Shown: one piece after another, positions 1 through 64,000 of the stretch | Layout of the letters: every line of letters begins with the position of its first letter | Numbering within the stretch: position 1 is the first letter of the stretch | Notes under the pieces: model-generated | Database searches by the model: none | Told to the model about the DNA's origin: nothing | What the model saw: the letters and a program-made list of their open reading frames with translations, nothing else | Source of the DNA: a virus | DNA length: 64,000 nt | Virus record (IMG/VR): IMGVR_UViG_3300027902_000008 | Span: 1 to 64,000 of that record | Strand: one strand, 5' to 3' | Position numbers and translations under genes: made by a program

Positions 1-8420: not shown

Positions 8421-10447
8421 TGGCTTCTAACCTTATCTTAAGAGTTGCTTCTGAATTTGACCCAAAGGGTTTTAATCAATTAAAGCAAAATCTTGAGGAT
8501 GTAAAGCAAAAAACCCAACAGACTGCTACTGCTTCTGCAAGTATGGGTGAAAGCTTTAGGGCATTAACTCAGATTATAGGTGGTGCTGTTTTAACACTGC
8601 CTTTAACTGGCTTTATTAAAGAAGCCATTACAAGCGAAGAAGTAACTTCAAGATTTAGAATGCAGGTAGAGTCTCTTGGCAAAAGTTTTACAGGGATAAA
8701 CCTTGAGGCTATCATAAAACAAACAAGAGATTTAGCAGGGATAACATCTACAGAGCTTGTAAAAGCTTTGAGTTCTGGCTTAGTATATTTCAAAGATACA
8801 GATAAAGAACTCCAATACCTTAATACTGCGATAGGTATGACTAAAGTTAGGGGAGTTGACCTTGCTACTGCGTTTCAACAACTTGGTTATATTATGCTTG
8901 GTTCAACTCGTGTTGCTCGCCTTTATGGTATCTCTATACATAGTGAAATTCACGACCCTTCCCAAAGAGCTGCTGTCATATTAGATGAAATGAGAAAAAA
9001 GATGGAACCTTTAGCCAAGCAGACTGGCACTACTGCTGAAGCCTTAAAGATAATGGGTGCTAATATCAAGGATATAGGAGAAAAAATAGGCGGTGCTTTG
9101 ATTGCTCCTATAGGTGAAGTGGCAAAGGCTTTTAATGGATTAAGCGATACTATGAAAGAATTTATAGTTGTTTCTGGTTTATCTATAACTACTATTAGCG
9201 GATTAGTAACGGCTGGTGTAGGAATATTAAGCTTGATAACAAAGCTTAAGGCTTCTGGTGGCTTGGTTGCTGCTTTAGGATTTATTGGCGGTGGTGCTGG
9301 GGCACTTATGTCTGCTGGTCTTTTAGCTGCTATAAGTCTTTTTATTGTATCTCTTATGAAGTTGAAAGAGGCACAGGACGCAGTTAGCAGGGGGGCTAAA
9401 GAATATTCTGATTTTGCATCAAGGGCTATGGTTGCAAGGGCAACCGATGCTAATACTTCAATTACTATGGAAGAGAAGTTTGCTGATAAACTTAAAGATA
9501 CAGCTGAAATAAGACAACAACTTGCTTTTCAAGAAGCTAAATATCATCAGCTTGGTAATACTGCCTTGGAAGAAAGAGCTAAGAAAGAAAAAGACCAAGT
9601 TCAACAGATTTATAATGGAATGAAAAAAGAGGTTGATGAAAGAACTAAGATGAATATAACAACCTTGGCTCAGGAAGAAAAATTCCAATTGAAAATGAGA
9701 GAAATTGCCAATGCTTCTATGAAGGAAGGTCTTGATAAAGATTTGGAAGCCTTAAGAACAAAGGCTTATCAAGAACGTGAAGCAATGATTAAGACCTATG
9801 CAGATACCCTTGAAATAAGAAAAGCCTTAACTGCTAAAGAAGCTGCGGAAGAGGCACAGATAAGGCAAAAATATATTGAAAAAGAATTAGAATATGCCCT
9901 TATGTCAGGCGAAGAACAGAAGAAATTTGATGAAGATTATAAGGCTGCTCAAAGAGATTTATCTAATAAGAACCTTGATACCATAAAAAATATATCTGAT
10001 GAAGAGAAGAAGTTTTTGCAAGATTCAAAAGGTGCTCAAAAAGCCCTGAAGGAATGGACTGAAGACCAAGCTAAAGTTCAAGCAAAGGCATCTCAAGATA
10101 GTCGTGAAGCACAAATCTTAATGAAGACCTACGCTATTCAAAGAGAAATTGATAGAGCAAAAGAAGTTCTTGGTAATGAGAATGTAGTAGCTTCATTAGA
10201 AGAGAAGTTAAAATTAGCCAAGCAAGTTGCAGAACAAGAACAGGTAGGGATTAAAGGTCTTACAAGTTTTACTGAAACTGCTAAGGTAGAGGAAAAAAAG
10301 GTTGCACAGATAAATCTTAACAGTCAAGTTAATGTTTCTATAACTCCTTCCTTATCAGAGTTATCTGGCGTTGTTGGTAAGAAAGTTCAAGATGAAGTTA
10401 GCAAACAATTAGAAGATAATAAAAGAAAATGGTTGCCAACTTACTAA
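8420..10447 (+). CDS. Tape measure protein (675 aa)
   Basis: Ala/Lys/Glu-rich helical protein with a central hydrophobic Gly-rich segment; follows the G/GT chaperone. Confidence 0.85.
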   Translation: MASNLILRVASEFDPKGFNQLKQNLEDVKQKTQQTATASASMGESFRALTQIIGGAVLTLPLTGFIKEAITSEEVTSRFRMQVESLGKSFTGINLEAIIKQTRDLAGITSTELVKALSSGLVYFKDTDKELQYLNTAIGMTKVRGVDLATAFQQLGYIMLGSTRVARLYGISIHSEIHDPSQRAAVILDEMRKKMEPLAKQTGTTAEALKIMGANIKDIGEKIGGALIAPIGEVAKAFNGLSDTMKEFIVVSGLSITTISGLVTAGVGILSLITKLKASGGLVAALGFIGGGAGALMSAGLLAAISLFIVSLMKLKEAQDAVSRGAKEYSDFASRAMVARATDANTSITMEEKFADKLKDTAEIRQQLAFQEAKYHQLGNTALEERAKKEKDQVQQIYNGMKKEVDERTKMNITTLAQEEKFQLKMREIANASMKEGLDKDLEALRTKAYQEREAMIKTYADTLEIRKALTAKEAAEEAQIRQKYIEKELEYALMSGEEQKKFDEDYKAAQRDLSNKNLDTIKNISDEEKKFLQDSKGAQKALKEWTEDQAKVQAKASQDSREAQILMKTYAIQREIDRAKEVLGNENVVASLEEKLKLAKQVAEQEQVGIKGLTSFTETAKVEEKKVAQINLNSQVNVSITPSLSELSGVVGKKVQDEVSKQLEDNKRKWLPTY

Positions 10448-10456
10448 AGGTGTAAA

Positions 10457-10918
10457 ATGAGAACAAAGGTAATATGGGCTCAAGGGTCAGGTGGAACAGG
10501 AACTCAATATACATTTAGCCCAAAACCTGGCATTATAAGAAGTATGCCAGCACAGAGAAATGCTGTTTTTGAAATTCCAAATCTTAATGGTGCCGTAGTC
10601 CAGACTTTAGGATTGGCAACCAGAAGAATAGAAATAAGCGGTATTATCTATGTTTATCCTCCTAATTTTGATAATTTGGTAGATGCCAAGACAAATCTTG
10701 AAAATGGCATAGGCACAGGAGAAGGTGAATTACATATTATATCTGATTTTGGGAATACTAATTCAAGACATATTTATTACAAAGGCATTTTAGATGGCGA
10801 GATAAAATGGGCTGAACAGAAAAATATGTCTTTTCTTGAATATTCATTCACTATACTTTGTGCAGACCCTAATGAATATGGTTATTCAGGATATTCTGGT
10901 TATAGCGGTATAACTTAA
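10457..10918 (+). CDS. Distal tail (Dit-like) protein
   Basis: Directly after the tape measure; LGLATRRIEISG and YSFTILCADP are Dit-like motifs; ends in GYSGYSGYSG. Confidence 0.65.
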   Translation: MRTKVIWAQGSGGTGTQYTFSPKPGIIRSMPAQRNAVFEIPNLNGAVVQTLGLATRRIEISGIIYVYPPNFDNLVDAKTNLENGIGTGEGELHIISDFGNTNSRHIYYKGILDGEIKWAEQKNMSFLEYSFTILCADPNEYGYSGYSGYSGIT

Positions 10919-10927
10919 GGAGATTAG

Positions 10928-11878
10928 ATGGCACTCGCAGAATTAAAGTTATATAAAGTAAGCACGGAATATGGAACAATAGGCAACCCTATAGTATTTA
11001 GCGGTGCTGTAGCAGGAGTTATAACGAATTACTCTTTAAATCCACTTTATCTGTGGAATGATAAGGGAGGAGGATTAGGAAGCGTCCCAGCAAAGACTAT
11101 TGTTATACAAGTTCTTGATATGTGGATTCAGAATGAGGCTTTAGGAACGAGTAGTGGAGCACCTAACCAAACTTTCAATACTGACGTTACTCCGATAGTA
11201 GACACAGGTCTTGCTGAGGAGATTTTGGTAATGGTAGCAGGCGTAGTTTGGGATAGGGTAGGTAGTTTTACAGGAGAAGCACCCTCAGCAGAAGTTTATA
11301 CCATTGATTCTACAGGTTTGGTTACTTTTGGAAATAGCGTTAATGGTAAAATCCCCCCTATAAGCAGTGCTATTACTATAACATATATGCCAGATTTGGT
11401 TGCTTATGGAAAATATTTGACATCTGCTGATTGGCTTGAAGTAAAATCATTAGGTTGCACAACAAACCCTGTAACAGTTATAGATGAACAGAAATCCTCT
11501 TTTGATACAACCCACGTCTACGCTTCCAATATCCAACTACTGACAGTTTCAGGAGTATGGCTTCAATCAGACCCTACTCATATTGGAACTAACTATTACA
11601 CAGGTGGTTCTTTCATACCCTTAACTGGCGAAATAGTGTTAGGAACTCCTTTGGCTGGTGCGGTTACTCCTGTTTTGATAAGTTATACCCACACTATGAT
11701 AGATGACGCTGAATCAGATTATACGCCTATAGGAGACGCTACTTCTCATACTTTTACAAATCCTATATGCCAGAATAATGCTAAGTTACTTTACTTTAGG
11801 CTTAATATTCCTGCTGCTACCCTTCCAACTGGTGGCAGTAATATTAACTTTCGTGTTAGATTGAGTTATAAACAATAG
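10928..11878 (+). CDS. Tail tip/baseplate protein
   Basis: LGTSSGAPNQTF and WDRVGSF...YTIDSTGLVTFGNSVNGKIPP resemble baseplate wedge/J-type repeats. Confidence 0.55.
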   Translation: MALAELKLYKVSTEYGTIGNPIVFSGAVAGVITNYSLNPLYLWNDKGGGLGSVPAKTIVIQVLDMWIQNEALGTSSGAPNQTFNTDVTPIVDTGLAEEILVMVAGVVWDRVGSFTGEAPSAEVYTIDSTGLVTFGNSVNGKIPPISSAITITYMPDLVAYGKYLTSADWLEVKSLGCTTNPVTVIDEQKSSFDTTHVYASNIQLLTVSGVWLQSDPTHIGTNYYTGGSFIPLTGEIVLGTPLAGAVTPVLISYTHTMIDDAESDYTPIGDATSHTFTNPICQNNAKLLYFRLNIPAATLPTGGSNINFRVRLSYKQ

Positions 11879-11892
11879 AAGGAGGCTTAAAT

Positions 11893-12537
11893 ATGACTAA
11901 TCTTGTGTGTAGAATAAACCAGACAGATGCTACGCAAAGATATTCAGGGTATTCTGGATTTTCAGGATATCCAGCAGATTATATTACCATTGACCTTGCT
12001 GCTGATAGGTTGATTTGGACAGCAGGTTCGGCTGAGGTCTACAATCATTGTGGGTATAGTCCTTCAGCTGCCCAATTGAATATAGCTGCTACTTTGATTC
12101 AACTGACAGATGTGGAAGTAGCGTATTGTTTTCTTGACGATGTTTCAAGTGCAGAAAAATTGCATCAAGTAATAGGGGCAGATAGCGGTGATGACCAATT
12201 TGTATTCTGTTTCAGTTTTGATGCTGCCACAGCTACAGAACCTACTCTTGAAGCTTGGGATACAAATGCTCACGCTACTACAGCTTTACAAGTTCTTGGT
12301 GCTGGGACACCTGCAAATAGTATGATACACGCTGTATGCACAACAGCAGCAAGCCCAGGAGCAAGCTGGGCAGGAACCAATCTTGCAGGAGCAAATACAG
12401 TTCTTTTGAATGACGGAACTGGTGCTATCGTAGGGGCAGCGGATTTGTATGCTAATATCTATGTGAAGGTTCCAGCATCTTATCCTACACCTGAGATAGC
12501 CACTCCAGTCCTTACAATTCGCTACACATATTCTTAA
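11893..12537 (+). CDS. Virion structural protein (tail tip)
   Basis: Ala/Thr/Gly-rich beta protein with YSGYSGFSGY near the N-terminus; strong RBS. Confidence 0.5.
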   Translation: MTNLVCRINQTDATQRYSGYSGFSGYPADYITIDLAADRLIWTAGSAEVYNHCGYSPSAAQLNIAATLIQLTDVEVAYCFLDDVSSAEKLHQVIGADSGDDQFVFCFSFDAATATEPTLEAWDTNAHATTALQVLGAGTPANSMIHAVCTTAASPGASWAGTNLAGANTVLLNDGTGAIVGAADLYANIYVKVPASYPTPEIATPVLTIRYTYS

Positions 12538-12566
12538 AGATTTAGATAGAGAATAGGAGGCAAAAG

Positions 12567-12953
12567 ATGCAAATTCCACTCTACGAATTAATTTTAGACG
12601 ATTATACAAGATATTATGGTGGCGGTATAGCCCAGCCACTATGGAGAGAAGCCCCAGATAAAGCAATCTTACATTTTAAATTAAGACTGCCTAATGGGGA
12701 TTTTCTTTTATTGGCAGGATATGAAGAATATAACTTCTTTATTGAAGTAATGGCAGATATATATGGTAAGAAAATTGAACAAAAACTTACATATATGTTT
12801 CTGTTGGGTTGTAAAGATGGAGAAGTAACTTCTTACAGGTTTGCTATTAATGATTATGGTCAGTATAAATTAGCGGATATGACAATAAGAAAGTTTCCAA
12901 AGGGTAAAGAATATAACGGCAGACCAACTTTTGGTTGGCATAGAGGTGAATAA
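12567..12953 (+). CDS. Hypothetical protein in tail module
   Basis: 128-aa ORF with AGGAGG RBS. Confidence 0.55.
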   Translation: MQIPLYELILDDYTRYYGGGIAQPLWREAPDKAILHFKLRLPNGDFLLLAGYEEYNFFIEVMADIYGKKIEQKLTYMFLLGCKDGEVTSYRFAINDYGQYKLADMTIRKFPKGKEYNGRPTFGWHRGE

Positions 12954-15900
12954 ATGGCAAAAGTCTTAGTAGCACAATCTACTTCTATTTGGTTAGCACT
13001 CCCTGATTACGCTGCTGAACGTGCATTATTAAAAACAACAGGAGGAAAGTTAGTTTGTTTCTATCATCAAGGAGCTACAGACCATATTGTTTATAATACT
13101 TCTGATGATGATGGTGCTACTTGGTTAGGAGAAAATACTGTAATATTAAGGACAGATATTGGAACTCAAGATATAGATGGTTTTAGCGTTTATAAAGATA
13201 CAAATGATGATATTTTATTTGTTTGTAATGGAGCAAGCAATGGAAGGATTTATTTTAGGAAATTAACTTATGGTGCAGGAACTTGGACTTTAGGTTCTGT
13301 TGTATTGATAGCCTCAGCGTATAATTATCATTGCCCTGTCATTTGCAGAAGGTCAAATACAGATATTTGGGTAGCAGCTTATGTAGCATATACAGCAAAG
13401 ATTCCTGCTTTTTACTCTACAAATGAAGGTGCTAACTGGACTGACAAAACCATTACTCCCTCTGGTGCAGATAAAACAAATTATGCTGGTGATGTAGATA
13501 TAATGGCTAAAGGGACTTATATCTGGCTATTTGTTTATTGTAGATGGCTGTCTTCTGTTCAGAGAATAAGGGTTTATCAATATGATTCTGCTTTTGATAC
13601 AGGAACGGATATAAATACAAGCACGGGAGTGTCTTCAAGTATTTCAAGCCTATGTGCCTTAAAGATAACTGATACCAATATTTGGGTTGCTGGGAGAACA
13701 AGGGCAGGTATAAAGATATACAATTATAATGGTTCAGTATGGGATGGCGGAACTGCACTTACAGGCAATGGTTCTTCAGATGGATTTCCTACAATAAGCA
13801 GTGTTAATAGTTTACCTTGGATGGCTTGGATAGATAATTACTTTTATGTAAAATATAGAAAGTTTGATGGAGCAACGTGGCAAGCAGCAGTTCAATTAGA
13901 TTATACAGGAGACCAATTAGAGCCAGCTATCGCCTTGCCATCTGATACTGCTAATTTTTATGTTTCTTGGGGTGATTATTCTACTCCTAAAAATCTTTGG
14001 ATTGAGAAAATAGCAGGAGTAGTTCCTCCAACTGAAGTTTTAGCAGATATTAATATTGATACAAGATTTTTACAATCTGTTATAAGCGACATAAATAATG
14101 ATATAAGATTTTCTCTTTACATAGAACTTTTTGGAGATATCTCAACTGATATAAGAATTTCAAGTTCTATTACGCAGGATATTCATACTGATATAAGATT
14201 CACTAATGGAAGAGATATAAATGTTGATATTAGGACTCGCCTTGAGCATATAGAAGATATTAACTTTGACTTTAGATATTTCTTCGGAAATATAGAAGAT
14301 ATATCTACAGACATCAGAACAAGAAGACAGGTTATTGGGGACATTAAAGAAGATGTCCGTTTTCTTAAAAGAGTTATAAGCGACATAAGCACTGATATTA
14401 GATTTGACAAGATTTACTATAAAACTTTTTATGGAAATGCAACTATTGAAGTTGATTCAGAGCAGAATTTCTATGGTAATGCAGAGATATTACAGCCTAC
14501 TCCCATACGTCCTGCAGGTCTCACAGCAACCGATATGCTAAAGGGAGACCTGATAAAACTTCGTTGGAATGTTGATGCCAATTATGGATACAATATCTAT
14601 ACCACTAATCCAGGAGGTAGGATTAAGAGAAATGCTTATGTAATTTTAGGTTATTCTGGTTATTCAGGGTATAGCGGTGGAGAATTTTTAGTTGGTAATC
14701 TTACTCACGATGTAGCATATACTTTTGTAGTGGTTGGTGTAAATGGAGAAGGAGATGTAAGTGTAGATAGCACCTCTGTTATTGCAACTCCTACTTTTCC
14801 TAACTTTTCTGATGGAGTAGCGAGTAGGTTTACCACATATACTGCTCAGGTAAAGATAAATGGGTCATTAAGAGCTGATATAAATCTTCAAAATATATCT
14901 TTGGGATTTGGAACATCCCCAGCCACAGCAAGTTTTACTATTCCAATAGACCCTTCAACTGGTGGTCTTCCAGCACTTGATGATACAGTTGAGTGTATTG
15001 TTAATGGAAGAAGTATTTTTAAAGGGATAATCAAAAACAAAAAGAAAAACATATCTTCAGGTGGTAAATCAGTAAGTTATATTGCCTATAGTAATGCCAT
15101 AAACTATAATCTTTCTTCTGTTGATTGGGATTATATTCTTGAGATAAAGAACCTGTATAATTTGGACGTTACAGACCAAACTTGGCTACAGGCTTATGAA
15201 ACGGTGGCTAATTTCCAAGGGAATTACAGGCTGTATTACAATATGCAAACAGATACAATAGAATGGTATCAGCTTGGCACGGGATATTGGAATAGGACTA
15301 TTGAATTAGGGAAAAATATCCTTGAATATGACATTACGGAAGACATAGTTAATAAGGTAATTAAGGTTACTCTAAGAGGTGCCAGAAAGAAATATGTAAA
15401 AGATTGGCAACCTTTAGATTTCATTAGAACCGCTGTATCTACTTATGAATCTAATACTGCCTTAGCATATGAATATACTGCAATTCTTGAAGGATTTAAT
15501 ATAGGAGATATTCAAGTAGAGGCATATGAAAGTCTTGGTCAGCCTGAATATACTCTTGATGCTAATAAGTCTGTGGTTCCTTCCGATGTTTATATTGCTG
15601 GTTCAAGCGGTCCAAAAAGGACGCAGTGGGGAGATGCAACTAAAGACCCGAAACAAGTTGTGACTAATTGGAAAAATCCTAAAACAGAATGGAGACCTGC
15701 AAGCGTTAAGATAGATTATGTATATGAAACTGTAGGAGCAGTTCCTGTTCCTTCAGACCAGAACATAGGCAATCGTCAAGTGCCTATGGTGGCAAAGTTA
15801 ACCTTAACTTCAGAGCCTAAGATTTATGGTGCAATGATAGGTTTTGGTAATGCTAAAAGAGATGGTAGGATTCCTGCTGAAGATATTAACTTTGGTTTCA

Positions 15901-16472
15901 TTCATTGGGCTGAACCTCCTTCTCAAAGAATGTCTCCTTTCAGGGTATCATATTCCTATGAAGAAGAATTACCAACTACTCTTGATGCAGGAAGCGGTAG
16001 TCCCTCAAGAACTGTAACTGATACACAATATCAGATTGTAGTTGATGATTTACACGGATTTTATAATCAAACTTATGTAGTAGACCAAATGACTCAAAGG
16101 GTTGGCGGAGAGCTTGCCAAGGTTAACCTTCCTAATATAAGCGGTAGGATTAAGATACTTGGCGATGAAACATTAGATTTAAAAACTCTTGTTGAAGTTG
16201 ATGGTCAGTTGCTTGATGTTATTAGGGTAACTCACGATTTTACAAATGGCTTTACAACTGATATAGAACTTACTAATGAGAAGTTTAGGGTAAATGTTCC
16301 GCCTTATCAAGAGAGAATGAATACAGTTGAATATTGGACAAAGATTACCAGAACCCAATATAACTTAGACCAATTGGCAAGGCAGACACAACAGCAACTT
16401 TCAACCCTTTATAATGTTCAACATCCAGTTATGCCTATTCCAAAAACACCTTATGCCATTTATGGAGACTAA
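12954..16472 (+). CDS. Large tail protein: BNR beta-propeller + DIxxDIRF repeat stalk + FN3 + baseplate hub-like C-terminus
   Basis: Asp-box motifs SDDDGATW and STNEGANW; nine DIxxDIR repeats; FN3 pattern (PAGLTAT...LRW...GYNIY...YTFVVVGVN); hub-like C-terminus (IELGKNILEY, VIRVTHDFTNGFTTDIEL). Confidence 0.7.
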   Translation: MAKVLVAQSTSIWLALPDYAAERALLKTTGGKLVCFYHQGATDHIVYNTSDDDGATWLGENTVILRTDIGTQDIDGFSVYKDTNDDILFVCNGASNGRIYFRKLTYGAGTWTLGSVVLIASAYNYHCPVICRRSNTDIWVAAYVAYTAKIPAFYSTNEGANWTDKTITPSGADKTNYAGDVDIMAKGTYIWLFVYCRWLSSVQRIRVYQYDSAFDTGTDINTSTGVSSSISSLCALKITDTNIWVAGRTRAGIKIYNYNGSVWDGGTALTGNGSSDGFPTISSVNSLPWMAWIDNYFYVKYRKFDGATWQAAVQLDYTGDQLEPAIALPSDTANFYVSWGDYSTPKNLWIEKIAGVVPPTEVLADINIDTRFLQSVISDINNDIRFSLYIELFGDISTDIRISSSITQDIHTDIRFTNGRDINVDIRTRLEHIEDINFDFRYFFGNIEDISTDIRTRRQVIGDIKEDVRFLKRVISDISTDIRFDKIYYKTFYGNATIEVDSEQNFYGNAEILQPTPIRPAGLTATDMLKGDLIKLRWNVDANYGYNIYTTNPGGRIKRNAYVILGYSGYSGYSGGEFLVGNLTHDVAYTFVVVGVNGEGDVSVDSTSVIATPTFPNFSDGVASRFTTYTAQVKINGSLRADINLQNISLGFGTSPATASFTIPIDPSTGGLPALDDTVECIVNGRSIFKGIIKNKKKNISSGGKSVSYIAYSNAINYNLSSVDWDYILEIKNLYNLDVTDQTWLQAYETVANFQGNYRLYYNMQTDTIEWYQLGTGYWNRTIELGKNILEYDITEDIVNKVIKVTLRGARKKYVKDWQPLDFIRTAVSTYESNTALAYEYTAILEGFNIGDIQVEAYESLGQPEYTLDANKSVVPSDVYIAGSSGPKRTQWGDATKDPKQVVTNWKNPKTEWRPASVKIDYVYETVGAVPVPSDQNIGNRQVPMVAKLTLTSEPKIYGAMIGFGNAKRDGRIPAEDINFGFIHWAEPPSQRMSPFRVSYSYEEELPTTLDAGSGSPSRTVTDTQYQIVVDDLHGFYNQTYVVDQMTQRVGGELAKVNLPNISGRIKILGDETLDLKTLVEVDGQLLDVIRVTHDFTNGFTTDIELTNEKFRVNVPPYQERMNTVEYWTKITRTQYNLDQLARQTQQQLSTLYNVQHPVMPIPKTPYAIYGD

Positions 16473-18133
16473 TGGTTGATAAATGTCCTATATGTTATAA
16501 TGATATCACTAACTATGGTGAATCTGGTTATTCTGGTTTTACAGATGACCCTTTAAAGACACCTACGCATTTTATTACTTCTTTAAGAGGTGCTGTTATG
16601 ATAAGGGCTCCTCATATAACGGAATTAAGAGATAAGATTAACTATTATGAATCTCAATTAGGTGCTGTAAGTGGTTATTCTGGTCTTTCTGGGTATGCTC
16701 TTACCACTTGGACAGATATACAGGCTGATAAGTTTGAAGCAAGACCTCAGTATATTAACGAATTAAGGATTGCTATAGAAGGGGTATTAAATACCTTGGG
16801 TGTTCTTTTGGCAGATTGGTTAAGTTATGATGAAAATGGAGTTCCTACTCTTGGTATAAGCGGTTGGCTTGATGGAAACAGATTAACCAAAAATCAGATA
16901 GTAAGAGGTATGCACATAGAAGAATTAAGAAAAGCAATACCTACTGATGTAATTATTTTTGTTTTTGAGTCTTATAATGGTTATTGGTTTTACGAATGGT
17001 ATGCCTTTTTAGCACCCTATAAAGAAGGAGACACCGATTTAATTGTTACGAGGTTAGAAAATTCAAATTTTTTACTTCCTAAGCCAATATGGGGAGGCGG
17101 AACATATTCTTCACTATGCACTGATGGTGCTTATATTTATGGCGTTGCTCCCGTTATCATTTCTCCCACTCCTCCCGAAACATATAATTATATTTTATGC
17201 AAATGGAGTTTAAATGGTGCATTGATTAACAGTAGAATTATTTATACTGGTCTTGAAATGCTTCCTTATCCAAGAACAATAGTTGGAGATACTTCTTTAT
17301 ATCTACTTATATCTATGGGTTACTATGGTCTCAATTATATACTTAAAATAAACAAGGATACTTTGGTTGAGGAAGCAAGCGAGGCAACAACTATAACTTG
17401 GCACGGAGTAACGAGTGATTTTGCTTTGGATGATTTAAAAATAGATAAGACTTATTTATATACTTTTTCTTTGGGACCAGAAAATTATGCTGGTGGTGCA
17501 CACGCAAGCCCTTGGTTTGATAGTGGTTATCCAATAGTAACCTTTGTTTATATGTGGATGAATAGCACTATGGTTGAGATAAGGGATAAGAATACCCTTG
17601 TGTTATCAGATACTTTTTATTCAAATAATGCAGAAGAAATCATCTATCCTGGTGCAAGTGGTTCTTTCACATTTTATAAACCGTTAATTAGTCCAAATGA
17701 TGTTATGCGTAATGGTAATATGGGTATAGATTCTTTAGGGAATTTTTATTATTGGGAACGTCAGATGAGGGTAGATTATTATTGGACTGGAGTTCCTCCA
17801 CACGTTTGGGAAGATTTTCATTATTCTGTAACCAATATCCAAGATAATTATATGAAACATACTTGGAAGAATACCAGAACTATTCTTAGGACTCGTTCAA
17901 TACCAAGCCCTGATTATTATGAAGATACAGCTATAACTCTTGGGAATACTTATGCTTATTCAAATCAATTTAACGGTAATTCTGGTTACAGCGGAGAGTT
18001 AATAGTGAGGAAGATAGATGACCAAGTATTGAAATTAGACCTAACGCAACTTACTTTTAATTCTACAGTATATATTATAAATCAGATTGGTAAGATATTC
18101 TCAAGTTATGAATGCAGGTTTTCAAAACCATAA
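16472..18133 (+). CDS. Tail tip/receptor-binding protein
   Basis: Repeated IRAPHITELR / YINELR / HIEELRKAI fibre motifs followed by a Tyr-rich beta-propeller-like domain; SGYSG motifs. Confidence 0.6.
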   Translation: MVDKCPICYNDITNYGESGYSGFTDDPLKTPTHFITSLRGAVMIRAPHITELRDKINYYESQLGAVSGYSGLSGYALTTWTDIQADKFEARPQYINELRIAIEGVLNTLGVLLADWLSYDENGVPTLGISGWLDGNRLTKNQIVRGMHIEELRKAIPTDVIIFVFESYNGYWFYEWYAFLAPYKEGDTDLIVTRLENSNFLLPKPIWGGGTYSSLCTDGAYIYGVAPVIISPTPPETYNYILCKWSLNGALINSRIIYTGLEMLPYPRTIVGDTSLYLLISMGYYGLNYILKINKDTLVEEASEATTITWHGVTSDFALDDLKIDKTYLYTFSLGPENYAGGAHASPWFDSGYPIVTFVYMWMNSTMVEIRDKNTLVLSDTFYSNNAEEIIYPGASGSFTFYKPLISPNDVMRNGNMGIDSLGNFYYWERQMRVDYYWTGVPPHVWEDFHYSVTNIQDNYMKHTWKNTRTILRTRSIPSPDYYEDTAITLGNTYAYSNQFNGNSGYSGELIVRKIDDQVLKLDLTQLTFNSTVYIINQIGKIFSSYECRFSKP

Positions 18134-18397
18134 TGAAAACAGCAACTAATATAGCACATAAGAAACCTAATACAAATGAATGGTGTGAATTTAAACTTTG
18201 TAAAGAACCTTGGGGAATGTGTAGTTATGAGATGGAATGGCACCTGACTTGTATGGTCTGTGGATTCACAAAAATGGTTAGTAATGATACATTTCTCAAG
18301 TGGCAGTATTGCGACAAGGTGCTTTATGAATGAGAAGGAGGTAAAAAAGCACTTAGAGCAATTTCATAAAGTAACAAATCTGGAGGGAGGTGACACA

Positions 18398-18565
18398 ATG
18401 AAACTCAGTCAAATACTCAAGATTGCGGGTTCCATCGTAGGAGGATTAGCATTATTGGCTTTGGTCGTTGAGACGATTAGAAACCATCGTATCTTGGTAG
18501 GGATAATAATAATTGGTGGATTAGCATATTTCGCAGGAGTGTGGTTTAAGAAGAAAGGAAAGTAA
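18398..18565 (+). CDS. Small two-TM membrane protein (holin candidate)
   Basis: GGAGGTG RBS before ATG 18398; two hydrophobic segments and a basic C-terminus. Confidence 0.5.
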   Translation: MKLSQILKIAGSIVGGLALLALVVETIRNHRILVGIIIIGGLAYFAGVWFKKKGK

Positions 18566-18733
18566 ATGGACATTATTGTTAACACAATAAAGTCAATTGT
18601 AGAGATGATGGTTGCCCATACCCAGTTCTTTTTGGGATTATTGGTAGGATTGCTGGTTTCGTCTGGAGAAGCAATTTATCTCTATAGTGTTAATGGAAGT
18701 AACTTAAAGTGGAAGAAACCCAAGGAAAGTTAG
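18566..18733 (+). CDS. Small membrane protein (55 aa, not in the ORF track)
   Basis: ATG directly after the upstream stop; hydrophobic FFLGLLVGLLVS segment. Confidence 0.45.
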   Translation: MDIIVNTIKSIVEMMVAHTQFFLGLLVGLLVSSGEAIYLYSVNGSNLKWKKPKES

Positions 18734-18745
18734 AGGGGGTGTGTT

Positions 18746-19282
18746 ATGCGTTTAAATAAGAAAGCAGAGGTATTCACTCTTACGGTTTTAATTGCCGTAG
18801 GGATTGCTATGTTTTTATTGGGGACTACAAATAATCCAATAAAGACAATCTTTGGTTTGGGTAATGCTGGACAAAAAACCAAACAATCAGTTATTACCAA
18901 AACTGAAAGTTACCCTGTATTTGTTAAGGATGTAAATACAGGTAAGTTGTATGTTTTGCAGACAACCAAATCAGAGACTTCCACCCTGAATACCAATGAA
19001 GAGCCAAAAATGACCATCTGGCAAAAGTTGTTAGCACTTCCGAGATTATGGCTTATATTGATGATTTTAGGGATATTCTTCCCGCCAGTAGCAGCTATTA
19101 TGGGAGTGATAAACAAGACGCTTTGGAATAAGGCAAAGCAGATAGTGGGGGGAGTGGAAGAGTCCTTGAAAAACCTTGAAACCACTCAGCCAGATGCCAA
19201 GCAGAAGGTTTTAGACACATTATCTAAAAAATATGATTCCAGCACGAAGTTGTTTGTATCTAAGATTAAGAGCAAGTTATAG
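18746..19282 (+). CDS. Membrane protein, last gene of the late operon
   Basis: Two hydrophobic segments; followed by a terminator. Confidence 0.55.
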   Translation: MRLNKKAEVFTLTVLIAVGIAMFLLGTTNNPIKTIFGLGNAGQKTKQSVITKTESYPVFVKDVNTGKLYVLQTTKSETSTLNTNEEPKMTIWQKLLALPRLWLILMILGIFFPPVAAIMGVINKTLWNKAKQIVGGVEESLKNLETTQPDAKQKVLDTLSKKYDSSTKLFVSKIKSKL

Positions 19283-19288
19283 AAGAAT

Positions 19289-19337
19289 ACGCCCATAGGT
19301 TCCGAGGTAGTTTGACCGCTTATGGGCGTTTCTTTTT
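19289..19337 (+). terminator. Rho-independent terminator closing the structural operon
   Basis: ACGCCCATA...TATGGGCGT stem followed by TTCTTTTT. Confidence 0.7.
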
Positions 19338-19580
19338 GGCACCGCCCTGTTTTAAGCCCTTCTTTGCCTCCTATTTGCCCCGCAGAGCCAAAATTCTCTA
19401 AAAATCAAAGCCCTCTATGACCTTTTTGAAAACGCCTGTAAACGCAAATTAGAGCCGAATTTCCCCTTTTTAACCCTTGCCAAAGGGGTAAGAAGAGAAA
19501 TCAGGCAAAACCGAACCTGACAGCGTCGGGAAATGACCTATTTGCCAAAACTGTCTTAATGTTGGAATATGATAAAATTA

Positions 19581-19609
19581 TTGACAATAATATAATGAAA
19601 TGGTATATT
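19581..19609 (+). promoter_or_regulatory. Sigma70-type promoter
   Basis: TTGACA, 17-nt spacer, TATATT with extended -10 TG; AT-rich upstream. Confidence 0.8.
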
Positions 19610-19615
19610 TATTAT

Positions 19616-20196
19616 AGAAATATAAAGATGATATATCCGCCCTGTGTGGAGGTTCTTTGAAAAAGAAAGGTTAGGAGTAAGTAAGGGGAAAAGCCCCTGA
19701 AGCGAGGCAGGTAAAACATCGCCCTGTGTGAGAGTCCCTGCTGAGTAGCAAAGGAGTTCCTGAGTGCTGGCATAGAACCAGAGGAAGGACAGAACGGATG
19801 AGTAGGAGAGAAACCGAAAGATTACTTTGCGAAATACCCTTGAAAGCCGATAACCATAAGACCAATTCCGATGACAAGGATAGGGGCGGTTAAAACCTGC
19901 CGAATGGTTCAAAACAATAAAGTCCTTTAGACTTGCTACGAAAGCAGACTTCTAAGCGGTAGCACGAGTAGGCTGGTATTCCAATCTTAATTGCCTGTAA
20001 ATATAGCCAATTATGGCTTTGAGCCTTAGAGCTCTCAAAAACAGGCTTATATTAAGGAAGCGAATACTGTAAATGCAGAAATGCGAAACTCTGTAATCCA
20101 AAAGAGGTATGCATTATAGTTGAAGTGGCACCGAAACAACATAGATTTGTGGAAAGCCACCAATGACACAAATGAACTTACCCATATTACAGAGTT
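19616..20196 (+). ncRNA. Candidate large structured ncRNA (~580 nt)
   Basis: No + strand ORF, GC-richer than its flanks, many nested helices, immediately downstream of a consensus promoter and bounded 3' by a ribozyme cleavage site. Confidence 0.6.
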
Positions 20197-20234
20197 AGCA
20201 GGAACTGGCTATTCCTGCTCTGATGAGCGAGCCA
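20082..20234 (+). ncRNA. Type II hammerhead ribozyme with loop I pseudoknot and large stem III insertion
   Basis: Core GAAA at 20085-88; stem III ACTCTGTAAT/ATTACAGAGT; GUU cleavage triplet 20194-96; stem I AGCAGGAA/TTCCTGCT; CTGATGA at 20220-26; short stem II; loop TGGCT pairs with AGCCA (20230-34). Confidence 0.8.
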
Positions 20235-20527
20235 AAAAAATGAGGTGAAAATGAGAAAATATAGACCTGATTTAAACTTTTGGCAGTTGTTAAAGCTTGC
20301 AGATAAAGGCGACAAAAGAGCACAGAGAGAAATTAAGAGAATAGAGAAATCAAAAGGAAAGGAGGCGGTATGACAGTATCTAAGGCAATATCTCAACTGG
20401 AAAAAGACCTTAAAATTTGTATGAAGAGAGGTTGGATTCCAGAGTATACAGACGAGAAGTTGCACGGCATTGCAAAAAGTATAATTTACAGCGAAAAAAG
20501 GTATATGAGAAAGGGGGCGAGAAAGAA

Positions 20528-20863
20528 ATGACACTTAAGCAGATAACAGGATTGAAAAACAGGAACGCAGGACACAAAATGGAGATAAAAGTCTGGAATA
20601 AGATGAATCACGGTTGCTGTCTTGCCAGAGTTATTTCAAGTGGAAGTAAAGGAATGTTTGACATCTGGTCTCTGCAATGGGATAAGTTAAGAGTAGCAGT
20701 TTGCAGGACAAATGGGTATCTCACTAAGACGGAAAAACAGAAGTTGGCAGAGTTTATGATAAACAAACCTTCTTGGGTTCAGGTGGAAGTTTGGTGGTAT
20801 CGCAGTAAAAAGAAAATGACTAAGACAATCCTGAAGAATGCTGAACAGGTCGTTGCTTGGTAG
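20528..20863 (+). CDS. PD-(D/E)xK Holliday-junction-resolvase-like protein (Hjc type, possibly degenerate)
   Basis: NRNAGHKME...SSGSKGMFDIW pattern. Confidence 0.5.
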   Translation: MTLKQITGLKNRNAGHKMEIKVWNKMNHGCCLARVISSGSKGMFDIWSLQWDKLRVAVCRTNGYLTKTEKQKLAEFMINKPSWVQVEVWWYRSKKKMTKTILKNAEQVVAW

Positions 20864-20926
20864 TTTAGTTCGTCAAGGAGTTAGGCGGAGAAAAAGGAGC
20901 AAACTGGCAAAAATTGAGGTGAAAAT

Positions 20927-21175
20927 ATGAAAATCAAGGTTGCAAGGCTTTACAAATTAAGCGGTGATAAACCGCTTAAAGCATTAGTGGACATCTCTCT
21001 TGATGATAAGTTTATTGTTAAGGGATTGAGAGTTATTGAAGGAAAGAAAGGGTTATTTGTATCTATGCCAAAAGAAAAAGGTGTAGATAAAAGGTGGTAT
21101 GACACGGTTACGATTACGGACATAACCACAAAGAAAGAGATTGAAAAAGCAATATTGGAAGTTTACGCAAAATAA
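20927..21175 (+). CDS. spoVG: SpoVG family nucleic-acid-binding protein
   Basis: LKALVDISLDDKFIVKGLRVIEGKKGLFVSMP is the SpoVG signature. Confidence 0.9.
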   Translation: MKIKVARLYKLSGDKPLKALVDISLDDKFIVKGLRVIEGKKGLFVSMPKEKGVDKRWYDTVTITDITTKKEIEKAILEVYAK

Positions 21176-21187
21176 AGGAGGAGTAAG

Positions 21188-21502
21188 ATGGCAAAGAAAA
21201 AAGGTTTTGGAGTTATGGTATGTTTCAAAGGCGACATAATGACATTAGAGCAATTATTTGGTGCAAAACCAATAATGTCAACGCAAATGTCCAAACTGAT
21301 ATGGAACCATATCAGAGCAAAGCAGATTGAAGCACAAAAGGGCTGGGAGCCCAAAGTTAATGATGTGGTGAAGTATTACTGGAAGAAAGATGACAGGTGG
21401 TATACAGGAACCTTAATTAAAATCCAAGGTAATGTATATCACGTTCAAGATGCAAATGGAACTTACAAATTTGCAAGAAAAGAGATAATGAAAAAGGTGT
21501 AA
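21188..21502 (+). CDS. SWIB-like domain fused to Tudor/SH3-like domain
   Basis: LEQLFGAKPIMSTQMSKLIWNHIR (SWIB-like); KVNDVVKYYWKKDDRWYTGTLIKI (Tudor-like). Confidence 0.5.
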   Translation: MAKKKGFGVMVCFKGDIMTLEQLFGAKPIMSTQMSKLIWNHIRAKQIEAQKGWEPKVNDVVKYYWKKDDRWYTGTLIKIQGNVYHVQDANGTYKFARKEIMKKV

Positions 21503-21503
21503 A

Positions 21504-21818
21504 ATGGGAAAAAACCTGTGCAACAAGGAACGAAAAGTAAATGACCCTTACGAAATCTGGATTGGCGTAGGAAAGTTTGAAGGGTGGGAATGGAGAGTTC
21601 TTAAAAAGTGGCAAACTCCTGAAAATGAAGTTAAGAATCCCTATGCCAGATGGTTTTGTGCGGTTAAATCTCCCTTTACTTTTGATAGCTGGGAGTATGG
21701 AGATACTTATATATCCGATATAGTTCCATACGCAAAAATGATTAAAGGTAAACCTGATTTGCGAAAGGTAATGCGAGAGGGAATGGGGTTAGGGGATATA
21801 TTTAAGGAGGAAAAATGA
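21504..21818 (+). CDS. Conserved-looking phage hypothetical protein
   Basis: Trp-rich WEWRVLKKWQ...YARWFCAVKSPFT...GDTY. Confidence 0.6.
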   Translation: MGKNLCNKERKVNDPYEIWIGVGKFEGWEWRVLKKWQTPENEVKNPYARWFCAVKSPFTFDSWEYGDTYISDIVPYAKMIKGKPDLRKVMREGMGLGDIFKEEK

Positions 21819-21942
21819 AAGAATTTGTAGATGGTTTAAAATGGGGACTTGGTGTAGGAGTTGCGTTATTGATAACTTTTGGAGTTTGGTTTTTGGGTAT
21901 GTGTATTTGGTTAAATATGGCAGGATAAGGGAGGTGATAAGA

Positions 21943-22173
21943 ATGAGAACTATACATTTGATTAAGGCTAAACATCCGAGAAATGGCATAGTTGAATATG
22001 CCAAAGTTCCTTCCAGAACCAATCCTTTTGTTGCTTATTTTGTGTTGAAGCATTCAACTGGAAAGGTAAGTTGTAACTGTGGAGATTACATATTCAACAG
22101 ACCAAAGCAAGGATGTGCTCATATAAAGTTGGTGCTTGGAAGGATAACCAAAGAGCAATATCTGGAAAAATAA
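21943..22173 (+). CDS. SWIM zinc-finger protein
   Basis: CNCGDY...GCAHI motif; GGAGGTG RBS. Confidence 0.65.
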   Translation: MRTIHLIKAKHPRNGIVEYAKVPSRTNPFVAYFVLKHSTGKVSCNCGDYIFNRPKQGCAHIKLVLGRITKEQYLEK

Positions 22174-22187
22174 TTGGCGGAGGCAAA

Positions 22188-23096
22188 ATGAGAAAAGTGT
22201 ATCCTATGATGGCGGATTATATTGATAGTAGCGAACTTGATGTTTACCTCAATAGCCCTGCCTATGTAGCAGAAGAGAAGTTTGATGGCTCTCGCTATGT
22301 AATGCAGATAACCGATAAGGGAGTTATTCTGCACTCAAGGAGAGAAAGTGTAAAGGGTGGGATGTGCGATAAAACAAATAATGTTCCGCATATTACACAA
22401 CTGCCTATCTTGAAAAAGTATGTAGGAACTATCTTTGATGGAGAGATAGTTTCTCCTGATTCAAAGTTCTTGAGTGTGATGTCGGTTATGGGAAGTTCTC
22501 CAGAAAGGGCTATAGAGACTCAAAAAGAAAATGGCTTGGTTAGTTATATGGTATTTGACATCCTTGAATATGAAGGCAAAAATGTTAGGCTTATGGCATT
22601 TCTTCACAGGAGAAATCTTCTTGAAGCCATATTCAAGTCTGGTGATTGGGGCAGTATCAAACTTACTAAGCAGGTTAGGAACAATAAGGGAGAGTATTAT
22701 AAGAAAATCCTTAAGGAAGGTGGCGAAGGGATAATCCTGAAGAACTGGAACTGTCCGTATATTGATGGAGAAAGACCTAAGAGAAATTGGATTAAGATAA
22801 AAAGATTGGAAACCTATGACGGAATAGTTATAGGAGGTCAGGAAGGAAACGGAAAGTATCAGAAAAACCTTGGTGCATTGCTTATTGGGCAGTATATTCA
22901 GGGAGAACTCAAAGAAGTAGCCAAGATAAGCGGAATGACGGATGAGCAGAGAAAGAAGTTTTGGGCAAAAATTAAAAGAGGTGAGAAGTGGGTAGTTGAA
23001 TTTGAGGCACAATCTAAAACTCCCTACTTTCGCTATAGACATCCCAGATATGTGAGAGATAGAAACGATAAAAATTTTAAAGATTGCGTTTTTTAA
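22188..23096 (+). CDS. ATP-dependent DNA ligase
   Basis: Motif I EEKFDGSR, FDGE, VFDIL, EGIILK, WIKIK and terminal RHPRY..R.DK. Confidence 0.92.
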   Translation: MRKVYPMMADYIDSSELDVYLNSPAYVAEEKFDGSRYVMQITDKGVILHSRRESVKGGMCDKTNNVPHITQLPILKKYVGTIFDGEIVSPDSKFLSVMSVMGSSPERAIETQKENGLVSYMVFDILEYEGKNVRLMAFLHRRNLLEAIFKSGDWGSIKLTKQVRNNKGEYYKKILKEGGEGIILKNWNCPYIDGERPKRNWIKIKRLETYDGIVIGGQEGNGKYQKNLGALLIGQYIQGELKEVAKISGMTDEQRKKFWAKIKRGEKWVVEFEAQSKTPYFRYRHPRYVRDRNDKNFKDCVF

Positions 23097-23986
23097 AAAG
23101 GAGGCGGTTGTGGAAAACGGCACTAAAGAGATTTTAAAACAGGCTGGTTTTGGTAAAGCAGTGGATTTAGTTGAAAAAGGTTTATGTCCAATCTGTGAAA
23201 AGCCAGTTAATGAAAAAGATTTCAAAGATGAATTAAGTAGAAAAGAGTTTGATATTTCTGGTCTTTGTCAGCCGTGTCAGAATAAGATATTCGTTGAGAG
23301 GTAATATGCCTAAATATAAAGAAAGCATTTGTATAATTTGTGGACAGAAAGTCTTTAGAGAGCCAGATAGCCAAGGTTTATTTTGTGGTAAGTTTGATTG
23401 TCTGAATAAGTTTGCTGATGAAATAGAGTGTCCAAAGTGCGGAACTCCTATTGCTGAATTTAGCAAAAATGGTATTGGTATGGGTATGGTTACTCAATGG
23501 ATGTTAGCCTGCCCTAAACATCAGGAAGTAAGATTCAAGAGATTTTCTTTCTGTCCAGATGTAGAAATATGTCCAAAATGTAAAGGTGAAGTAATAGGTG
23601 AAATAGATTTAGAATTTCTGAAAGATACTGGTTATTGTTTGCGTTGTGATAGTATTTTGGGTGATATGTTAGCGGAATCAAAGGAAATTATGGATAAGGA
23701 AGGCAGTGAGGAGGTGGAAGATGGAGGAGTTTAGAAGGAGACCTGAGAAAGAAATACACATTATCAATGACAACAATCCGCCAAAAAAAGTAATTGAATT
23801 ATCTGGCTGGATAGCAGCAGAAGTCCATAAAACTCTTATTAAAGAAGGTTTTGATGTAGGGGATTATGCTGTGTGTGTTATGAATTGGACAAGGGGAATT
23901 AAAGATAAACAAATCAGAAAAGCAGAGATTATGATTAACTTTTGTTATGGTAAAAAGCCTAAAGATATATTAGGAGGTGATATTAA

Positions 23987-24181
23987 ATGAATGAAACTCT
24001 TCTTGATGTTAAAGAGGTAGCGAAAATGCTTAAACTTGATGAGCAAACTATCTATAGGATGGTTGAGAAAGATAAAGATAAATTAAACGGAAATAAACTA
24101 CCTGCTATGAGAATCGGTGGTGTAATAAGGTTTAAAAGAGAAGATATAGAAGAATGGCTCAAAAACAAGAAAGGCAAATAA
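23987..24181 (+). CDS. Excisionase-like HTH_17 DNA-binding protein
   Basis: LLDVKEVAKMLKLDEQTIYRM...RIGGVIRF. Confidence 0.85.
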   Translation: MNETLLDVKEVAKMLKLDEQTIYRMVEKDKDKLNGNKLPAMRIGGVIRFKREDIEEWLKNKKGK

Positions 24182-25243
24182 ATGAATATCATAGATTCGG
24201 TTAATAGCCATATAGAACATAGTTGGGAAGGATTGGATTTTCTTATCAGGGATAAGTCTAATTTTCACGCCAGAGATGTAAGTGTTGTATTTAAAAGTAA
24301 GTTTGCTAAAGATGAAACAGACCTTCGTAAATTGCATAATCTTGCCACAGAAAAGGTAGAGGGAAAATGTCTAAGAGCCTTATTTTATGACTTTCAAAAA
24401 CAGGTGGTAACTAATCCTACGGAATCTTCAGGGATTAGAACTATGGATATAGGAAACGCCTGTGAAGATATGGAAAGAGATTATTATAAGAGCTTGGGCA
24501 TATTCCAATCTGCTCATATCAGAATGTTCAATAAGGATTACCTCATATCAGGAGAAGTTGATAATCTTATTTGGGAATATGAGGATATCCTCCTTCCAGA
24601 CGGACACTTAAGCGGTAGAGTAAAAATCTGTGAACCAAGAAGATTGATAGGCGTAGAAGTAAAGTCTTTCTGGGGTTATTACGCAGAGAAAGAAATATTG
24701 GTTAATGGTATTCCTAAGTGGAATCACGTCCTTCAGGCACTAATCTACTTAGACCACTACAAACCAAACATACCATATTGGCTGTTAGTATATCTTAGCA
24801 GGGGTGGCGGAGTAGATACCCCTAATGGCAGAATGTTTGGCAGGCAATTCAAGTTGCAAATAAGCAAGTTAACAGGAGAGATATTTATAGATGGTATGAT
24901 TGTCAAGGAGTTTAAAATAGAAGACGTGTATGGCAGGTTTAAGAAAGCCCAATTCTTAATTGAGAATAATAAGTTGCCAGATAGGGATTATGTGTATAAC
25001 TACCCTAAAGATTTGGTTGAACTTAAATACAAGAAAGGAGAAATAGGCAAAAGTGCTTACGGAGATTGGCAGAATGGGAACAAGTATATCAGCGATTGGC
25101 AATGCTCGTATTGTGGGTATCTGTATCAATGTTGGAAGGATGTATTTGGAAATACAGTAAGAGGAGCACCTAAAGAGGTTTTAGGTGTAGAAACTAAAAT
25201 GGAGGCAACGGATTCCACAGATAGTGGAGTTCCGAAAGGATAG
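24182..25243 (+). CDS. Cas4-like PD-(D/E)xK exonuclease
   Basis: N-terminal Cys (KCLR), SGEVD, EVKS, QALIY and C-terminal CSYCGYLYQC Fe-S motif. Confidence 0.75.
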   Translation: MNIIDSVNSHIEHSWEGLDFLIRDKSNFHARDVSVVFKSKFAKDETDLRKLHNLATEKVEGKCLRALFYDFQKQVVTNPTESSGIRTMDIGNACEDMERDYYKSLGIFQSAHIRMFNKDYLISGEVDNLIWEYEDILLPDGHLSGRVKICEPRRLIGVEVKSFWGYYAEKEILVNGIPKWNHVLQALIYLDHYKPNIPYWLLVYLSRGGGVDTPNGRMFGRQFKLQISKLTGEIFIDGMIVKEFKIEDVYGRFKKAQFLIENNKLPDRDYVYNYPKDLVELKYKKGEIGKSAYGDWQNGNKYISDWQCSYCGYLYQCWKDVFGNTVRGAPKEVLGVETKMEATDSTDSGVPKG

Positions 25244-25253
25244 GAGGAAGAAG

Positions 25254-25640
25254 ATGGAAGTTAAGAAAAAGAAAGCCGATTTAATTAGGGAAAATATTCA
25301 AGAGATAAAGGAATTAAGAACTAAGGGTATGGGTTATAGAAGTTTATCCCATCATTTAAGCAATAAATTAGGCATTAAAATATCAATGGGGCAATTACAT
25401 TCAATAATGAGAAAGGAGGAAGGAGCAATAGCACATAGCAATGCAATAAAGATTCATTTAAGTCCAGAGCAGGTTAATGCTTTAAGTGAGGATGGTGTTA
25501 TATCTGTTTCTCAGGCAGGAGTTCATTATGTAATAGAATCAAGGAAATGGTGCTGTAAAAAGTTAAGGAGATATGCCAGATATAGAGGCAAGATAGTGGC
25601 TAAGTTTAAAGTCTGTCCTTTCTGTTCTACGAAAAGGTAG
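25254..25640 (+). CDS. HTH protein with C-terminal Cys cluster
   Basis: IKELRTKGMGYRSLS HTH; WCC...CPFC. Confidence 0.5.
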   Translation: MEVKKKKADLIRENIQEIKELRTKGMGYRSLSHHLSNKLGIKISMGQLHSIMRKEEGAIAHSNAIKIHLSPEQVNALSEDGVISVSQAGVHYVIESRKWCCKKLRRYARYRGKIVAKFKVCPFCSTKR

Positions 25641-25893
25641 GTGAAGATATGTCTATAAATGGACATTTTAGTTGGAAATGGAGCAAGAAAAGTAAGAAAA
25701 AAGTAACTGGCAGAAAAATGAGTAAAGATATGAAGATAAAGATTGGCAAGGCTCTCAAGGGTAAAAAGTATTACAAGGAAGAAGTTATTAAGAAACCAAT
25801 GCCAATTTTAATTTAGGGGGTGATATGATGAAGGTTTCAATAATTGGAGTCAAGGCAGATAAAGTCAATAGAAGACTACGAAGGAGGGTTAGA

Positions 25894-27165
25894 ATGGCTG
25901 AAGTTAAGGAAGAAAATATCAATGTGAGTATCAACGGAAATGTTTTACCACAGGAGTTTAATGTATTTGATATTGTGAGCAGGTTTAAAAAGCATTTTGA
26001 CGAAGTGGAAAAGCACTTTGTTGAGAGGAAAAATGAATTAGAGCAGATTAAGTATGCAATGCTTATCAAAGAACACGTTTTACTTAAAGGAAAGACAGGA
26101 ACGGCAAAGAGCAAACTTGGTAAATATTGCTTTAACTTTATCAAGGGAGCAAAAACATTTGCTATTCAATTAAGCAAGTTTATGTCAGAGGAGTATCTTT
26201 TTGGTGCTATTGATATTACCAAAATGAGAAACGAAGGTAAGGTTGAGCACATAACTACCGATAGCATAATAGATTGCGAGTTTGCCTTTATTGATGAAGT
26301 GTTTGATGGGAATGACGCTTTATTGCGTTCTCTTTTGGAAGTGCTTAATGAAAGGAAGTTCACAAGGCATACCCAAAGATTAGACGCAAAGTTGCATACT
26401 GCGATACTTACCTCTAATTATGTCAGGGAAGATGAAGCGACTGAAGCCTTTCTTGACAGGATTATGTTTAAATCAGATGTAAAGCCAGTAACAAGCAATA
26501 AAAACAGAATGAATATGTATCATACCTTTGTTAAGCACGGAGATAAGGGACATATTCAATTAGGAAAGATTCTTGATGGTAAAGCAGTAACATATGAAGA
26601 GTTAGTTAGCCTTGCTAACTTTATATTGAGTGATGCTGTTGAGTTGCCTGAGCCAGTTCTCAAGCTTTATGATTTGATTTTGAGGGAGTATTCAAAGCAA
26701 CTTAGTTGTTATATCTCTGACAGGAAAGCAAATAAGATGCTCAATATGTTGAAGGCTTCTGCTGTTATGAATGGAAGGAAGAGGGCTAACTTTGATGATA
26801 TTGAGTCTGTTAAGTTTGCTTTAGTAACCTTGAATAATGACCAACAGGAAGAAGTATTTAGGGCAGTATTTACAAAGCTGATGTCTGATAATGTAAAGTA
26901 TGAAGGAGTAGTAAATGAGATGGGAGAACTTGAAAAGATATTTAATGTTCTTCTTAAGAGTTCAGACCAAAAGTTAAATCCTAAATCAAAGGAAATCCTT
27001 GAGTTAAATGAGGAAGCCCAACTTTTTGAACAGAAAATACTTCAACATAACTTCTGTAATGGAACTGGGTTTAAAGATACTGATGTGAAATTTAGTGAAA
27101 TAAGGCAGGGAACTGATAGGATAATCAGGGAGATTGCCAAAACCTTAAAACTACAAAATAAGTAG
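25894..27165 (+). CDS. MoxR/RavA-family AAA+ ATPase
   Basis: HVLLKGKTGTAKS Walker A, AFIDEVF Walker B, LLEVLNER, AFLDR, ISDR. Confidence 0.9.
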   Translation: MAEVKEENINVSINGNVLPQEFNVFDIVSRFKKHFDEVEKHFVERKNELEQIKYAMLIKEHVLLKGKTGTAKSKLGKYCFNFIKGAKTFAIQLSKFMSEEYLFGAIDITKMRNEGKVEHITTDSIIDCEFAFIDEVFDGNDALLRSLLEVLNERKFTRHTQRLDAKLHTAILTSNYVREDEATEAFLDRIMFKSDVKPVTSNKNRMNMYHTFVKHGDKGHIQLGKILDGKAVTYEELVSLANFILSDAVELPEPVLKLYDLILREYSKQLSCYISDRKANKMLNMLKASAVMNGRKRANFDDIESVKFALVTLNNDQQEEVFRAVFTKLMSDNVKYEGVVNEMGELEKIFNVLLKSSDQKLNPKSKEILELNEEAQLFEQKILQHNFCNGTGFKDTDVKFSEIRQGTDRIIREIAKTLKLQNK

Positions 27166-27173
27166 GAGGCGAA

Positions 27174-28523
27174 ATGAGGACAATTGTAACTCCTCTTTCA
27201 AAAGAAGAGAAAAAAGCAATCAAGGAAATGGCTGCAAACTCTAAGCTTTCTGATAGGGTAGATATTGTAGAGGATATCTACGGCTTTATGAAACAACCAG
27301 AAATGATAGAGGAAGCTGACATTACAGAAGAGTTAATAGATGAGTTTGTAAATGGTAAGTTTGAATATTATATTCCTATGAAACAAAAGGTAAAGGGCAG
27401 GATAGACTTCTTTAATAGGATAATGAATCATTCTTATTATGGAAAGTTTAGAGACCTTAATCCAGATGAGGGTGCTTGTATTCTATTGGATATGTTGAAT
27501 GCCTTTTATAAAGAGAAGAAAGAGCAGGAGAAAGACGGAGGGGGGAAGGGTTCTCACGATGAAGCAATGAGGGAATTTGAGGACATAATCCGCTATGGCA
27601 GGGAACTCTTTGATTTGCTTGATGACCCTTGGTTCAGAAAACTTATGGAACAACCTGAATCTGGATGCGGTAGTGGTCAAGATAAGAAACCAGACCAACT
27701 TCCTCAAATGGTTAAAAATATGGTTGCAGGTATGGGTAATGTTATCCATATGTATGAGTTATCAAAGAGATTGGAATTTACCATAAGGGCAAGCAAAAAG
27801 GGAAAATGGAATGAAGTTCCTTTCCCAGATAACGGTATGGATATCAGCCGTATGAAAAAGATAAGGGACATTACTCAATTACTTCCTTCTCAATTAGCTC
27901 TTGATGATGATGTCTTCCTTAAGAAGTTGCTGAGCAAAGAACTACTCAAAAAGAAGTATATGCAAAGACAGGAAAAACGGCAGATACTTTATATGATTGT
28001 AGATAGCAGTGGCAGTATGTCTGATAACGTATTAAAGAATATGATGAAAATAGATGTATGCAAGTCTGTAACTATAGCATTGATGAAAAAGATGATAGAG
28101 AATGAAGATTTCTTCTATTTTAGATGGTTTACAACAGGAGTAAGTCCTTTGCATAAGATTAAAACTAAAGAAGAGGCAATGGACTTTTTGCCAAAATTAG
28201 TTTATGGGCAGAATGCAGATGGAGGAACTAATATACAAAATGCAATAAGGGTTGCTACTGAAGATTTGAAAAGTAAGCAACTTGAACATTGGGATTTGGC
28301 TGATATTCTCTTGGTAAGCGATGGAATTGCTGTTGTTAATGTAGAGGAATGTAATAAGATGCTTGAAGGAATAGATATGCACACTATTATGATTACACAC
28401 GAAAAGCTGGATAAGAACAATGAATTTCATAGTAATATGATTCAGATGTCAAAAAACTTTATGATGACTAACTGTTATGATGAAACAGACGTTGTGGAGA
28501 TAGCAAATATTTTTACTAAATAG
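27174..28523 (+). CDS. VWA-domain protein (ViaA-like partner)
   Basis: MIDAS motif DSSGSM, GGTNI, LVSDG; adjacent to the MoxR ATPase. Confidence 0.88.
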   Translation: MRTIVTPLSKEEKKAIKEMAANSKLSDRVDIVEDIYGFMKQPEMIEEADITEELIDEFVNGKFEYYIPMKQKVKGRIDFFNRIMNHSYYGKFRDLNPDEGACILLDMLNAFYKEKKEQEKDGGGKGSHDEAMREFEDIIRYGRELFDLLDDPWFRKLMEQPESGCGSGQDKKPDQLPQMVKNMVAGMGNVIHMYELSKRLEFTIRASKKGKWNEVPFPDNGMDISRMKKIRDITQLLPSQLALDDDVFLKKLLSKELLKKKYMQRQEKRQILYMIVDSSGSMSDNVLKNMMKIDVCKSVTIALMKKMIENEDFFYFRWFTTGVSPLHKIKTKEEAMDFLPKLVYGQNADGGTNIQNAIRVATEDLKSKQLEHWDLADILLVSDGIAVVNVEECNKMLEGIDMHTIMITHEKLDKNNEFHSNMIQMSKNFMMTNCYDETDVVEIANIFTK

Positions 28524-29603
28524 GAGAAGATAATGAACGAAAACGTTAAAAACTTTGCTGATAATCTTAACAATCTTATAGCAAACTCTAAATCAAGGGA
28601 AGAGGCAATGGGTAAGCCTTATCTTGAATTGTATGAAAGTGATAGAATGTATAAAAACATCTTTGTTATTTCAAGACAATGGAAGGATACCGAAATAAGT
28701 ATTGAAAAAGAAAGCGGAAATTATGAGAAAAAAACTATTAAAGCAAGATGGGGATTTAAGGTATTATCTAAAGAAGATAAGAATAAGATGATTACTTTTG
28801 CTTTCTATTTTGGTGATGTAGATAATAATGATGACTGGTGGAATAAAAGAAAAGGAGGCACAATAAAGATACCAGTTTCAAAGGAAAAGTTTGAAGAACT
28901 TGTTAAGGTAATGGAGTCTTTTGCAAACGCAGCACCAGATGAATTAACTTACTGCCTTCAAGATTATACTAAGTTTTTTGATAAAAAAACGCAACTTCAT
29001 TATGGTCAGGCAACAAAGCAGATGGAGGTTAAGACTGTCAAATTGAATAAAAAATCAATGAAAAAACTTAAAGAATGGGAGGATAAAAATGGAAACTCAA
29101 AGAGAAAAGATAATGGATGAGATAGAGTTTGGGGATTTTGTTTTAAAGTATGAAGAAGAGATAAATAAGATTCAAGATATGATTAGGCAGCCATTTGAAA
29201 ATGAAGTTAATGCCATTGAAAAACAAATTGGTAATTTAAGTGCTAAGATGGAATTTATATCTTGGTGTTTGGCACGAGCTAAAGAACTTCTTATAAATGC
29301 ACAACACAGGGCATTAATACCAAAGAGAAAAGATATTACTGATACTGATAGGCGTTTGGCTCTTGATTTTAGCACTTCCAAGGAAACATTGCTTGTTAAC
29401 TGGCTTGAAGGTGTAGATGAGAAAATAGGCAAATATCTTGATAAATTGCAAAGTGTTCTATCAACAGAAAGAGCCATATATGAGAAGGCAGGATAAATGA
29501 AAAAGCATAGAATATTGTATCAGTTAAAGAAGACAAGGTTTCTTAATCCAAAAGTTAGGAGGGGTGGTAATGTTAAAAATAGACGAGATGTGGAAGGAGG
29601 GGT

Positions 29604-30011
29604 ATGCCAAGCGGAGTCTACATTAGGACTGCATATCACATAGAGATAAACAGGGAAAGCCATAAAGGGATAACTTCGGCAAATAAAGGTAAGTTTGGCG
29701 ATAAAAGCTCAAAATGGAAAGGGAAATTTATAAATCATAATGGTTATACTATGGTTTATTGCCCAAACCACCCATATGCTATATCATCAAGAGTGTATCA
29801 ACATCGTTTAAAAATTGAGAAGTGCATTGGAAGATATTTATTACCTGAAGAAGACACGCACCACTTGAATGGAATAAAAACTGATAACAAGCTTAGAAAT
29901 CTTATGGCATTTTCTAACCACTCTGCTCATATAAGATTTCATAAAAATCCTAATAATGTTAAAGCAAGAGAAATTATTTTTAATGGGAGGAAGTATGCTA
30001 AAAATAACTGA
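29604..30011 (+). CDS. HNH homing endonuclease
   Basis: YQHRL...HHLNGIKTDNKLRNL; MPSGVYIRT NUMOD-type N-terminus. Confidence 0.85.
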   Translation: MPSGVYIRTAYHIEINRESHKGITSANKGKFGDKSSKWKGKFINHNGYTMVYCPNHPYAISSRVYQHRLKIEKCIGRYLLPEEDTHHLNGIKTDNKLRNLMAFSNHSAHIRFHKNPNNVKAREIIFNGRKYAKNN

Positions 30012-32029
30012 AATGTTCGCATTCATAGCGGAAAATAAAGAAGGAGAAGGAGTTATGGGTGTAGGTAGTCCAATGGGTCTTGTGCCTTTGGTTGGTGCTG
30101 ATATGACAAGGATTAAGAGCCTTTATCCCATAGCCTTAGATGTTAGCAAGATAACAGGAATACCTTTCAGGGTGGTTAAGTTTACCAATAGACAAGATAT
30201 TACTGAAGAGGTTAAAAATGCGTATAGTAATGAAAAAAGGTGATTTTAGATTTGGTAAATCACAAAACGGAGTAGTGATAGTATTCAGGAAATCTATACT
30301 TGATATAGAAAGGTCTGGATTAAAGTATGAAGACCAAGACGTATCTACGCAGTGGTCTTGTGAAATTTTGAATGGAAAGATAGGTATGGTTCATTTGGAG
30401 GTTTGCTGGGATAAGTTTAATGAAGCTGTTATCATTCCTTTTGATGTCAAGGAGCCTGAGATAAGAGTTATATGTAGGCAGGTGGCTACTGATAAAAGGA
30501 TTAACTTCGCAAATGTAGATTTTCTTGAAGAAGCAGTTGGGGGGATTAGTAAGGGATTATATGCTGAAGTTAATAGAAATCAAGTATTAGATTGGCTTGA
30601 TGCTGAAGATTCTGGTGCATTTATGAATATCTGGTTTAGGAATAATCCTCAAAGCACTTAGGAGATTAATATGGAATTTACTGTTGATGATTATATTTTA
30701 GGTATGTGGTTTGCTGAGGCTCCTAATGGAGACAACTGGCAAATGACAATAATCAAGAGAGATGGTAAGTGGTTAGGAGAATATAGATTCAGATATAAGA
30801 AAGATGATAAGGTATGGCATTCAAACGATAGGAAAAGTTTCTATAACTTTAAAATACCAGAAGAAGAAACTGAAGAGGAAGTATTAAAGAAAATGGAAGT
30901 ATTTTTTGATGTTATCAAAATACAATATCCAAGGGGTGAGTTTATATCAATAAAAGGAGACTTTAATAAGTTTATCTTTAGAATGGCACAAGAGCCTTGG
31001 TTTAATATAAAGAAAATATCTCAGGAAGATTTTGAAAAGGAATATGGCAAGGAAGGAGGGCAAGATGGTGAAATATAAATATGTTCCATTAAAGTCTTTA
31101 TTTAAATCCTATTCTAAAACTCTAATATGGATTTTAAATACTTTGCTTCAATCATTACTTTATTCAATAGCACAAAAACAGGTAACTCTATTTTTTATGG
31201 CTTTTGGATTAGGAATGATGTTATCTGATTATATGTGCGAAAGATTGCATAGTAATGAATGGATAAGAAGGCATATTGATGATGAGTTTAATAAGGCTCT
31301 GCTTCTAATTGAGGCAGAAAAGATAAAGAATGGAGACTAATATGGAAACATTTCATAGTGAACACGCCTTTGAAATTAAGAAAACCAAAGAACAATTTGG
31401 CTTAACGTTTTCTAAGGGTGCTTGGGAAATGATGATGAGTGCTATAGTTCATTGGTTAGGAAAACAAGTATTTGACCACTGGGCTACAAAACATTTGAAA
31501 ATAAAGATAGTTATTGATGGAGAATACAATCCAGAAGAAAAGCCCAAAAAAGGAGGGGACAATGGTAAAGAAAATTGATTTTAAAAATTACATTGGAGAA
31601 GGTGCTGTTAAGATGGAGGAAGCAGATGGCACAAGGAGATGTAGATGTGGTAATAAGATTCTCAAAGGTGAAAAACATACGGTTATTTATTCTCCAAATG
31701 GAAGATTTCAACCAAAAAGATATAACTTCTGTAGACAATGTTCTGTAGGCTTGCTTATTGCTGAGAGCCAGAGGTTATTTGATATAGAAACTAAGATGTT
31801 TGGACAAGGAGGGGCTTGATGTCAAGAATTAAAGCCAAAAATAGAGGAAAGTGTCCTTATTGTGGAAGTATTGGATTCTGGATGTCTAAGTCAAAACTTG
31901 CTTGTGCAATACTCAAAATGATAGGATTCGGCAGTAAGAAGTCTATTTATAGTGATGGAAACTTCTCTAAAGAAGAGATGTTTGCCATCTATGAATACTT
32001 AAGAACCATACATTCTTCATAGGAGAAAA

Positions 32030-32890
32030 ATGAAGACTTTTTTGTTTGAGCCTATACTTAATATACCAGAGCAGAAGATTGGTAAATGGGAAATAAAGCA
32101 TAAATTAATTAAAGCAGGGGAAGAGATAACGATTGTATCTGTTCGTGATGCTATATTTAGTGGTAAGAAATCTCAAAAAGCTATTGTTGATAATCCAATT
32201 ATTGTCCATCAACTTTATGGAGACGGCGGTTTATGGATGTCAGATAGCCCACAAGAAAATGAAGGGCAAAGAGATATAGTAGAGAAATGCAAAGGTAATG
32301 TTTTAATCGGTGGCTTAGGATTAGGTTATATAGCCTCTATGCTTGATAGAAAGAAAAATGTTAAATCTATAACAGTAGTTGAGTTAGAGAAAGATGTTAT
32401 AAGCCTTGTATGGAAACATTTAAATTTAAAGAAATCTGAAATTATTCATATGGATTTATTTGATTATCTTAAAAGCACCAAAAAGAAGTTTAACTGGGTT
32501 TATTATGATATTTGGACTCCAACAGGAGAAGATATACTTTATACTCATATTAGACCTCTGAAGACATTATCTAAGGGCAAGGTTCCATTTAAGCATATTC
32601 TTTGTTGGTCTGAAGCCACTATGTTAGGTCAGATGATGTTAAACTTACATACTACTATACAAATAGGATATGATAAACAACTGGGTATTGTAAGATTATC
32701 TGAAAAGGAGTTTCAAGATTACTACCATCTTAGTAGGACTACTTGGGCTTATTATAATTGGTTCAGGCAAATGAAACCAGATAATGACTTTGCAGTAATA
32801 ATGGCTAAACATTATGTTTCTACCTATACGGATTATGATGAGTGGATTAAGATTTGGGGTAAATGGGATAAGAAGGAGGTGAAATTATAA
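32030..32890 (+). CDS. SAM-dependent methyltransferase, spermidine-synthase-like fold
   Basis: VLIGGLGLG, ITVVE, YYDIW motifs. Confidence 0.75.
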   Translation: MKTFLFEPILNIPEQKIGKWEIKHKLIKAGEEITIVSVRDAIFSGKKSQKAIVDNPIIVHQLYGDGGLWMSDSPQENEGQRDIVEKCKGNVLIGGLGLGYIASMLDRKKNVKSITVVELEKDVISLVWKHLNLKKSEIIHMDLFDYLKSTKKKFNWVYYDIWTPTGEDILYTHIRPLKTLSKGKVPFKHILCWSEATMLGQMMLNLHTTIQIGYDKQLGIVRLSEKEFQDYYHLSRTTWAYYNWFRQMKPDNDFAVIMAKHYVSTYTDYDEWIKIWGKWDKKEVKL

Positions 32891-33207
32891 TTTAATTAGC
32901 ACTCTATTTCAGAGAAGGGCAGGAAACTTTAAGAACTACATCATAATGAAAGCCACGGATTCCTGCCCTTACTAATTTTAGGAGGTTAATATGGTGAAGC
33001 CAAATGAGAAATTCCATTCCTGTGATTGTGATATGAGATATATCAGAGAAGGAGATAGCACTGAAACCATCAAGGCATTCTTTCAGGCACATCCTTTTAT
33101 GCTTGGTTTTTTAACTGGATTTATTTTTAAGAAAGGAACGGATACTTTTGCAAAGATTCTCCAAGAAGTTGCAGAAGAAAATTATAGAAAGAAAGGAGGC
33201 TGGGGTA

Positions 33208-33690
33208 ATGCCAATAGGAGTGTATAAGAGAACCAAAAAGCATTTAGCGAGATTAAAGAAGCAAATATTGAAATATAGTTTTTCAAAAAGTGGTAGAAAA
33301 CTATCTTTTACTTCTCGCAAGAAACAAGCTAAAACTATGTTGGGACATACAGTTTCAATAGCCACCCGTAATAAAATCAGAAGAAAGCTTCTTTTGAAAG
33401 ATGGAACAAGAAGAATCTATAATGGTTATGTTAATGTGTATGACTCTAAGCATCCAAGAAGGAGAAGGGTGTTTGAACATCATCTTATCATAGAGAAATA
33501 TATTAGAAGATTAATAAGGAAAGGTGAGGAAGGGCATCATATAAATGGCATTAAAACAGATAACCGTCCTCAAAATTTGATGTTATTTCGCAATAAAAGT
33601 GCACATACAAGGTTTGAAAATAAATTATTATTAAAGAAATCACCGATTAAGAAGTCAGATATTATATTTGATGGAAGGCTATTGCCTTAA
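33208..33690 (+). CDS. HNH homing endonuclease
   Basis: MPIGVYKRT, FEHHLI...HHINGIKTDNRPQNL; paralogue of 29604..30011. Confidence 0.85.
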   Translation: MPIGVYKRTKKHLARLKKQILKYSFSKSGRKLSFTSRKKQAKTMLGHTVSIATRNKIRRKLLLKDGTRRIYNGYVNVYDSKHPRRRRVFEHHLIIEKYIRRLIRKGEEGHHINGIKTDNRPQNLMLFRNKSAHTRFENKLLLKKSPIKKSDIIFDGRLLP

Positions 33691-33744
33691 AAAGTATCCA
33701 ATGAGAATTATGGTAATCCCAAAGGATGGGGAAGGAGATAGTAG

Positions 33745-33879
33745 GTTAGATTCTGTTCAGTTAGATTATGTTTTGGTAGATTAAATTGAGTTACTTTTAA
33801 TTTCTTTGTGTTGAATTCTGTTATTTTGTTTTGTGTTGAGTTTAGTTAAGTTGCGTTACGTTGTATTAAATAAAGTTGG
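33745..33879 (+). repeat. Pentamer array 1, 27 x DTT-NN
   Basis: gttag attct gttca gttag attat gtttt ggtag attaa attga gttac ... gttgg; period of exactly 5 with no indels. Confidence 0.9.
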
Positions 33880-33910
33880 AGAAAGGGCAGGTGATAGATT
33901 ATGTAAATAT

Positions 33911-34045
33911 GTTGAGTTAATTTAAGTTGGTTTCGGTTGGATTAGGTTAAGTTAATTTCGGTCAAGTTAATTTCAGTTCAGCTTTGTTGTGTTAGCTTAA
34001 TTTCTTTTTGGTTCTGTTAAGCTAATTTTGGTTGGGTTGTGTTAT
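33911..34045 (+). repeat. Pentamer array 2, 27 x DTT-NN
   Basis: gttga gttaa tttaa gttgg tttcg gttgg attag gttaa ... gttgt gttat; ends just before the RBS of the RAMP-like gene. Confidence 0.9.
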
Positions 34046-34064
34046 ATCTAAAGGGAGGATACAA

Positions 34065-34682
34065 ATGGTGAAGCAAAGTCCAGTAAAGGCAGTTGTTTTA
34101 AATGCAATAGATGTAAAATCTTTCAAGGTTTCAGTTGAAGGTATGACTCCATTTATCTCTCATAAATTTAGTGAGAGAAATATGAATCAAATGGAGGAGA
34201 AGCAAAGAAAGGAAAATACAAAAGAAAGGAAAGCGAGAATATCTATTGAAGATGAAGTTGCGGATTGTATTCATCGCTTAGATAACGGAAAAGTAGGTTA
34301 TCCTACTGATGCTTTTTATAATGGTATGCGTGAAGTAGCTCCATATCTTACTAATATGGATAAAAAACTTGTTCAGGGTTCAGTTAAGGTTTCTGGTTCA
34401 GACGGTTGTCCGTTAGTAGAGATTAAACACTCTAAACAGGTAACACAAAAAGATTTTGTTAAACTATCATCTGGCGTTGCTGATGTTAGATATAGACCGA
34501 GATTTGAGGGATGGAGTTGTGAACTTTTCATTAGATACAACGCTGCCCAAATTTCTCCTGAACAGATTATCACCCTTATAAATCTGGCTGGATTTCATAG
34601 AGGAATAGGAGACCATAGACCAGGTTCCCCAAAAAAGCCAGGAGATAACGGGATGTATAGAGTAAAAGAAACTGTAAAATAG
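34065..34682 (+). CDS. RAMP/Cas7-like protein associated with the pentamer arrays
   Basis: GGGAGG RBS before ATG 34065. N-terminal strand VSVEGMTPFISH, helix YPTDAFYNGM, thumb-like VRYRPRFEGWSCEL and C-terminal Gly-rich loop AGFHRGIGDHRP...GDNGMYRV match the RAMP layout. Fold inferred, not searched. Confidence 0.65.
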   Translation: MVKQSPVKAVVLNAIDVKSFKVSVEGMTPFISHKFSERNMNQMEEKQRKENTKERKARISIEDEVADCIHRLDNGKVGYPTDAFYNGMREVAPYLTNMDKKLVQGSVKVSGSDGCPLVEIKHSKQVTQKDFVKLSSGVADVRYRPRFEGWSCELFIRYNAAQISPEQIITLINLAGFHRGIGDHRPGSPKKPGDNGMYRVKETVK

Positions 34683-34697
34683 GCAACTGAATTTTTG

Positions 34698-34847
34698 TTT
34701 ACATTAGGTTTTGTTCGGTTCTGTTGCTTTTGGTTGGTTTCAGTTCCATTATTTTCATTTAAGTTTTGTTGTTTTAAGTTCTGTTGGGTTGAGTTACGTT
34801 TTGTTTCGTTGGGTTACGTTCATTTCATTTGGGTTTTTTTGGGTTAA
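34698..34847 (+). repeat. Pentamer array 3, 30 x DTT-NN
   Basis: tttac attag gtttt gttcg gttct gttgc ttttg gttgg ... tttgg gttaa; all 30 units have TT at positions 2-3. Confidence 0.92.
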
Positions 34848-34849
34848 GT

Positions 34850-34886
34850 GGGCAAGGGTTCAGAGATGGACTCTTGCCCTGTTTTT
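34850..34886 (+). terminator. Hairpin plus U-tract at the 3' end of array 3
   Basis: GGGCAAGGGTTC-AGAGAT-GGACTCTTGCCC 12-bp stem (2 G-U pairs) followed by TGTTTTT. Confidence 0.7.
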
Positions 34887-34906
34887 AAGTTTTTAAGGAG
34901 GTATAA

Positions 34907-35404
34907 ATGGTAAAATATAAGGCAAGAGAAGGTTCAATATTTAATGACGAACAGGCAAATATCTATGGTAAATGTGTTGAAAAGATAGAGCAGGAAAAAG
35001 GGTCTGTTAAGCCTTTAGATGTTGTTGAGGAAGGGGAAAAGACAGAATCTCCTTTACACGAATACTTTGATTGGGATGATAAATCTGCTGCTGACAAACA
35101 TAGATTACAACAAGCGAGGTATTTGCTTAATCATTTGATAGTTGAGATTACGATTGAAGGTAAATCTAAAGACCAAAATGCTTTTTTCAGCGTAGATATT
35201 GATATAGAGGGTGGTAATAAAGGTTATCTGTCTTTAGGAAAAGCTTTATCTATTCCAATATACAGAGAGCAGGTTTTGGATGTTGCTTTGCGTGAATTGC
35301 AATATTGGCAAGATAAGTATAAAGACCTTAAAGAATTAAGCCTTATATTTATAGCGATTAGGAAGATGAGACAGAAGATAAATAAGAAAAAAGGAAAGCC
35401 ATAA
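34907..35404 (+). CDS. Partner protein of the RAMP-like gene (unknown function)
   Basis: AGGAGG RBS; motif SPLHEYFDWDDKSAADKHRLQQARYLL; sandwiched between arrays 3 and 4. Confidence 0.65.
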   Translation: MVKYKAREGSIFNDEQANIYGKCVEKIEQEKGSVKPLDVVEEGEKTESPLHEYFDWDDKSAADKHRLQQARYLLNHLIVEITIEGKSKDQNAFFSVDIDIEGGNKGYLSLGKALSIPIYREQVLDVALRELQYWQDKYKDLKELSLIFIAIRKMRQKINKKKGKP

Positions 35405-35412
35405 TTTTGTAA

Positions 35413-35507
35413 GTTAGGTTGAGTCGTATTACGTTGGGTTTTGTTTGTATGTGTTGGTTTTGGTTATATTTAGTTCTGTTTTGTTGTGTTGGGTTTCGTT
35501 CGGTTAT
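35413..35507 (+). repeat. Pentamer array 4, 19 x DTT-NN
   Basis: gttag gttga gtcgt attac gttgg gtttt gtttg tatgt ... gttcg gttat. Confidence 0.88.
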
Positions 35508-35712
35508 TTAATGAAGAAATGACAGGGAGGAAAAATGAAGTTCAAAAGAGAGTTTTTAATAAGTATTAAGGCAGAAGCGAAAACAGAATTTGGAATCCAG
35601 ATGATAGAAGAATCAATTTCTGTAATGTTAAACGCTTGGGTATTACATCATCGTAAAGCAAGAGGAAAATCTTCTATTATAAAATTCAATATGATAAAAA
35701 AGGAATGTTAAG

Positions 35713-36075
35713 ATGAGCTGCAAATTCAAAGACCCACAAGGCTATTGCGAACAAACCAACGGAGGTGGTTCTATAAAGTGCAAGGATAGAAGGCACTATT
35801 GCAATGAGGAGATAGATGTGCATACTTTAAAGGGTGAATGGCTAACAAGAAGGGTCTGGCTTGATGGTAAAGAACTATTCCCAGAGAGAAGCCAGAAGGT
35901 CAGAAACCATAGCCCAGATGGCTTTAATTGGAGTTACAACGGTTCTGGACCAGCCCAGTTAGCATTGGCTATTATGCTTGAATGCACAGGCAAAGCAGAA
36001 GGCTATCAAGACTTCAAATGGAAGACAATAGCCACTTTACCAAGAGCAGATTTTGAGATAGAATTTGAGTTATAG
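35713..36075 (+). CDS. Conserved hypothetical (DUF6166-like)
   Basis: RNHSPDGFNWSYNGSGPAQLALAIM motif. Confidence 0.65.
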   Translation: MSCKFKDPQGYCEQTNGGGSIKCKDRRHYCNEEIDVHTLKGEWLTRRVWLDGKELFPERSQKVRNHSPDGFNWSYNGSGPAQLALAIMLECTGKAEGYQDFKWKTIATLPRADFEIEFEL

Positions 36076-36188
36076 GAGGATAAATGAAAAGGTTTTGGAT
36101 TGAGGTGTTTATAAAATTCTTATTGGTTATAACAATCACTTTTACATTGGCTATTTTAATAGTGAAACATAGTAAATAAGGAGAATAA

Positions 36189-36512
36189 ATGAGGCTTATT
36201 AAAATACCATTCCCAGTTATGGATATGGTGCCATTTCCAGACTCGGAAGAATTAGAAGTCTTTACTGCTGATAATGGGAAAATAGGCATATTAAAGTCAA
36301 TTGATAATACTCCTAAATGGGGTAAGTTAAAGCACGTTTCTATCTCAAGGTCAGACCGCTATCCTTCTTGGGAAGAGATACTTGAGATTAAAGAGATGTT
36401 ATTTGGGGATATAGATGTAATGATGGTTATGCCAAAGAAAGAGGATTATGTTAATGTGCATAAGAACTGTTTTCATCTTTGGCAAACACCTGAAAGATGG
36501 GAATTACAATAA
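36189..36512 (+). CDS. Conserved phage hypothetical protein
   Basis: HVSISRSDRYPSWEEI...YVNVHKNCFHLW motif common in phages. Confidence 0.65.
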   Translation: MRLIKIPFPVMDMVPFPDSEELEVFTADNGKIGILKSIDNTPKWGKLKHVSISRSDRYPSWEEILEIKEMLFGDIDVMMVMPKKEDYVNVHKNCFHLWQTPERWELQ

Positions 36513-36541
36513 GGAGGCTAATGTGGAATTAAGGGAAATGA

Positions 36542-39500
36542 GTGGTAGATTTAATACCCAAAGAGATGCAAGAAGAATCATTTAGGATAGGAAAGAAAAT
36601 ACACGATTTGATGATTGAATTTCTTGAAGATAAATCTGTGCCTCTTGAAAAAGGTTTATCTAATATTGAAAAGTTGGTAAACGCAAAAACTTCTGTTGGA
36701 ACAATTAAGGCTACTATACTTTTTAATTCACTTATGTGTAATATCGCTGATTTATTGTGCGGAATATATTATAAAGATGAAGAAAGCGTGATAAAGTTTA
36801 AAAATCAATTAGATGAAGTTTTTGAAAGCGTTAAAGAGAATTGTGTAAAGTTGTATAAGATGAGAATAGAGGAAGAATTAAAAAATAAGGGAAGTAGTGG
36901 TATAAATTAGGAGGTGAATGTGAGATGTGATGACTTAATTTATAACAAGCCTTGGCTCAAAAAACAAAAGTGCAAAAAGTTCATAGTCCGTCTTTATGAT
37001 GGATTTGACTATGAATGGATTGATATTACTAAAGCCTTATCCTTGAAAGAAGCAATGAAGGTATGGCGTAAGAAGACAAAAGACGGCATAGAAAAATATA
37101 AATATGACCATATAGACTACTTTGATGTATTCCCAGCTGATACTAAGATGGTCTATAGTAGGAGGTGAATATGAATAAGTGTCCATATTTCTCTGTTTAT
37201 CATAATGGAGGTCATTGTAAATGCGTTCCAGATGAATGTGGTTGTGATGGCAATATCTATTCCTGCGAAAACGTAATGCTTAGAAAGTGTTATGAAGATG
37301 ATTTATGGGAAGATGGGATAAAGAGCAAATTAAAGGTAATAAAGAATATCATAATGAGGAGTCTTTGGTAGGAAGGAGATACCAATGAGAAGGAAGAATA
37401 GCTTTGAAGATGGTCGTTTTAAAAAGGGTTTTGACGAAAGAAGAAATACATCTAAAAGCACCTTTGAGAGTTATGATAAGCGAAGAAATTTAAACAGAGA
37501 TTCATTAGGCAGGTTTTGTGCGATAGGAGCATACTATGGTTAACTATCAGGCATACGGAAACACACCTCTTTCAGAATTATTCGGTAAAGAGAACGCAGA
37601 GAAGCTACTTAAGGGTATGAATCTCTGCAAATCCATAGCTGTTAAATTAGGAGCTGAATATAATCCACCTTACATCTGGAATAAGAATATGCCAGATAGT
37701 TGGTGTAAGATTATAGCCACCGCTGTTATAGATAAAGTAGACGCAGATATTAACTGGAAGCCAGATGAAGCATTTATAGATAAGTTGAGGAAGGAGTTAA
37801 GAGATGTTTGAGTTTTTCAATCCCAAAAGAAGAGAATTAAGCAGGGTAAAGTCTTGGTTTATAAAACCGCATAGGGTAAGGCAGATATACACAAGACCAG
37901 ATGGTTCTAAATACCCTGATTGTTGTGATTGTCAAAAGGTATTTGAATATGGTGATTTAGCCTTCTATTGCATCACTTCTCCTATAAGGATAGTTGGATA
38001 TTCTGCCGTTGGAAAACTATGTTTTAAGTGCGGGATTATAAGGCTGGCTAAGATAACTTCCAAGAATCAACTTTCTCAATTACAAATGTTAGAATTAGAA
38101 TACAAGGGAGCATAAGATGAGAATAGCGATTAATCACGAAAGAGCTGGTATCATTTTCTTTAAAGGAGGTTATCACGCATATTGGATTCGGTATAGCAAT
38201 GGCTTGAAGTATATAAATGATAAATATAAGAATATGTGGTGTAAGCCAAAGTTTGAGAAATGCGACTTAAGACCATTAATTAAAAATGGTATCGTAGGTC
38301 ATTTATAAGGAGGTGAATATGCCAAATGAATTGTTTATTCATTCCAGATGTTGTGAAGCTCATTGGGAGTTAGTTGTGGTAGGCAATAAATATGAATTAC
38401 AATGTGAAAAATGTGGTAAACCAATAGGAAATAGTATTAAGATTAAGGGTCCCAATATGTCAAAATGTGGGTGTGAAATCTGCAATAGAAAACGTATAGC
38501 AAATTCAAATTAGGAGTAAACGATGAAATTTAAGGATTACTTTGGCGAGAAGCAATGTGATAATATAAGGAAGCAAATTGAAGAAGCATTTGAATGTGAT
38601 GAAGCTGTGTTTATCATCATAGGAACCATAAAAGGAGATAAAAGAGATTTAACCGATTCTTATATGGGTGTTTGTGATAAATGTGTATTACAGGCTGTTG
38701 AATATTCTGTCAAAGATGCAAAAAAGAAAGGTTTATTGGTGGATGAAAAATTAAGTTGTTTTGGAAGGTTCAATTGGAATTAGGAGGAAGTAATGGGAGA
38801 GTGTAAAACGTGCTATTTCCACGAAAAGGGTTGGTGTGATAAATTTAACTTCCTAATAAAGATGAGACCTAAAGGACGTTGTGATTCTTACCACAATAAC
38901 TATGATATTGACTTTGTTATAAAATGCAGGAGGAAGAAGAGATGAGGAATTTAGAATATGCACCAAGATATAGTGCAAAATATAAGTTTTGGCATAGTAG
39001 TCGCATTGAATATAAACAAAAATATATGCAATTTGAAAAGAATAAAATCAAGCATTGTTTACAACAACAAAAGTGTTATGCTGAAAATCCAGAACTTTAT
39101 TTAGAAAAGAATAAACGCTGGAATAAAGAAAATGCTCAAAAGCATAATGAACAAAGTAAGAAGTCTTATCATTCAAAAAGGAAGGAGTAAGATGAAAACT
39201 AAAGCGATAACTTGGCAAATACATATTCAAAAAACAAATGGGAAATGGATACCAGTATGTGCAGATTTTGGTCTTGCAATACCAGATAAATTGATAGAAG
39301 AAATAGGTTCTTGGTTATCTAAATGGTATGATATTAACCCAAATTATATGTTTAAAAAAAGGGAGAAGAAATGAAATATAATTTTTATCCTTTTGATTAT
39401 AAGAACTTTCTTATTGTAAGGGGTAATAAGTCTGTAATTAAAACAAAAGGCTATCCTATACCAGAAGATATCGGTTTAGAATCTAAATATCTTAAACAAA

Positions 39501-41434
39501 TGAGGGAAGGTCATTTCTGTGGTTATGTTGCAATGCCTAAATGGAAGATACCTTGGCAATGGTGGTCTCATTATGACGCTGATGGGTTGCAGTATCTTTC
39601 TATACACGGAGGCATTACTTATTGCCATACAGAAAGTAGGTTTTGGATTACTGGTTGTCTATTGAAGATACTTTTACACGCAAGCAATAATATTGAGAAA
39701 TTTATCCTAAACAGAATTAAAGATAAAAAACGCAAAAATAGAACCTTATTTTTTAAAGATGATTTTCCTGTTATGCCAAATTCTATGAAAGTATCTATTT
39801 TCTTTATGCGATTTATAAACCCTTTTATAGAGAGAATATTGGGAGATTTGGTAGTCTTTGGCTTTGATTGTGCACACGCAGGTGATGAAGAAGATGAGAG
39901 GTTCGGAGACCATCAGGTTGTTATGCTATTAACCGAGCAGATGGAAAGGCAACTTTTAGACTTTGCTAAGGTATATAGGAAATGGTTTAATTCTTCAAGA
40001 GATGAACGTATGGCTATTATGGATAAGATAAGGTTAGGGGAGAAGTTTAACACAGGATTAGGATTGGGTGCTATGCTTGATATGTTTAGTGGTGGTAAAG
40101 ACTTTGGGAAAGCAAGCAAAAATAAAGAAGTCAGGGAAATCAGACGTATGTGGAGAGCAAGAAAGATTGAGAGGAAGAAAAATGAGAGAGTTAAAAAACA
40201 AAGAAAAGGTTAAGATATTCTGTCTGATATGCTTTCTTGTGCTTATGGAGAATGATGAAGGAATATTCAAGAAACATTATGATTATGTATTGGAAAAGTA
40301 TGACAGAATATATAATGCTTATTTGATGTATAACTCTCTACATATGTCGTTGAGACATCTTGTAATTTCTTATGGAAGGTCTTGGGGAATAGACCTTGAA
40401 AAACTTATAGTCCAGATGGAGGTAGATTGTATTGTTCTTTCAAGAACGGAATTTGACAAAAAATATACTTGGGAGGATTAAATGGAAGATAAAGAACTTG
40501 AAAAACTTCAGAAATGTGTTAAGGAAAACGCAGAAAAGATTTCTGGTTGTAAAATATTCACAGCCATATTTACAGAAAACTATCTAAAAGAAGCATATCC
40601 TGTTTTGCAAATGACAATAGCCATTATGTTAGATAAACCTATTTATCTTCTTGTGGAAGAGGGTTATATGCCAAATGGCAAAATACTGAAGATTTGTGAT
40701 GGCTGGGAGTTCTTTAAACGAGGTGATGAAAAATCATTAGGAGAAGCCACAAAGAGATTATTAGAAATGGCTAAATTAAACGGACACTTCAAGGAGGTAT
40801 AAATGCCTAAATATATTATCGGCTTTTGGTATGAGGTAAATGGTAGAACAGAAGTAGAGGCAAAATCTTTAAAGGAAGCGGAAATGAAAATTAAAGAAAA
40901 ACTCGCTTATTCAGGATTAGATGACTTAAAGAATGTAGATTATACAGATAGAAATTACGGAATATGTTAAGGAGGTTAAGATGCCTAAATGTCCAGAGTG
41001 TAAAGAAGAAATAGACTATTTGAAAAACGTTCAGAATATTTGGATTAGCACTCCCTTGTCTCTGAATAAAAAAGGTCAGGCAATTTATGACCATAAGCAA
41101 AGAGATGAATGGGAAGGTGATGAGGTAGGAACTTGGAACTGTCCAGAATGCGATAAAGAATTATTTACAGATGAAGATGAAGCAATCAAATTTTTAAAAG
41201 GAGTATAAAGTGCAAAAATGTCAGGTATGTAATTATAGTTTTCCTAATTGTTTGATTAACCCTTTTATTTCTGGAAGGGGAAATATACCTAAATGTTGCC
41301 CTATTTGTGCTTTGAATGCGAGAAATAAGATGACTGGGCTTCCAAAAAGCACTAAATTCACAGGAACGACTGCTGGTAGGATGTGGAGAGTGGCAGTCAG
41401 GTATGCTAAAAGGAAGGGATATAAAATTGCCTAA
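36542..41434 (+). other. Cluster of small, tightly packed hypothetical early genes, many with CxxC zinc ribbons
   Basis: More than 15 ORFs of 60-280 aa, most with GGAG(G) RBS, no recognisable function. Confidence 0.7.
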
Positions 41435-41502
41435 AATTGCCTAAAGAAATATAAAACAAGGGTTGTAAAGAAGTCAGAAGAGAAAATAGGCAAAAATAAT
41501 TC

Positions 41503-41531
41503 TTGACAAAAATATAAAAATGATATATTAT
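41503..41531 (+). promoter_or_regulatory. Sigma70-type promoter for the replication module
   Basis: TTGACA, 17 nt, TATTAT in an intergenic gap. Confidence 0.7.
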
Positions 41532-41823
41532 AACTGTTAGAAAGTTCGCTGAGAATCCCTATTTAGAAAAGGAGGTGGAGAATGGCGAAAACAGTTATAA
41601 AATATGAGGTGGTTGTTTCTTTATTGAATGGCAGAGATACAGATATTTTTATAGCCGATAAATATAAGGTGCAACCAGACGGACTCGTAAAGTGTGAAGG
41701 AACTTATCGCAGGAAGAAAAGGCAACAAATAATGTATTTCCCACTTACAAGTATCTCCTCAATAGAAGAGTATGAAGTGGATTCTGGTGCTGAAGTCAAA
41801 GAAAAAGAAGAGGTCTAAAATTT

Positions 41824-41856
41824 AAAGGGGGTATAAACTGCCCCCCTTTCTTATTT
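41824..41856 (+). terminator. Hairpin/weak terminator
   Basis: AAAGGGGG...CCCCCTTT followed by CTTATTT. Confidence 0.45.
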
Positions 41857-41869
41857 GAGGAGGTTCTAA

Positions 41870-42475
41870 ATGTTAATTAAAGCCAAAGATATTCCAAATT
41901 CAATAGGTTTAGCAGGAAACATTTCCGTAAGTGGCAAAATAATCAGGGTATTTGATAGGAAGTCTGGGGAAAGCGATAAAGGTAAATGGGCTTTCCAAAA
42001 TATCATTGTTCAAGATGATACGGGAGAGTTTACAGTTTGTTTAAAAAATAGAGATGAAGAGATGAAGTCTACTGACGTTGATAGGCTTGCTACCTTTAAC
42101 TCTTCTGAAACAAAAAACGGAATTATGGGTGTCAAAATTGAAAAAGACACCTATAAAGACAAGGATAACCAAGAGAAAACTTCTATCAAAGTTATAGTTA
42201 CGAGAAGTGCCAAAATAGACTTTGATAGCGAGGTTGTTAAGGAAGCTTCCAAGACAACAGAAGAGGAAGTAGAGGTTGAACCAGCTGTGGAATTAGACCT
42301 TGACCAATTGCGTAAAGACACCATTAAGACAACTCTTGATGCTTGGAAAGATGCAATAGGTTTAAATGATATACCAATTGACAATCCCAAGTATTATGAG
42401 ATACTTAATTCTGTTATTCTTGCTTGTGGTAGAAATGCCGACACCTTGTTTATAGCCAAGAAAGGCGGTAAGTAA
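41870..42475 (+). CDS. OB-fold single-stranded DNA-binding protein
   Basis: ISVSGKIIRVFD...QNIIVQDDTGEFTVCL, RPA-like OB fold; first gene of the replication cluster. Confidence 0.65.
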   Translation: MLIKAKDIPNSIGLAGNISVSGKIIRVFDRKSGESDKGKWAFQNIIVQDDTGEFTVCLKNRDEEMKSTDVDRLATFNSSETKNGIMGVKIEKDTYKDKDNQEKTSIKVIVTRSAKIDFDSEVVKEASKTTEEEVEVEPAVELDLDQLRKDTIKTTLDAWKDAIGLNDIPIDNPKYYEILNSVILACGRNADTLFIAKKGGK

Positions 42476-42702
42476 TGGAAAAATTAGCCAAAAGAAACGA
42501 TACAGAAATAAGAGTATCAGTAACAGAATATAAAGGTAAGGCTTATGTAGATATTAGAGAGTGGCATTGCACAGAAGATAACCCTGAGTTTAAACCTACC
42601 AAAAAGGGAGTTACTATCCCATTAAATCTTTGGGATGAGTTTGCAAGTATAGTTTCCAACGTAGATATAAAGAAGGTTGACAAAGGAGAAGAAATAGAGT
42701 AG
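42475..42702 (+). CDS. PC4/YdbC-family ssDNA-binding protein
   Basis: IRVSVTEYKGKAYVDIREW...PTKKGVTI. Confidence 0.88.
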   Translation: MEKLAKRNDTEIRVSVTEYKGKAYVDIREWHCTEDNPEFKPTKKGVTIPLNLWDEFASIVSNVDIKKVDKGEEIE

Positions 42703-42711
42703 GAGGTAAGT

Positions 42712-43140
42712 ATGGGAAAAGACCTGCAAGAATATCTCATAAAGATACTTGGTGCAAGAACTATATGTTTCAATGAAAAGTTGCGTTATATGCTTAATAG
42801 CGTAAATTCAGCAATATTCTTGCATAAACTCTTGTGGTGGTATGGTAAAAGCGGAGACCCTGAATGGATTTTCAAGACCGCTGAGGAATGTGAAGAAGAA
42901 ACTACCCTTACTACCTCTCAACAAGATACTGCTATCAAAAAGCTCGTAGATTTAGGCATTATTGAATATAAGGTAAAGGGAATACCACCTATAAGGCATT
43001 TTAAGCTTAATAAAGATAAGATAATAGAATGTTGCCTTAAATATACGGAATCCCTAAATCCATCTGGTCAAAACAACGGAATCAATTTAGTGAAAAGCGA
43101 AGTTGAAAATGGCGAAAAGGAGATTTCGGAAGTTCACTAA
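42712..43140 (+). CDS. Replication initiator-like winged-helix protein
   Basis: AIFLHKLLWW...WIFKTAEECEEETTLT...AIKKLVDLGIIE...GIP pattern typical of phage replication proteins. Confidence 0.7.
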   Translation: MGKDLQEYLIKILGARTICFNEKLRYMLNSVNSAIFLHKLLWWYGKSGDPEWIFKTAEECEEETTLTTSQQDTAIKKLVDLGIIEYKVKGIPPIRHFKLNKDKIIECCLKYTESLNPSGQNNGINLVKSEVENGEKEISEVH

Positions 43141-43395
43141 ATCTTTTTTGTCAAAAACCGAAAACTATTTGGCTAAAACCCTAAATCTTATACAATAGAA
43201 TACTCCAATAGAAGACATACAATACTTTATCTTTTATTAAAGATAAAGCTTTTAATAAAAGATACCAAAAAGCAGGTTTTGACTTGAAAAACCTTTTTAA
43301 TATAAGTAAAAGAACTGCAATTGAGAAAGAGAATACCACTACCCAATTGCAGTCTTTTTATTGTAGAGGGATTAGTTTAGGGATAGGATTTAGAT

Positions 43396-43917
43396 ATGAC
43401 AGAGCTTTTCAGAAAAACAGATATAATCGTGTCGCAGGACAAGTCAAGAAAGTTGTCAGATAAGCAATGGCTGGCTATCAAGAGAGATAGAGTAATCAAA
43501 TACTTCTGTGAGGCTTGGAAGAAGAAATACAGCATAATCTATGTAATCCCGCCAAAGTCTTTTATGACAGTTGAAAAACCCATATCAGATGCTTTGGCAA
43601 GCAACTACACCCCAGAAATGCTTTGCCAAGCCATAGATTCTTACCTTTCAAATGAGTTTGTGGGCTATGTGGAGAATAGCCATCCTATCAGATTTTTTAC
43701 CAAAGACATTACCAGATGGGTTATGCAGAGCAAGAAAGACATCAAGATAAAGGAAACCAAACCTGAAACTGATTTGGTTAGGGAACTCAATTTCAAATAT
43801 GGGATTATCAAAAGGGGAGACAGTTATCTTGATGAGGAAGGCAATGTTTATGTAGATGCTCCATCAGCAATAAAGGCAGTAGAAAAGAGGAGAGGGAACC
43901 TTGGAAAAACTATTTAA
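43396..43917 (+). CDS. Hypothetical replication-associated protein
   Basis: Lies between the initiator and the primase-helicase. Confidence 0.5.
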   Translation: MTELFRKTDIIVSQDKSRKLSDKQWLAIKRDRVIKYFCEAWKKKYSIIYVIPPKSFMTVEKPISDALASNYTPEMLCQAIDSYLSNEFVGYVENSHPIRFFTKDITRWVMQSKKDIKIKETKPETDLVRELNFKYGIIKRGDSYLDEEGNVYVDAPSAIKAVEKRRGNLGKTI

Positions 43918-44048
43918 CTGGATAAAGTTTATATTGGGGATTATTTTTACAGCCATAGGTATATCTTTATATGCTTTGTTCCTATTCGTGGATTCTATAA
44001 TATTTGGGATAAGAAGCGGTGCAAAATATTTCTGCGAAGGAGGTGAAT

Positions 44049-46334
44049 TTGCTTATAAAGGAGTTTGAGCAAAAGAAGGCAGAGCTTCGTAGCCACCTTA
44101 AAGACTATCTTCAAATGATGGGTAGGAAGTTAGATAATAATTCTTGCCAATGCCCTAATGGTGTAGAGCATAAGCACGATGATGCTCATATGTCCTGTGG
44201 TATCACGGATGACGAGATGAACTTCCACTGTATGATGTGTGATGCCAAGGGAGACATCTTTAGTGCTGCTAACTACATTGAGAATAAGCCACTTGTGGGA
44301 GAAGAGTTTATAACAGAGAACTTTATGTATTTGGCTAAACTCTTCAATGTATCTTACGAATTGGAAGAGATAAGCGAAGAGGAAAAGCAGATACAAAAGG
44401 TTTATCTGATATATGACAGAGCTAAGGAGATACTCAAGAAGAATTTTGTGGTAAGCAAGGATTGTAAAGAATATGCCAAAAAAAGAGGCTGGGAGAAGTT
44501 AGAGAATGATTTTGAATTTGGTTCTTGCGAGAGTTATGACAAGATGATAGGTTTGCTTGAGAAAGAATTTGATAGGCAGTCTTTGTTAAAGGCAGGTATT
44601 TATCACAAGGACTTATTCCAAGATAGGTTTATTATTCCAATAAGAGATACAAGTGGTAGGGTTTGTGCCTTTGGTTCACGTTCTATGGCTGACCAAGGTA
44701 GGTATATCAATTCCAAGACAAATCTAATTTATGACAAGTCAAGCACGCTTTATAATCTTAATAGTGCAAGGAAAGTTAGCACTTCTGTATATTTAGTGGA
44801 AGGCTTTGCTGATTGCCTGACTATGATTAAGCACGGCTTACAGAACGTTGTTGCTGTAGGTGGCACGTCCTTTACAGCCAAGCAGTATGAATTGTTGATT
44901 AGGAACAGAATCAGGAAGGCGGTCTTATGCTTTGACAATGATGAGGCAGGTATACAGGCTCTTGATAAGGCATTAACCAAAGTGATAGGCAATAAGAAGG
45001 ATATGCTTATCTATATTAAGGAGATTGTAGATGCCAAAGACCCTGATGAGTTTATCAATAAGTTTGGTGTAGATAAGTTCGTAGAACTTTCAGAATTAAC
45101 TGTATTTGAATGGCGATTAAGGAAATTTGCCTTTGCACATTCCGAAATATTAAAGAGCCAAATCCTTGAAGATATTATCAATGAGACTTCCTATATTGAA
45201 AGGGATAGGATGTGTGATAAGTTTTCAAAGGAAACAAATATAAGACTTGAAACAGTCCAGAAGGAAGTGCAAAGACTTGAACTCATAAAGAAAGAGCAAT
45301 TAGATATTACTACAACCGATATTATCAAAGAAGAAACCGAATTTGAGAAGAAGGTCAATGAATTTGAAGAATGGGTTTTCTCACGCAAGACAGAATTATT
45401 GGGTATGCCTTGCGGTTTCCCAAGGTTAACAGAGGCTTTAGATGGTATACAAAATGGCTTATATTTGGTAGGTGGAAGACCGAATATTGGGAAAACATCT
45501 TTTAATCTACAGCTGGCTTATAACCTTGCCTTGAATAATGAAAAGGTTTTCTGTTTGATATGGTCAATAGATGATAACCTGAAAAAAGTTATACCAAGGT
45601 TAGTAGCTACTGAATGCGGGATACCAATTAACATAGTGTCTAATCCTGTCCATAAGTTAAAACCAGAGTATGGATATGCACCTGAGTTGATTAAGGATAT
45701 GATGAATAAGAGAGAGCAAGCCATTAACCGCTTAAAATCACTTTCTAAACGTTTCCTAATCAAAGATATAAGTAGTGGTAATAGCGTAGAAGCAATTGAG
45801 AAATCTGTTATGACTTGCAGGGCTATTACCAAAACAGAAAATATGCAGTTAGTATTGGTAATAGACAACTTTCATAAATTGACTACGGATAAATATATGA
45901 CAGACACAAGGGCGAAGTTTACCTATCTGTCAGAGCAGATTAAGAGAATATCAAATGTATATGATGCTCCTGTAATATGCACAGTTGAGTTGAGAAAATC
46001 AGAAAACATAAGACCGCTGGAAGATGATATCAAAGAAACAGTTGATTTGGTATATGATGCAGATTGCATACTCTTGCTACATAATGAGGTGCATAGGTTA
46101 GGTGAGTATGAGAGCAAAATCTTCTTTGTGGATGAGCAGGGTAATAAGAAGCCCATATTGGAAGTAGATGTTTGTAAGAACAAAACCAGTTCTTTTAAAG
46201 GAGAATTATTTTTTAGGTTTTATACAGAGTTAAGCAGGGTAGTAGAGTGCGACCAATATGAATCACGAAAGATAAAAGGTATCTTATTGGGGATTCCAGA
46301 AGAAACTGCACAGAAAGGCAGGGAAAATGGGTGA
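44049..46334 (+). CDS. DnaG-type primase / DnaB-type helicase fusion
   Basis: Zn-binding N-terminus, DRFIIPI, YINS, TOPRIM VEGFAD and FDNDEAG, KDPDE; helicase GRPNIGKT, IDNFH, YDAD. GGAGGTG RBS supports a TTG start at 44049. Confidence 0.92.
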   Translation: MLIKEFEQKKAELRSHLKDYLQMMGRKLDNNSCQCPNGVEHKHDDAHMSCGITDDEMNFHCMMCDAKGDIFSAANYIENKPLVGEEFITENFMYLAKLFNVSYELEEISEEEKQIQKVYLIYDRAKEILKKNFVVSKDCKEYAKKRGWEKLENDFEFGSCESYDKMIGLLEKEFDRQSLLKAGIYHKDLFQDRFIIPIRDTSGRVCAFGSRSMADQGRYINSKTNLIYDKSSTLYNLNSARKVSTSVYLVEGFADCLTMIKHGLQNVVAVGGTSFTAKQYELLIRNRIRKAVLCFDNDEAGIQALDKALTKVIGNKKDMLIYIKEIVDAKDPDEFINKFGVDKFVELSELTVFEWRLRKFAFAHSEILKSQILEDIINETSYIERDRMCDKFSKETNIRLETVQKEVQRLELIKKEQLDITTTDIIKEETEFEKKVNEFEEWVFSRKTELLGMPCGFPRLTEALDGIQNGLYLVGGRPNIGKTSFNLQLAYNLALNNEKVFCLIWSIDDNLKKVIPRLVATECGIPINIVSNPVHKLKPEYGYAPELIKDMMNKREQAINRLKSLSKRFLIKDISSGNSVEAIEKSVMTCRAITKTENMQLVLVIDNFHKLTTDKYMTDTRAKFTYLSEQIKRISNVYDAPVICTVELRKSENIRPLEDDIKETVDLVYDADCILLLHNEVHRLGEYESKIFFVDEQGNKKPILEVDVCKNKTSSFKGELFFRFYTELSRVVECDQYESRKIKGILLGIPEETAQKGRENG

Positions 46335-47352
46335 AGGGCTTGATAAGACAATATCTTTAATAGAGAAAAAGTTCGGTAAAGGTTCTATCGCTTTGGCGAG
46401 TAAATTCAAAGGATTGGATATTAAGAGACTGCCAACTGGAAGTTTTAGTATGGATTTGGAAACTGGCGGTGGCTATCCTTTAAGTAGGATAGTAGAGATG
46501 TATGGCGAGTTGAGTTCTGGTAAGACAACCTGTGCGTTGAAGGCAGTTGCAGAGATACAAAAGACAAAAAGAAAGGCAGTATGGGTTGATGCTGAAGGCG
46601 TATTTCATAATGACTGGGCAAAAACTTTAGGTGTTAATATTGAAGAGTTGTTTATAGTAAAGGCTGAAACTGCCGAAAGAATGTTAGATATAGCAGATGC
46701 GGTTGTCAGGTCTAAAGACTGCGGTTTGCTGGTTATAGATAGTGTTGCTGCTTTAATGCCTTTGGCAGAAGAAGAAGTGCCTATGGAAGACACAGAAACT
46801 TTGGGTGATAGAGCCAGAATGATGAACAGGTTTATGAGAAAACTTCATAGTGCCTTAAATATGCGTGAAGATGAAGTTCCAAATGAATGTTTGGTAATGC
46901 TCATCAACCAGACAAGAGATGCTATTGGGAAGTATGGCGACCCTACAACAACTACAGGTGGAAAAGGCATTGGGTTTGGTTCAAGCCTTAGAATCCATTT
47001 GAGAAGGAAAGATTGGATAAAAGAGGGTAGTGGTGATAAAGAAAGGGTTGTAGGACAGATTATAAAGTTTAGGACTACCAAATCAAAGGTATTCTCTCCT
47101 TATAGAGATGGGGAGTTTGACTTCTATTTTGAGGATGCCTACGGCTTGAAAAAGGGAGAAATAGACAGAGTTAAGGAAGTAATCAATTATGGGATATTCT
47201 ACAATATAATCAAGCAGGGCGGTTCTTTCTTTAGTTATGAAACCCATAAGTTTCAAGGCAGAGAAAAACTTTATGAGTTCTTTAAAGACAATACCAAAGA
47301 GGCTGTTAAGATTAAAACAGAAATTATGGAGATAGCACTCAGGAGTGTTTAA
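46327..47352 (+). CDS. recA: RecA recombinase
   Basis: GELSSGKTT, VDAE, VIDSVAAL, INQTR, TTTGGKG. Confidence 0.93.
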   Translation: MGEGLDKTISLIEKKFGKGSIALASKFKGLDIKRLPTGSFSMDLETGGGYPLSRIVEMYGELSSGKTTCALKAVAEIQKTKRKAVWVDAEGVFHNDWAKTLGVNIEELFIVKAETAERMLDIADAVVRSKDCGLLVIDSVAALMPLAEEEVPMEDTETLGDRARMMNRFMRKLHSALNMREDEVPNECLVMLINQTRDAIGKYGDPTTTTGGKGIGFGSSLRIHLRRKDWIKEGSGDKERVVGQIIKFRTTKSKVFSPYRDGEFDFYFEDAYGLKKGEIDRVKEVINYGIFYNIIKQGGSFFSYETHKFQGREKLYEFFKDNTKEAVKIKTEIMEIALRSV

Positions 47353-47540
47353 ATGCAACTTAAAAAAGTGAAGAAATGGTCTAAGATACTTTATACTTCT
47401 CCTTGTTATGGTTTTGAGATAAAAGAACAATTAGTAAAATATAGTTCAAGTCCTTTATTTGGTCATTTTCATAATGATAAAAGAAGTTATAAGATTAAAA
47501 TCATTGTTGAACAACTCCTTCAGCCGAAAGCGAGTCTTAA

Positions 47541-48251
47541 ATGCCATTAAAAAAATCTTCTGGACAGATGTATTCTTGGGTTGATTATGTCCATAGCCAT
47601 TTAGGTGGAGAATGTCCGCATAGATGTAGTTATTGTTATGTTCAAAGGAATAGGTTTGGGGTAAGCCCAAGATACAAAGGTGAGTTAAGACCTATCTATC
47701 AAGAGTTTAAAGTTGAGTATGGTTATGGTAGGACTATCTTCATAGAGCATATGAATGATATGTTTGCCAATGAGATTGACAGCTATTGGATAATAAACAT
47801 ACTTGAACATTGTAGGAAGTATCCTTCAAATACTTATGTGTTTCAGACCAAAAATCCTTCAAGGGCTTTTGATTTTATATCTCATTTCCCAGAGAAGTTT
47901 GTGATTGGGACTACTATTGAAAGTAATAGGCTGTATGAAAACATTACCAAAGCCCCTGAGCCAGTATTGAGATTTATGGGTTTGATGTTGTTCAAGGCAA
48001 GAAAGGTTTTGGGAGGGAAAAATATGGAGATTTTTATAACCCTTGAGCCTATATTAGATTTTGATGTGGACGCTTTGATAGAATGGTTTAGAACTTTACA
48101 ACCTGACTTTATCAATATAGGTGCTGATTCCAAAAATTGCCACTTACCAGAGCCTTCCAAAGAGAAGATTTTGGAGCTTATGTCTAAGTGCGGAGAGCAT
48201 AATATTCCCATTAGAAAGAAAGTTAACCTAACAAGGATAATAGGAGGATAA
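47541..48251 (+). CDS. Radical-SAM-like protein (DUF5131/gp37gp68-like)
   Basis: CPHRCSYCY, FQTKNP, GTTIES, TLEPIL. Confidence 0.7.
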   Translation: MPLKKSSGQMYSWVDYVHSHLGGECPHRCSYCYVQRNRFGVSPRYKGELRPIYQEFKVEYGYGRTIFIEHMNDMFANEIDSYWIINILEHCRKYPSNTYVFQTKNPSRAFDFISHFPEKFVIGTTIESNRLYENITKAPEPVLRFMGLMLFKARKVLGGKNMEIFITLEPILDFDVDALIEWFRTLQPDFINIGADSKNCHLPEPSKEKILELMSKCGEHNIPIRKKVNLTRIIGG

Positions 48252-49065
48252 AATGGAGCCAAGAGGAGATGAAGGTGAAGTTTTAATTGCAATAACAATA
48301 GCGAAAGATAAGGAGCATTGTATAATTGAATTTCCTAAGCCAGTAGCTTGGATAGGATTGCATAAGGATGGAGTTGAGAAACTTATCAAAACTCTGCAAG
48401 AGAAAGTTTCCGAAATGGAGCAAAATAGTGAGAAAGTGTAGAGAATCTGGTTGTGAGACAATATTGCGTCATTCAAATATAGGGCGTTATTGCAGCGTTC
48501 ATCAGTATAAAAGAAAAGAGAAGGTATTGGATAAAAAATCTTTGCCTGAAGAGAAAAAATCCAATAAATGGAAACAACTGACTAATTGGGAAGATGACAT
48601 TAAGAAAATAATGCACGCAACAGAAACATTTAAAAAAGATAATTGGGTTATATGCAAAAAAAGAGTAAAGATTATTGAAGGCGTAAATCATAAAGGTAAA
48701 CTTAAAAAAGAAGTTGATAAAGAATATTCTTATTATAAGTATGCTGTATTTGTCAGGACAGAAAAGGGAAAGTATCTGAATAAAAATAATATTGTAAAAT
48801 GTCAGGGTAAATAAATGAATCATTATAGAGCAAGAACTTTAATCCCAGGATGGAAGGTAGATAAATCTTTATCAGGTAAAACTCTCGTAGCCGTTCCAGA
48901 AGAATCCCTGAAAAGAAGCAAGGCAGTTGAATATAATAGGCAAATTATGGTTGTTAGCGGAGAACCTTTGTGGAAAATAAAGTTCAAAGACAAATATAAT
49001 AGGGATAAAGAATATACCCTGCTTTATTATGAATGGATACCCAAGATTGAAGGAGATTTATTCAA

Positions 49066-60462: not shown

Positions 60463-61123
60463 AGTATTTCACAAGCCTATTGTGTTTGTTGAACCGCAGG
60501 ATTGGAAAATATATGCGGAAAATAACAATGGTATTAATATTGTTCAAATGAATGCTGATGATAAAGGAATATCATTCGCAAGAAATTATATACTTGACTT
60601 TATGAAAGACGAAATATTTTGTATGGCTGATGATGATATTACTGCTATCTATAAAAAGGAAGGTAGTAAATTTATTAAGTTATTAGATTTATTAGATACT
60701 GAAGAATTTCTTAATGATATGGAAGGGATAATGATAAATTCCAAAATAGCAATGCTTGGATTACCTACCAAAGCATATAGCTGGTGTAAAGATAAGGTAA
60801 TGGACTTTAATACTAAATTAATGAATCTGATATTTATAAACGGAAAGTTATTATATCCGTTAAGATATGATGAAAACATTAAGCACGGAGAAGACGTGGA
60901 TATGTTTATTCAGATAGTAAGAAGCGGAAGGACTAACGCAATGTATAACTTATTTACTTATACAAATGCAAAGTCAGGCAAGTTGACAGGAGGTTGTCAG
61001 TTAATAAGAACAGACGGAGATATGATAAGAAGTCTGAGTTATATGAACCTTAAATGGGGAGAAGGGACTGTTAAGGGCAAGATGAAAAATGGTATCTTGT
61101 GCCATACAGTAAAAATAAAATGA
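60404..61123 (+). CDS. GT-A fold glycosyltransferase, paralogue of the previous gene
   Basis: VVIPSKAR, GISFARNYIL, MADDDI, RYDE..GEDVD, GGC. Confidence 0.8.
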   Translation: MENMRVVIPSKARPKFPSSKVFHKPIVFVEPQDWKIYAENNNGINIVQMNADDKGISFARNYILDFMKDEIFCMADDDITAIYKKEGSKFIKLLDLLDTEEFLNDMEGIMINSKIAMLGLPTKAYSWCKDKVMDFNTKLMNLIFINGKLLYPLRYDENIKHGEDVDMFIQIVRSGRTNAMYNLFTYTNAKSGKLTGGCQLIRTDGDMIRSLSYMNLKWGEGTVKGKMKNGILCHTVKIK

Positions 61124-62160
61124 AAATAGGAATATTGACATTCCCAATAGGAAAAGTAGGCGGTATCATTACCAATGTGGTTAATTTTGAGAAAGGTTTG
61201 GTAAGGTTAGGACATCAAGTTGAGAAGTATTTTATTACGACTAATCTTAGAAAGAAACCAGATAAAAATGATTTTGGTTGGGAGTGTCTTGGATATGAAA
61301 ATGAGGCTTGGCATAAAGAATATCTTGAGAAAGTCAATATCCTTGATTTAATCATTTGGGCGGTATGTTGTCCACATTTAACAAAATCTTATATCAAAGA
61401 TACTTGGAAGAAATGTTATAACATAAAACCGAAACAGATGGCTTATATTCACGATAACTATTATGAAAAATATTATCCTTGGTTTATAGACATACCATTA
61501 AAATATCAGGTTAATTTGATATGTCCTTATCAATATATGTATGATGGTATAAAGAACCTTACTGCAATGAAGGCAATCATAGATAATCCATTAGAACTTA
61601 ATGAAGTAGGCTTATATACTGAGAATAAAAAAGACACAATTGTTGACCATAATAACTGGAAAAGTATTAAGCATAAAGAGATAGTTGTTAAATATGCTGA
61701 TAAAATAAACGGCAGGATAATAATGTATGGAGACCACGCTACCAGAGAATACAGGGAAGCCGTAGCAATGCCCAACTTCAAACTAATAGAAGATAAAGGA
61801 TGGGCTACCAGAGAAGCAATATATGAAGACCTTAAAAGAGCAAAGATTGTTACAGATATGTGCAAGCGTGGTAATGTTGACAGTATCTATGACTATACCA
61901 TAACAGAAGCAATAGCATATGGTTGCATACCAGTTTTACAGACCAAAATATGCCCAAGGCATAAAGGTTTATTTGTAGTATATGGCGAAGGAGAAAAGTT
62001 ACCCAGCGTGATAAATAACTTAATGAAGAGTTTTAATCTCTTTGATGATTTAAGGGCTAATAACCTAAAGTTTCTTGATACAATAAAGCCAGAAAAAATA
62101 GCGAAAAAGATTTTAGATTATAGCCAAATGATATATAAGATAGGAGAAGTATATGTCTAA
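61120..62160 (+). CDS. GT-B fold (GT4-like) glycosyltransferase
   Basis: MKIGILT...GGI...LGHQV N-terminus; [15 protein letters not shown]-terminal motif. Confidence 0.75.
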
Positions 62161-63157
62161 AGTTGCTTTAATAACAGGTATCACTGGACAGGATGGCTCA
62201 TATTTGGCTGAATTGTTGATGGAAAAAGGCTATGATATTCACGGAGTAATTAGAAGGGCAAGCACATTTAACACTAAGAGAATAGAACACATTATAGATT
62301 CAGAAGATAAAAGATACTTGCATTATGGAGATTTGGCGGACGGCTTTGATTCTTTGCTTTATGAACTACAGCCTGATGAAGTGTATAACATAGCCAGTAT
62401 GAGCCACGTAAGGATATCCTTTGATATACCTGTTTATACAGGAGAAATAACTGGGATAGGAGTAACCAGAATCTTAGAAGGTATTAAAAGGGTAGGTTTA
62501 ATTAAGAAGACCAAGTTTTATCAGGCATCCTCAAGTGAGATGTTTGGTATATCTCCGCCTCCTCAAAATGAGAATACACCATTTCAACCTGTAAGTCCTT
62601 ATGGTTGTGCCAAGCTATATGGCTATTGGATAACTAAAGTATATCGGACAGGGTATGGTATGTTTGCTTCCAATGGTATCTTGTTTAATCACGAAAGCCC
62701 ACGCAGAGGAGAGAACTTTGTAACCAGAAAGATAACCAGAGCAGCTGTAAGAATTAAATTAGGGGTTCAAGACAAAATCTATCTTGGCAACCTTGATGCT
62801 TTGAGAGACTGGGGATATGCCAAAGACTATATGGAAGCTATCTGGATGATTCTGCAACAGGAAAAGCCAGATGACTTTGTAATTTCAACAGGAGAGAACC
62901 ATACAGTCAAAGAGTTTGTTGAGGAAGTGTTTGGTTATCTGCACTTAGACCCTTGGAAGTATATAGAAATAAAGGACAGGTTTAGAAGACCTAATGAAGT
63001 TCCTGCCCTATGCGGAGACTCTGCTAAAGCAAGGAAGATATTAGGGTGGGAACCGAAGGTGAAGTTTAAGGAGTTGGTAAAGATGATGGTTGACGCTGAT
63101 TATAAAGAAGCCATCACAGAACTATGGGGGAGTAAAACTCAAAATGAAACTAACTAA
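62153..63157 (+). CDS. gmd: GDP-mannose 4,6-dehydratase
   Basis: [61 protein letters not shown]. Confidence 0.97.
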
Positions 63158-63524
63158 AGTCCACGAAGATTCAAGAGGAGTAACCTATTCATTAGAAGGC
63201 GATTTGGAAGCCATAATGAATTATCCAGAAGTTGCCATATTCAAAACAAGAGCAGGAAAAGCAAGAGGCGGTTGTATTCATCATATTAATAGAGAGTTTG
63301 TCTGCGTATTGGAAGGTGAGATTGGATATGTCTTTGGAGAAGACAAGACAAGGAAGTTAATGTCTGCGGGTGATTCTTTTTGCATACCTAAATCAACGCC
63401 TCACTACTTTTATTCTATTACAGACTCTATTGTAATGGAATGGGGTGCTACTCTTGCTGAGAAAAAGGTTAAGCATCCTGCGTTTAGGCAGGTAGTTGAC
63501 AAGATAAACGAAGGAGAGTTATGA
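63144..63524 (+). CDS. Cupin, NDP-sugar epimerase/isomerase-like
   Basis: HEDSRG, RGGCIH, E..CVLEG, PHYF cupin motifs; lies between gmd and the aminotransferase. Confidence 0.75.
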
Positions 63525-64000
63525 TAAAGCAATATGAGCCTTACTTTGGCAAGGAAGAAGCAGATGCTTTGACAGAGTATATGAAGTCAGGCGGTTGGAT
63601 TACAGAGTTTAAGAAAACCGCTGATTTTGAAAATAAGATAAAAGACTTCTTAAAGGTAAAATATTGTTCGGTAGTTAATAACGGAACTATCAGTTTGACA
63701 TTGGCACTTTTGGCAGTAGGCGTTAAGGCTGGCAATGAGGTGATAGTTCCCAATCTGACTATGATAGCCACTCCAAACGCAGTAAGGTTGATGGGTGCAA
63801 AGCCCATATTTGTAGATGTTTGCAAAGAAAATCTCTGTATGGATTTAGAACAAGCTATCACAAAGTTCAACAAAAAGACAAAGGCAGTTATATATGTGTC
63901 TCTAAACGGCAGGTCTCACGAAGCAGAATTAGATGTCTTTAAGAAGAAGTGTGCTGATTACAAGATAGCCTTTATAGAAGATTCTGCACAATCATTTGCC
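63521..64000 (+). CDS. DegT/DnrJ PLP-dependent sugar aminotransferase (perosamine-synthase-like), 3'-truncated, not in the ORF track
   Basis: Hand translation: [13 protein letters not shown]...VNNGTISLTLAL...EVIVPNLTMIATPNAV...GAKPIFVDV...IEDSAQSF. Confidence 0.92.
   Translation, partial: MIKQYEPYFGKEEADALTEYMKSGGWITEFKKTADFENKIKDFLKVKYCSVVNNGTISLTLALLAVGVKAGNEVIVPNLTMIATPNAVRLMGAKPIFVDVCKENLCMDLEQAITKFNKKTKAVIYVSLNGRSHEAELDVFKKKCADYKIAFIEDSAQSFA

What the first reader, a model, noticed from the sequence alone, without database searches (positions are those of the whole stretch)
20082..20234. Type II hammerhead ribozyme with an ~88-nt structured insertion in stem III
Seen: every conserved core nucleotide is present in the type II permutation (GAAA ... 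GUU / stem I / CUGAUGA), with a perfect 10-bp stem III, a perfect 8-bp stem I and a 5-bp loop I/3'-tail pseudoknot (TGGCT/AGCCA). The stem III loop (20098-20185) is itself folded: GTTG/CAAC, ATTTGTG/CACAAAT and a crossing GTGGC/GCCAC pair. Inference: cleavage after 20196 separates the upstream large RNA from the early mRNA, whose first RBS (GAGGTG, ~20242) follows immediately. The insert could be a natural allosteric or protein-binding module.
Basis: partly seen in the sequence, partly recalled or inferred. Interest (0 to 1): 0.75.

Follow-up and report, generated by a model that had tools for sequence, protein, structure and literature searches.

The report
Phage hammerhead ribozyme with oversized loop
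A complete type II hammerhead (self-cutting RNA) sits just before the first gene of an operon in an uncultivated 93-kb phage; it is an ordinary member of a known phage ribozyme family, except for an 88-base loop that shows no sign of a function of its own.

Summary
The hammerhead is real. Every core nucleotide, a 10-bp stem III, an 8-bp stem I, a 3-bp stem II and a 5-bp loop I/3'-tail pseudoknot are at the stated coordinates. Predicted cleavage is between U20196 and A20197.

It matches type II pseudoknot hammerheads from other viral contigs, down to an identical loop I and tail. Like 12 of 14 of them, it ends a few bases before a Shine-Dalgarno sequence and start codon.

It is the only such hit in the 92,940-bp genome. 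It lies in a roughly 635-nt ORF-free leader behind a near-consensus promoter.

Rfam Hammerhead_II scores only 20.2 bits against a cut-off of 37. The 88-nt stem III loop forces the model onto a decoy CGAAAC inside the loop.

The claim that the insert is "structured" is not supported. Its helices and folding energy are at chance level, it matches no known aptamer, and it shows no special complementarity to the ribozyme.

Twenty comparison hammerheads span 65-79 nt, while this one spans 153 nt. No relative carrying this element was found, so no covariation test was possible.

Earlier notes of this scan report hammerheads with large stem insertions in other phages.

Verdict: a new member of a known kind, with an unusually large and probably passive loop.

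The parts
19289..19338 (+). Terminator-like hairpin (ACGCCCATA / TATGGGCGT, 9 bp) followed by a T-run. It ends the preceding late/structural operon.
   Evidence: Inverted repeat I7; sequence. The simple terminator scan missed it because its loop is 23 nt.
19581..19609 (+). Sigma-70-type promoter: TTGACA, 17-nt spacer, extended -10 TG, TATATT. The transcription start is inferred near 19616.
   Evidence: 11 of 12 matches, TG present. It is one of only 6 plus-strand sites at >=11/12 in the whole 93-kb genome.
19616..20081 (+). ORF-free leader RNA upstream of the ribozyme. It would be the body of the 5' cleavage product.
   Evidence: No plus-strand ORF over 33 aa. GC is 43% against 36% for the genome. 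No Rfam match at E<=5. MFE z-score -2.8 for 19616-20240.
20082..20084 (+). Stem II, 3'-side strand (UGC). It pairs with GCG at 20227-20229.
20085..20088 (+). Core G12 A13 A14 A15.1 (GAAA).
20088..20097 (+). Stem III, 5' strand.
   Evidence: inverted repeat I5.
20098..20185 (+). 88-nt stem III loop (the 'insert'). It contains a decoy CGAAAC at 20132-20137.
   Evidence: The decoy is used by Rfam RF02276 and by my own model R1.
20186..20195 (+). Stem III, 3' strand, ending in U16.1.
20196..20197 (+). U17 and the predicted scissile bond, between 20196 and 20197.
   Evidence: Position follows from hammerhead geometry (NUH rule, established knowledge) applied. Not tested experimentally.
20197..20219 (+). 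Stem I hairpin: 8 bp closing loop I, CUGGCUA (20205-20211).
   Evidence: Loop I is identical to those of hammerheads L108 and L112.
20220..20226 (+). Core C3-A9 (CUGAUGA).
20227..20229 (+). Stem II, 5'-side strand (GCG; G10.1 is 20227).
20230..20234 (+). Pseudoknot strand AGCCA. It pairs with UGGCU (20206-20210) in loop I.
   Evidence: The partner sequences covary across comparison hammerheads.
20242..20373 (+). SD GAGGTG (20242-20247) and the first ORF of the operon (ATG 20251, 40 aa).

Best explanation
This is a genuine type II, pseudoknot-stabilised hammerhead ribozyme. It belongs to the family common in phages and prophages.

It is transcribed as part of a roughly 635-nt untranslated leader from the promoter at 19581-19609. 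Once stem III closes around the 88-nt loop and loop I pairs with the AGCCA tail, the core cleaves between U20196 and A20197.

Cleavage would give two RNAs:
- A roughly 580-nt leader fragment that ends in a 2',3'-cyclic phosphate directly after the 10-bp stem III hairpin.
- The operon mRNA, which starts with a 5'-OH on the first base of the 8-bp stem I hairpin, about 45 nt before the SD.

The likely effect is a defined, hairpin-capped 5' end for the mRNA, insulated from the long leader.

The 88-nt loop is most likely a tolerated expansion of a peripheral loop, or simply part of the leader RNA. It is probably not a sensor.

Shown: the motif, its non-random nature, its family resemblance and its placement. 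Inferred: cleavage in vivo, the transcript ends and the effect on expression.
For: - All defining core and helix features are present and Watson-Crick.
- 0 of 600 genome shuffles approach it.
- The 3' half aligns to Rfam RF02276 at high posterior probability.
- It is the only hit of that model in the genome, E = 0.006.
- It is also the only hit of my own model R1, which was built from 14 viral or bacterial type II hammerheads (22 bits, E = 0.004 over 215 kb; 25 bits with filters off).
- Those 14 covary in their stems: 11 of 12 pairs show compensatory changes. Their pseudoknots covary too.
- Loop I (CUGGCUA) and the tail (AGCCAA) are identical to L108 and L112.
- In 12 of 14 comparators an SD-led ORF starts 21-68 nt after CUGAUGA. 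Here the ATG is 24 nt after it.
- The active fold (-35.4 kcal/mol plus about -5.8 for the pseudoknot) is level with the MFE of -41.2.
- Perreault et al. 2011 (PMC3088659) define this architecture. They showed self-cleavage for tested examples (the tandem arrays) and proposed mRNA processing in phages.
Against: - No relative carrying this element was found, so there is no covariation or conservation for this copy.
- It is below Rfam's gathering score (20.2 against 37 bits).
- Position 17 is U, whereas all 14 parsed comparators have C. A14 and U17 could extend stem III into an 11-bp helix (I5), which would be non-native.
- The plain MFE prefers an alternative hairpin over stem I.
- The 88-nt loop is well outside the comparators' range of 3-19 nt.
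- No RNA data could be obtained.
Confidence: 0.72

Rival explanations
1. The hammerhead is active and the 88-nt stem III domain is functional. It could be a ligand- or protein-responsive module that gates closure of stem III (a natural aptazyme). Alternatively it could be a dedicated 3'-terminal domain that stabilises a functional ~580-nt phage ncRNA, or gives it a binding site.
For: - The insert is unique among 20 comparators, whose total spans are 65-79 nt against 153 nt here.
- No other type II hammerhead with a 90-120-nt stem III domain appeared in an IMG/VR pattern scan.
- Insert GC is 40% against 36% for the genome.
- The upstream leader is GC-enriched, ORF-free and folds somewhat better than shuffles.
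- From general knowledge, engineered aptazymes show that stem III tolerates aptamers and can be gated by them.
- Perreault et al. speculate on regulated phage hammerheads.
Against: - Insert helices and folding energy are at chance level.
- No Rfam family matches at E<=10.
- There is no above-chance pairing between the insert or leader and the catalytic 3' half.
- There are no homologues to show selection.
Confidence: 0.13
2. The motif descends from a real hammerhead but is now slow or inactive. It would be a relic whose stem III loop was expanded by an insertion and whose C17 mutated to U, and which is kept only as leader sequence.
For: - U17 instead of the family's C17.
- The oversized loop.
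- Orphan status.
- A competing MFE fold.
- Absence of hammerheads in the three related viral records searched whole and downstream of the homologous gene in 14 related loci.
Against: - Every invariant core base and all 26 stem and pseudoknot pairs are intact, with no mismatch at all. That is not expected of a decaying element.
- U17 satisfies the NUH rule (established knowledge).
- A loop insertion closed by a perfect 10-bp helix should not disturb the core.
Confidence: 0.12
3. A chance occurrence of the hammerhead consensus in AT-rich intergenic DNA.
For: - The motif is short. Loose versions (stems >=4 bp, G-U allowed) occur in about 16% of genome shuffles.
- Perreault et al. warn that consensus matches occur by chance in large databases.
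Against: - Observed stem I + stem III is 18 Watson-Crick bp, against a maximum of 14 in 600 shuffles.
- It also has a 5-bp pseudoknot at the canonical position.
- Loop and tail are identical to bona fide family members.
- It has the right strand, an intergenic location and the family-typical position before an SD.
Confidence: 0.03

Closest known systems
Type II hammerhead ribozymes with a loop I / 3'-tail pseudoknot (Perreault et al. 2011, PMC3088659; Rfam RF02276 Hammerhead_II)
   Same: - The same core (CUGAUGA, GAAA, A15.1-U16.1, N-U-H site).
- Stems I and III are hairpin-closed and stem II is open and 3 bp long.
- A 5-bp pseudoknot lies immediately 3' of stem II.
- Phage intergenic location just upstream of a gene start.
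- Loop I and tail are identical to IMG/VR examples L108 and L112.
   Different: - The stem III loop is 88 nt, against 3-19 nt in the 14 parsed comparators.
- The cleavage triplet is GUU instead of GUC.
- It is solitary rather than in tandem arrays.
- It follows a promoter-proximal 466-nt non-coding leader rather than an upstream gene.
- Its score is below Rfam's gathering cut-off.
Discontinuous hammerhead of rodent Clec2 3'UTRs (Martick et al. 2008; mentioned in Perreault et al. 2011 Discussion)
   Same: A natural hammerhead with a very large loop separating the two halves of the ribozyme. It has been discussed as a possible handle for regulation.
   Different: It is eukaryotic. By my recollection it is a different permutation, with the large insertion in another stem and hundreds of nucleotides long. 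There is no pseudoknot and no homology.
Synthetic ribozyme insulators and aptazymes (RiboJ; stem III aptamer-hammerhead fusions), from general knowledge
   Same: A hammerhead placed between a variable 5' leader and the RBS. It leaves a 5'-OH, hairpin-capped mRNA. Engineered designs show that stem III tolerates added domains.
   Different: These are engineered type III or type I scaffolds. Nothing shows that the natural insert here binds anything.
glmS ribozyme and the c-di-GMP-gated group I intron (natural ligand-controlled ribozymes), from general knowledge
   Same: They would be the functional precedent if the insert were a sensor that controls self-cleavage in a leader.
   Different: They are unrelated folds. 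No ligand-binding signature, conservation or switch complementarity was detected here.

Membership tests
Type II hammerhead ribozyme (Rfam RF02276; Perreault 2011) | Invariant core strand C3-U4-G5-A6-N7-G8-A9 | tested here: met
   CUGAUGA at 20220-20226.
Type II hammerhead ribozyme (Rfam RF02276; Perreault 2011) | G12-A13-A14 followed by an A15.1-U16.1 pair, plus a G10.1-C11.1 pair closing stem II | tested here: met
   GAAA at 20085-20088; A20088-U20195; G20227-C20084.
Type II hammerhead ribozyme (Rfam RF02276; Perreault 2011) | Cleavage-site nucleotide 17 is not G (NUH rule) | tested here: met
   U20196, triplet GUU. All 14 parsed comparators have C17. One further R1 hit (L160) has A17.
Type II hammerhead ribozyme (Rfam RF02276; Perreault 2011) | Three helices around the core in the type II permutation: stems I and III closed by loops, stem II open | tested here: met
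   Stem I 8 bp, stem III 10 bp, stem II 3 bp, with both RNA ends at stem II. The definition is quoted.
Type II hammerhead ribozyme (Rfam RF02276; Perreault 2011) | Pseudoknot of at least 4 bp between loop I and the nucleotides immediately 3' of stem II | tested here: met
   UGGCU 20206-20210 with AGCCA 20230-20234, 5 bp, starting directly after stem II.
Type II hammerhead ribozyme (Rfam RF02276; Perreault 2011) | Operational threshold, not a structural feature: the Rfam gathering score of 37 bits | tested here: not met
   20.2 bits. The model skips stem III as a local end and anchors on the decoy CGAAAC at 20132-20137. That anchoring gives a 1-bp stem II and a 2-bp stem III. My own model R1 behaves the same way. 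The shortfall comes from the 88-nt loop, not from a missing feature.
Type II hammerhead ribozyme (Rfam RF02276; Perreault 2011) | Conservation and covariation of this copy in related genomes | tested here: inconclusive
   The 178-aa neighbouring gene has 35 homologues. None of the 14 related loci or the 3 whole viral records searched holds a hammerhead or alignable DNA. The downstream gene is an orphan.
Type II hammerhead ribozyme (Rfam RF02276; Perreault 2011) | Mg2+-dependent self-cleavage giving 2',3'-cyclic phosphate and 5'-OH ends | not testable with these tools
Known riboswitch/aptamer families (for the 88-nt insert) | A match to any Rfam aptamer or other structured-RNA model | tested here: not met
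   In the E<=10 scan of 19900-20400, the only matches overlapping the insert apart from the hammerhead were noise: a snoRNA model and an antisense lncRNA model.

The most novel reading that the evidence does not exclude
The 88-nt stem III domain is a functional module. Either it gates closure of stem III in response to a ligand or phage/host protein, which would make this the first natural allosteric hammerhead. Or it is the 3'-terminal domain of a new ~580-nt phage ncRNA whose 3' end is made by the ribozyme. In that case one promoter would yield both a stable ncRNA and a hairpin-capped early mRNA.
Probability: 0.13. Interest if true: 0.75.

Novelty: new member of a known kind. Interest (0 to 1): 0.3.

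Why it matters
What bacterial and phage hammerheads are for is still an open question (review PMC6765202).

This copy is a clean test case. It is a single ribozyme sitting between a strong promoter with a long non-coding leader and the first RBS of an operon. The effect of cleavage on mRNA 5'-end identity, stability and translation could therefore be measured with one construct.

The oversized stem III loop also shows how covariance-model thresholds can miss bona fide ribozymes that carry peripheral insertions.

If the insert proved functional, it would be the first natural regulated hammerhead. The present evidence does not favour that.

Tried and rejected
1. BLASTN of 19283-20400 against GenBank phages gave no match.
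2. Single-protein scans of IMG/VR found no useful relatives. The 178-aa and 553-aa neighbours gave none, and the ligase gave only distant hits of 25-27% identity.
3. An alignment-based scan with the 178-aa family returned 12 metagenome and 3 viral loci. None has a hammerhead or DNA similarity downstream of the gene. Rfam RF02276 run over the three whole viral records found nothing.
4. Exact and degenerate core patterns in IMG/VR and GTDB genomes returned only compact type II hammerheads and chance coding hits.
5. A pattern requiring a 100-130-nt gap between CGAAAC and loop I found no other long-stem-III type II hammerhead.
6. The two-copy leader motif CGCCCTGTGTG returned 6 IMG/VR hits. All are tandem-repeat coding DNA, not relatives.
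7. The inner CGAAAC (20132-20137) chosen by both covariance models was rejected as the real 5' half. It gives only a 1-bp stem II and a 2-bp stem III.
8. The 16-nt reverse-complement match at 63595-63610 was rejected as a trans substrate, because the next bases cannot form stem I.
9. No other ribozyme or hammerhead was found elsewhere in the genome.
10. A switch-like pairing of the insert or leader with the catalytic half is not above shuffles.
As a result no RNA reads could be laid, and the two closest ENA contigs could not be examined (P0002, 80% identity, 4.4 kb; P0007, 92.3 kb).

Full report
**Context.** The window is the first 64 kb of a 92,940-bp IMG/VR virus record that CheckV rates complete. 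GC content is 36%, and nearly all long ORFs lie on the + strand. The finding lies in the only long gene-free gap of this part of the genome. The 178-aa ORF ends at 19282, and the next convincing gene starts at ATG 20251 behind GAGGTG.

**The motif.**
- Stem II: U20082-G20229, G20083-C20228, C20084-G20227.
- GAAA: 20085-20088.
- Stem III: 20088-20097 with 20186-20195, ten Watson-Crick pairs including A15.1-U16.1.
- Stem III loop: 88 nt, 20098-20185.
- U17: 20196.
- Stem I: 20197-20204 with 20212-20219, eight Watson-Crick pairs closing loop CUGGCUA.
- CUGAUGA: 20220-20226.
- Tail AGCCA (20230-20234), pairing with UGGCU (20206-20210) of loop I.

A purpose-written scanner for the type II permutation finds this as the only solution in the whole genome on either strand.

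**Chance.** Loose versions of the motif (stems of at least 4 bp, G-U allowed) occur in about one shuffle of the genome in six. In 600 dinucleotide-preserving shuffles, stem I + stem III never exceeded 14 bp. The observed value is 18 bp, all Watson-Crick, and that is before counting the pseudoknot.

**Database models.**
- Rfam 15 reports nothing at gathering thresholds except a tRNA.
- With relaxed thresholds, Hammerhead_II (RF02276) matches 20129-20237 at 20.2 bits, E = 0.14 for the 501-nt scan. For the single family over the genome, E = 0.006.
- The 3' half (GUU, stem I, CUGAUGA, GCG, AGCCAAA) aligns at high posterior probability.
- For the 5' half, the model jumps to a second CGAAAC at 20132-20137 inside the loop. 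That anchoring gives only a 1-bp stem II and a 2-bp stem III, so it is an artefact of the penalty for a long local end.
- A covariance model that I built from 14 natural type II hammerheads (R1) behaves identically. It scores 25.3 bits with two non-canonical stem II pairs flagged, and it finds the true AAUGCGAAAC 5' half as a separate fragment.
- R1's only hit in the entire phage genome is this site.
- The failure to reach the Rfam cut-off is therefore explained by the 88-nt loop.

**Family comparison.** Pattern scans of IMG/VR and of GTDB species genomes returned type II pseudoknot hammerheads in L067, L078, L105, L106, L108, L111, L112, L131, L153, L160 and L176.
- Their stems covary: 11 of 12 RNAalifold pairs show double changes.
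- Their pseudoknots covary: UGGC/GCCA, GGGU/ACCC, UGAG/CUCA, GACC/GGUC, GGCC/GGCC.
- The window's element shares GCGAAAC, CUGAUGAGCG and AGCCAA with them. Its loop I (CUGGCUA) and pseudoknot are identical to those of L108 and L112.
- In 12 of 14 comparators an SD-led ORF begins 21-68 nt after CUGAUGA. Here the ATG is 24 nt after it.
- This matches the description and functional proposal of Perreault et al. 2011 (PMC3088659). They describe pseudoknots of at least 4 bp immediately 3' of stem II, hammerheads flanking genes in prophages, and processing of long phage transcripts.

**What differs.**
- All 20 comparison hammerheads detected by R1 span 65-79 nt. The 14 parsed ones have stem III loops of 3-19 nt and a GUC site.
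- This element spans 153 nt, has an 88-nt loop and uses GUU.
- A dedicated IMG/VR scan for type II hammerheads with a 100-130-nt gap between CGAAAC and loop I found none.
- The large loop is therefore rare, at least within this sequence sub-pattern.

**Is the insert structured or functional?**
- The named complementarities exist: GTTG 20119-20122 with CAAC 20137-20140, ATTTGTG 20145-20151 with CACAAAT 20167-20173, and GTGGC 20125-20129 with GCCAC 20156-20160.
- They are at chance level. 11.6% of shuffled inserts contain a Watson-Crick helix of at least 7 bp, and the top-three helix sum has p = 0.28.
- The MFE of -14.5 kcal/mol has a z-score of -1.19.
- No Rfam family fits at E<=10.
- Neither the insert nor the upstream leader pairs with the catalytic 3' half better than shuffles do.
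- There is thus no positive evidence for an allosteric or protein-binding module. The reading cannot be excluded without homologues or experiments.

**Transcription context.**
- A terminator-like hairpin with a T-run follows the 178-aa gene at 19289-19338.
- The promoter is TTGACA (19581), a 17-nt spacer, TG, then TATATT (19604-19609). It is one of only six + strand sites at >=11/12 in the genome.
- From about 19616 to 20250 there is no plausible ORF, and the minus-strand 117-aa ORF has no Pfam match.
- The leader is GC-enriched at 42-43% and folds moderately better than shuffles, z = -2.8. It has no Rfam match.
- In the full-leader fold, stem III with its loop remains an independent terminal hairpin.
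- The ribozyme therefore does not separate late from early transcripts, because a terminator and a promoter already do that. It separates a roughly 580-nt leader from the operon mRNA.

**Mechanism proposed.** Co-transcriptional folding and cleavage at 20196/20197 would give two products:
- A leader RNA ending in the stem III hairpin with a 2',3'-cyclic phosphate.
- An mRNA beginning with a 5'-OH at the first paired base of stem I, followed by the core remnant, the pseudoknot tail, an A-run and the SD.

By analogy with engineered ribozyme insulators (general knowledge), this would give a uniform, hairpin-protected 5' end. The active secondary structure plus the pseudoknot is energetically level with the competing MFE.

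**Caveats.**
- U17 is permitted but atypical for this family.
- A14 and U17 could extend stem III by one non-native pair.
- Nothing here demonstrates cleavage.

**Search for relatives.**
- The 178-aa neighbour has 35 homologues at 51-80% identity.
- Fifteen related loci were fetched; L100 repeats L089's contig, so 14 are distinct. None has a hammerhead or alignable DNA downstream. Three whole viral records lack RF02276 hits.
- The first sizeable downstream protein is an orphan.

**Earlier notes of this scan.** Another first-stage note (e1-5979797) reads 19616-20196 as a large ncRNA with a ribozyme-defined 3' end. My checks support the promoter, the absence of ORFs and the GC enrichment, but not yet a conserved structure. 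Notes from other genomes (e1-5368607, e1-5729153) report phage hammerheads with large stem III insertions next to folded RNAs. I did not verify them.

**Verdict.** This is a bona fide new member of the type II pseudoknot hammerhead family, in its usual job position just before an RBS. It has an unusually large stem III loop that is probably passive. Interest is modest.

Noticed in passing
window 19616-20081: A promoter-proximal 466-nt ORF-free leader. GC is 43% against 36% for the genome, it is rich in GNRA-like GAAA loops, and the MFE z-score is about -2.8. It has no Rfam match and no relatives were found. It may be a new structured phage RNA or just a long 5' UTR.
   Followed up: partly
window 20927-21175: A SpoVG-family protein (Pfam PF04026, 72 bits), encoded a few genes downstream of the ribozyme in the same operon. 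From general knowledge, SpoVG proteins bind nucleic acids.
   Followed up: no
window 63595-63610: An exact 16-nt reverse complement of the stem III 5' strand plus core As (20086-20101), inside an ORF. The flanking bases cannot form stem I, so it is not a trans substrate. It is probably chance (BLAST E = 0.018).
   Followed up: yes
window 20132-20137: A second CGAAAC inside the stem III loop acts as a decoy. It captures both Rfam RF02276 and my own covariance model and produces a misleading alignment.
   Followed up: yes
window 20003-20018: A small hairpin, AGCCA-AUUA-UGGCU, carries the same two 5-mers as the ribozyme's pseudoknot. AUAGCCA (20003-20009) is 7-nt complementary to loop I and the first base of stem I's 3' strand. 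It could be an alternative partner, but it is not above chance.
   Followed up: partly
window 19339-19560: Several short direct repeats upstream of the promoter: CCTATTTGCC twice, ATGACCTnTTTG twice and GCCAAAAyTsTCT twice. They could be operator or iteron sites.
   Followed up: no
L111 (IMGVR_UViG_3300035451_000006), about 7400-11700: At least nine tandem type II pseudoknot hammerheads with covarying pseudoknots. The five checked each sit 21-68 nt before the start codon of a small SD-led gene. This is a striking array for studying ribozyme-punctuated operons.
   Followed up: partly
window 19638-19648 and 19720-19730: An exact 11-nt repeat, CGCCCTGTGTG, occurs twice in the leader. All IMG/VR pattern hits were tandem-repeat coding DNA, so no relatives were found by this route.
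   Followed up: yes

What the first reader, a model, noticed from the sequence alone, without database searches (positions are those of the whole stretch)
19616..20196. Large ornate ncRNA candidate with its own promoter and a ribozyme-defined 3' end
Seen: about 580 nt without a + strand ORF in an otherwise gene-dense genome, starting just after a consensus promoter. Nested helices: ATCCG..CTGT/ACAG..CGGAT enclosing ~19635-19799; TTCTTT/AAAGAA; AGGGG/CCCCT; GTCC/GGAC; TTCCT/AGGAA; TTAGA/TCTAA; GTATTC/GAATAC enclosing CTTAAT/ATTAAG and GCCTGT/ACAGGC. There is also a long-range GGCAGGT (~19706)/ACCTGCC (~19895) pairing. Established: phages carry large ncRNAs of unknown function of this size class (ROOL, GOLLD). 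I cannot assign it to one, so it may be a new class.
Basis: partly seen in the sequence, partly recalled or inferred. Interest (0 to 1): 0.75.

Follow-up and report, generated by a model that had tools for sequence, protein, structure and literature searches.

The report
Phage leader RNA with boxA and hammerhead
A 0.58-kb protein-free stretch at the start of an uncultured phage's early genes begins with the hairpin-plus-boxA signal that bacteria put before ribosomal RNA genes and ends in a self-cutting hammerhead ribozyme; its middle has no detectable relatives and no proven fold, so the claim of a new ornate RNA class remains open.

Summary
The transcription unit is real on sequence grounds. 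The + strand has no ORF from 19283 to 20250. A near-consensus extended -10 promoter sits at 19581-19609. A genuine type II hammerhead (20082-20234) should cut after U20196, 54 nt before the first early gene.

New here: 20 nt after the predicted start lies a 5-bp hairpin, followed at once by GGUUCUUUGAAAA. This is the Firmicutes-type rrn boxA (NusB site). In IMG/VR the same promoter-hairpin-box module occurs at least 119 times, against 16 for a reversed-box control. It mostly heads phage non-coding RNA genes: GOLLD, ROOL, manA RNA, tRNA arrays and tmRNA.

The hammerhead is atypical, with a 108-nt stem III against 13-34 nt in 89 relatives.

The "ornate fold" is not shown. MFE z is -0.8 for the body, and the listed helices are at chance level. 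There is no Rfam, GOLLD or ROOL match, and no homologue in 13 related phage loci or any collection searched, so covariation cannot be tested. Bona fide GOLLD 3' halves score equally poorly on z, so this does not refute structure.

Best reading: an antitermination-headed, ribozyme-released untranslated early RNA whose body has an unknown role. This scan has noted similar promoter-leader-hammerhead layouts in other phages. No transcription data could be obtained.

The parts
19581..19609 (+). Sigma-70/sigma-A type promoter: TTGACA (19581-86), 17-nt spacer, TG at -15/-14, TATATT (19604-09). The predicted transcription start is near 19616.
   Evidence: only exact match to the extended pattern in the window. 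Relatives L004 and L005 have a promoter at the syntenic place. The start site is inferred.
19636..19650 (+). 5' hairpin UCCGC-CCUGU-GUGGA (5 bp, -5.0 kcal/mol). It ends 1 nt before the box.
   Evidence: Present in the MFE and centroid folds. It sits in the same position as the hairpin before boxA in B. subtilis rrn leaders (PMC13753749) and in most of the 83 distinct phage leaders.
19651..19663 (+). boxA-like element GGUUCUUUGAAAA, the putative NusB-S10 loading site for rrn-type antitermination.
   Evidence: Matches 11 of 13 positions of the B. subtilis consensus AUGAUCUUUGAAA. The exact 12-mer occurs once in the 93-kb genome and not at all in 10 other phage genomes. The promoter+box pattern gives at least 119 stretches in IMG/VR against 16 for the control. 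Binding is inferred.
19664..20081 (+). Body of the untranslated RNA. It is GC-enriched and purine-rich, with no homologue and no significant fold. It holds a second copy of CGCCCTGTGTG (19720-30; the first copy, 19638-48, lies in the 5' hairpin) and a 31-aa ORF (19798-19893).
20082..20234 (+). Type II hammerhead. Stem II is UGC 20082-84 paired with GCG 20227-29. GAA is at 20085-87. Stem III is 20088-97 paired with 20186-95 and closes an 88-nt rod-like insert (20098-20185). The cleavage triplet is GUU, with the cut after U20196. Stem I is 20197-204 paired with 20212-219. CUGAUGA is at 20220-26. Loop I UGGCU (20206-10) forms a pseudoknot with the tail AGCCA (20230-34).
   Evidence: (I7). The consensus features are from Perreault et al. 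2011.
20243..20373 (+). GAGGUG ribosome-binding site and the first early ORF (ATG 20251, 40 aa). After cleavage the message would begin with a 5'-OH and the stem I hairpin, 54 nt upstream of the start codon.
   Evidence: The effect of processing on the message is inferred.

Best explanation
This is the untranslated head of the phage's early operon, built from three recognisable modules around an orphan body.

Proposed sequence of events:
1. Host RNA polymerase starts at the strong promoter (19581-19609).
2. Twenty nucleotides in, the nascent RNA forms a small hairpin followed at once by a Firmicutes-type boxA (GGUUCUUUGAAAA). As in rRNA operon leaders, this would load NusB-S10 with NusG/NusA onto the polymerase. 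The polymerase could then cross about 0.6 kb of ribosome-free RNA, and probably the operon beyond it, without Rho-dependent termination.
3. After about 420 nt of GC-enriched, non-coding body, a type II hammerhead folds and cuts between U20196 and A20197.

Products:
- An RNA of about 581 nt with a 2',3'-cyclic phosphate, whose 3' end is buried in the ribozyme's unusually long (108-nt) stem III rod.
- The early mRNA, which starts with a 5'-OH and the stem I hairpin/pseudoknot 54 nt before the first start codon.

Shown by sequence: the ORF-free stretch, the promoter, the hairpin+box, and all hammerhead core and tertiary elements.

Inferred: the transcription start, Nus factor loading, cleavage in vivo, and stability of the two products.

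My odds: hammerhead processing about 0.85; functional boxA about 0.6; the body having a job of its own as a released RNA about 0.4.
For: - ORF-free in every + frame under any stop reassignment. No family hits for the minus-strand ORFs. No pseudogene signal by tblastx. The 31-aa ORF has no homologue among 1.84 billion representatives.
- The promoter is unique in the window.
- Hammerhead: the 3' half matches a 19-base pattern found in 105 phage stretches (my estimate is about 1e-5 chance matches per genome of this size). GAAAC plus a 10-bp stem III abuts the GUU triplet exactly. The loop I/tail pseudoknot and short stem II fit the published type II consensus. The domain has z -2.93.
- boxA: matches the B. 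subtilis rrn leader layout and consensus, for which NusB binding was shown (PMC13753749). The exact 12-mer is unique in the genome and absent from 10 other phage genomes. Promoter+box occurs at least 119 times against 16 for the control. A hairpin ends 0-4 nt before the box in most of 83 distinct cases and covaries.
- Such leaders head untranslated RNAs: GOLLD in 45 of 83, also ROOL, manA RNA, tRNA arrays and tmRNA.
- One other boxA leader (L238) is followed by three CUGAUGAG sites that look, by eye, like type II hammerheads.
- Precedent: the mapped 5' end of the halovirus HF2 early transcript lies at a hammerhead site.
Against:
- The Rfam Hammerhead_II score is 20.2 bits, below the gathering score of 37. 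Rfam's alignment also uses a different CGAAAC (20132) from the one I favour.
- The nearest-neighbour MFE of the ribozyme domain prefers a competing fold by about 6 kcal/mol, with the pseudoknot not counted.
- The box can also pair with the following AAGAA as a weak hairpin, so it could be merely that.
- I recognised the boxA match after reading the sequence, so it is post hoc. More than half of the IMG/VR enrichment comes from one family (GOLLD), so those counts are not independent.
- The host is unknown, so its own boxA could not be compared.
- The leader is purine-rich and G>C, which makes it a poor Rho substrate anyway.
- The closest relatives have no box, no hammerhead and no similar leader, so none of this is conserved in the lineage.
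Confidence: 0.55

Rival explanations
1. One reading: the 580-nt product is a stand-alone, intricately folded trans-acting RNA of a new class, comparable to GOLLD or ROOL. The promoter, boxA and hammerhead serve only to make and release it.
For: - GC content is in the top 0.6% of genome windows, in a non-coding stretch of an AT-rich genome.
- The boxA leader type mostly heads phage ncRNA genes, including GOLLD and ROOL.
- The 3' end would be protected inside an 11-bp-closed 108-nt rod, unlike the 13-34 nt stem III of 89 other type II hammerheads.
- The weak z-score is not decisive, because GOLLD 3' halves give -0.15 to -2.3.
- GAAA is about twofold over-represented.
Against: - Body z is -0.79, and no local window is significant. 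GOLLD 5' halves (-2.1 to -5.4) and the analogous leader in phage L051 (-3.55) are clearly structured.
- There is no homologue in relatives, in 105 hammerhead loci, in 83 boxA leaders or in prokaryote genomes, so there is no class and no covariation.
- The element is absent from the syntenic slot of the closest relatives.
Confidence: 0.25
2. The body is functionless filler. A promoter-boxA-hammerhead cassette, or pieces of one, was acquired or expanded by recombination at a variable early-promoter slot, and the sequence between the modules is drifting.
For: - The slot is variable. L004 has about 230 nt of AT-rich leader. L005 has an unrelated leader of about 340 nt (z -1.08). L127 has converging genes there.
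- A degenerate second copy of the promoter spacer and -10 region lies at 19618-36. A degenerate second copy of the hairpin-box segment lies at 19717-45. Both point to local duplication.
- There is no fold signal and no conservation.
Against: - Phage genomes are compact, and 0.4 kb of filler under the strongest promoter is costly.
- GC enrichment is the opposite of what drift in an AT-rich genome would give.
- The hammerhead's stem III rod and all core bases are intact.
Confidence: 0.12
3. The stretch is partly coding or acts as DNA. Either the 31-aa ORF (19798-19893), which sits in the least-folded part behind an AGGA/GAGG-like site, is a leader peptide, or the two CGCCCTGTGTG copies 82 bp apart are operator sites for a regulator of the early promoter.
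For: - The ORF with a possible weak ribosome-binding site lies in the windows with z > 0.
- The 11-mer repeat occurs only here in the genome, and a related CGCCCTGTTTT lies 295 bp upstream.
Against: - The peptide has no homologue among 1.84 billion representatives.
- The spacing from the ribosome-binding site is poor (9-13 nt).
- One repeat copy forms the 5' hairpin, so the repeat is more simply a duplicated hairpin-box unit.
- No DNA-binding partner is identified.
Confidence: 0.08

Closest known systems
Type II hammerhead ribozymes of phages and prophages (Rfam RF02276; Perreault et al. 2011, PMC3088659)
   Same: Same permuted order: GAAA, stem III hairpin, GUH, stem I hairpin, CUGAUGA, open stem II. 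All core bases are present. Stem II is 3 bp. There is a 5-bp pseudoknot between loop I (UGGCU) and the tail after stem II (AGCCA). It sits in an intergenic position just before a gene.
   Different: Stem III spans 108 nt (an 88-nt rod-like insert) against 13-34 nt in 89 IMG/VR examples. This drops the Rfam score to 20.2 bits, below the cut-off of 37. The triplet is GUU rather than the usual GUC (4 against 79 of 96). It ends a 0.58-kb untranslated leader rather than separating two genes.
Hammerhead (HHphage) in the early transcript of haloarchaeal viruses HF1/HF2
   Same: The ribozyme sits just upstream of the first gene of an early polycistronic transcript. The mapped 5' end of that transcript coincides with the cleavage site. 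This is the same logic of defining the mRNA 5' end by self-cleavage.
   Different: The virus lineage, host domain and hammerhead variant are all unrelated. The HF2 ribozyme lies 13 nt before the start codon, against 54 nt here. No boxA and no long GC-rich leader are described there.
rrn operon leader: 5' hairpin + boxA, NusB-S10-dependent antitermination complex (E. coli rrnTAC; B. subtilis leader, PMC13753749)
   Same: A small hairpin at the transcript's 5' end is followed immediately by a U-rich box. The box matches 11 of 13 positions of the B. subtilis consensus AUGAUCUUUGAAA, including the full UCUUUGAAA core. It heads a long untranslated transcript.
   Different: It lies in a phage early operon, not before rRNA. 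No boxC or leader-spacer processing stalk was recognised. The leader is removed by a ribozyme rather than by RNase III. Binding and antitermination are untested.
GOLLD (RF02032) and ROOL (RF03087), large phage-borne RNAs
   Same: Similar size class and phage-borne. GOLLD genes in 45 of 83 distinct IMG/VR leaders, and one ROOL gene, start with the same promoter-hairpin-GUUCUUUGAAAA module. A 12-mer, AGGAGTAAGTAA, follows the box both here and in a subset of GOLLD genes.
   Different: There is no match to either Rfam model even at E up to 10, to a 993-column profile of 35 GOLLD-type genes, to a GOLLD 3'-half profile, or to a covariance model of the GOLLD 5' module. No tRNA lies nearby. The 3' end is made by a hammerhead. 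There is no fold signal.

Membership tests
Type II hammerhead ribozyme | Conserved core: C3-U-G-A-U-G-A9, G12-A-A14, A15.1-U16.1 pair, cleavage triplet N-U-H | tested here: met
   CUGAUGA at 20220-26, GAA at 20085-87, A20088-U20195, C20089-G20194, and the triplet GUU with H17 = U20196.
Type II hammerhead ribozyme | Stems I and III closed by loops and stem II open (the permuted order) | tested here: met
   Stem I is 8 bp with a 7-nt loop. Stem III is 10 bp and closes an 88-nt insert (I7). Stem II is formed by 20082-84 with 20227-29 (G-C, C-G, G-U).
Type II hammerhead ribozyme | Pseudoknot between loop I and the tail 3' of stem II | tested here: met
   UGGCU (20206-10) is perfectly complementary to AGCCA (20230-34). 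The same pair of motifs occurs in 105 IMG/VR stretches and is described in PMC3088659.
Type II hammerhead ribozyme | Rfam RF02276 gathering score (37 bits) | tested here: not met
   The score is 20.2 bits, E = 0.35 on 1.3 kb and 0.006 on the genome. The model pays for the long stem III insert and picks an internal CGAAAC. I treat this as an atypical member, not a non-member.
Type II hammerhead ribozyme | Self-cleavage | not testable with these tools
   Needs an in vitro transcription and cleavage assay or end mapping.
rrn-type boxA antitermination leader | boxA sequence matching the host-clade consensus | tested here: met
   AGGUUCUUUGAAA matches 11 of 13 positions of the B. subtilis consensus AUGAUCUUUGAAA. 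The exact GTTCTTTGAAAA recurs after phage promoters at least 119 times against 16 for the control. The host itself is unknown.
rrn-type boxA antitermination leader | Small hairpin immediately 5' of the box, near the transcript's 5' end | tested here: met
   The hairpin at 19636-50 ends 1 nt before the box and starts about 20 nt after the predicted start. The same spacing (0-4 nt) is seen in most of the 83 distinct leaders.
rrn-type boxA antitermination leader | NusB-S10 binding and terminator read-through | not testable with these tools
   Biochemical and reporter assays are required.
GOLLD RNA | Match to the conserved 3' half (Rfam RF02032) or to the family's 5' region | tested here: not met
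   No hit at the gathering score or at E up to 10. nhmmer profiles gave no hit in the genome. Covariance model R1 of the 5' module gave no hit on 19600-19800.
ROOL RNA | Match to Rfam RF03087 | tested here: not met
   No hit at the gathering score or at E up to 10, while the model finds ROOL in L201 at 185 bits.
New class of large structured RNA | At least a second, diverged member with compensatory base changes | tested here: not met
   No homologue was found in the phage database, in 13 related loci, in hammerhead loci, in boxA leaders, or by a hammerhead pattern scan of prokaryote genomes.

The most novel reading that the evidence does not exclude
The 0.58-kb product is the first seen member of a further kind of large phage non-coding RNA. 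Like GOLLD and ROOL, it would be made under rrn-type (boxA/Nus) antitermination, but it would be released and 3'-capped by a hammerhead with an extended stem III. More broadly, hairpin+boxA would then be a general, so far undescribed signature of phage non-coding RNA genes, usable to find new ones.
Probability: 0.25. Interest if true: 0.7.

Novelty: new variant of a known kind. Interest (0 to 1): 0.45.

Why it matters
If the reading holds, a phage joins two host-independent RNA devices at the head of its early operon. A borrowed rRNA-style antitermination signal lets the polymerase run through untranslated RNA. A ribozyme then trims that RNA off the message.

This gives testable roles for phage hammerheads: defining the mRNA 5' end and releasing a capped RNA.

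The side observation may matter more. The same hairpin+boxA module heads most GOLLD genes, one ROOL gene, manA RNA, and tRNA and tmRNA arrays in phage contigs. I found no paper linking GOLLD with boxA. If this holds, it says how these enigmatic RNAs are transcribed, and it gives a simple sequence handle for finding further phage non-coding RNAs.

The specific claim of a new ornate RNA class cannot be judged until a second member or probing data exist.

Tried and rejected
**Searches for a known family or a homologue of the leader**
- Rfam at gathering score and at E up to 10 returned only the sub-threshold hammerhead. There was no GOLLD, ROOL, RNase P, intron, riboswitch or tmRNA hit.
- blastn against 50,697 phage records found nothing.
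- Relatives were collected through tail-fibre and 1172-aa protein alignments (L004-L012, L125-L128). nhmmer and blastn found no similarity to the leader. Their whole records hold no RF02276 hit and no DNA match.
- Single-protein scans with the 178-aa neighbour and the ligase found no close relatives.
- Leaders upstream of other type II hammerheads (L051, L105, L036/L111, L032) share only the ribozyme. Those phages are unrelated to this one.
- A scan for two CGCCCTGTGTG copies hit only collagen-like coding repeats.
- A scan of prokaryote genomes with a hammerhead pattern carrying this stem II gave 3 chance hits inside genes.

**Alternative readings tested and dropped**
- Pseudogene: tblastx found nothing.
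- CsrA-type sponge: GGA motifs are not enriched.
- GOLLD homology of the body: rejected by two profiles and one covariance model.
- A loose boxA regex in the other hammerhead leaders was suggestive for L032 and L051 only. I did not rely on it.

Full report
**Setting**

The window is the first 64 kb of a 92,940-bp IMG/VR phage record that CheckV rates complete. Its GC content is 35.8%, and every credible gene is on the + strand. Upstream of the finding lie tail and fibre genes. Downstream lie small early-type genes, a SpoVG homologue, an ATP-dependent DNA ligase and a Cas4-like nuclease. The finding therefore sits at the boundary between the end of the structural block and the start of a replication/early block.

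**Checking the observation**

- From the stop of the 178-aa gene (19282) to the ATG at 20251 there is no + strand ORF of note. All three frames carry many TAA, TAG and TGA codons, so recoding cannot rescue a frame.
- Minus-strand ORFs of 118 and 115 aa match no Pfam or PHROG family. They are expected on the pyrimidine-rich strand.
- tblastx against all collected relatives and the rest of the genome shows no decayed gene.
- The promoter (TTGACA, 17 nt, TG-n-TATATT at 19581-19609) scores 11 of 12 with an extended -10. It is the only exact match to that pattern in the window. Promoter-like sites in general are not enriched in the next 20 kb.

**The hammerhead**

Rfam's Hammerhead_II model gives 20.2 bits, below the cut-off of 37. 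Its alignment uses an internal CGAAAC at 20132.

The convincing fold uses CGAAAC at 20084-89:
- Stem II: G20227-C20084, C-G, G-U.
- Stem III: a perfect 10-bp helix (20088-97 with 20186-95), part of the 11-nt inverted repeat I7.
- Cleavage triplet: GUU, with the cut after U20196.
- Stem I: 8 bp (20197-204 with 20212-219), with the loop CUGGCUA.
- Core: CUGAUGA at 20220-26.
- Tail: AGCCA at 20230-34, fully complementary to loop I UGGCU.

That loop I/tail pseudoknot and a 2-3 bp stem II are exactly the type II consensus of Perreault et al. 2011.

A 19-base pattern for the 3' half (TGGCT-N6-12-CTGATGAG-N1-3-AGCCAA) finds 105 stretches in IMG/VR. I estimate about 1e-5 chance matches per genome of this size.

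In 89 non-redundant examples, stem III spans 13-34 nt. Here it spans 108 nt. The ribozyme is therefore genuine but atypical, and the long insert is probably why it falls below the Rfam threshold. The ribozyme domain folds better than shuffles (z -2.93). The nearest-neighbour MFE prefers a competitor by about 6 kcal/mol when the pseudoknot is ignored.

**The body**

The fold of 19616-20083 is indistinguishable from shuffles: z is -0.79, and 20 of 100 shuffles fold as well. Sliding 120-nt windows give z from -1.6 to +1.3.

Controls:
- The analogous leader of an unrelated 93-kb phage (L051) gives z -3.55.
- GOLLD 5' halves give -2.1 to -5.4.
- The conserved, pseudoknot-rich GOLLD 3' halves give only -0.15 to -2.3.

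A poor z-score therefore weakens the claim of an ornate fold but does not exclude it.

In favour of function, the body's GC content (43.4%) is in the top 0.6% of genome windows.

No homologue could be found. The closest relatives (50-70% protein identity, syntenic through the 178-aa gene) carry something different at the same slot:
- L004/L125: a 380-nt AT-rich gap holding a promoter-like site.
- L005: a promoter with an unrelated leader of about 340 nt (z -1.08).
- L127: converging genes.

None of the relatives has a hammerhead. Covariation, the decisive test, cannot be run.

**The new element: hairpin plus boxA**

Twenty nucleotides after the predicted start lies the hairpin UCCGC-CCUGU-GUGGA (19636-50). 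It is followed at once by GGUUCUUUGAAAA.

A 2026 study reports that B. subtilis rrn operons begin with a small 5' hairpin. Immediately after it comes a boxA-like sequence, consensus AUGAUCUUUGAAA, and the study shows by NMR that this sequence binds NusB (PMC13753749). The phage sequence matches 11 of 13 positions, including the whole UCUUUGAAA core.

The 12-mer GTTCTTTGAAAA is also the nested primer used for the mycoplasma 16S-23S spacer (PMC3019172). That this spacer site is boxA is my own knowledge, not stated in that paper.

The exact 12-mer occurs once in the 93-kb genome. It does not occur in ten other phage genomes, where one-mismatch hits are at control level.

The same pattern with the box reversed gave 16. 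Of 83 distinct leaders, most have a stable hairpin ending 0-4 nt before the box. In the largest group this hairpin covaries: TCGG/CCGA, CAGG/CCTG, CAGT/ACTG, TTGG/CCAA.

**What those leaders head**

| Downstream feature | Loci |
|---|---|
| GOLLD, conserved half about 480 nt downstream on the same strand | 45 of 83 distinct leaders; 42 of 67 with enough sequence |
| ROOL, starting at the box | L201 |
| manA RNA | L184 |
| tRNA arrays | L179, L223, L235, L246, L252 |
| tmRNA | L260 |
| Ribosome-binding site and gene directly | L205, L245, L262 |
| Three CUGAUGAG sites that look like type II hammerheads by eye (not model-scored) | L238 |

The module therefore marks mostly untranslated phage transcripts, which is what an anti-Rho, rrn-type device would be for.

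Two caveats apply. GOLLD alone supplies over half the counts, so they are not independent. I also recognised the motif after reading the sequence. In the searchable library no paper joins GOLLD with boxA.

**Is the body GOLLD- or ROOL-like?**

No. These tests all fail to match:
- The Rfam models.
- A 993-column profile of 35 GOLLD-type genes.
- A GOLLD 3'-half profile.
- A covariance model of the GOLLD 5' module (R1).

Only the box and a following 12-mer (AGGAGTAAGTAA) are shared. I leave that 12-mer unexplained.

**Other readings**

- The 31-aa ORF in the least-folded part has no homologue among 1.84 billion representatives.
- GGA motifs are not enriched, which argues against a CsrA sponge.
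- The exact 11-mer CGCCCTGTGTG occurs twice, 82 nt apart, and nowhere else in the genome. One copy is the 5' hairpin. The second is followed by a degenerate box-like GUCCCUG. I read this as a local duplication of the hairpin-box unit, though operator sites cannot be excluded.
- Positions 19618-36 repeat the spacer and -10 region of the promoter at 41.5 kb. This looks like a decayed second promoter.

**Conclusion**

The finding is a real and unusual transcription unit. It is made of a strong promoter, an rrn-like hairpin+boxA, an orphan GC-rich untranslated body, and an atypical type II hammerhead placed to separate that RNA from the early message.

This scan has noted similar promoter-leader-hammerhead layouts in other uncultured phages (e1-5752558, e1-5895986, e1-5910376, e1-5356096), so the layout is recurrent. 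I did not check those notes.

Whether the body is an ornate RNA of a new class is undecided, and on present evidence it is the less likely reading.

No expression data could be obtained.

Noticed in passing
IMG/VR loci L154-L272 (e.g. L202:1355-2301, L154:4210-5162, L201:4572-5243 minus strand): A promoter, a small covarying hairpin and GTTCTTTGAAAA (rrn-type boxA) head most GOLLD genes found here (45 of 83 distinct leaders). They also head one ROOL gene, a manA RNA, several tRNA arrays and a tmRNA. I found no paper linking GOLLD with boxA. This could be a general signature of phage non-coding RNA genes.
   Followed up: partly
window 19283-19580: The stretch between the late-gene stop and the promoter folds better than shuffles on the + strand (z -3.35 at 19360-19479 and -3.36 at 19440-19559). 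It holds paired short repeats (CCTATTTGCC x2, GCCAAAAYTSTCT x2, ATGACCTWTTTG x2). A terminator-like hairpin sits on the minus strand (19521-19500). It may be a regulatory or end region, or a small antisense RNA.
   Followed up: partly
window 19618-19636 and 41510-41528: There is a 19-nt near-identity (18 of 19) between the start of the leader and the spacer and -10 region of a second TTGACA promoter at 41504. This suggests a decayed tandem copy of the promoter just downstream of the active one.
   Followed up: partly
window 19664-19685 vs L178, L187, L200, L217, L265, L270: The 12-mer AGGAGTAAGTAA follows the box by 11 nt here and by about 19 nt in a subset of GOLLD genes. The rest of the sequences do not align (covariance model R1 is negative). 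This is unexplained.
   Followed up: partly
window 20927-21175: The phage encodes a full-length SpoVG homologue (Pfam PF04026, E = 3.5e-20), a nucleic-acid-binding regulator. It lies 0.7 kb downstream of the ribozyme in the same operon.
   Followed up: no
L051:6134-6640 (IMGVR_UViG_3300029288_000120, 93 kb, unrelated phage): This locus has the same layout with a clearly structured leader. About 430 nt (z -3.55) run into a type II hammerhead whose loop I (CUGGCUA) is identical to the one here, followed by a ribosome-binding site and a gene. A boxA-like UGAUGUUUGAAA sits near the start of the leader.
   Followed up: partly
L238 (IMGVR contig, minus strand), +373, +808 and +1175 nt after its boxA: One boxA-headed phage transcript carries three CUGAUGAG sites about 400 nt apart that look like type II hammerheads by eye. 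They were not scored with a ribozyme model. If real, antitermination and ribozyme processing are combined in one operon.
   Followed up: no
L005:12688-12856 minus strand: There is a weak, sub-threshold cobalamin-riboswitch-like match (19.3 bits against a cut-off of 31.5, E = 0.049) in the GC-rich gap of the closest complete relative. It lies upstream of that phage's early promoter. It is probably chance.
   Followed up: no
window 20098-20185: The 88-nt insert in hammerhead stem III is a rod of short helices (GGUA/UACC, CAUU/AAUG, GUGGC/GCCAC). It contains a second CCGAAAC. It could be a protein or ligand handle that controls cleavage, or a 3'-end protector.
   Followed up: partly

Follow-up and report, generated by a model that had tools for sequence, protein, structure and literature searches.

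A probable phage-borne VIPR system whose arrays carry a G-T-T-N-N scaffold

Introduction

A CRISPR-like RNA-guided DNA silencer named VIPR was reported in April 2026 (bioRxiv 10.64898/2026.04.26.720920). Its parts are a phage-encoded minimal RAMP protein (Vipr), an accessory gene (vap) and guide RNAs (vrRNAs) in which 9-16 YNNGG repeats are joined to a structured 3' tail. Each NN pair is matched to double-stranded DNA, one base being skipped per unit, and this binding shuts down the transcription of rival phages or satellites; the repeat tracts of SUSP1 are transcribed and bound (10.64898/2026.04.26.720920). Seven VIPR types were described, "all" with GGY/NN "or a related consensus", and their array architecture differs from type to type. 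The alternative repeats listed are NNNGG, YNNNG and NNNNG, and the systems of that paper are reported to lack self-targets (10.64898/2026.04.26.720920).

The contacts between protein and scaffold are known from cryo-EM. In SUSP1 Vipr, H17 and D177 read G1, G2 lies between R138 and W178, the latter of which stacks on it, and the pocket for Y3 includes C173 and R179 (10.64898/2026.04.26.720927). The VIPR papers present G-G-Y as an invariant scaffold (10.64898/2026.04.26.720920, 10.64898/2026.04.26.720927), and the published vrRNA caller models GG[C/T]NN only (10.64898/2026.10.15.759431). Here we describe a phage locus that appears to belong to this family and whose arrays follow the consensus G-T-T-N-N.

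Results

Organization of the locus

The stretch of DNA analysed here (the window) covers the initial 64 kb of one 92,940-bp contig, a viral record. PHROG matches for vipr, vap, an HNH gene and neighbours are in keeping with a viral context, and the phage genome is AT-rich (36% GC). The features of the locus and its immediate flanks are as follows.

33148-33690, + strand: HNH endonuclease gene, upstream flank of the locus
33745..33879, + strand: array A1, 27 D-T-T-N-N units in a single register, 25/27 xTTxx
33880..33910, + strand: A1-A2 spacer of 31 nt, a purine-rich SD-like run and then ATG-TAA (start-stop)
33911..34045, + strand: array A2, 27 units, 24/27 xTTxx
34065..34682, + strand: vipr, predicted 205-aa minimal RAMP with G-loop GIGDHRPG
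34693..34847, + strand: array A3, 31 units, 31/31 xTTxx
34850..34886, + strand: 13-bp GC-rich hairpin and T run, terminator-like
34907..35404, + strand: vap-type accessory gene, 165 aa (phrog_15946, E 7e-18)
35413..35507, + strand: array A4, 19 units, 17/19 xTTxx
35713-36075, + strand: DUF6166 gene, downstream flank of the locus

Both open reading frames are as an initial annotation of this DNA had given them (34065-34682, 205 aa, and 34907-35404, 165 aa). Array A2 ends 19 nt upstream of the vipr start, adjoining the vipr ribosome-binding site, and the spacer between A1 and A2 (33880..33910) has no stable fold (z +1.0). The surrounding genes encode an HNH endonuclease, a methyltransferase, a DUF6166 protein and a MoxR-VWA pair. 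In related loci, no conserved neighbourhood was found for the HNH gene, a 58-aa ORF, the DUF6166 gene or the methyltransferase, and we therefore take the module to consist of vipr, the vap-type gene and the arrays. The HNH gene was considered as a nuclease-type vap and rejected, as it is missing from every related locus. An ORF 9 kb upstream matches phrog_1706 ('CRISPR/Cas system associated'), a label to which Pfam lends no support.

The strong hairpin that had been noticed at the end of array 3 folds as 13 bp at 34850-34879 (-24 kcal/mol, z -4.1) and is followed by a T run. It has the shape of an intrinsic terminator and is probably the 3' end of an A1-A2-vipr-A3 transcript. The flanks of the four arrays share no common 3' tail, and a stable hairpin follows A3 only. 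A scan for sigma-70-like promoters gave no match adjoining the arrays. Rfam returned no family for 33500-35800 at E <= 1, hammerhead included, and over the 64 kb it returned one tRNA and nothing else.

Composition and register of the arrays

Read in register on the + strand, 97/104 units of A1-A4 are xTTxx. The first position is G in 67 units, T in 23, A in 13 and C in 1 (n=104; G 64%), the second is T in 100/104 and the third is T in 101/104. G stands at the second position in just 1/104 units, and the consensus is G-T-T-N-N. Information content is 1.7-1.8 bit at positions 2-3, and falls to 0.05 and 0.08 bit at positions 4-5. No register shift or indel was found within A1-A4. This in-register count bears out the description of four phased tracts with an exact 5-nt register, a first position ordered G>T/A (here G>T>A) and freely variable, in fact near-uniform, positions 4-5. 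The unit counts first given for A1, A2 and A4 (27, 27 and 19) stand, while A3 has 31 units rather than 30, and the total of TT units is 97/104 rather than 96/103.

A 135-nt stretch taken from the rest of the window contains 4.2 +/- 1.9 in-register xTTxx units, whereas the arrays reach as many as 26. Over the entire 92,940-bp genome, a scan recovered no tracts but these four and, in addition, two weak stretches of 60-80 nt, of which one overlaps with a tRNA. The periods that TRF assigns to the arrays are 15, 20 and 25, all multiples of 5; it also lists a single period-19 row over A4, in which indels amount to 6%.

The Vipr and accessory proteins

The 205-aa protein matches the "SUSP1 Vipr protein" of PDB entry 36pp (36pp_D, E 8.4e-6) over the thumb and G-loop, aligns along its length with SUSP2 Vipr (24% identity, E 2e-10) and corresponds to phrog_4652 (E 6e-18); no Pfam model matches it. 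An AlphaFold (AF2) model built from 13 homologues has a mean pLDDT of 85, and Foldseek ranks only Csm3/Cas7 backbone subunits at the top of its PDB matches (E ~1e-6, TM ~0.5). On its sequence matches and predicted fold, this ORF is a Vipr protein. The initial annotation had called it RAMP-like and had proposed structure prediction and Foldseek for 34065..34682 as a check; the outcome is a RAMP fold with Csm3/Cas7 as the best matches, together with the sequence match to SUSP1 Vipr.

The vipr and vap ORFs are intact, and key Vipr residues are kept. In the alignment, H33, R144, D183 and R185 correspond to SUSP1 H17, R138, D177 and R179. Thus, 4/5 of the residues that grip the scaffold in SUSP1 (H17, R138, D177, W178 and R179) are kept, the exception being W178, which is H184 here. 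SUSP1 C173 aligns with R179 of this protein.

Pattern and tblastn searches for Vipr homologues found 4 viral, 80 metagenomic and 6 genomic loci. The comparisons below use a set of 87, which comprises the 84 viral and metagenomic loci, SUSP2, Quico and this window, with the six genomic loci left out. The accessory protein is 32% identical to gp58 of Mycobacterium phage Quico (E 6e-16), which is encoded directly 3' of the Quico Vipr homologue gp57. A family profile search places this accessory family next to vipr in 65/87 loci.

The AF2 model of the accessory protein has a pLDDT of 94. The protein has no Pfam family, its Foldseek search against the PDB gave nothing at E <= 0.001, a VIA-wide comparison gave generic helical-hairpin matches only (Z <= 5.3), and the ESM Atlas gave unnamed viral clusters only. 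No sequence relationship to SUSP2 Vap1 was found. A prediction of the Vipr-Vap complex scored 0.00, which gives no verdict either way.

Related loci and scaffold classes

A period-5 scan of the homologue flanks, which had been suggested from the sequence alone, found arrays on the vipr strand in 73/87 loci. They fall into several scaffold classes. The majority of loci are G-G-C/T-NN, and include SUSP2 (ggT-NN) and Quico (GGc-NN). A few AT-rich loci are G-T-NNN, clearly so in L034, L040 and L050, and a gut and rumen clade is A-c-A-NN. The class g-T-T-NN comprises this window together with L005 and L018, its nearest relatives, and the next clade out (L006, L007, L013 and L016; 38-44% identity) is GGT-NN. 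The arrays of L005 form four runs of 13-23 GTT-NN units, every run capped by an identical GGCTCTATCGCC tail, and so have the layout published for vrRNAs, with GTT as the scaffold.

Between this window, L005 and L018, the NN series show no greater similarity than shuffled series do, and GTT and the register persist. Turnover of NN with GTT and register kept is the pattern expected for a fixed scaffold with fast-changing guide content. It fits the original reading of a constant scaffold carrying an information-bearing dinucleotide; neutral drift of the NN positions with frequent indels, which the initial annotation had named as evidence against that reading, is not what the relatives display.

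IMG/VR was scanned for seven consecutive GTTNN units. The matches are mostly microsatellites, and among them are hypervariable GTT-NN arrays by five further, divergent vipr genes (L102, L140, L160, L167 and L174). When the GTT label is placed on a tree of 81 Vipr proteins, well-supported branches alone require at least three changes, and on the best tree the number is four; one pair of GTT loci falls in a group with SUSP2. At least three origins of the GTT scaffold would thus be needed on this protein tree.

The site of SUSP1 W178 is occupied by a residue other than W in 5/7 GTT loci (H, N, N, L, L) versus 4/34 GG loci. W is kept in L005 and L140 despite their GTT arrays. After allowing for relatedness, the covariation of this site with the scaffold is not significant; there are just 3-4 phylogenetically independent contrasts, and so a sign test cannot reach significance. 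A link between loss of W178 and the GTT scaffold is suggestive only, as read from these alignments. Arg at the C173 site is found in this window, L005 and most close database homologues, but not in other GTT lineages.

Base composition was also compared. Y3 clearly tracks GC among loci, with C at ~0.60 and T at ~0.43. GTT loci have a GC of 0.41 and GGT loci 0.43, and given this similarity AT drift alone is insufficient to account for the change of G2 to U.

Target searches

Within the phage's own genome, guides from the four arrays, with a skip of 0-3 and lengths of 10 and 14 units, scored no better than shuffled guides, and a search over 1.5 Mb of related loci was at chance level. In IMG/VR, exact patterns for two 9-unit windows of A3 had 0 matches, and exact 8-unit patterns had 6 for A4, 79 for A1 and 51 for A2. 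Flanking units of the A1 and A2 matches agree at ~26% on average, which is chance, as are the 3-7/22 flanking guide bases that agree at the six A4 matches. No seed from these A4, A1 and A2 windows extended by more than two units. The result for the phage's own genome agrees with the discovery paper's report on its own systems (10.64898/2026.04.26.720920).

Discussion

A VIPR system with a variant scaffold

We consider it highly probable that this locus is a phage-borne VIPR system, made up of vipr, a vap-type gene and four arrays that encode G-U-U-N-N guide RNAs. The system itself is not new, because the locus truly belongs to the VIPR family as published. The proposal made from the DNA letters, that a RAMP protein forms the basis of an RNA-guided system other than CRISPR, is supported by the Vipr match, the RAMP fold and the frequency of arrays beside Vipr homologues. 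Likewise, the likeness to phage VIPR systems that was then suggested has proved correct, given that VIPR is published and that the 205-aa protein matches SUSP1 Vipr, and the idea of a variant with a TT core holds for this window, L005 and L018, where the scaffold is G-T-T and not G-G-Y.

Judged from the array sequences, G-U-U-NN is a VIPR scaffold variant outside the repeat forms named in the text of the papers. In a comparison that covered the text of the VIPR literature, no GUU scaffold is named with vrRNA. The locus departs from the consensus G-G-Y (YNNGG), and it fits the listed YNNNG only if the register is shifted.

Homology to the solved SUSP1 system predicts that each pentamer is bound by a single Vipr protomer. 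Protomers would assemble into a helical filament in which the constant trinucleotide is buried and the NN pairs are presented, and these pairs would read a gapped DNA target (NN-x-NN-x), skipping one base per unit. The predicted outcome is silencing of a competing mobile element at the level of transcription. The departure from SUSP1 is in the scaffold, whose position 2 is U rather than G. The counterparts of H17 and D177, which would read G1, and of R138, the arginine of the thumb, are kept, and the position of W178, which stacks on G2 in SUSP1, is taken by His184.

The same system could in principle be read in another register, with G as G2, the first U as Y3 and three displayed bases, as in the YNNNG class. 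Scaffold recognition would then not be new, and the first displayed base would simply happen to be U. TTNNG does fit YNNNG, and clear G-T-N-N-N arrays are found in the related loci L034, L040 and L050. However, the G-T-NNN loci have D in place of H17, S or A in place of D177 and S or T in place of R138, whereas all three residues are kept here, which favours the register G1-U2-U3-N4-N5. In addition, the two T positions are equally fixed (100/104 units for the first and 101/104 for the second), which is unlike a displayed guide base. We regard the shifted register as unlikely.

It could also be argued that the arrays are a decaying or inactive relic, in which GGT drifted to GTT under AT pressure and the guides are no longer loaded. 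The AT-rich genome, the degenerate first position, and arrays that lack a conserved tail and for which no target was found would all be compatible with decay. Against it are the TT core in 97/104 units with zero indels, two intact ORFs with key residues conserved, and GGT loci of equal GC. Moreover, GTT is kept in L005 and L018 despite complete turnover of NN, and it recurs by divergent vipr genes that are intact, so that we find a relic very improbable. Still less probable, to the point of being hardly credible, is that the tracts act as DNA, through phased T-T bending, as iterons or as a replication or packaging signal, with the RAMP gene there by coincidence. The tracts are indeed T-rich and phased, but period-5 arrays accompany Vipr homologues in unrelated genomes and always lie on the vipr strand, their SUSP1 equivalents are transcribed and bound (10.64898/2026.04.26.720920), and the 93 kb hold just four such tracts, all around vipr and vap. 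A VIPR system with G-U-U-N-N guides is therefore the reading that we prefer.

Implications of the G-U-U scaffold

The basic picture of VIPR is unchanged by the GUU variant. The recurrence of a well-kept G-U-U in four or more Vipr lineages suggests evolvability of the constant trinucleotide itself, which in turn points to specific G-loop residues as determinants of specificity. Since the published caller is restricted to GG[C/T]NN, GTT arrays would escape it (10.64898/2026.10.15.759431). Natural orthogonal variants of VIPR are suggested, which bears on the arms races between phages and between phages and satellites, and is relevant to engineering, where several independent programmable DNA binders may be of use.

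More tentatively, G-U-U may be a functional orthogonal 'dialect', with at least three origins from G-G-Y via changes in the G-loop, in which each Vipr loads only its own guides. We hold this to be possible and not probable. The G-loop changes in question would be loss of the tryptophan that stacks on G2 and, in this clade, Arg at the C173 site. If the idea is true, an orthogonal Vipr would resist decoy or solo vrRNAs of satellites and of rival phages that hijack GGY-type VIPRs, and it would provide a second programmable DNA-binding system without cross-talk.

Comparison with known systems

Among CRISPR systems, the likeness is to the RAMP fold of type III/VII Csm3/Cas7 subunits (9g9b_E and 8do6_E, Foldseek probability 1.00). 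Those proteins have a 6-nt step as opposed to the 5-nt step here, share 9-16% sequence identity with the Vipr of this phage, and have second domain elaborations that it lacks. Rfam found no CRISPR array (25-40-nt direct repeats) in the 64 kb and no TRF period is CRISPR-like; no accompanying cas genes (Cas5, large or small subunits, Cas6, Cas1-Cas2) occur among the neighbours.

The type II VIPR of SUSP1 and SUSP2 (Vipr, Vap1 and four vrRNAs) is likewise phage-borne with a two-gene operon. Both systems have a RAMP of ~200 aa with a single RRM and a G-x-G-D-x-R-P G-loop. In both, units of 5 nt, each made of a constant trinucleotide plus a hypervariable NN, lie up- and downstream of the genes. The differences are considerable. 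The scaffold is G-G-Y in SUSP1/SUSP2 and G-U-U here, W178 and C173 of SUSP1 are His and Arg here, and the Vipr proteins are only ~24% identical. SUSP2 Vap1 is unrelated to the accessory protein of this locus. SUSP1 vrRNAs have 9-16 repeats and a conserved structured (pseudoknot) 3' tail, whereas the arrays here have 19-31 units each and no such tail, and one of them lies between vipr and vap, unlike in SUSP1/SUSP2.

Quico, a Cheoctovirus in which gp57 and gp58 are annotated as hypothetical proteins, has the same arrangement as this locus, in that its Vipr homologue (29% identity, E 6e-20) is directly followed by a gene of the accessory family and is flanked by period-5 arrays. Unlike those described here, the arrays of Quico are GGc-NN, the locus has 61% GC, and W is kept in the G-loop.

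The closest loci are metagenomic. In L005 (Ga0307376_10075844), all four guides lie 3' of vap, each with the conserved GGCTCTATCGCC tail, and the G-loop has W, in all of which it differs from this window. L018 (Ga0315289_10027000) has N at the W178 site, where this window has His, and the NN content of both loci is unrelated to that of the arrays described here. Nevertheless, the Vipr of L005 is 59% identical over its whole length and that of L018 85% identical over the available C-terminal part, and both loci have the same accessory gene and the same GTT-NN scaffold as this phage.

Flanks of the arrays

Each of the four GTT-NN arrays in the window (A1-A4) is followed within 25 nt by a purine run of the type GGG(C)A(A)GG, and three of these four runs serve the gene that comes next as its ribosome-binding site. 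The spacer between the first two arrays has its own arrangement:

Window 33880-33910: A1-A2 spacer, with a start-stop mini-ORF (ATG-TAA) behind a purine-rich Shine-Dalgarno-like run

In a related locus, L005, the guides share a 3' tail:

L005:1918-2381: four GTT-NN guides

These guides have a common 3' end, GGCTCTATCGCC, found on each of the four, with a variant in the second guide. When the full tail was folded in one copy it gave a small hairpin (7-pair stem, 6-nt loop), and no fold formed for the variant tail GTCTCTATCGCC. The complementary GGCGATAG lies immediately upstream of the first guide.

Other features of the window

Features outside the VIPR locus are listed here:

24182-25243: 353-aa ORF matching phrog_1706 ('CRISPR/Cas system associated', E 1.5e-14), without a Pfam family
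25825-27165: MoxR AAA+ ATPase, after the 353-aa ORF
27174-28523: VWA protein, after the ATPase
52987-53058: tRNA gene (Rfam, 46 bit)

The genome-wide array scan gave two weak period-5 signals outside the VIPR locus, and one of them is explained by the tRNA gene.

Related loci and scaffold variation

Across all related loci the third scaffold base follows genome composition: arrays read GGC where the GC content of the locus is about 60% and GGT where it is about 43%. A VIPR-type locus is also present in a cultured Cheoctovirus:

Mycobacterium phage Quico 37686-38755 plus flanks (L086): Vipr homologue, accessory gene of the same family as the vap-type gene of the window, and four GGc-NN arrays (63 units)

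This locus adjoins the Cro, antirepressor and Xis region, and its genes are annotated as hypothetical throughout.

Three IMG/VR loci (L100, L112 and L148) have GTT-NN arrays that are hypervariable, but the stretch retrieved contains no homologue of Vipr. These could be solo guide arrays, or vipr may be located beyond the retrieved locus.

Gut and rumen metagenome loci L061-L084 form a Vipr clade with the G-loop GIGSGR. The equivalents of SUSP1 D177 and W178 are both substituted in this clade, and 19-21 of its loci carry A-c-A-N-N arrays on the vipr strand, in which the scaffold is entirely without G. Most of these arrays occupy the interval that separates vipr from the vap-type gene.

G-T-N-N-N arrays occur in five AT-rich loci (L034, L040, L050, L021 and L049; about 30% GC). 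The equivalents of H17, D177 and R138 are jointly missing there, a pattern of residues consistent with a loss of G1 recognition, which H17 and D177 provide in SUSP1 Vipr. The arrays of these loci probably correspond to the YNNNG class listed among the alternatives to YNNGG in the VIPR discovery paper (10.64898/2026.04.26.720920).

Follow-up and report, generated by a model that had tools for sequence, protein, structure and literature searches.

Positions 33745-35507 of this virus genome probably hold a phage VIPR (Viral Interference Programmable Repeat) system, a reading to which we give a probability of about 0.85; the gene lying between the second and third of four repeat arrays matches the Vipr protein of SUSP1 and folds like Cas7/Csm3. 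VIPR, in the preprint that first described it in 2026, is a CRISPR-related RNA-guided DNA silencer (10.64898/2026.04.26.720920); the 2026 preprints present it as a gapped-code DNA reader and propose that it is older than CRISPR, and seven types have been published. The window analysed is the first 64,000 nucleotides of IMG/VR record IMGVR_UViG_3300027902_000008, a record of 92,940 bases that CheckV estimates to be 100% complete. This phage encodes head-tail, primase-helicase, recombinase and ligase genes (PHROG scan). The locus extends from the first base of array A1 to the last base of array A4, in the order A1, A2, vipr, A3, candidate accessory gene, A4, all on the + strand:

33745-33879, + strand: array A1, 27 D-T-T-N-N units in a single register; predicted vrRNA guide region.
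33911-34045, + strand: array A2, 27 units; ends 4 bases upstream of the Shine-Dalgarno-like AAAGGGAGGA and 19 bases upstream of the vipr ATG.
34065-34682, + strand: vipr, a 205-aa Cas7-like RAMP between A2 and A3; predicted vrRNA-binding filament subunit.
34698-34847, + strand: array A3, 30 units; follows vipr and precedes the candidate accessory gene.
34850-34879, + strand: strong hairpin of 13 pairs (7 G-C) with the T-run TGTTTTT behind it, resembling a terminator at the 3' end of A3.
34907-35404, + strand: candidate vap gene, 165 aa, function unknown, between A3 and A4.
35413-35507, + strand: array A4, 19 units; ends 27 bases upstream of the ATG of a 58-aa ORF (35535-35711).

The arrays were read as three bases followed by a dinucleotide (NN), with one fixed register per array. 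They total 103 five-base units on the + strand, and the register is held in each array across 95-150 bases. Position 2 is T in 99/103 units (1.70 bit) and position 3 in 100/103 (1.78 bit), position 1 is mostly G (67 units; T 22, A 13, C 1), and positions 4 and 5 are near random (0.05 and 0.08 bit). The resulting triplets are GTT (62), TTT (21), ATT (12) and eight others. On the complete 92,940-base genome, a search for five consecutive GTTNN units with at most one mismatch gave 21 forward matches, all confined to 33830-35505, and none in reverse or in the backwards control. A period-5 scan of the whole genome with all 64 fixed triplets returned these arrays alone. Counted over 20 units, TT stands in register in as many as 20 on the + strand, against no more than 13 on the - strand; Tandem Repeats Finder reported array fragments only, with periods of 10-25. 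The locus thus has, in a phage context, five-base units next to vipr in which the trinucleotide is constant and the NN hypervariable; its scaffold is D-U-U instead of the canonical GGY (YNNGG repeat). The dinucleotide strings decoded in the first-pass annotation were reproduced exactly (27/27 for A1, 27/27 for A2, 30/30 for A3 and 19/19 for A4). As it had remarked, A1 and A2 are equally long (both 27 units) and the four strings are mutually unrelated, no pair being closer than unit-shuffled strings. Its equation of the four arrays with four spacers is roughly right, but any array may contain more than one guide.

Judged by its sequence, the gene at 34065-34682 is a Vipr homologue. Its product matches PDB chain 36pp_D, ‘SUSP1 Vipr protein’, with a profile E-value of 8.8e-17 (profile positions 23-191), and a single-sequence search against the SUSP1 Vipr chain gave 8.5e-6. 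With its AlphaFold2 model (pLDDT 80.5), Foldseek found 88 PDB matches at E<=0.001, the best being Csm3/Cas7 chains (8do6_E, 4.9e-7); the Cas7/Csm3 matches had E-values from 4.9e-7 to 1e-4 and a TM of about 0.5. Profile match and Cas7/Csm3-like fold together identify a small stand-alone RAMP homologous to SUSP1 Vipr. The residues R138, D177 and R179 of SUSP1 Vipr are given as RNA contacts in the structural preprint (10.64898/2026.04.26.720927), and in a single-sequence alignment the window protein has R, D and R at these positions. SUSP1 W178 falls on H, the G-loop GIGDHRPG of the window being aligned with GVGDWRPR of SUSP1. At the positions of SUSP1 H17 and K33, a MAFFT alignment pairs the residues of ESCO50 with an H and a K in the window protein. 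The product belongs to phrog_4652, of unknown function, and has no Pfam family; among 1.84 billion representative proteins, 6,245 relatives were found at E<=0.001.

The solved system is the type II VIPR of SUSP1 (KT454805, vipr at 28474-29061, PDB 36pp; 10.64898/2026.04.26.720920, 10.64898/2026.04.26.720927). As its preprint describes it, Vipr protomers hold the fixed triplet and expose the NN, and DNA is read as NNx-NNx with the gap on wobble positions (10.64898/2026.04.26.720920). By analogy with SUSP1, the arrays would be transcribed and processed into vrRNAs made of (D)UU-NN units. One Vipr protomer would occupy each five-base unit, binding the U-U scaffold so that the fixed triplet is buried and the NN pair exposed. 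If the SUSP1 skip rule extends to this Vipr clade, the filament may read dsDNA as NNx-NNx, skipping one base per unit, and would then silence whichever gene of a rival phage or satellite it binds. The first-pass annotation had suggested from the letters that the NN strings act as a guide, either contiguous or gapped as NN-x-NN-x, and that the gaps of the latter could fall on codon wobble positions. This suggestion agrees with the published mechanism and is backed by homology because the defining Vipr protein adjoins the arrays; no target match has come to join that support.

We searched for such targets and ran a control with known guides. On the satellite of E. coli NZ_CP012379, two SUSP1 guides matched 20/22 and 27/30 NN positions at a skip of 1 only, scores reached by 0/200 shuffles; skips of 0, 2 and 3 stayed at shuffle level. 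This satellite gave no match to the third guide of SUSP1 or to any of the three from ESCO50; the method thus overlooks real guides where their target is not in the material searched. For the four strings of the window, gaps of 0-3 all failed to reveal a target, whether in this phage's genome or across about 1 Mb of phage loci, and the wildcard search called for in the first-pass annotation thus gave nothing above shuffles. In the own genome, full-length guides at skips 0-2 had identities of 0.50-0.61, equal to shuffles, at skip 3 they recovered the arrays themselves only, and ten-unit sub-windows reached 15-16/20, again equal to shuffles. Extending the comparison to 49 GTT-type guides against the same amount of phage loci (about 1 Mb) also gave nothing above shuffles. 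Seeds following the one-base-skip rule were then scanned against larger collections and extended across the whole array. In IMG/VR, they were A3 units 17-24 (4 matches), A4 units 13-19 (58) and 9-16 (6), A1 units 17-23 (at least 113) and A2 units 19-25 (at least 120); in JGI metagenome contigs, A3 units 17-25 (4); and in GTDB genomes, A4 units 11-19 (1). Among the matches listed, none in these three collections was a target beyond chance, identity beyond the seed having a mean of 0.26-0.27 and a maximum of 0.47, which is the chance level; two of the A4 seeds took in last units that, following the SUSP1 control, are possibly not guide. The first-pass annotation would have given up its reading if a well-sampled metagenome from the same habitat yielded no match above shuffled background at any gap size. 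Our scans do not bring this about, because they covered few units per guide and collections outside the source habitat. Over a uniform model, the NN composition scored +0.7 bits for codon positions 1-2 of this phage's genes versus +10.5 bits for plain base composition, and so shows no greater likeness to the former.

The window resembles SUSP1 in its phage-encoded small homologous RAMP, in the five-base arrays of a fixed triplet and hypervariable NN that flank vipr on the strand of that gene, in a small candidate accessory gene directly downstream, and in lacking both a CRISPR array and further cas genes. It differs in the scaffold (D-U-U versus GGY), in the number of units per array (19-30 versus 9-16) and at G-loop position 178 (H versus W). 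The SUSP1 target was matched on the E. coli satellite, whereas that of the window was not found. Further relatives are the actinophages Quico, Pipp and ODay and the cyanophage Cy-LDV1, which have both genes in common with the window (Vipr identity 25.7-28.8%, E-values down to 7e-20) and whose arrays likewise adjoin vipr on its strand, but with a GGC scaffold and a GC content of 0.61-0.67. A further preprint reports 21 clusters comprising 6,318 sequences, with non-canonical cores such as GAC/NN, CAC/NN, WGT/NN and TGH/NN (10.64898/2026.10.21.760802). As described there, these arrays resemble those of the window in alternating a non-GGY trinucleotide with NN near a Vipr-like fold, and have about 10 repeats versus 19-30. 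A GTT/GUU core occurs 0 times in the text of that preprint, the image-only core list of its Fig. S10A lying outside this count. Nor is a GTT core named in the text of the VIPR preprints, which permit ‘a related consensus’ and give the forms NNNGG, YNNNG and NNNNG.

We examined how scaffolds are distributed among related loci. A de novo triplet scan found GGC or GGT arrays adjoining Vipr homologues in 5/5 of the GenBank phages examined (80 matching records). In the related-locus profile search, a 9-sequence alignment retrieved one locus and a 20-sequence alignment ten. Among IMG/VR loci with GTT arrays, eight had an adjacent Vipr-homologue ORF (L010, L013, L050, L055, L073, L075, L090 and L091), showing that further low-GC phage contigs also combine the GUU scaffold with a neighbouring Vipr homologue. 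The array triplet shifts to GGC, GGT or GGA according to Vipr lineage, and scaffold type goes with GC content, which is 0.30-0.50 in GTT loci and 0.56-0.67 in GGC loci. No simple covariation was seen between G-loop residue and scaffold, GTT loci carrying DHR, EWR, ELR or RFR.

The correlation with GC content suits another explanation, in which the cassette is decaying or idle, its arrays having drifted from GGY to U-rich in a low-GC genome with no guiding left. The degeneracy of position 1 (36/103 units are not G), the lack of a visible conserved tail and the lack of a target found also go in this direction. Drift would, however, break both the conservation of positions 2-3, kept in 96-97% of units, and the single register over 95-150 bases. 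The vipr ORF is moreover intact with its aligned contact residues kept, and in a 17-protein tree the deepest split (98/95 support) has, on either side, GTT arrays next to intact Vipr genes. We consider decay unlikely. A working VIPR system remains our reading, and the same distribution allows a more specific proposal, which we put forward tentatively and would sooner see doubted than assumed: GUU-scaffold VIPR may be a distinct, recurrent low-GC form, with lineages astride the deepest split and long or staggered guides. If so, each array of 27-30 units in this phage would be either one very long guide, with 54-60 bases read across 80-89 bp, or a staggered set of guides, in contrast to the guides of 9-16 units characterised to date. 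The E/D-W-R G-loop reads G-G in the solved SUSP1 structure. Since L055, L073 and L075 keep this G-loop beside GTT arrays, scaffold choice would then depend on other contacts, yet undescribed.

The 3' ends of the arrays bear on another possibility. The 73-base tail of A3 folds at -24 kcal/mol (z -3.48), and this stable hairpin is found at A3 alone: the tails of A1, A2 and A4 fold no better than shuffles, and the 31-base spacer after A1 is unstructured (fold z +1.02). No conserved structured 3' tail was seen across the four arrays, in contrast with the pseudoknot tail of SUSP1 and with its relative ESCO50, where a conserved tail follows each array. A short G-rich motif trails every array. The genes after A2 and A4 have G-rich, Shine-Dalgarno-like motifs 4-17 bases beyond the array ends, and A3 stops 2 bases short of the terminator-like hairpin, as might be expected if the arrays were cis-regulatory leaders, that is, Vipr binding tracks on its own mRNA. 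A filament growing across ribosome-binding sites or as far as the terminator would then tune vipr and its neighbours, the NN carrying no code. This is less probable still than decay. Hypervariable NN, unrelated between the four arrays, suit a guide and not a binding track, and the arrays of L050 lie on the strand opposite vipr and are therefore no leaders there. In SUSP1, as described, one vrRNA lies upstream of vipr and three downstream, a layout that gives free guide RNAs of about 100 nt (10.64898/2026.04.26.720920). A leader role and a guide role are mutually compatible.

Explanations unrelated to Vipr, namely a TRAP-like RNA switch or a DNA-level element (an origin, or closely packed GTT start sites for a primase), are the least probable. 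TRAP sites are (G/U)AG triplets separated by 2-3 base spacers in a leader and bound by the TRAP ring, and T4-type primase starts at GTT sites. A period of 5 would thus recall a triplet with a 2-base spacer, the phage encodes a primase-helicase (44019-46331), and the arrays are on one strand only. Against this, no TRAP-like protein was found in the PHROG or Pfam scans, and host TRAP or primase sites cannot explain arrays that accompany a Vipr homologue in the eight other loci and whose triplet changes with lineage. A TRAP attenuator had also been rejected from the triplets themselves (GTT/TTT/ATT) and from the absence of a TRAP family in neighbouring genes; the TRAP-like switch, GTT primase sites or origin, and unstructured translation leaders were dropped upon the PDB match to SUSP1 Vipr.

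Class 1 CRISPR-Cas was likewise rejected, as the repeat search of 32000-37500 and the PHROG and Pfam scans showed neither a repeat-spacer array nor a multi-gene cas operon. Long repeats are absent from 32000-37500. Vipr has in common with Cas7/Csm3 the RRM, G-loop and thumb fold, the lining of a guide by protomers and the periodic flipping out of bases, but its period is 5 with three guide bases hidden, versus 6 with one hidden. The Vipr locus also departs from class 1 loci in encoding its guide as a genomic tandem repeat, with neither a repeat-spacer array nor further cas genes. Besides the RAMP gene of the locus, a PHROG scan of 119 ORFs gave one ‘CRISPR/Cas system associated’ match, 9 kb away at 24182-25240; Pfam was run on the 17 ORFs surrounding the locus. 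Rfam returned no family at E<=1 (23,771 bases from five loci) and ARAGORN no tRNA in seven loci.

The accessory product belongs to phrog_15946, function unknown, and has no Pfam family and no PDB sequence match. At E<=0.001 no PDB fold matched its model (pLDDT 76.7), and the BFVD matches were all uncharacterised phage proteins. BLASTP did not connect it with vap1 of ESCO50, which is of the SUSP1 type and the only vap gene compared. Homologues nevertheless adjoin vipr in seven other loci: Quico (BLASTP 1.2e-14), Pipp (1.9e-13), ODay (1.6e-12), Cy-LDV1 (7.9e-18), L055, L073 and L075.

A GUU-scaffold locus adds nothing to the VIPR principle. It would offer a natural example of U in the protein-held scaffold where the solved complex holds G; such loci turn up repeatedly in low-GC metagenomic phages, a group that NCBI-based surveys sample poorly. 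It may serve the study of scaffold choice by Vipr, array finders that go beyond GGY, and the engineering of orthogonal Vipr-guide pairs. For annotation, the VIPR reading would account for the ‘hypothetical’ families phrog_4652 and phrog_15946 and for four long ‘intergenic’ regions. In the GenBank records of Quico, Pipp, ODay and Cy-LDV1, the proteins are annotated as ‘hypothetical protein’.

Four runs of five-base units (arrays A1 to A4) lie on the + strand at 33745-35507; each unit is a triplet followed by a dinucleotide NN, and the register is unbroken within each run. All genes of the window are on the + strand, and the arrays occupy the gaps around three of them, the last of which encodes a 58-aa ORF downstream of A4.

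Arrays and genes of the locus, in order
33745 (start), + strand: array A1, 27 units
33911 (start), + strand: array A2, 27 units
34065-34682, + strand: gene for the Vipr homologue
34698 (start), + strand: array A3, 30 units
34907-35404, + strand: candidate vap gene
35413 (start), + strand: array A4, 19 units

Position 1 holds G in 67, T in 22, A in 13 and C in 1 of the 103 units; T is present at position 2 in 99 and at position 3 in 100, and positions 4 and 5 are near-random (0.05 and 0.08 bit). When units are read as three bases plus two, the four dinucleotide strings written out in the first-pass annotation are recovered exactly. Its description of the strings as unrelated also holds, their mutual similarity being no higher than that of shuffled strings, as does the equal length of A1 and A2. 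On the 92,940-base virus record, whose initial 64 kb form the window, five GTTNN units with at most one mismatch gave 21 forward matches, 0 reverse matches and 0 in the backwards control, and a genome-wide scan with all 64 fixed triplets revealed no further period-5 arrays. A1 to A4 are the sole such elements in this genome.

The product of 34065-34682 belongs to a PHROGs family of unknown function (phrog_4652), and no Pfam family was found for it or for the product of 34907-35404. A profile made of this protein and eight relatives matches a single solved structure, the 'SUSP1 Vipr protein' (36pp chain D; E 8.8e-17; E 8.5e-6 with the single sequence). The AlphaFold2 model of the protein (pLDDT 80.5) matches 88 PDB chains at E<=0.001, headed by Csm3/Cas7 subunits of type III CRISPR effectors (4.9e-7), and the Vipr family counts 6,245 representatives at E<=0.001. 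Given this homologue and the comparative evidence below, the locus is very probably (about 0.85) a VIPR system, a kind described very recently.

According to the preprint text, Vipr is a stand-alone RAMP encoded by phages, the vrRNA consists of 9-16 YNNGG units (GGY alternating with hypervariable NN) and a 3' tail, dsDNA is read by the NN pairs with one base skipped per unit, mostly the codon wobble position, and the natural targets are satellites and competing phages (10.64898/2026.04.26.720920). In Escherichia phage SUSP1, as worded in the companion text, each unit is bound by one Vipr protomer, H17 and D177 read G1, G2 lies between R138 and W178, Y3 is held in a pocket that includes R179, and a thumb-bundle pocket accepts one skipped target base (10.64898/2026.04.26.720927). 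Upon pairwise alignment, SUSP1 R138, D177 and R179 stand opposite R, D and R in the window Vipr, and W178 opposite H; in our own alignment with ESCO50, a SUSP1 relative, the positions of SUSP1 H17 and K33 are H and K in the window Vipr too. The interpretation proposed earlier, gapped targets of the form NN-x-NN-x, is essentially the mechanism published for VIPR, which another phage has been shown to use; the Vipr homologue and the comparison between loci support such a code here, but no target was found.

For the target search, a position-count scan was written after the method in the text of 10.64898/2026.10.15.759431 and checked on the published SUSP1 case. Three GGY arrays called by our own script in SUSP1 (KT454805) were compared with the satellite of E. 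coli NZ_CP012379, located via its 13-base att repeat. Two guides match the satellite at 20/22 and 27/30 NN positions with one skipped base (reached by 0/200 shuffles) and fall to shuffle level with 0, 2 or 3 skipped bases, all mismatches lying within the last one or two units, on the tail side. On this satellite, neither the third SUSP1 guide nor the three guides of ESCO50 gave a match. For the window guides, the scan returned no self-target, at full length or as ten-unit sub-windows, and no target in about 1 Mb of other phage loci. Public collections were searched with exact seeds of 7-9 units (five in IMG/VR, one in JGI metagenomes, one in GTDB genomes), every match being then extended across the whole array; identity outside the seed averaged 0.26-0.27, with a maximum of 0.47, among the matches listed. 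The search suggested by the first-pass annotation yielded no match above chance among those listed from these sets, a negative result of limited weight, as roughly one unit in three is covered by a seed. Identity to the nearest GenBank phage proteins is below 40%. In base make-up, the NN strings resemble codon positions 1-2 of the phage genes no more than overall base composition (+0.7 against +10.5 bits over uniform).

As in SUSP1, the arrays flank vipr on both sides and on its strand, and a small gene lies directly downstream. In contrast with the published GGY scaffold, that of the window is D-U-U, mostly GUU. Variant repeats named in the preprint text are NNNGG, YNNNG and NNNNG (10.64898/2026.04.26.720920), and another text mentions 21 clusters whose cores include GAC, CAC, WGT and TGH (10.64898/2026.10.21.760802). 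GTT or GUU is unnamed as a motif in the VIPR preprint texts searched; a GUU core may already be on record, since the full core lists are figures, outside a text search.

To test whether this scaffold is a quirk, IMG/VR was scanned for six exact GTTNN units. The 123 stretches found are mostly plain microsatellites, with a subset having diverse NN and several arrays. A Vipr-homologue ORF, recognized directly or via L010/L013, adjoins the GTT arrays in eight loci of this subset (L010, L013, L050, L055, L073, L075, L090 and L091). Vipr matches occur in 80 GenBank phage records, of which five were examined by de novo triplet scan: the scaffold is GGC in Mycobacterium phage Quico, Gordonia phages Pipp and ODay and cyanophage Cy-LDV1, and GGT in Felixounavirus ESCO50. 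Ten further IMG/VR Vipr loci had GGC or GGA in 6 cases and no clear array in 4. GC content is 0.30-0.50 in GTT loci, versus 0.56-0.67 in GGC loci. In a 17-protein Vipr tree, whose sampling is biased because GTT loci were chosen by the GTT scan, the deep split with the highest support (98/95) has GTT members in either half. The G-loop triplet has no simple link with the scaffold, being DHR, EWR, ELR or RFR among GTT loci.

Some of these loci have peculiar layouts. Two IMG/VR Vipr loci (L440:3323-3481 and L441:3196-3297) have period-5 arrays with a putative GGA triplet, i.e. a purine at scaffold position 3; purines are reportedly kept out of the solved pocket. At L050:2280-3160, + strand, a conserved hairpin of about 50 bases, tRNA T-arm-like on the reverse strand (GGTTCGATTCC), is present in six copies interspersed with GTT arrays of about 19-22 units, a layout reminiscent of repeat-spacer or ribozyme-punctuated arrays; vipr (3835-4398) is on the - strand, opposite to the arrays, and Rfam and ARAGORN gave no match at this locus. 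GTT arrays are split into guides of 6-12 units by GGCNGAT(G) punctuation in L073:2290-2895, and by a motif of about 24 bases in L013 (- strand view, 2280-2735). Eleven bases of the latter motif (GTTGGAGAAAG) are also present after A1 (33875-33885).

The 165-aa product of 34907-35404, a candidate Vap, belongs to phrog_15946, of unknown function. It is homologous to the vipr-adjacent gene of Quico, Pipp, ODay, Cy-LDV1, L055, L073 and L075 (E 8.8e-9 to 7.9e-18), and has no homology to the SUSP1-type vap1 of ESCO50. This pattern places the window locus, as judged from sequence, in an actinophage and cyanophage clade rather than in type II. The accessory model (pLDDT 76.7) has no PDB fold match at E<=0.001, and its BFVD matches are uncharacterised phage proteins only. 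What is noteworthy here is the GUU scaffold, the length of the arrays (19-30 units, uninterrupted), the absence of any recognisable tail and the grouping in one clade with GGC-type actinophage systems.

Of the four arrays, A3 alone has a strong hairpin and T-run behind it (34850-34879, z -3.48); the sequences downstream of A1, A2 and A4 are no more stably folded than shuffled ones. Very little sequence separates A2 and A4 from the ribosome-binding site of the gene that follows, which leaves room for an additional autoregulatory role of the arrays. A G-rich motif, AGGG(C)AGG, is found within about 20 bases after each array (33881-33900, 34050-34059, 34849-34858 and 35524-35531); after A2 and A4, it is also the ribosome-binding site of the following gene.

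Neighbouring genes
24182-25240, + strand: 353-aa ORF, phrog_1706 'CRISPR/Cas system associated' (E 1.5e-14), with the VIPR locus 9 kb downstream
29604-30011, + strand: HNH endonuclease gene (PHROG E 2.5e-18)
33148-33690, + strand: HNH endonuclease gene (PHROG E 2e-13), ending 55 bases before A1

HNH proteins are one published vap type, and no evidence ties the 33148-33690 gene to the VIPR system; the VIPR loci of ESCO50 and SUSP1 likewise have a homing endonuclease upstream. Finally, two glucosyltransferase-like genes (phrog_842, beta-glucosyl-HMC-alpha-glucosyltransferase) and a nucleotide-sugar epimerase gene at 59629-63157 hint that the phage DNA may be modified with sugars.
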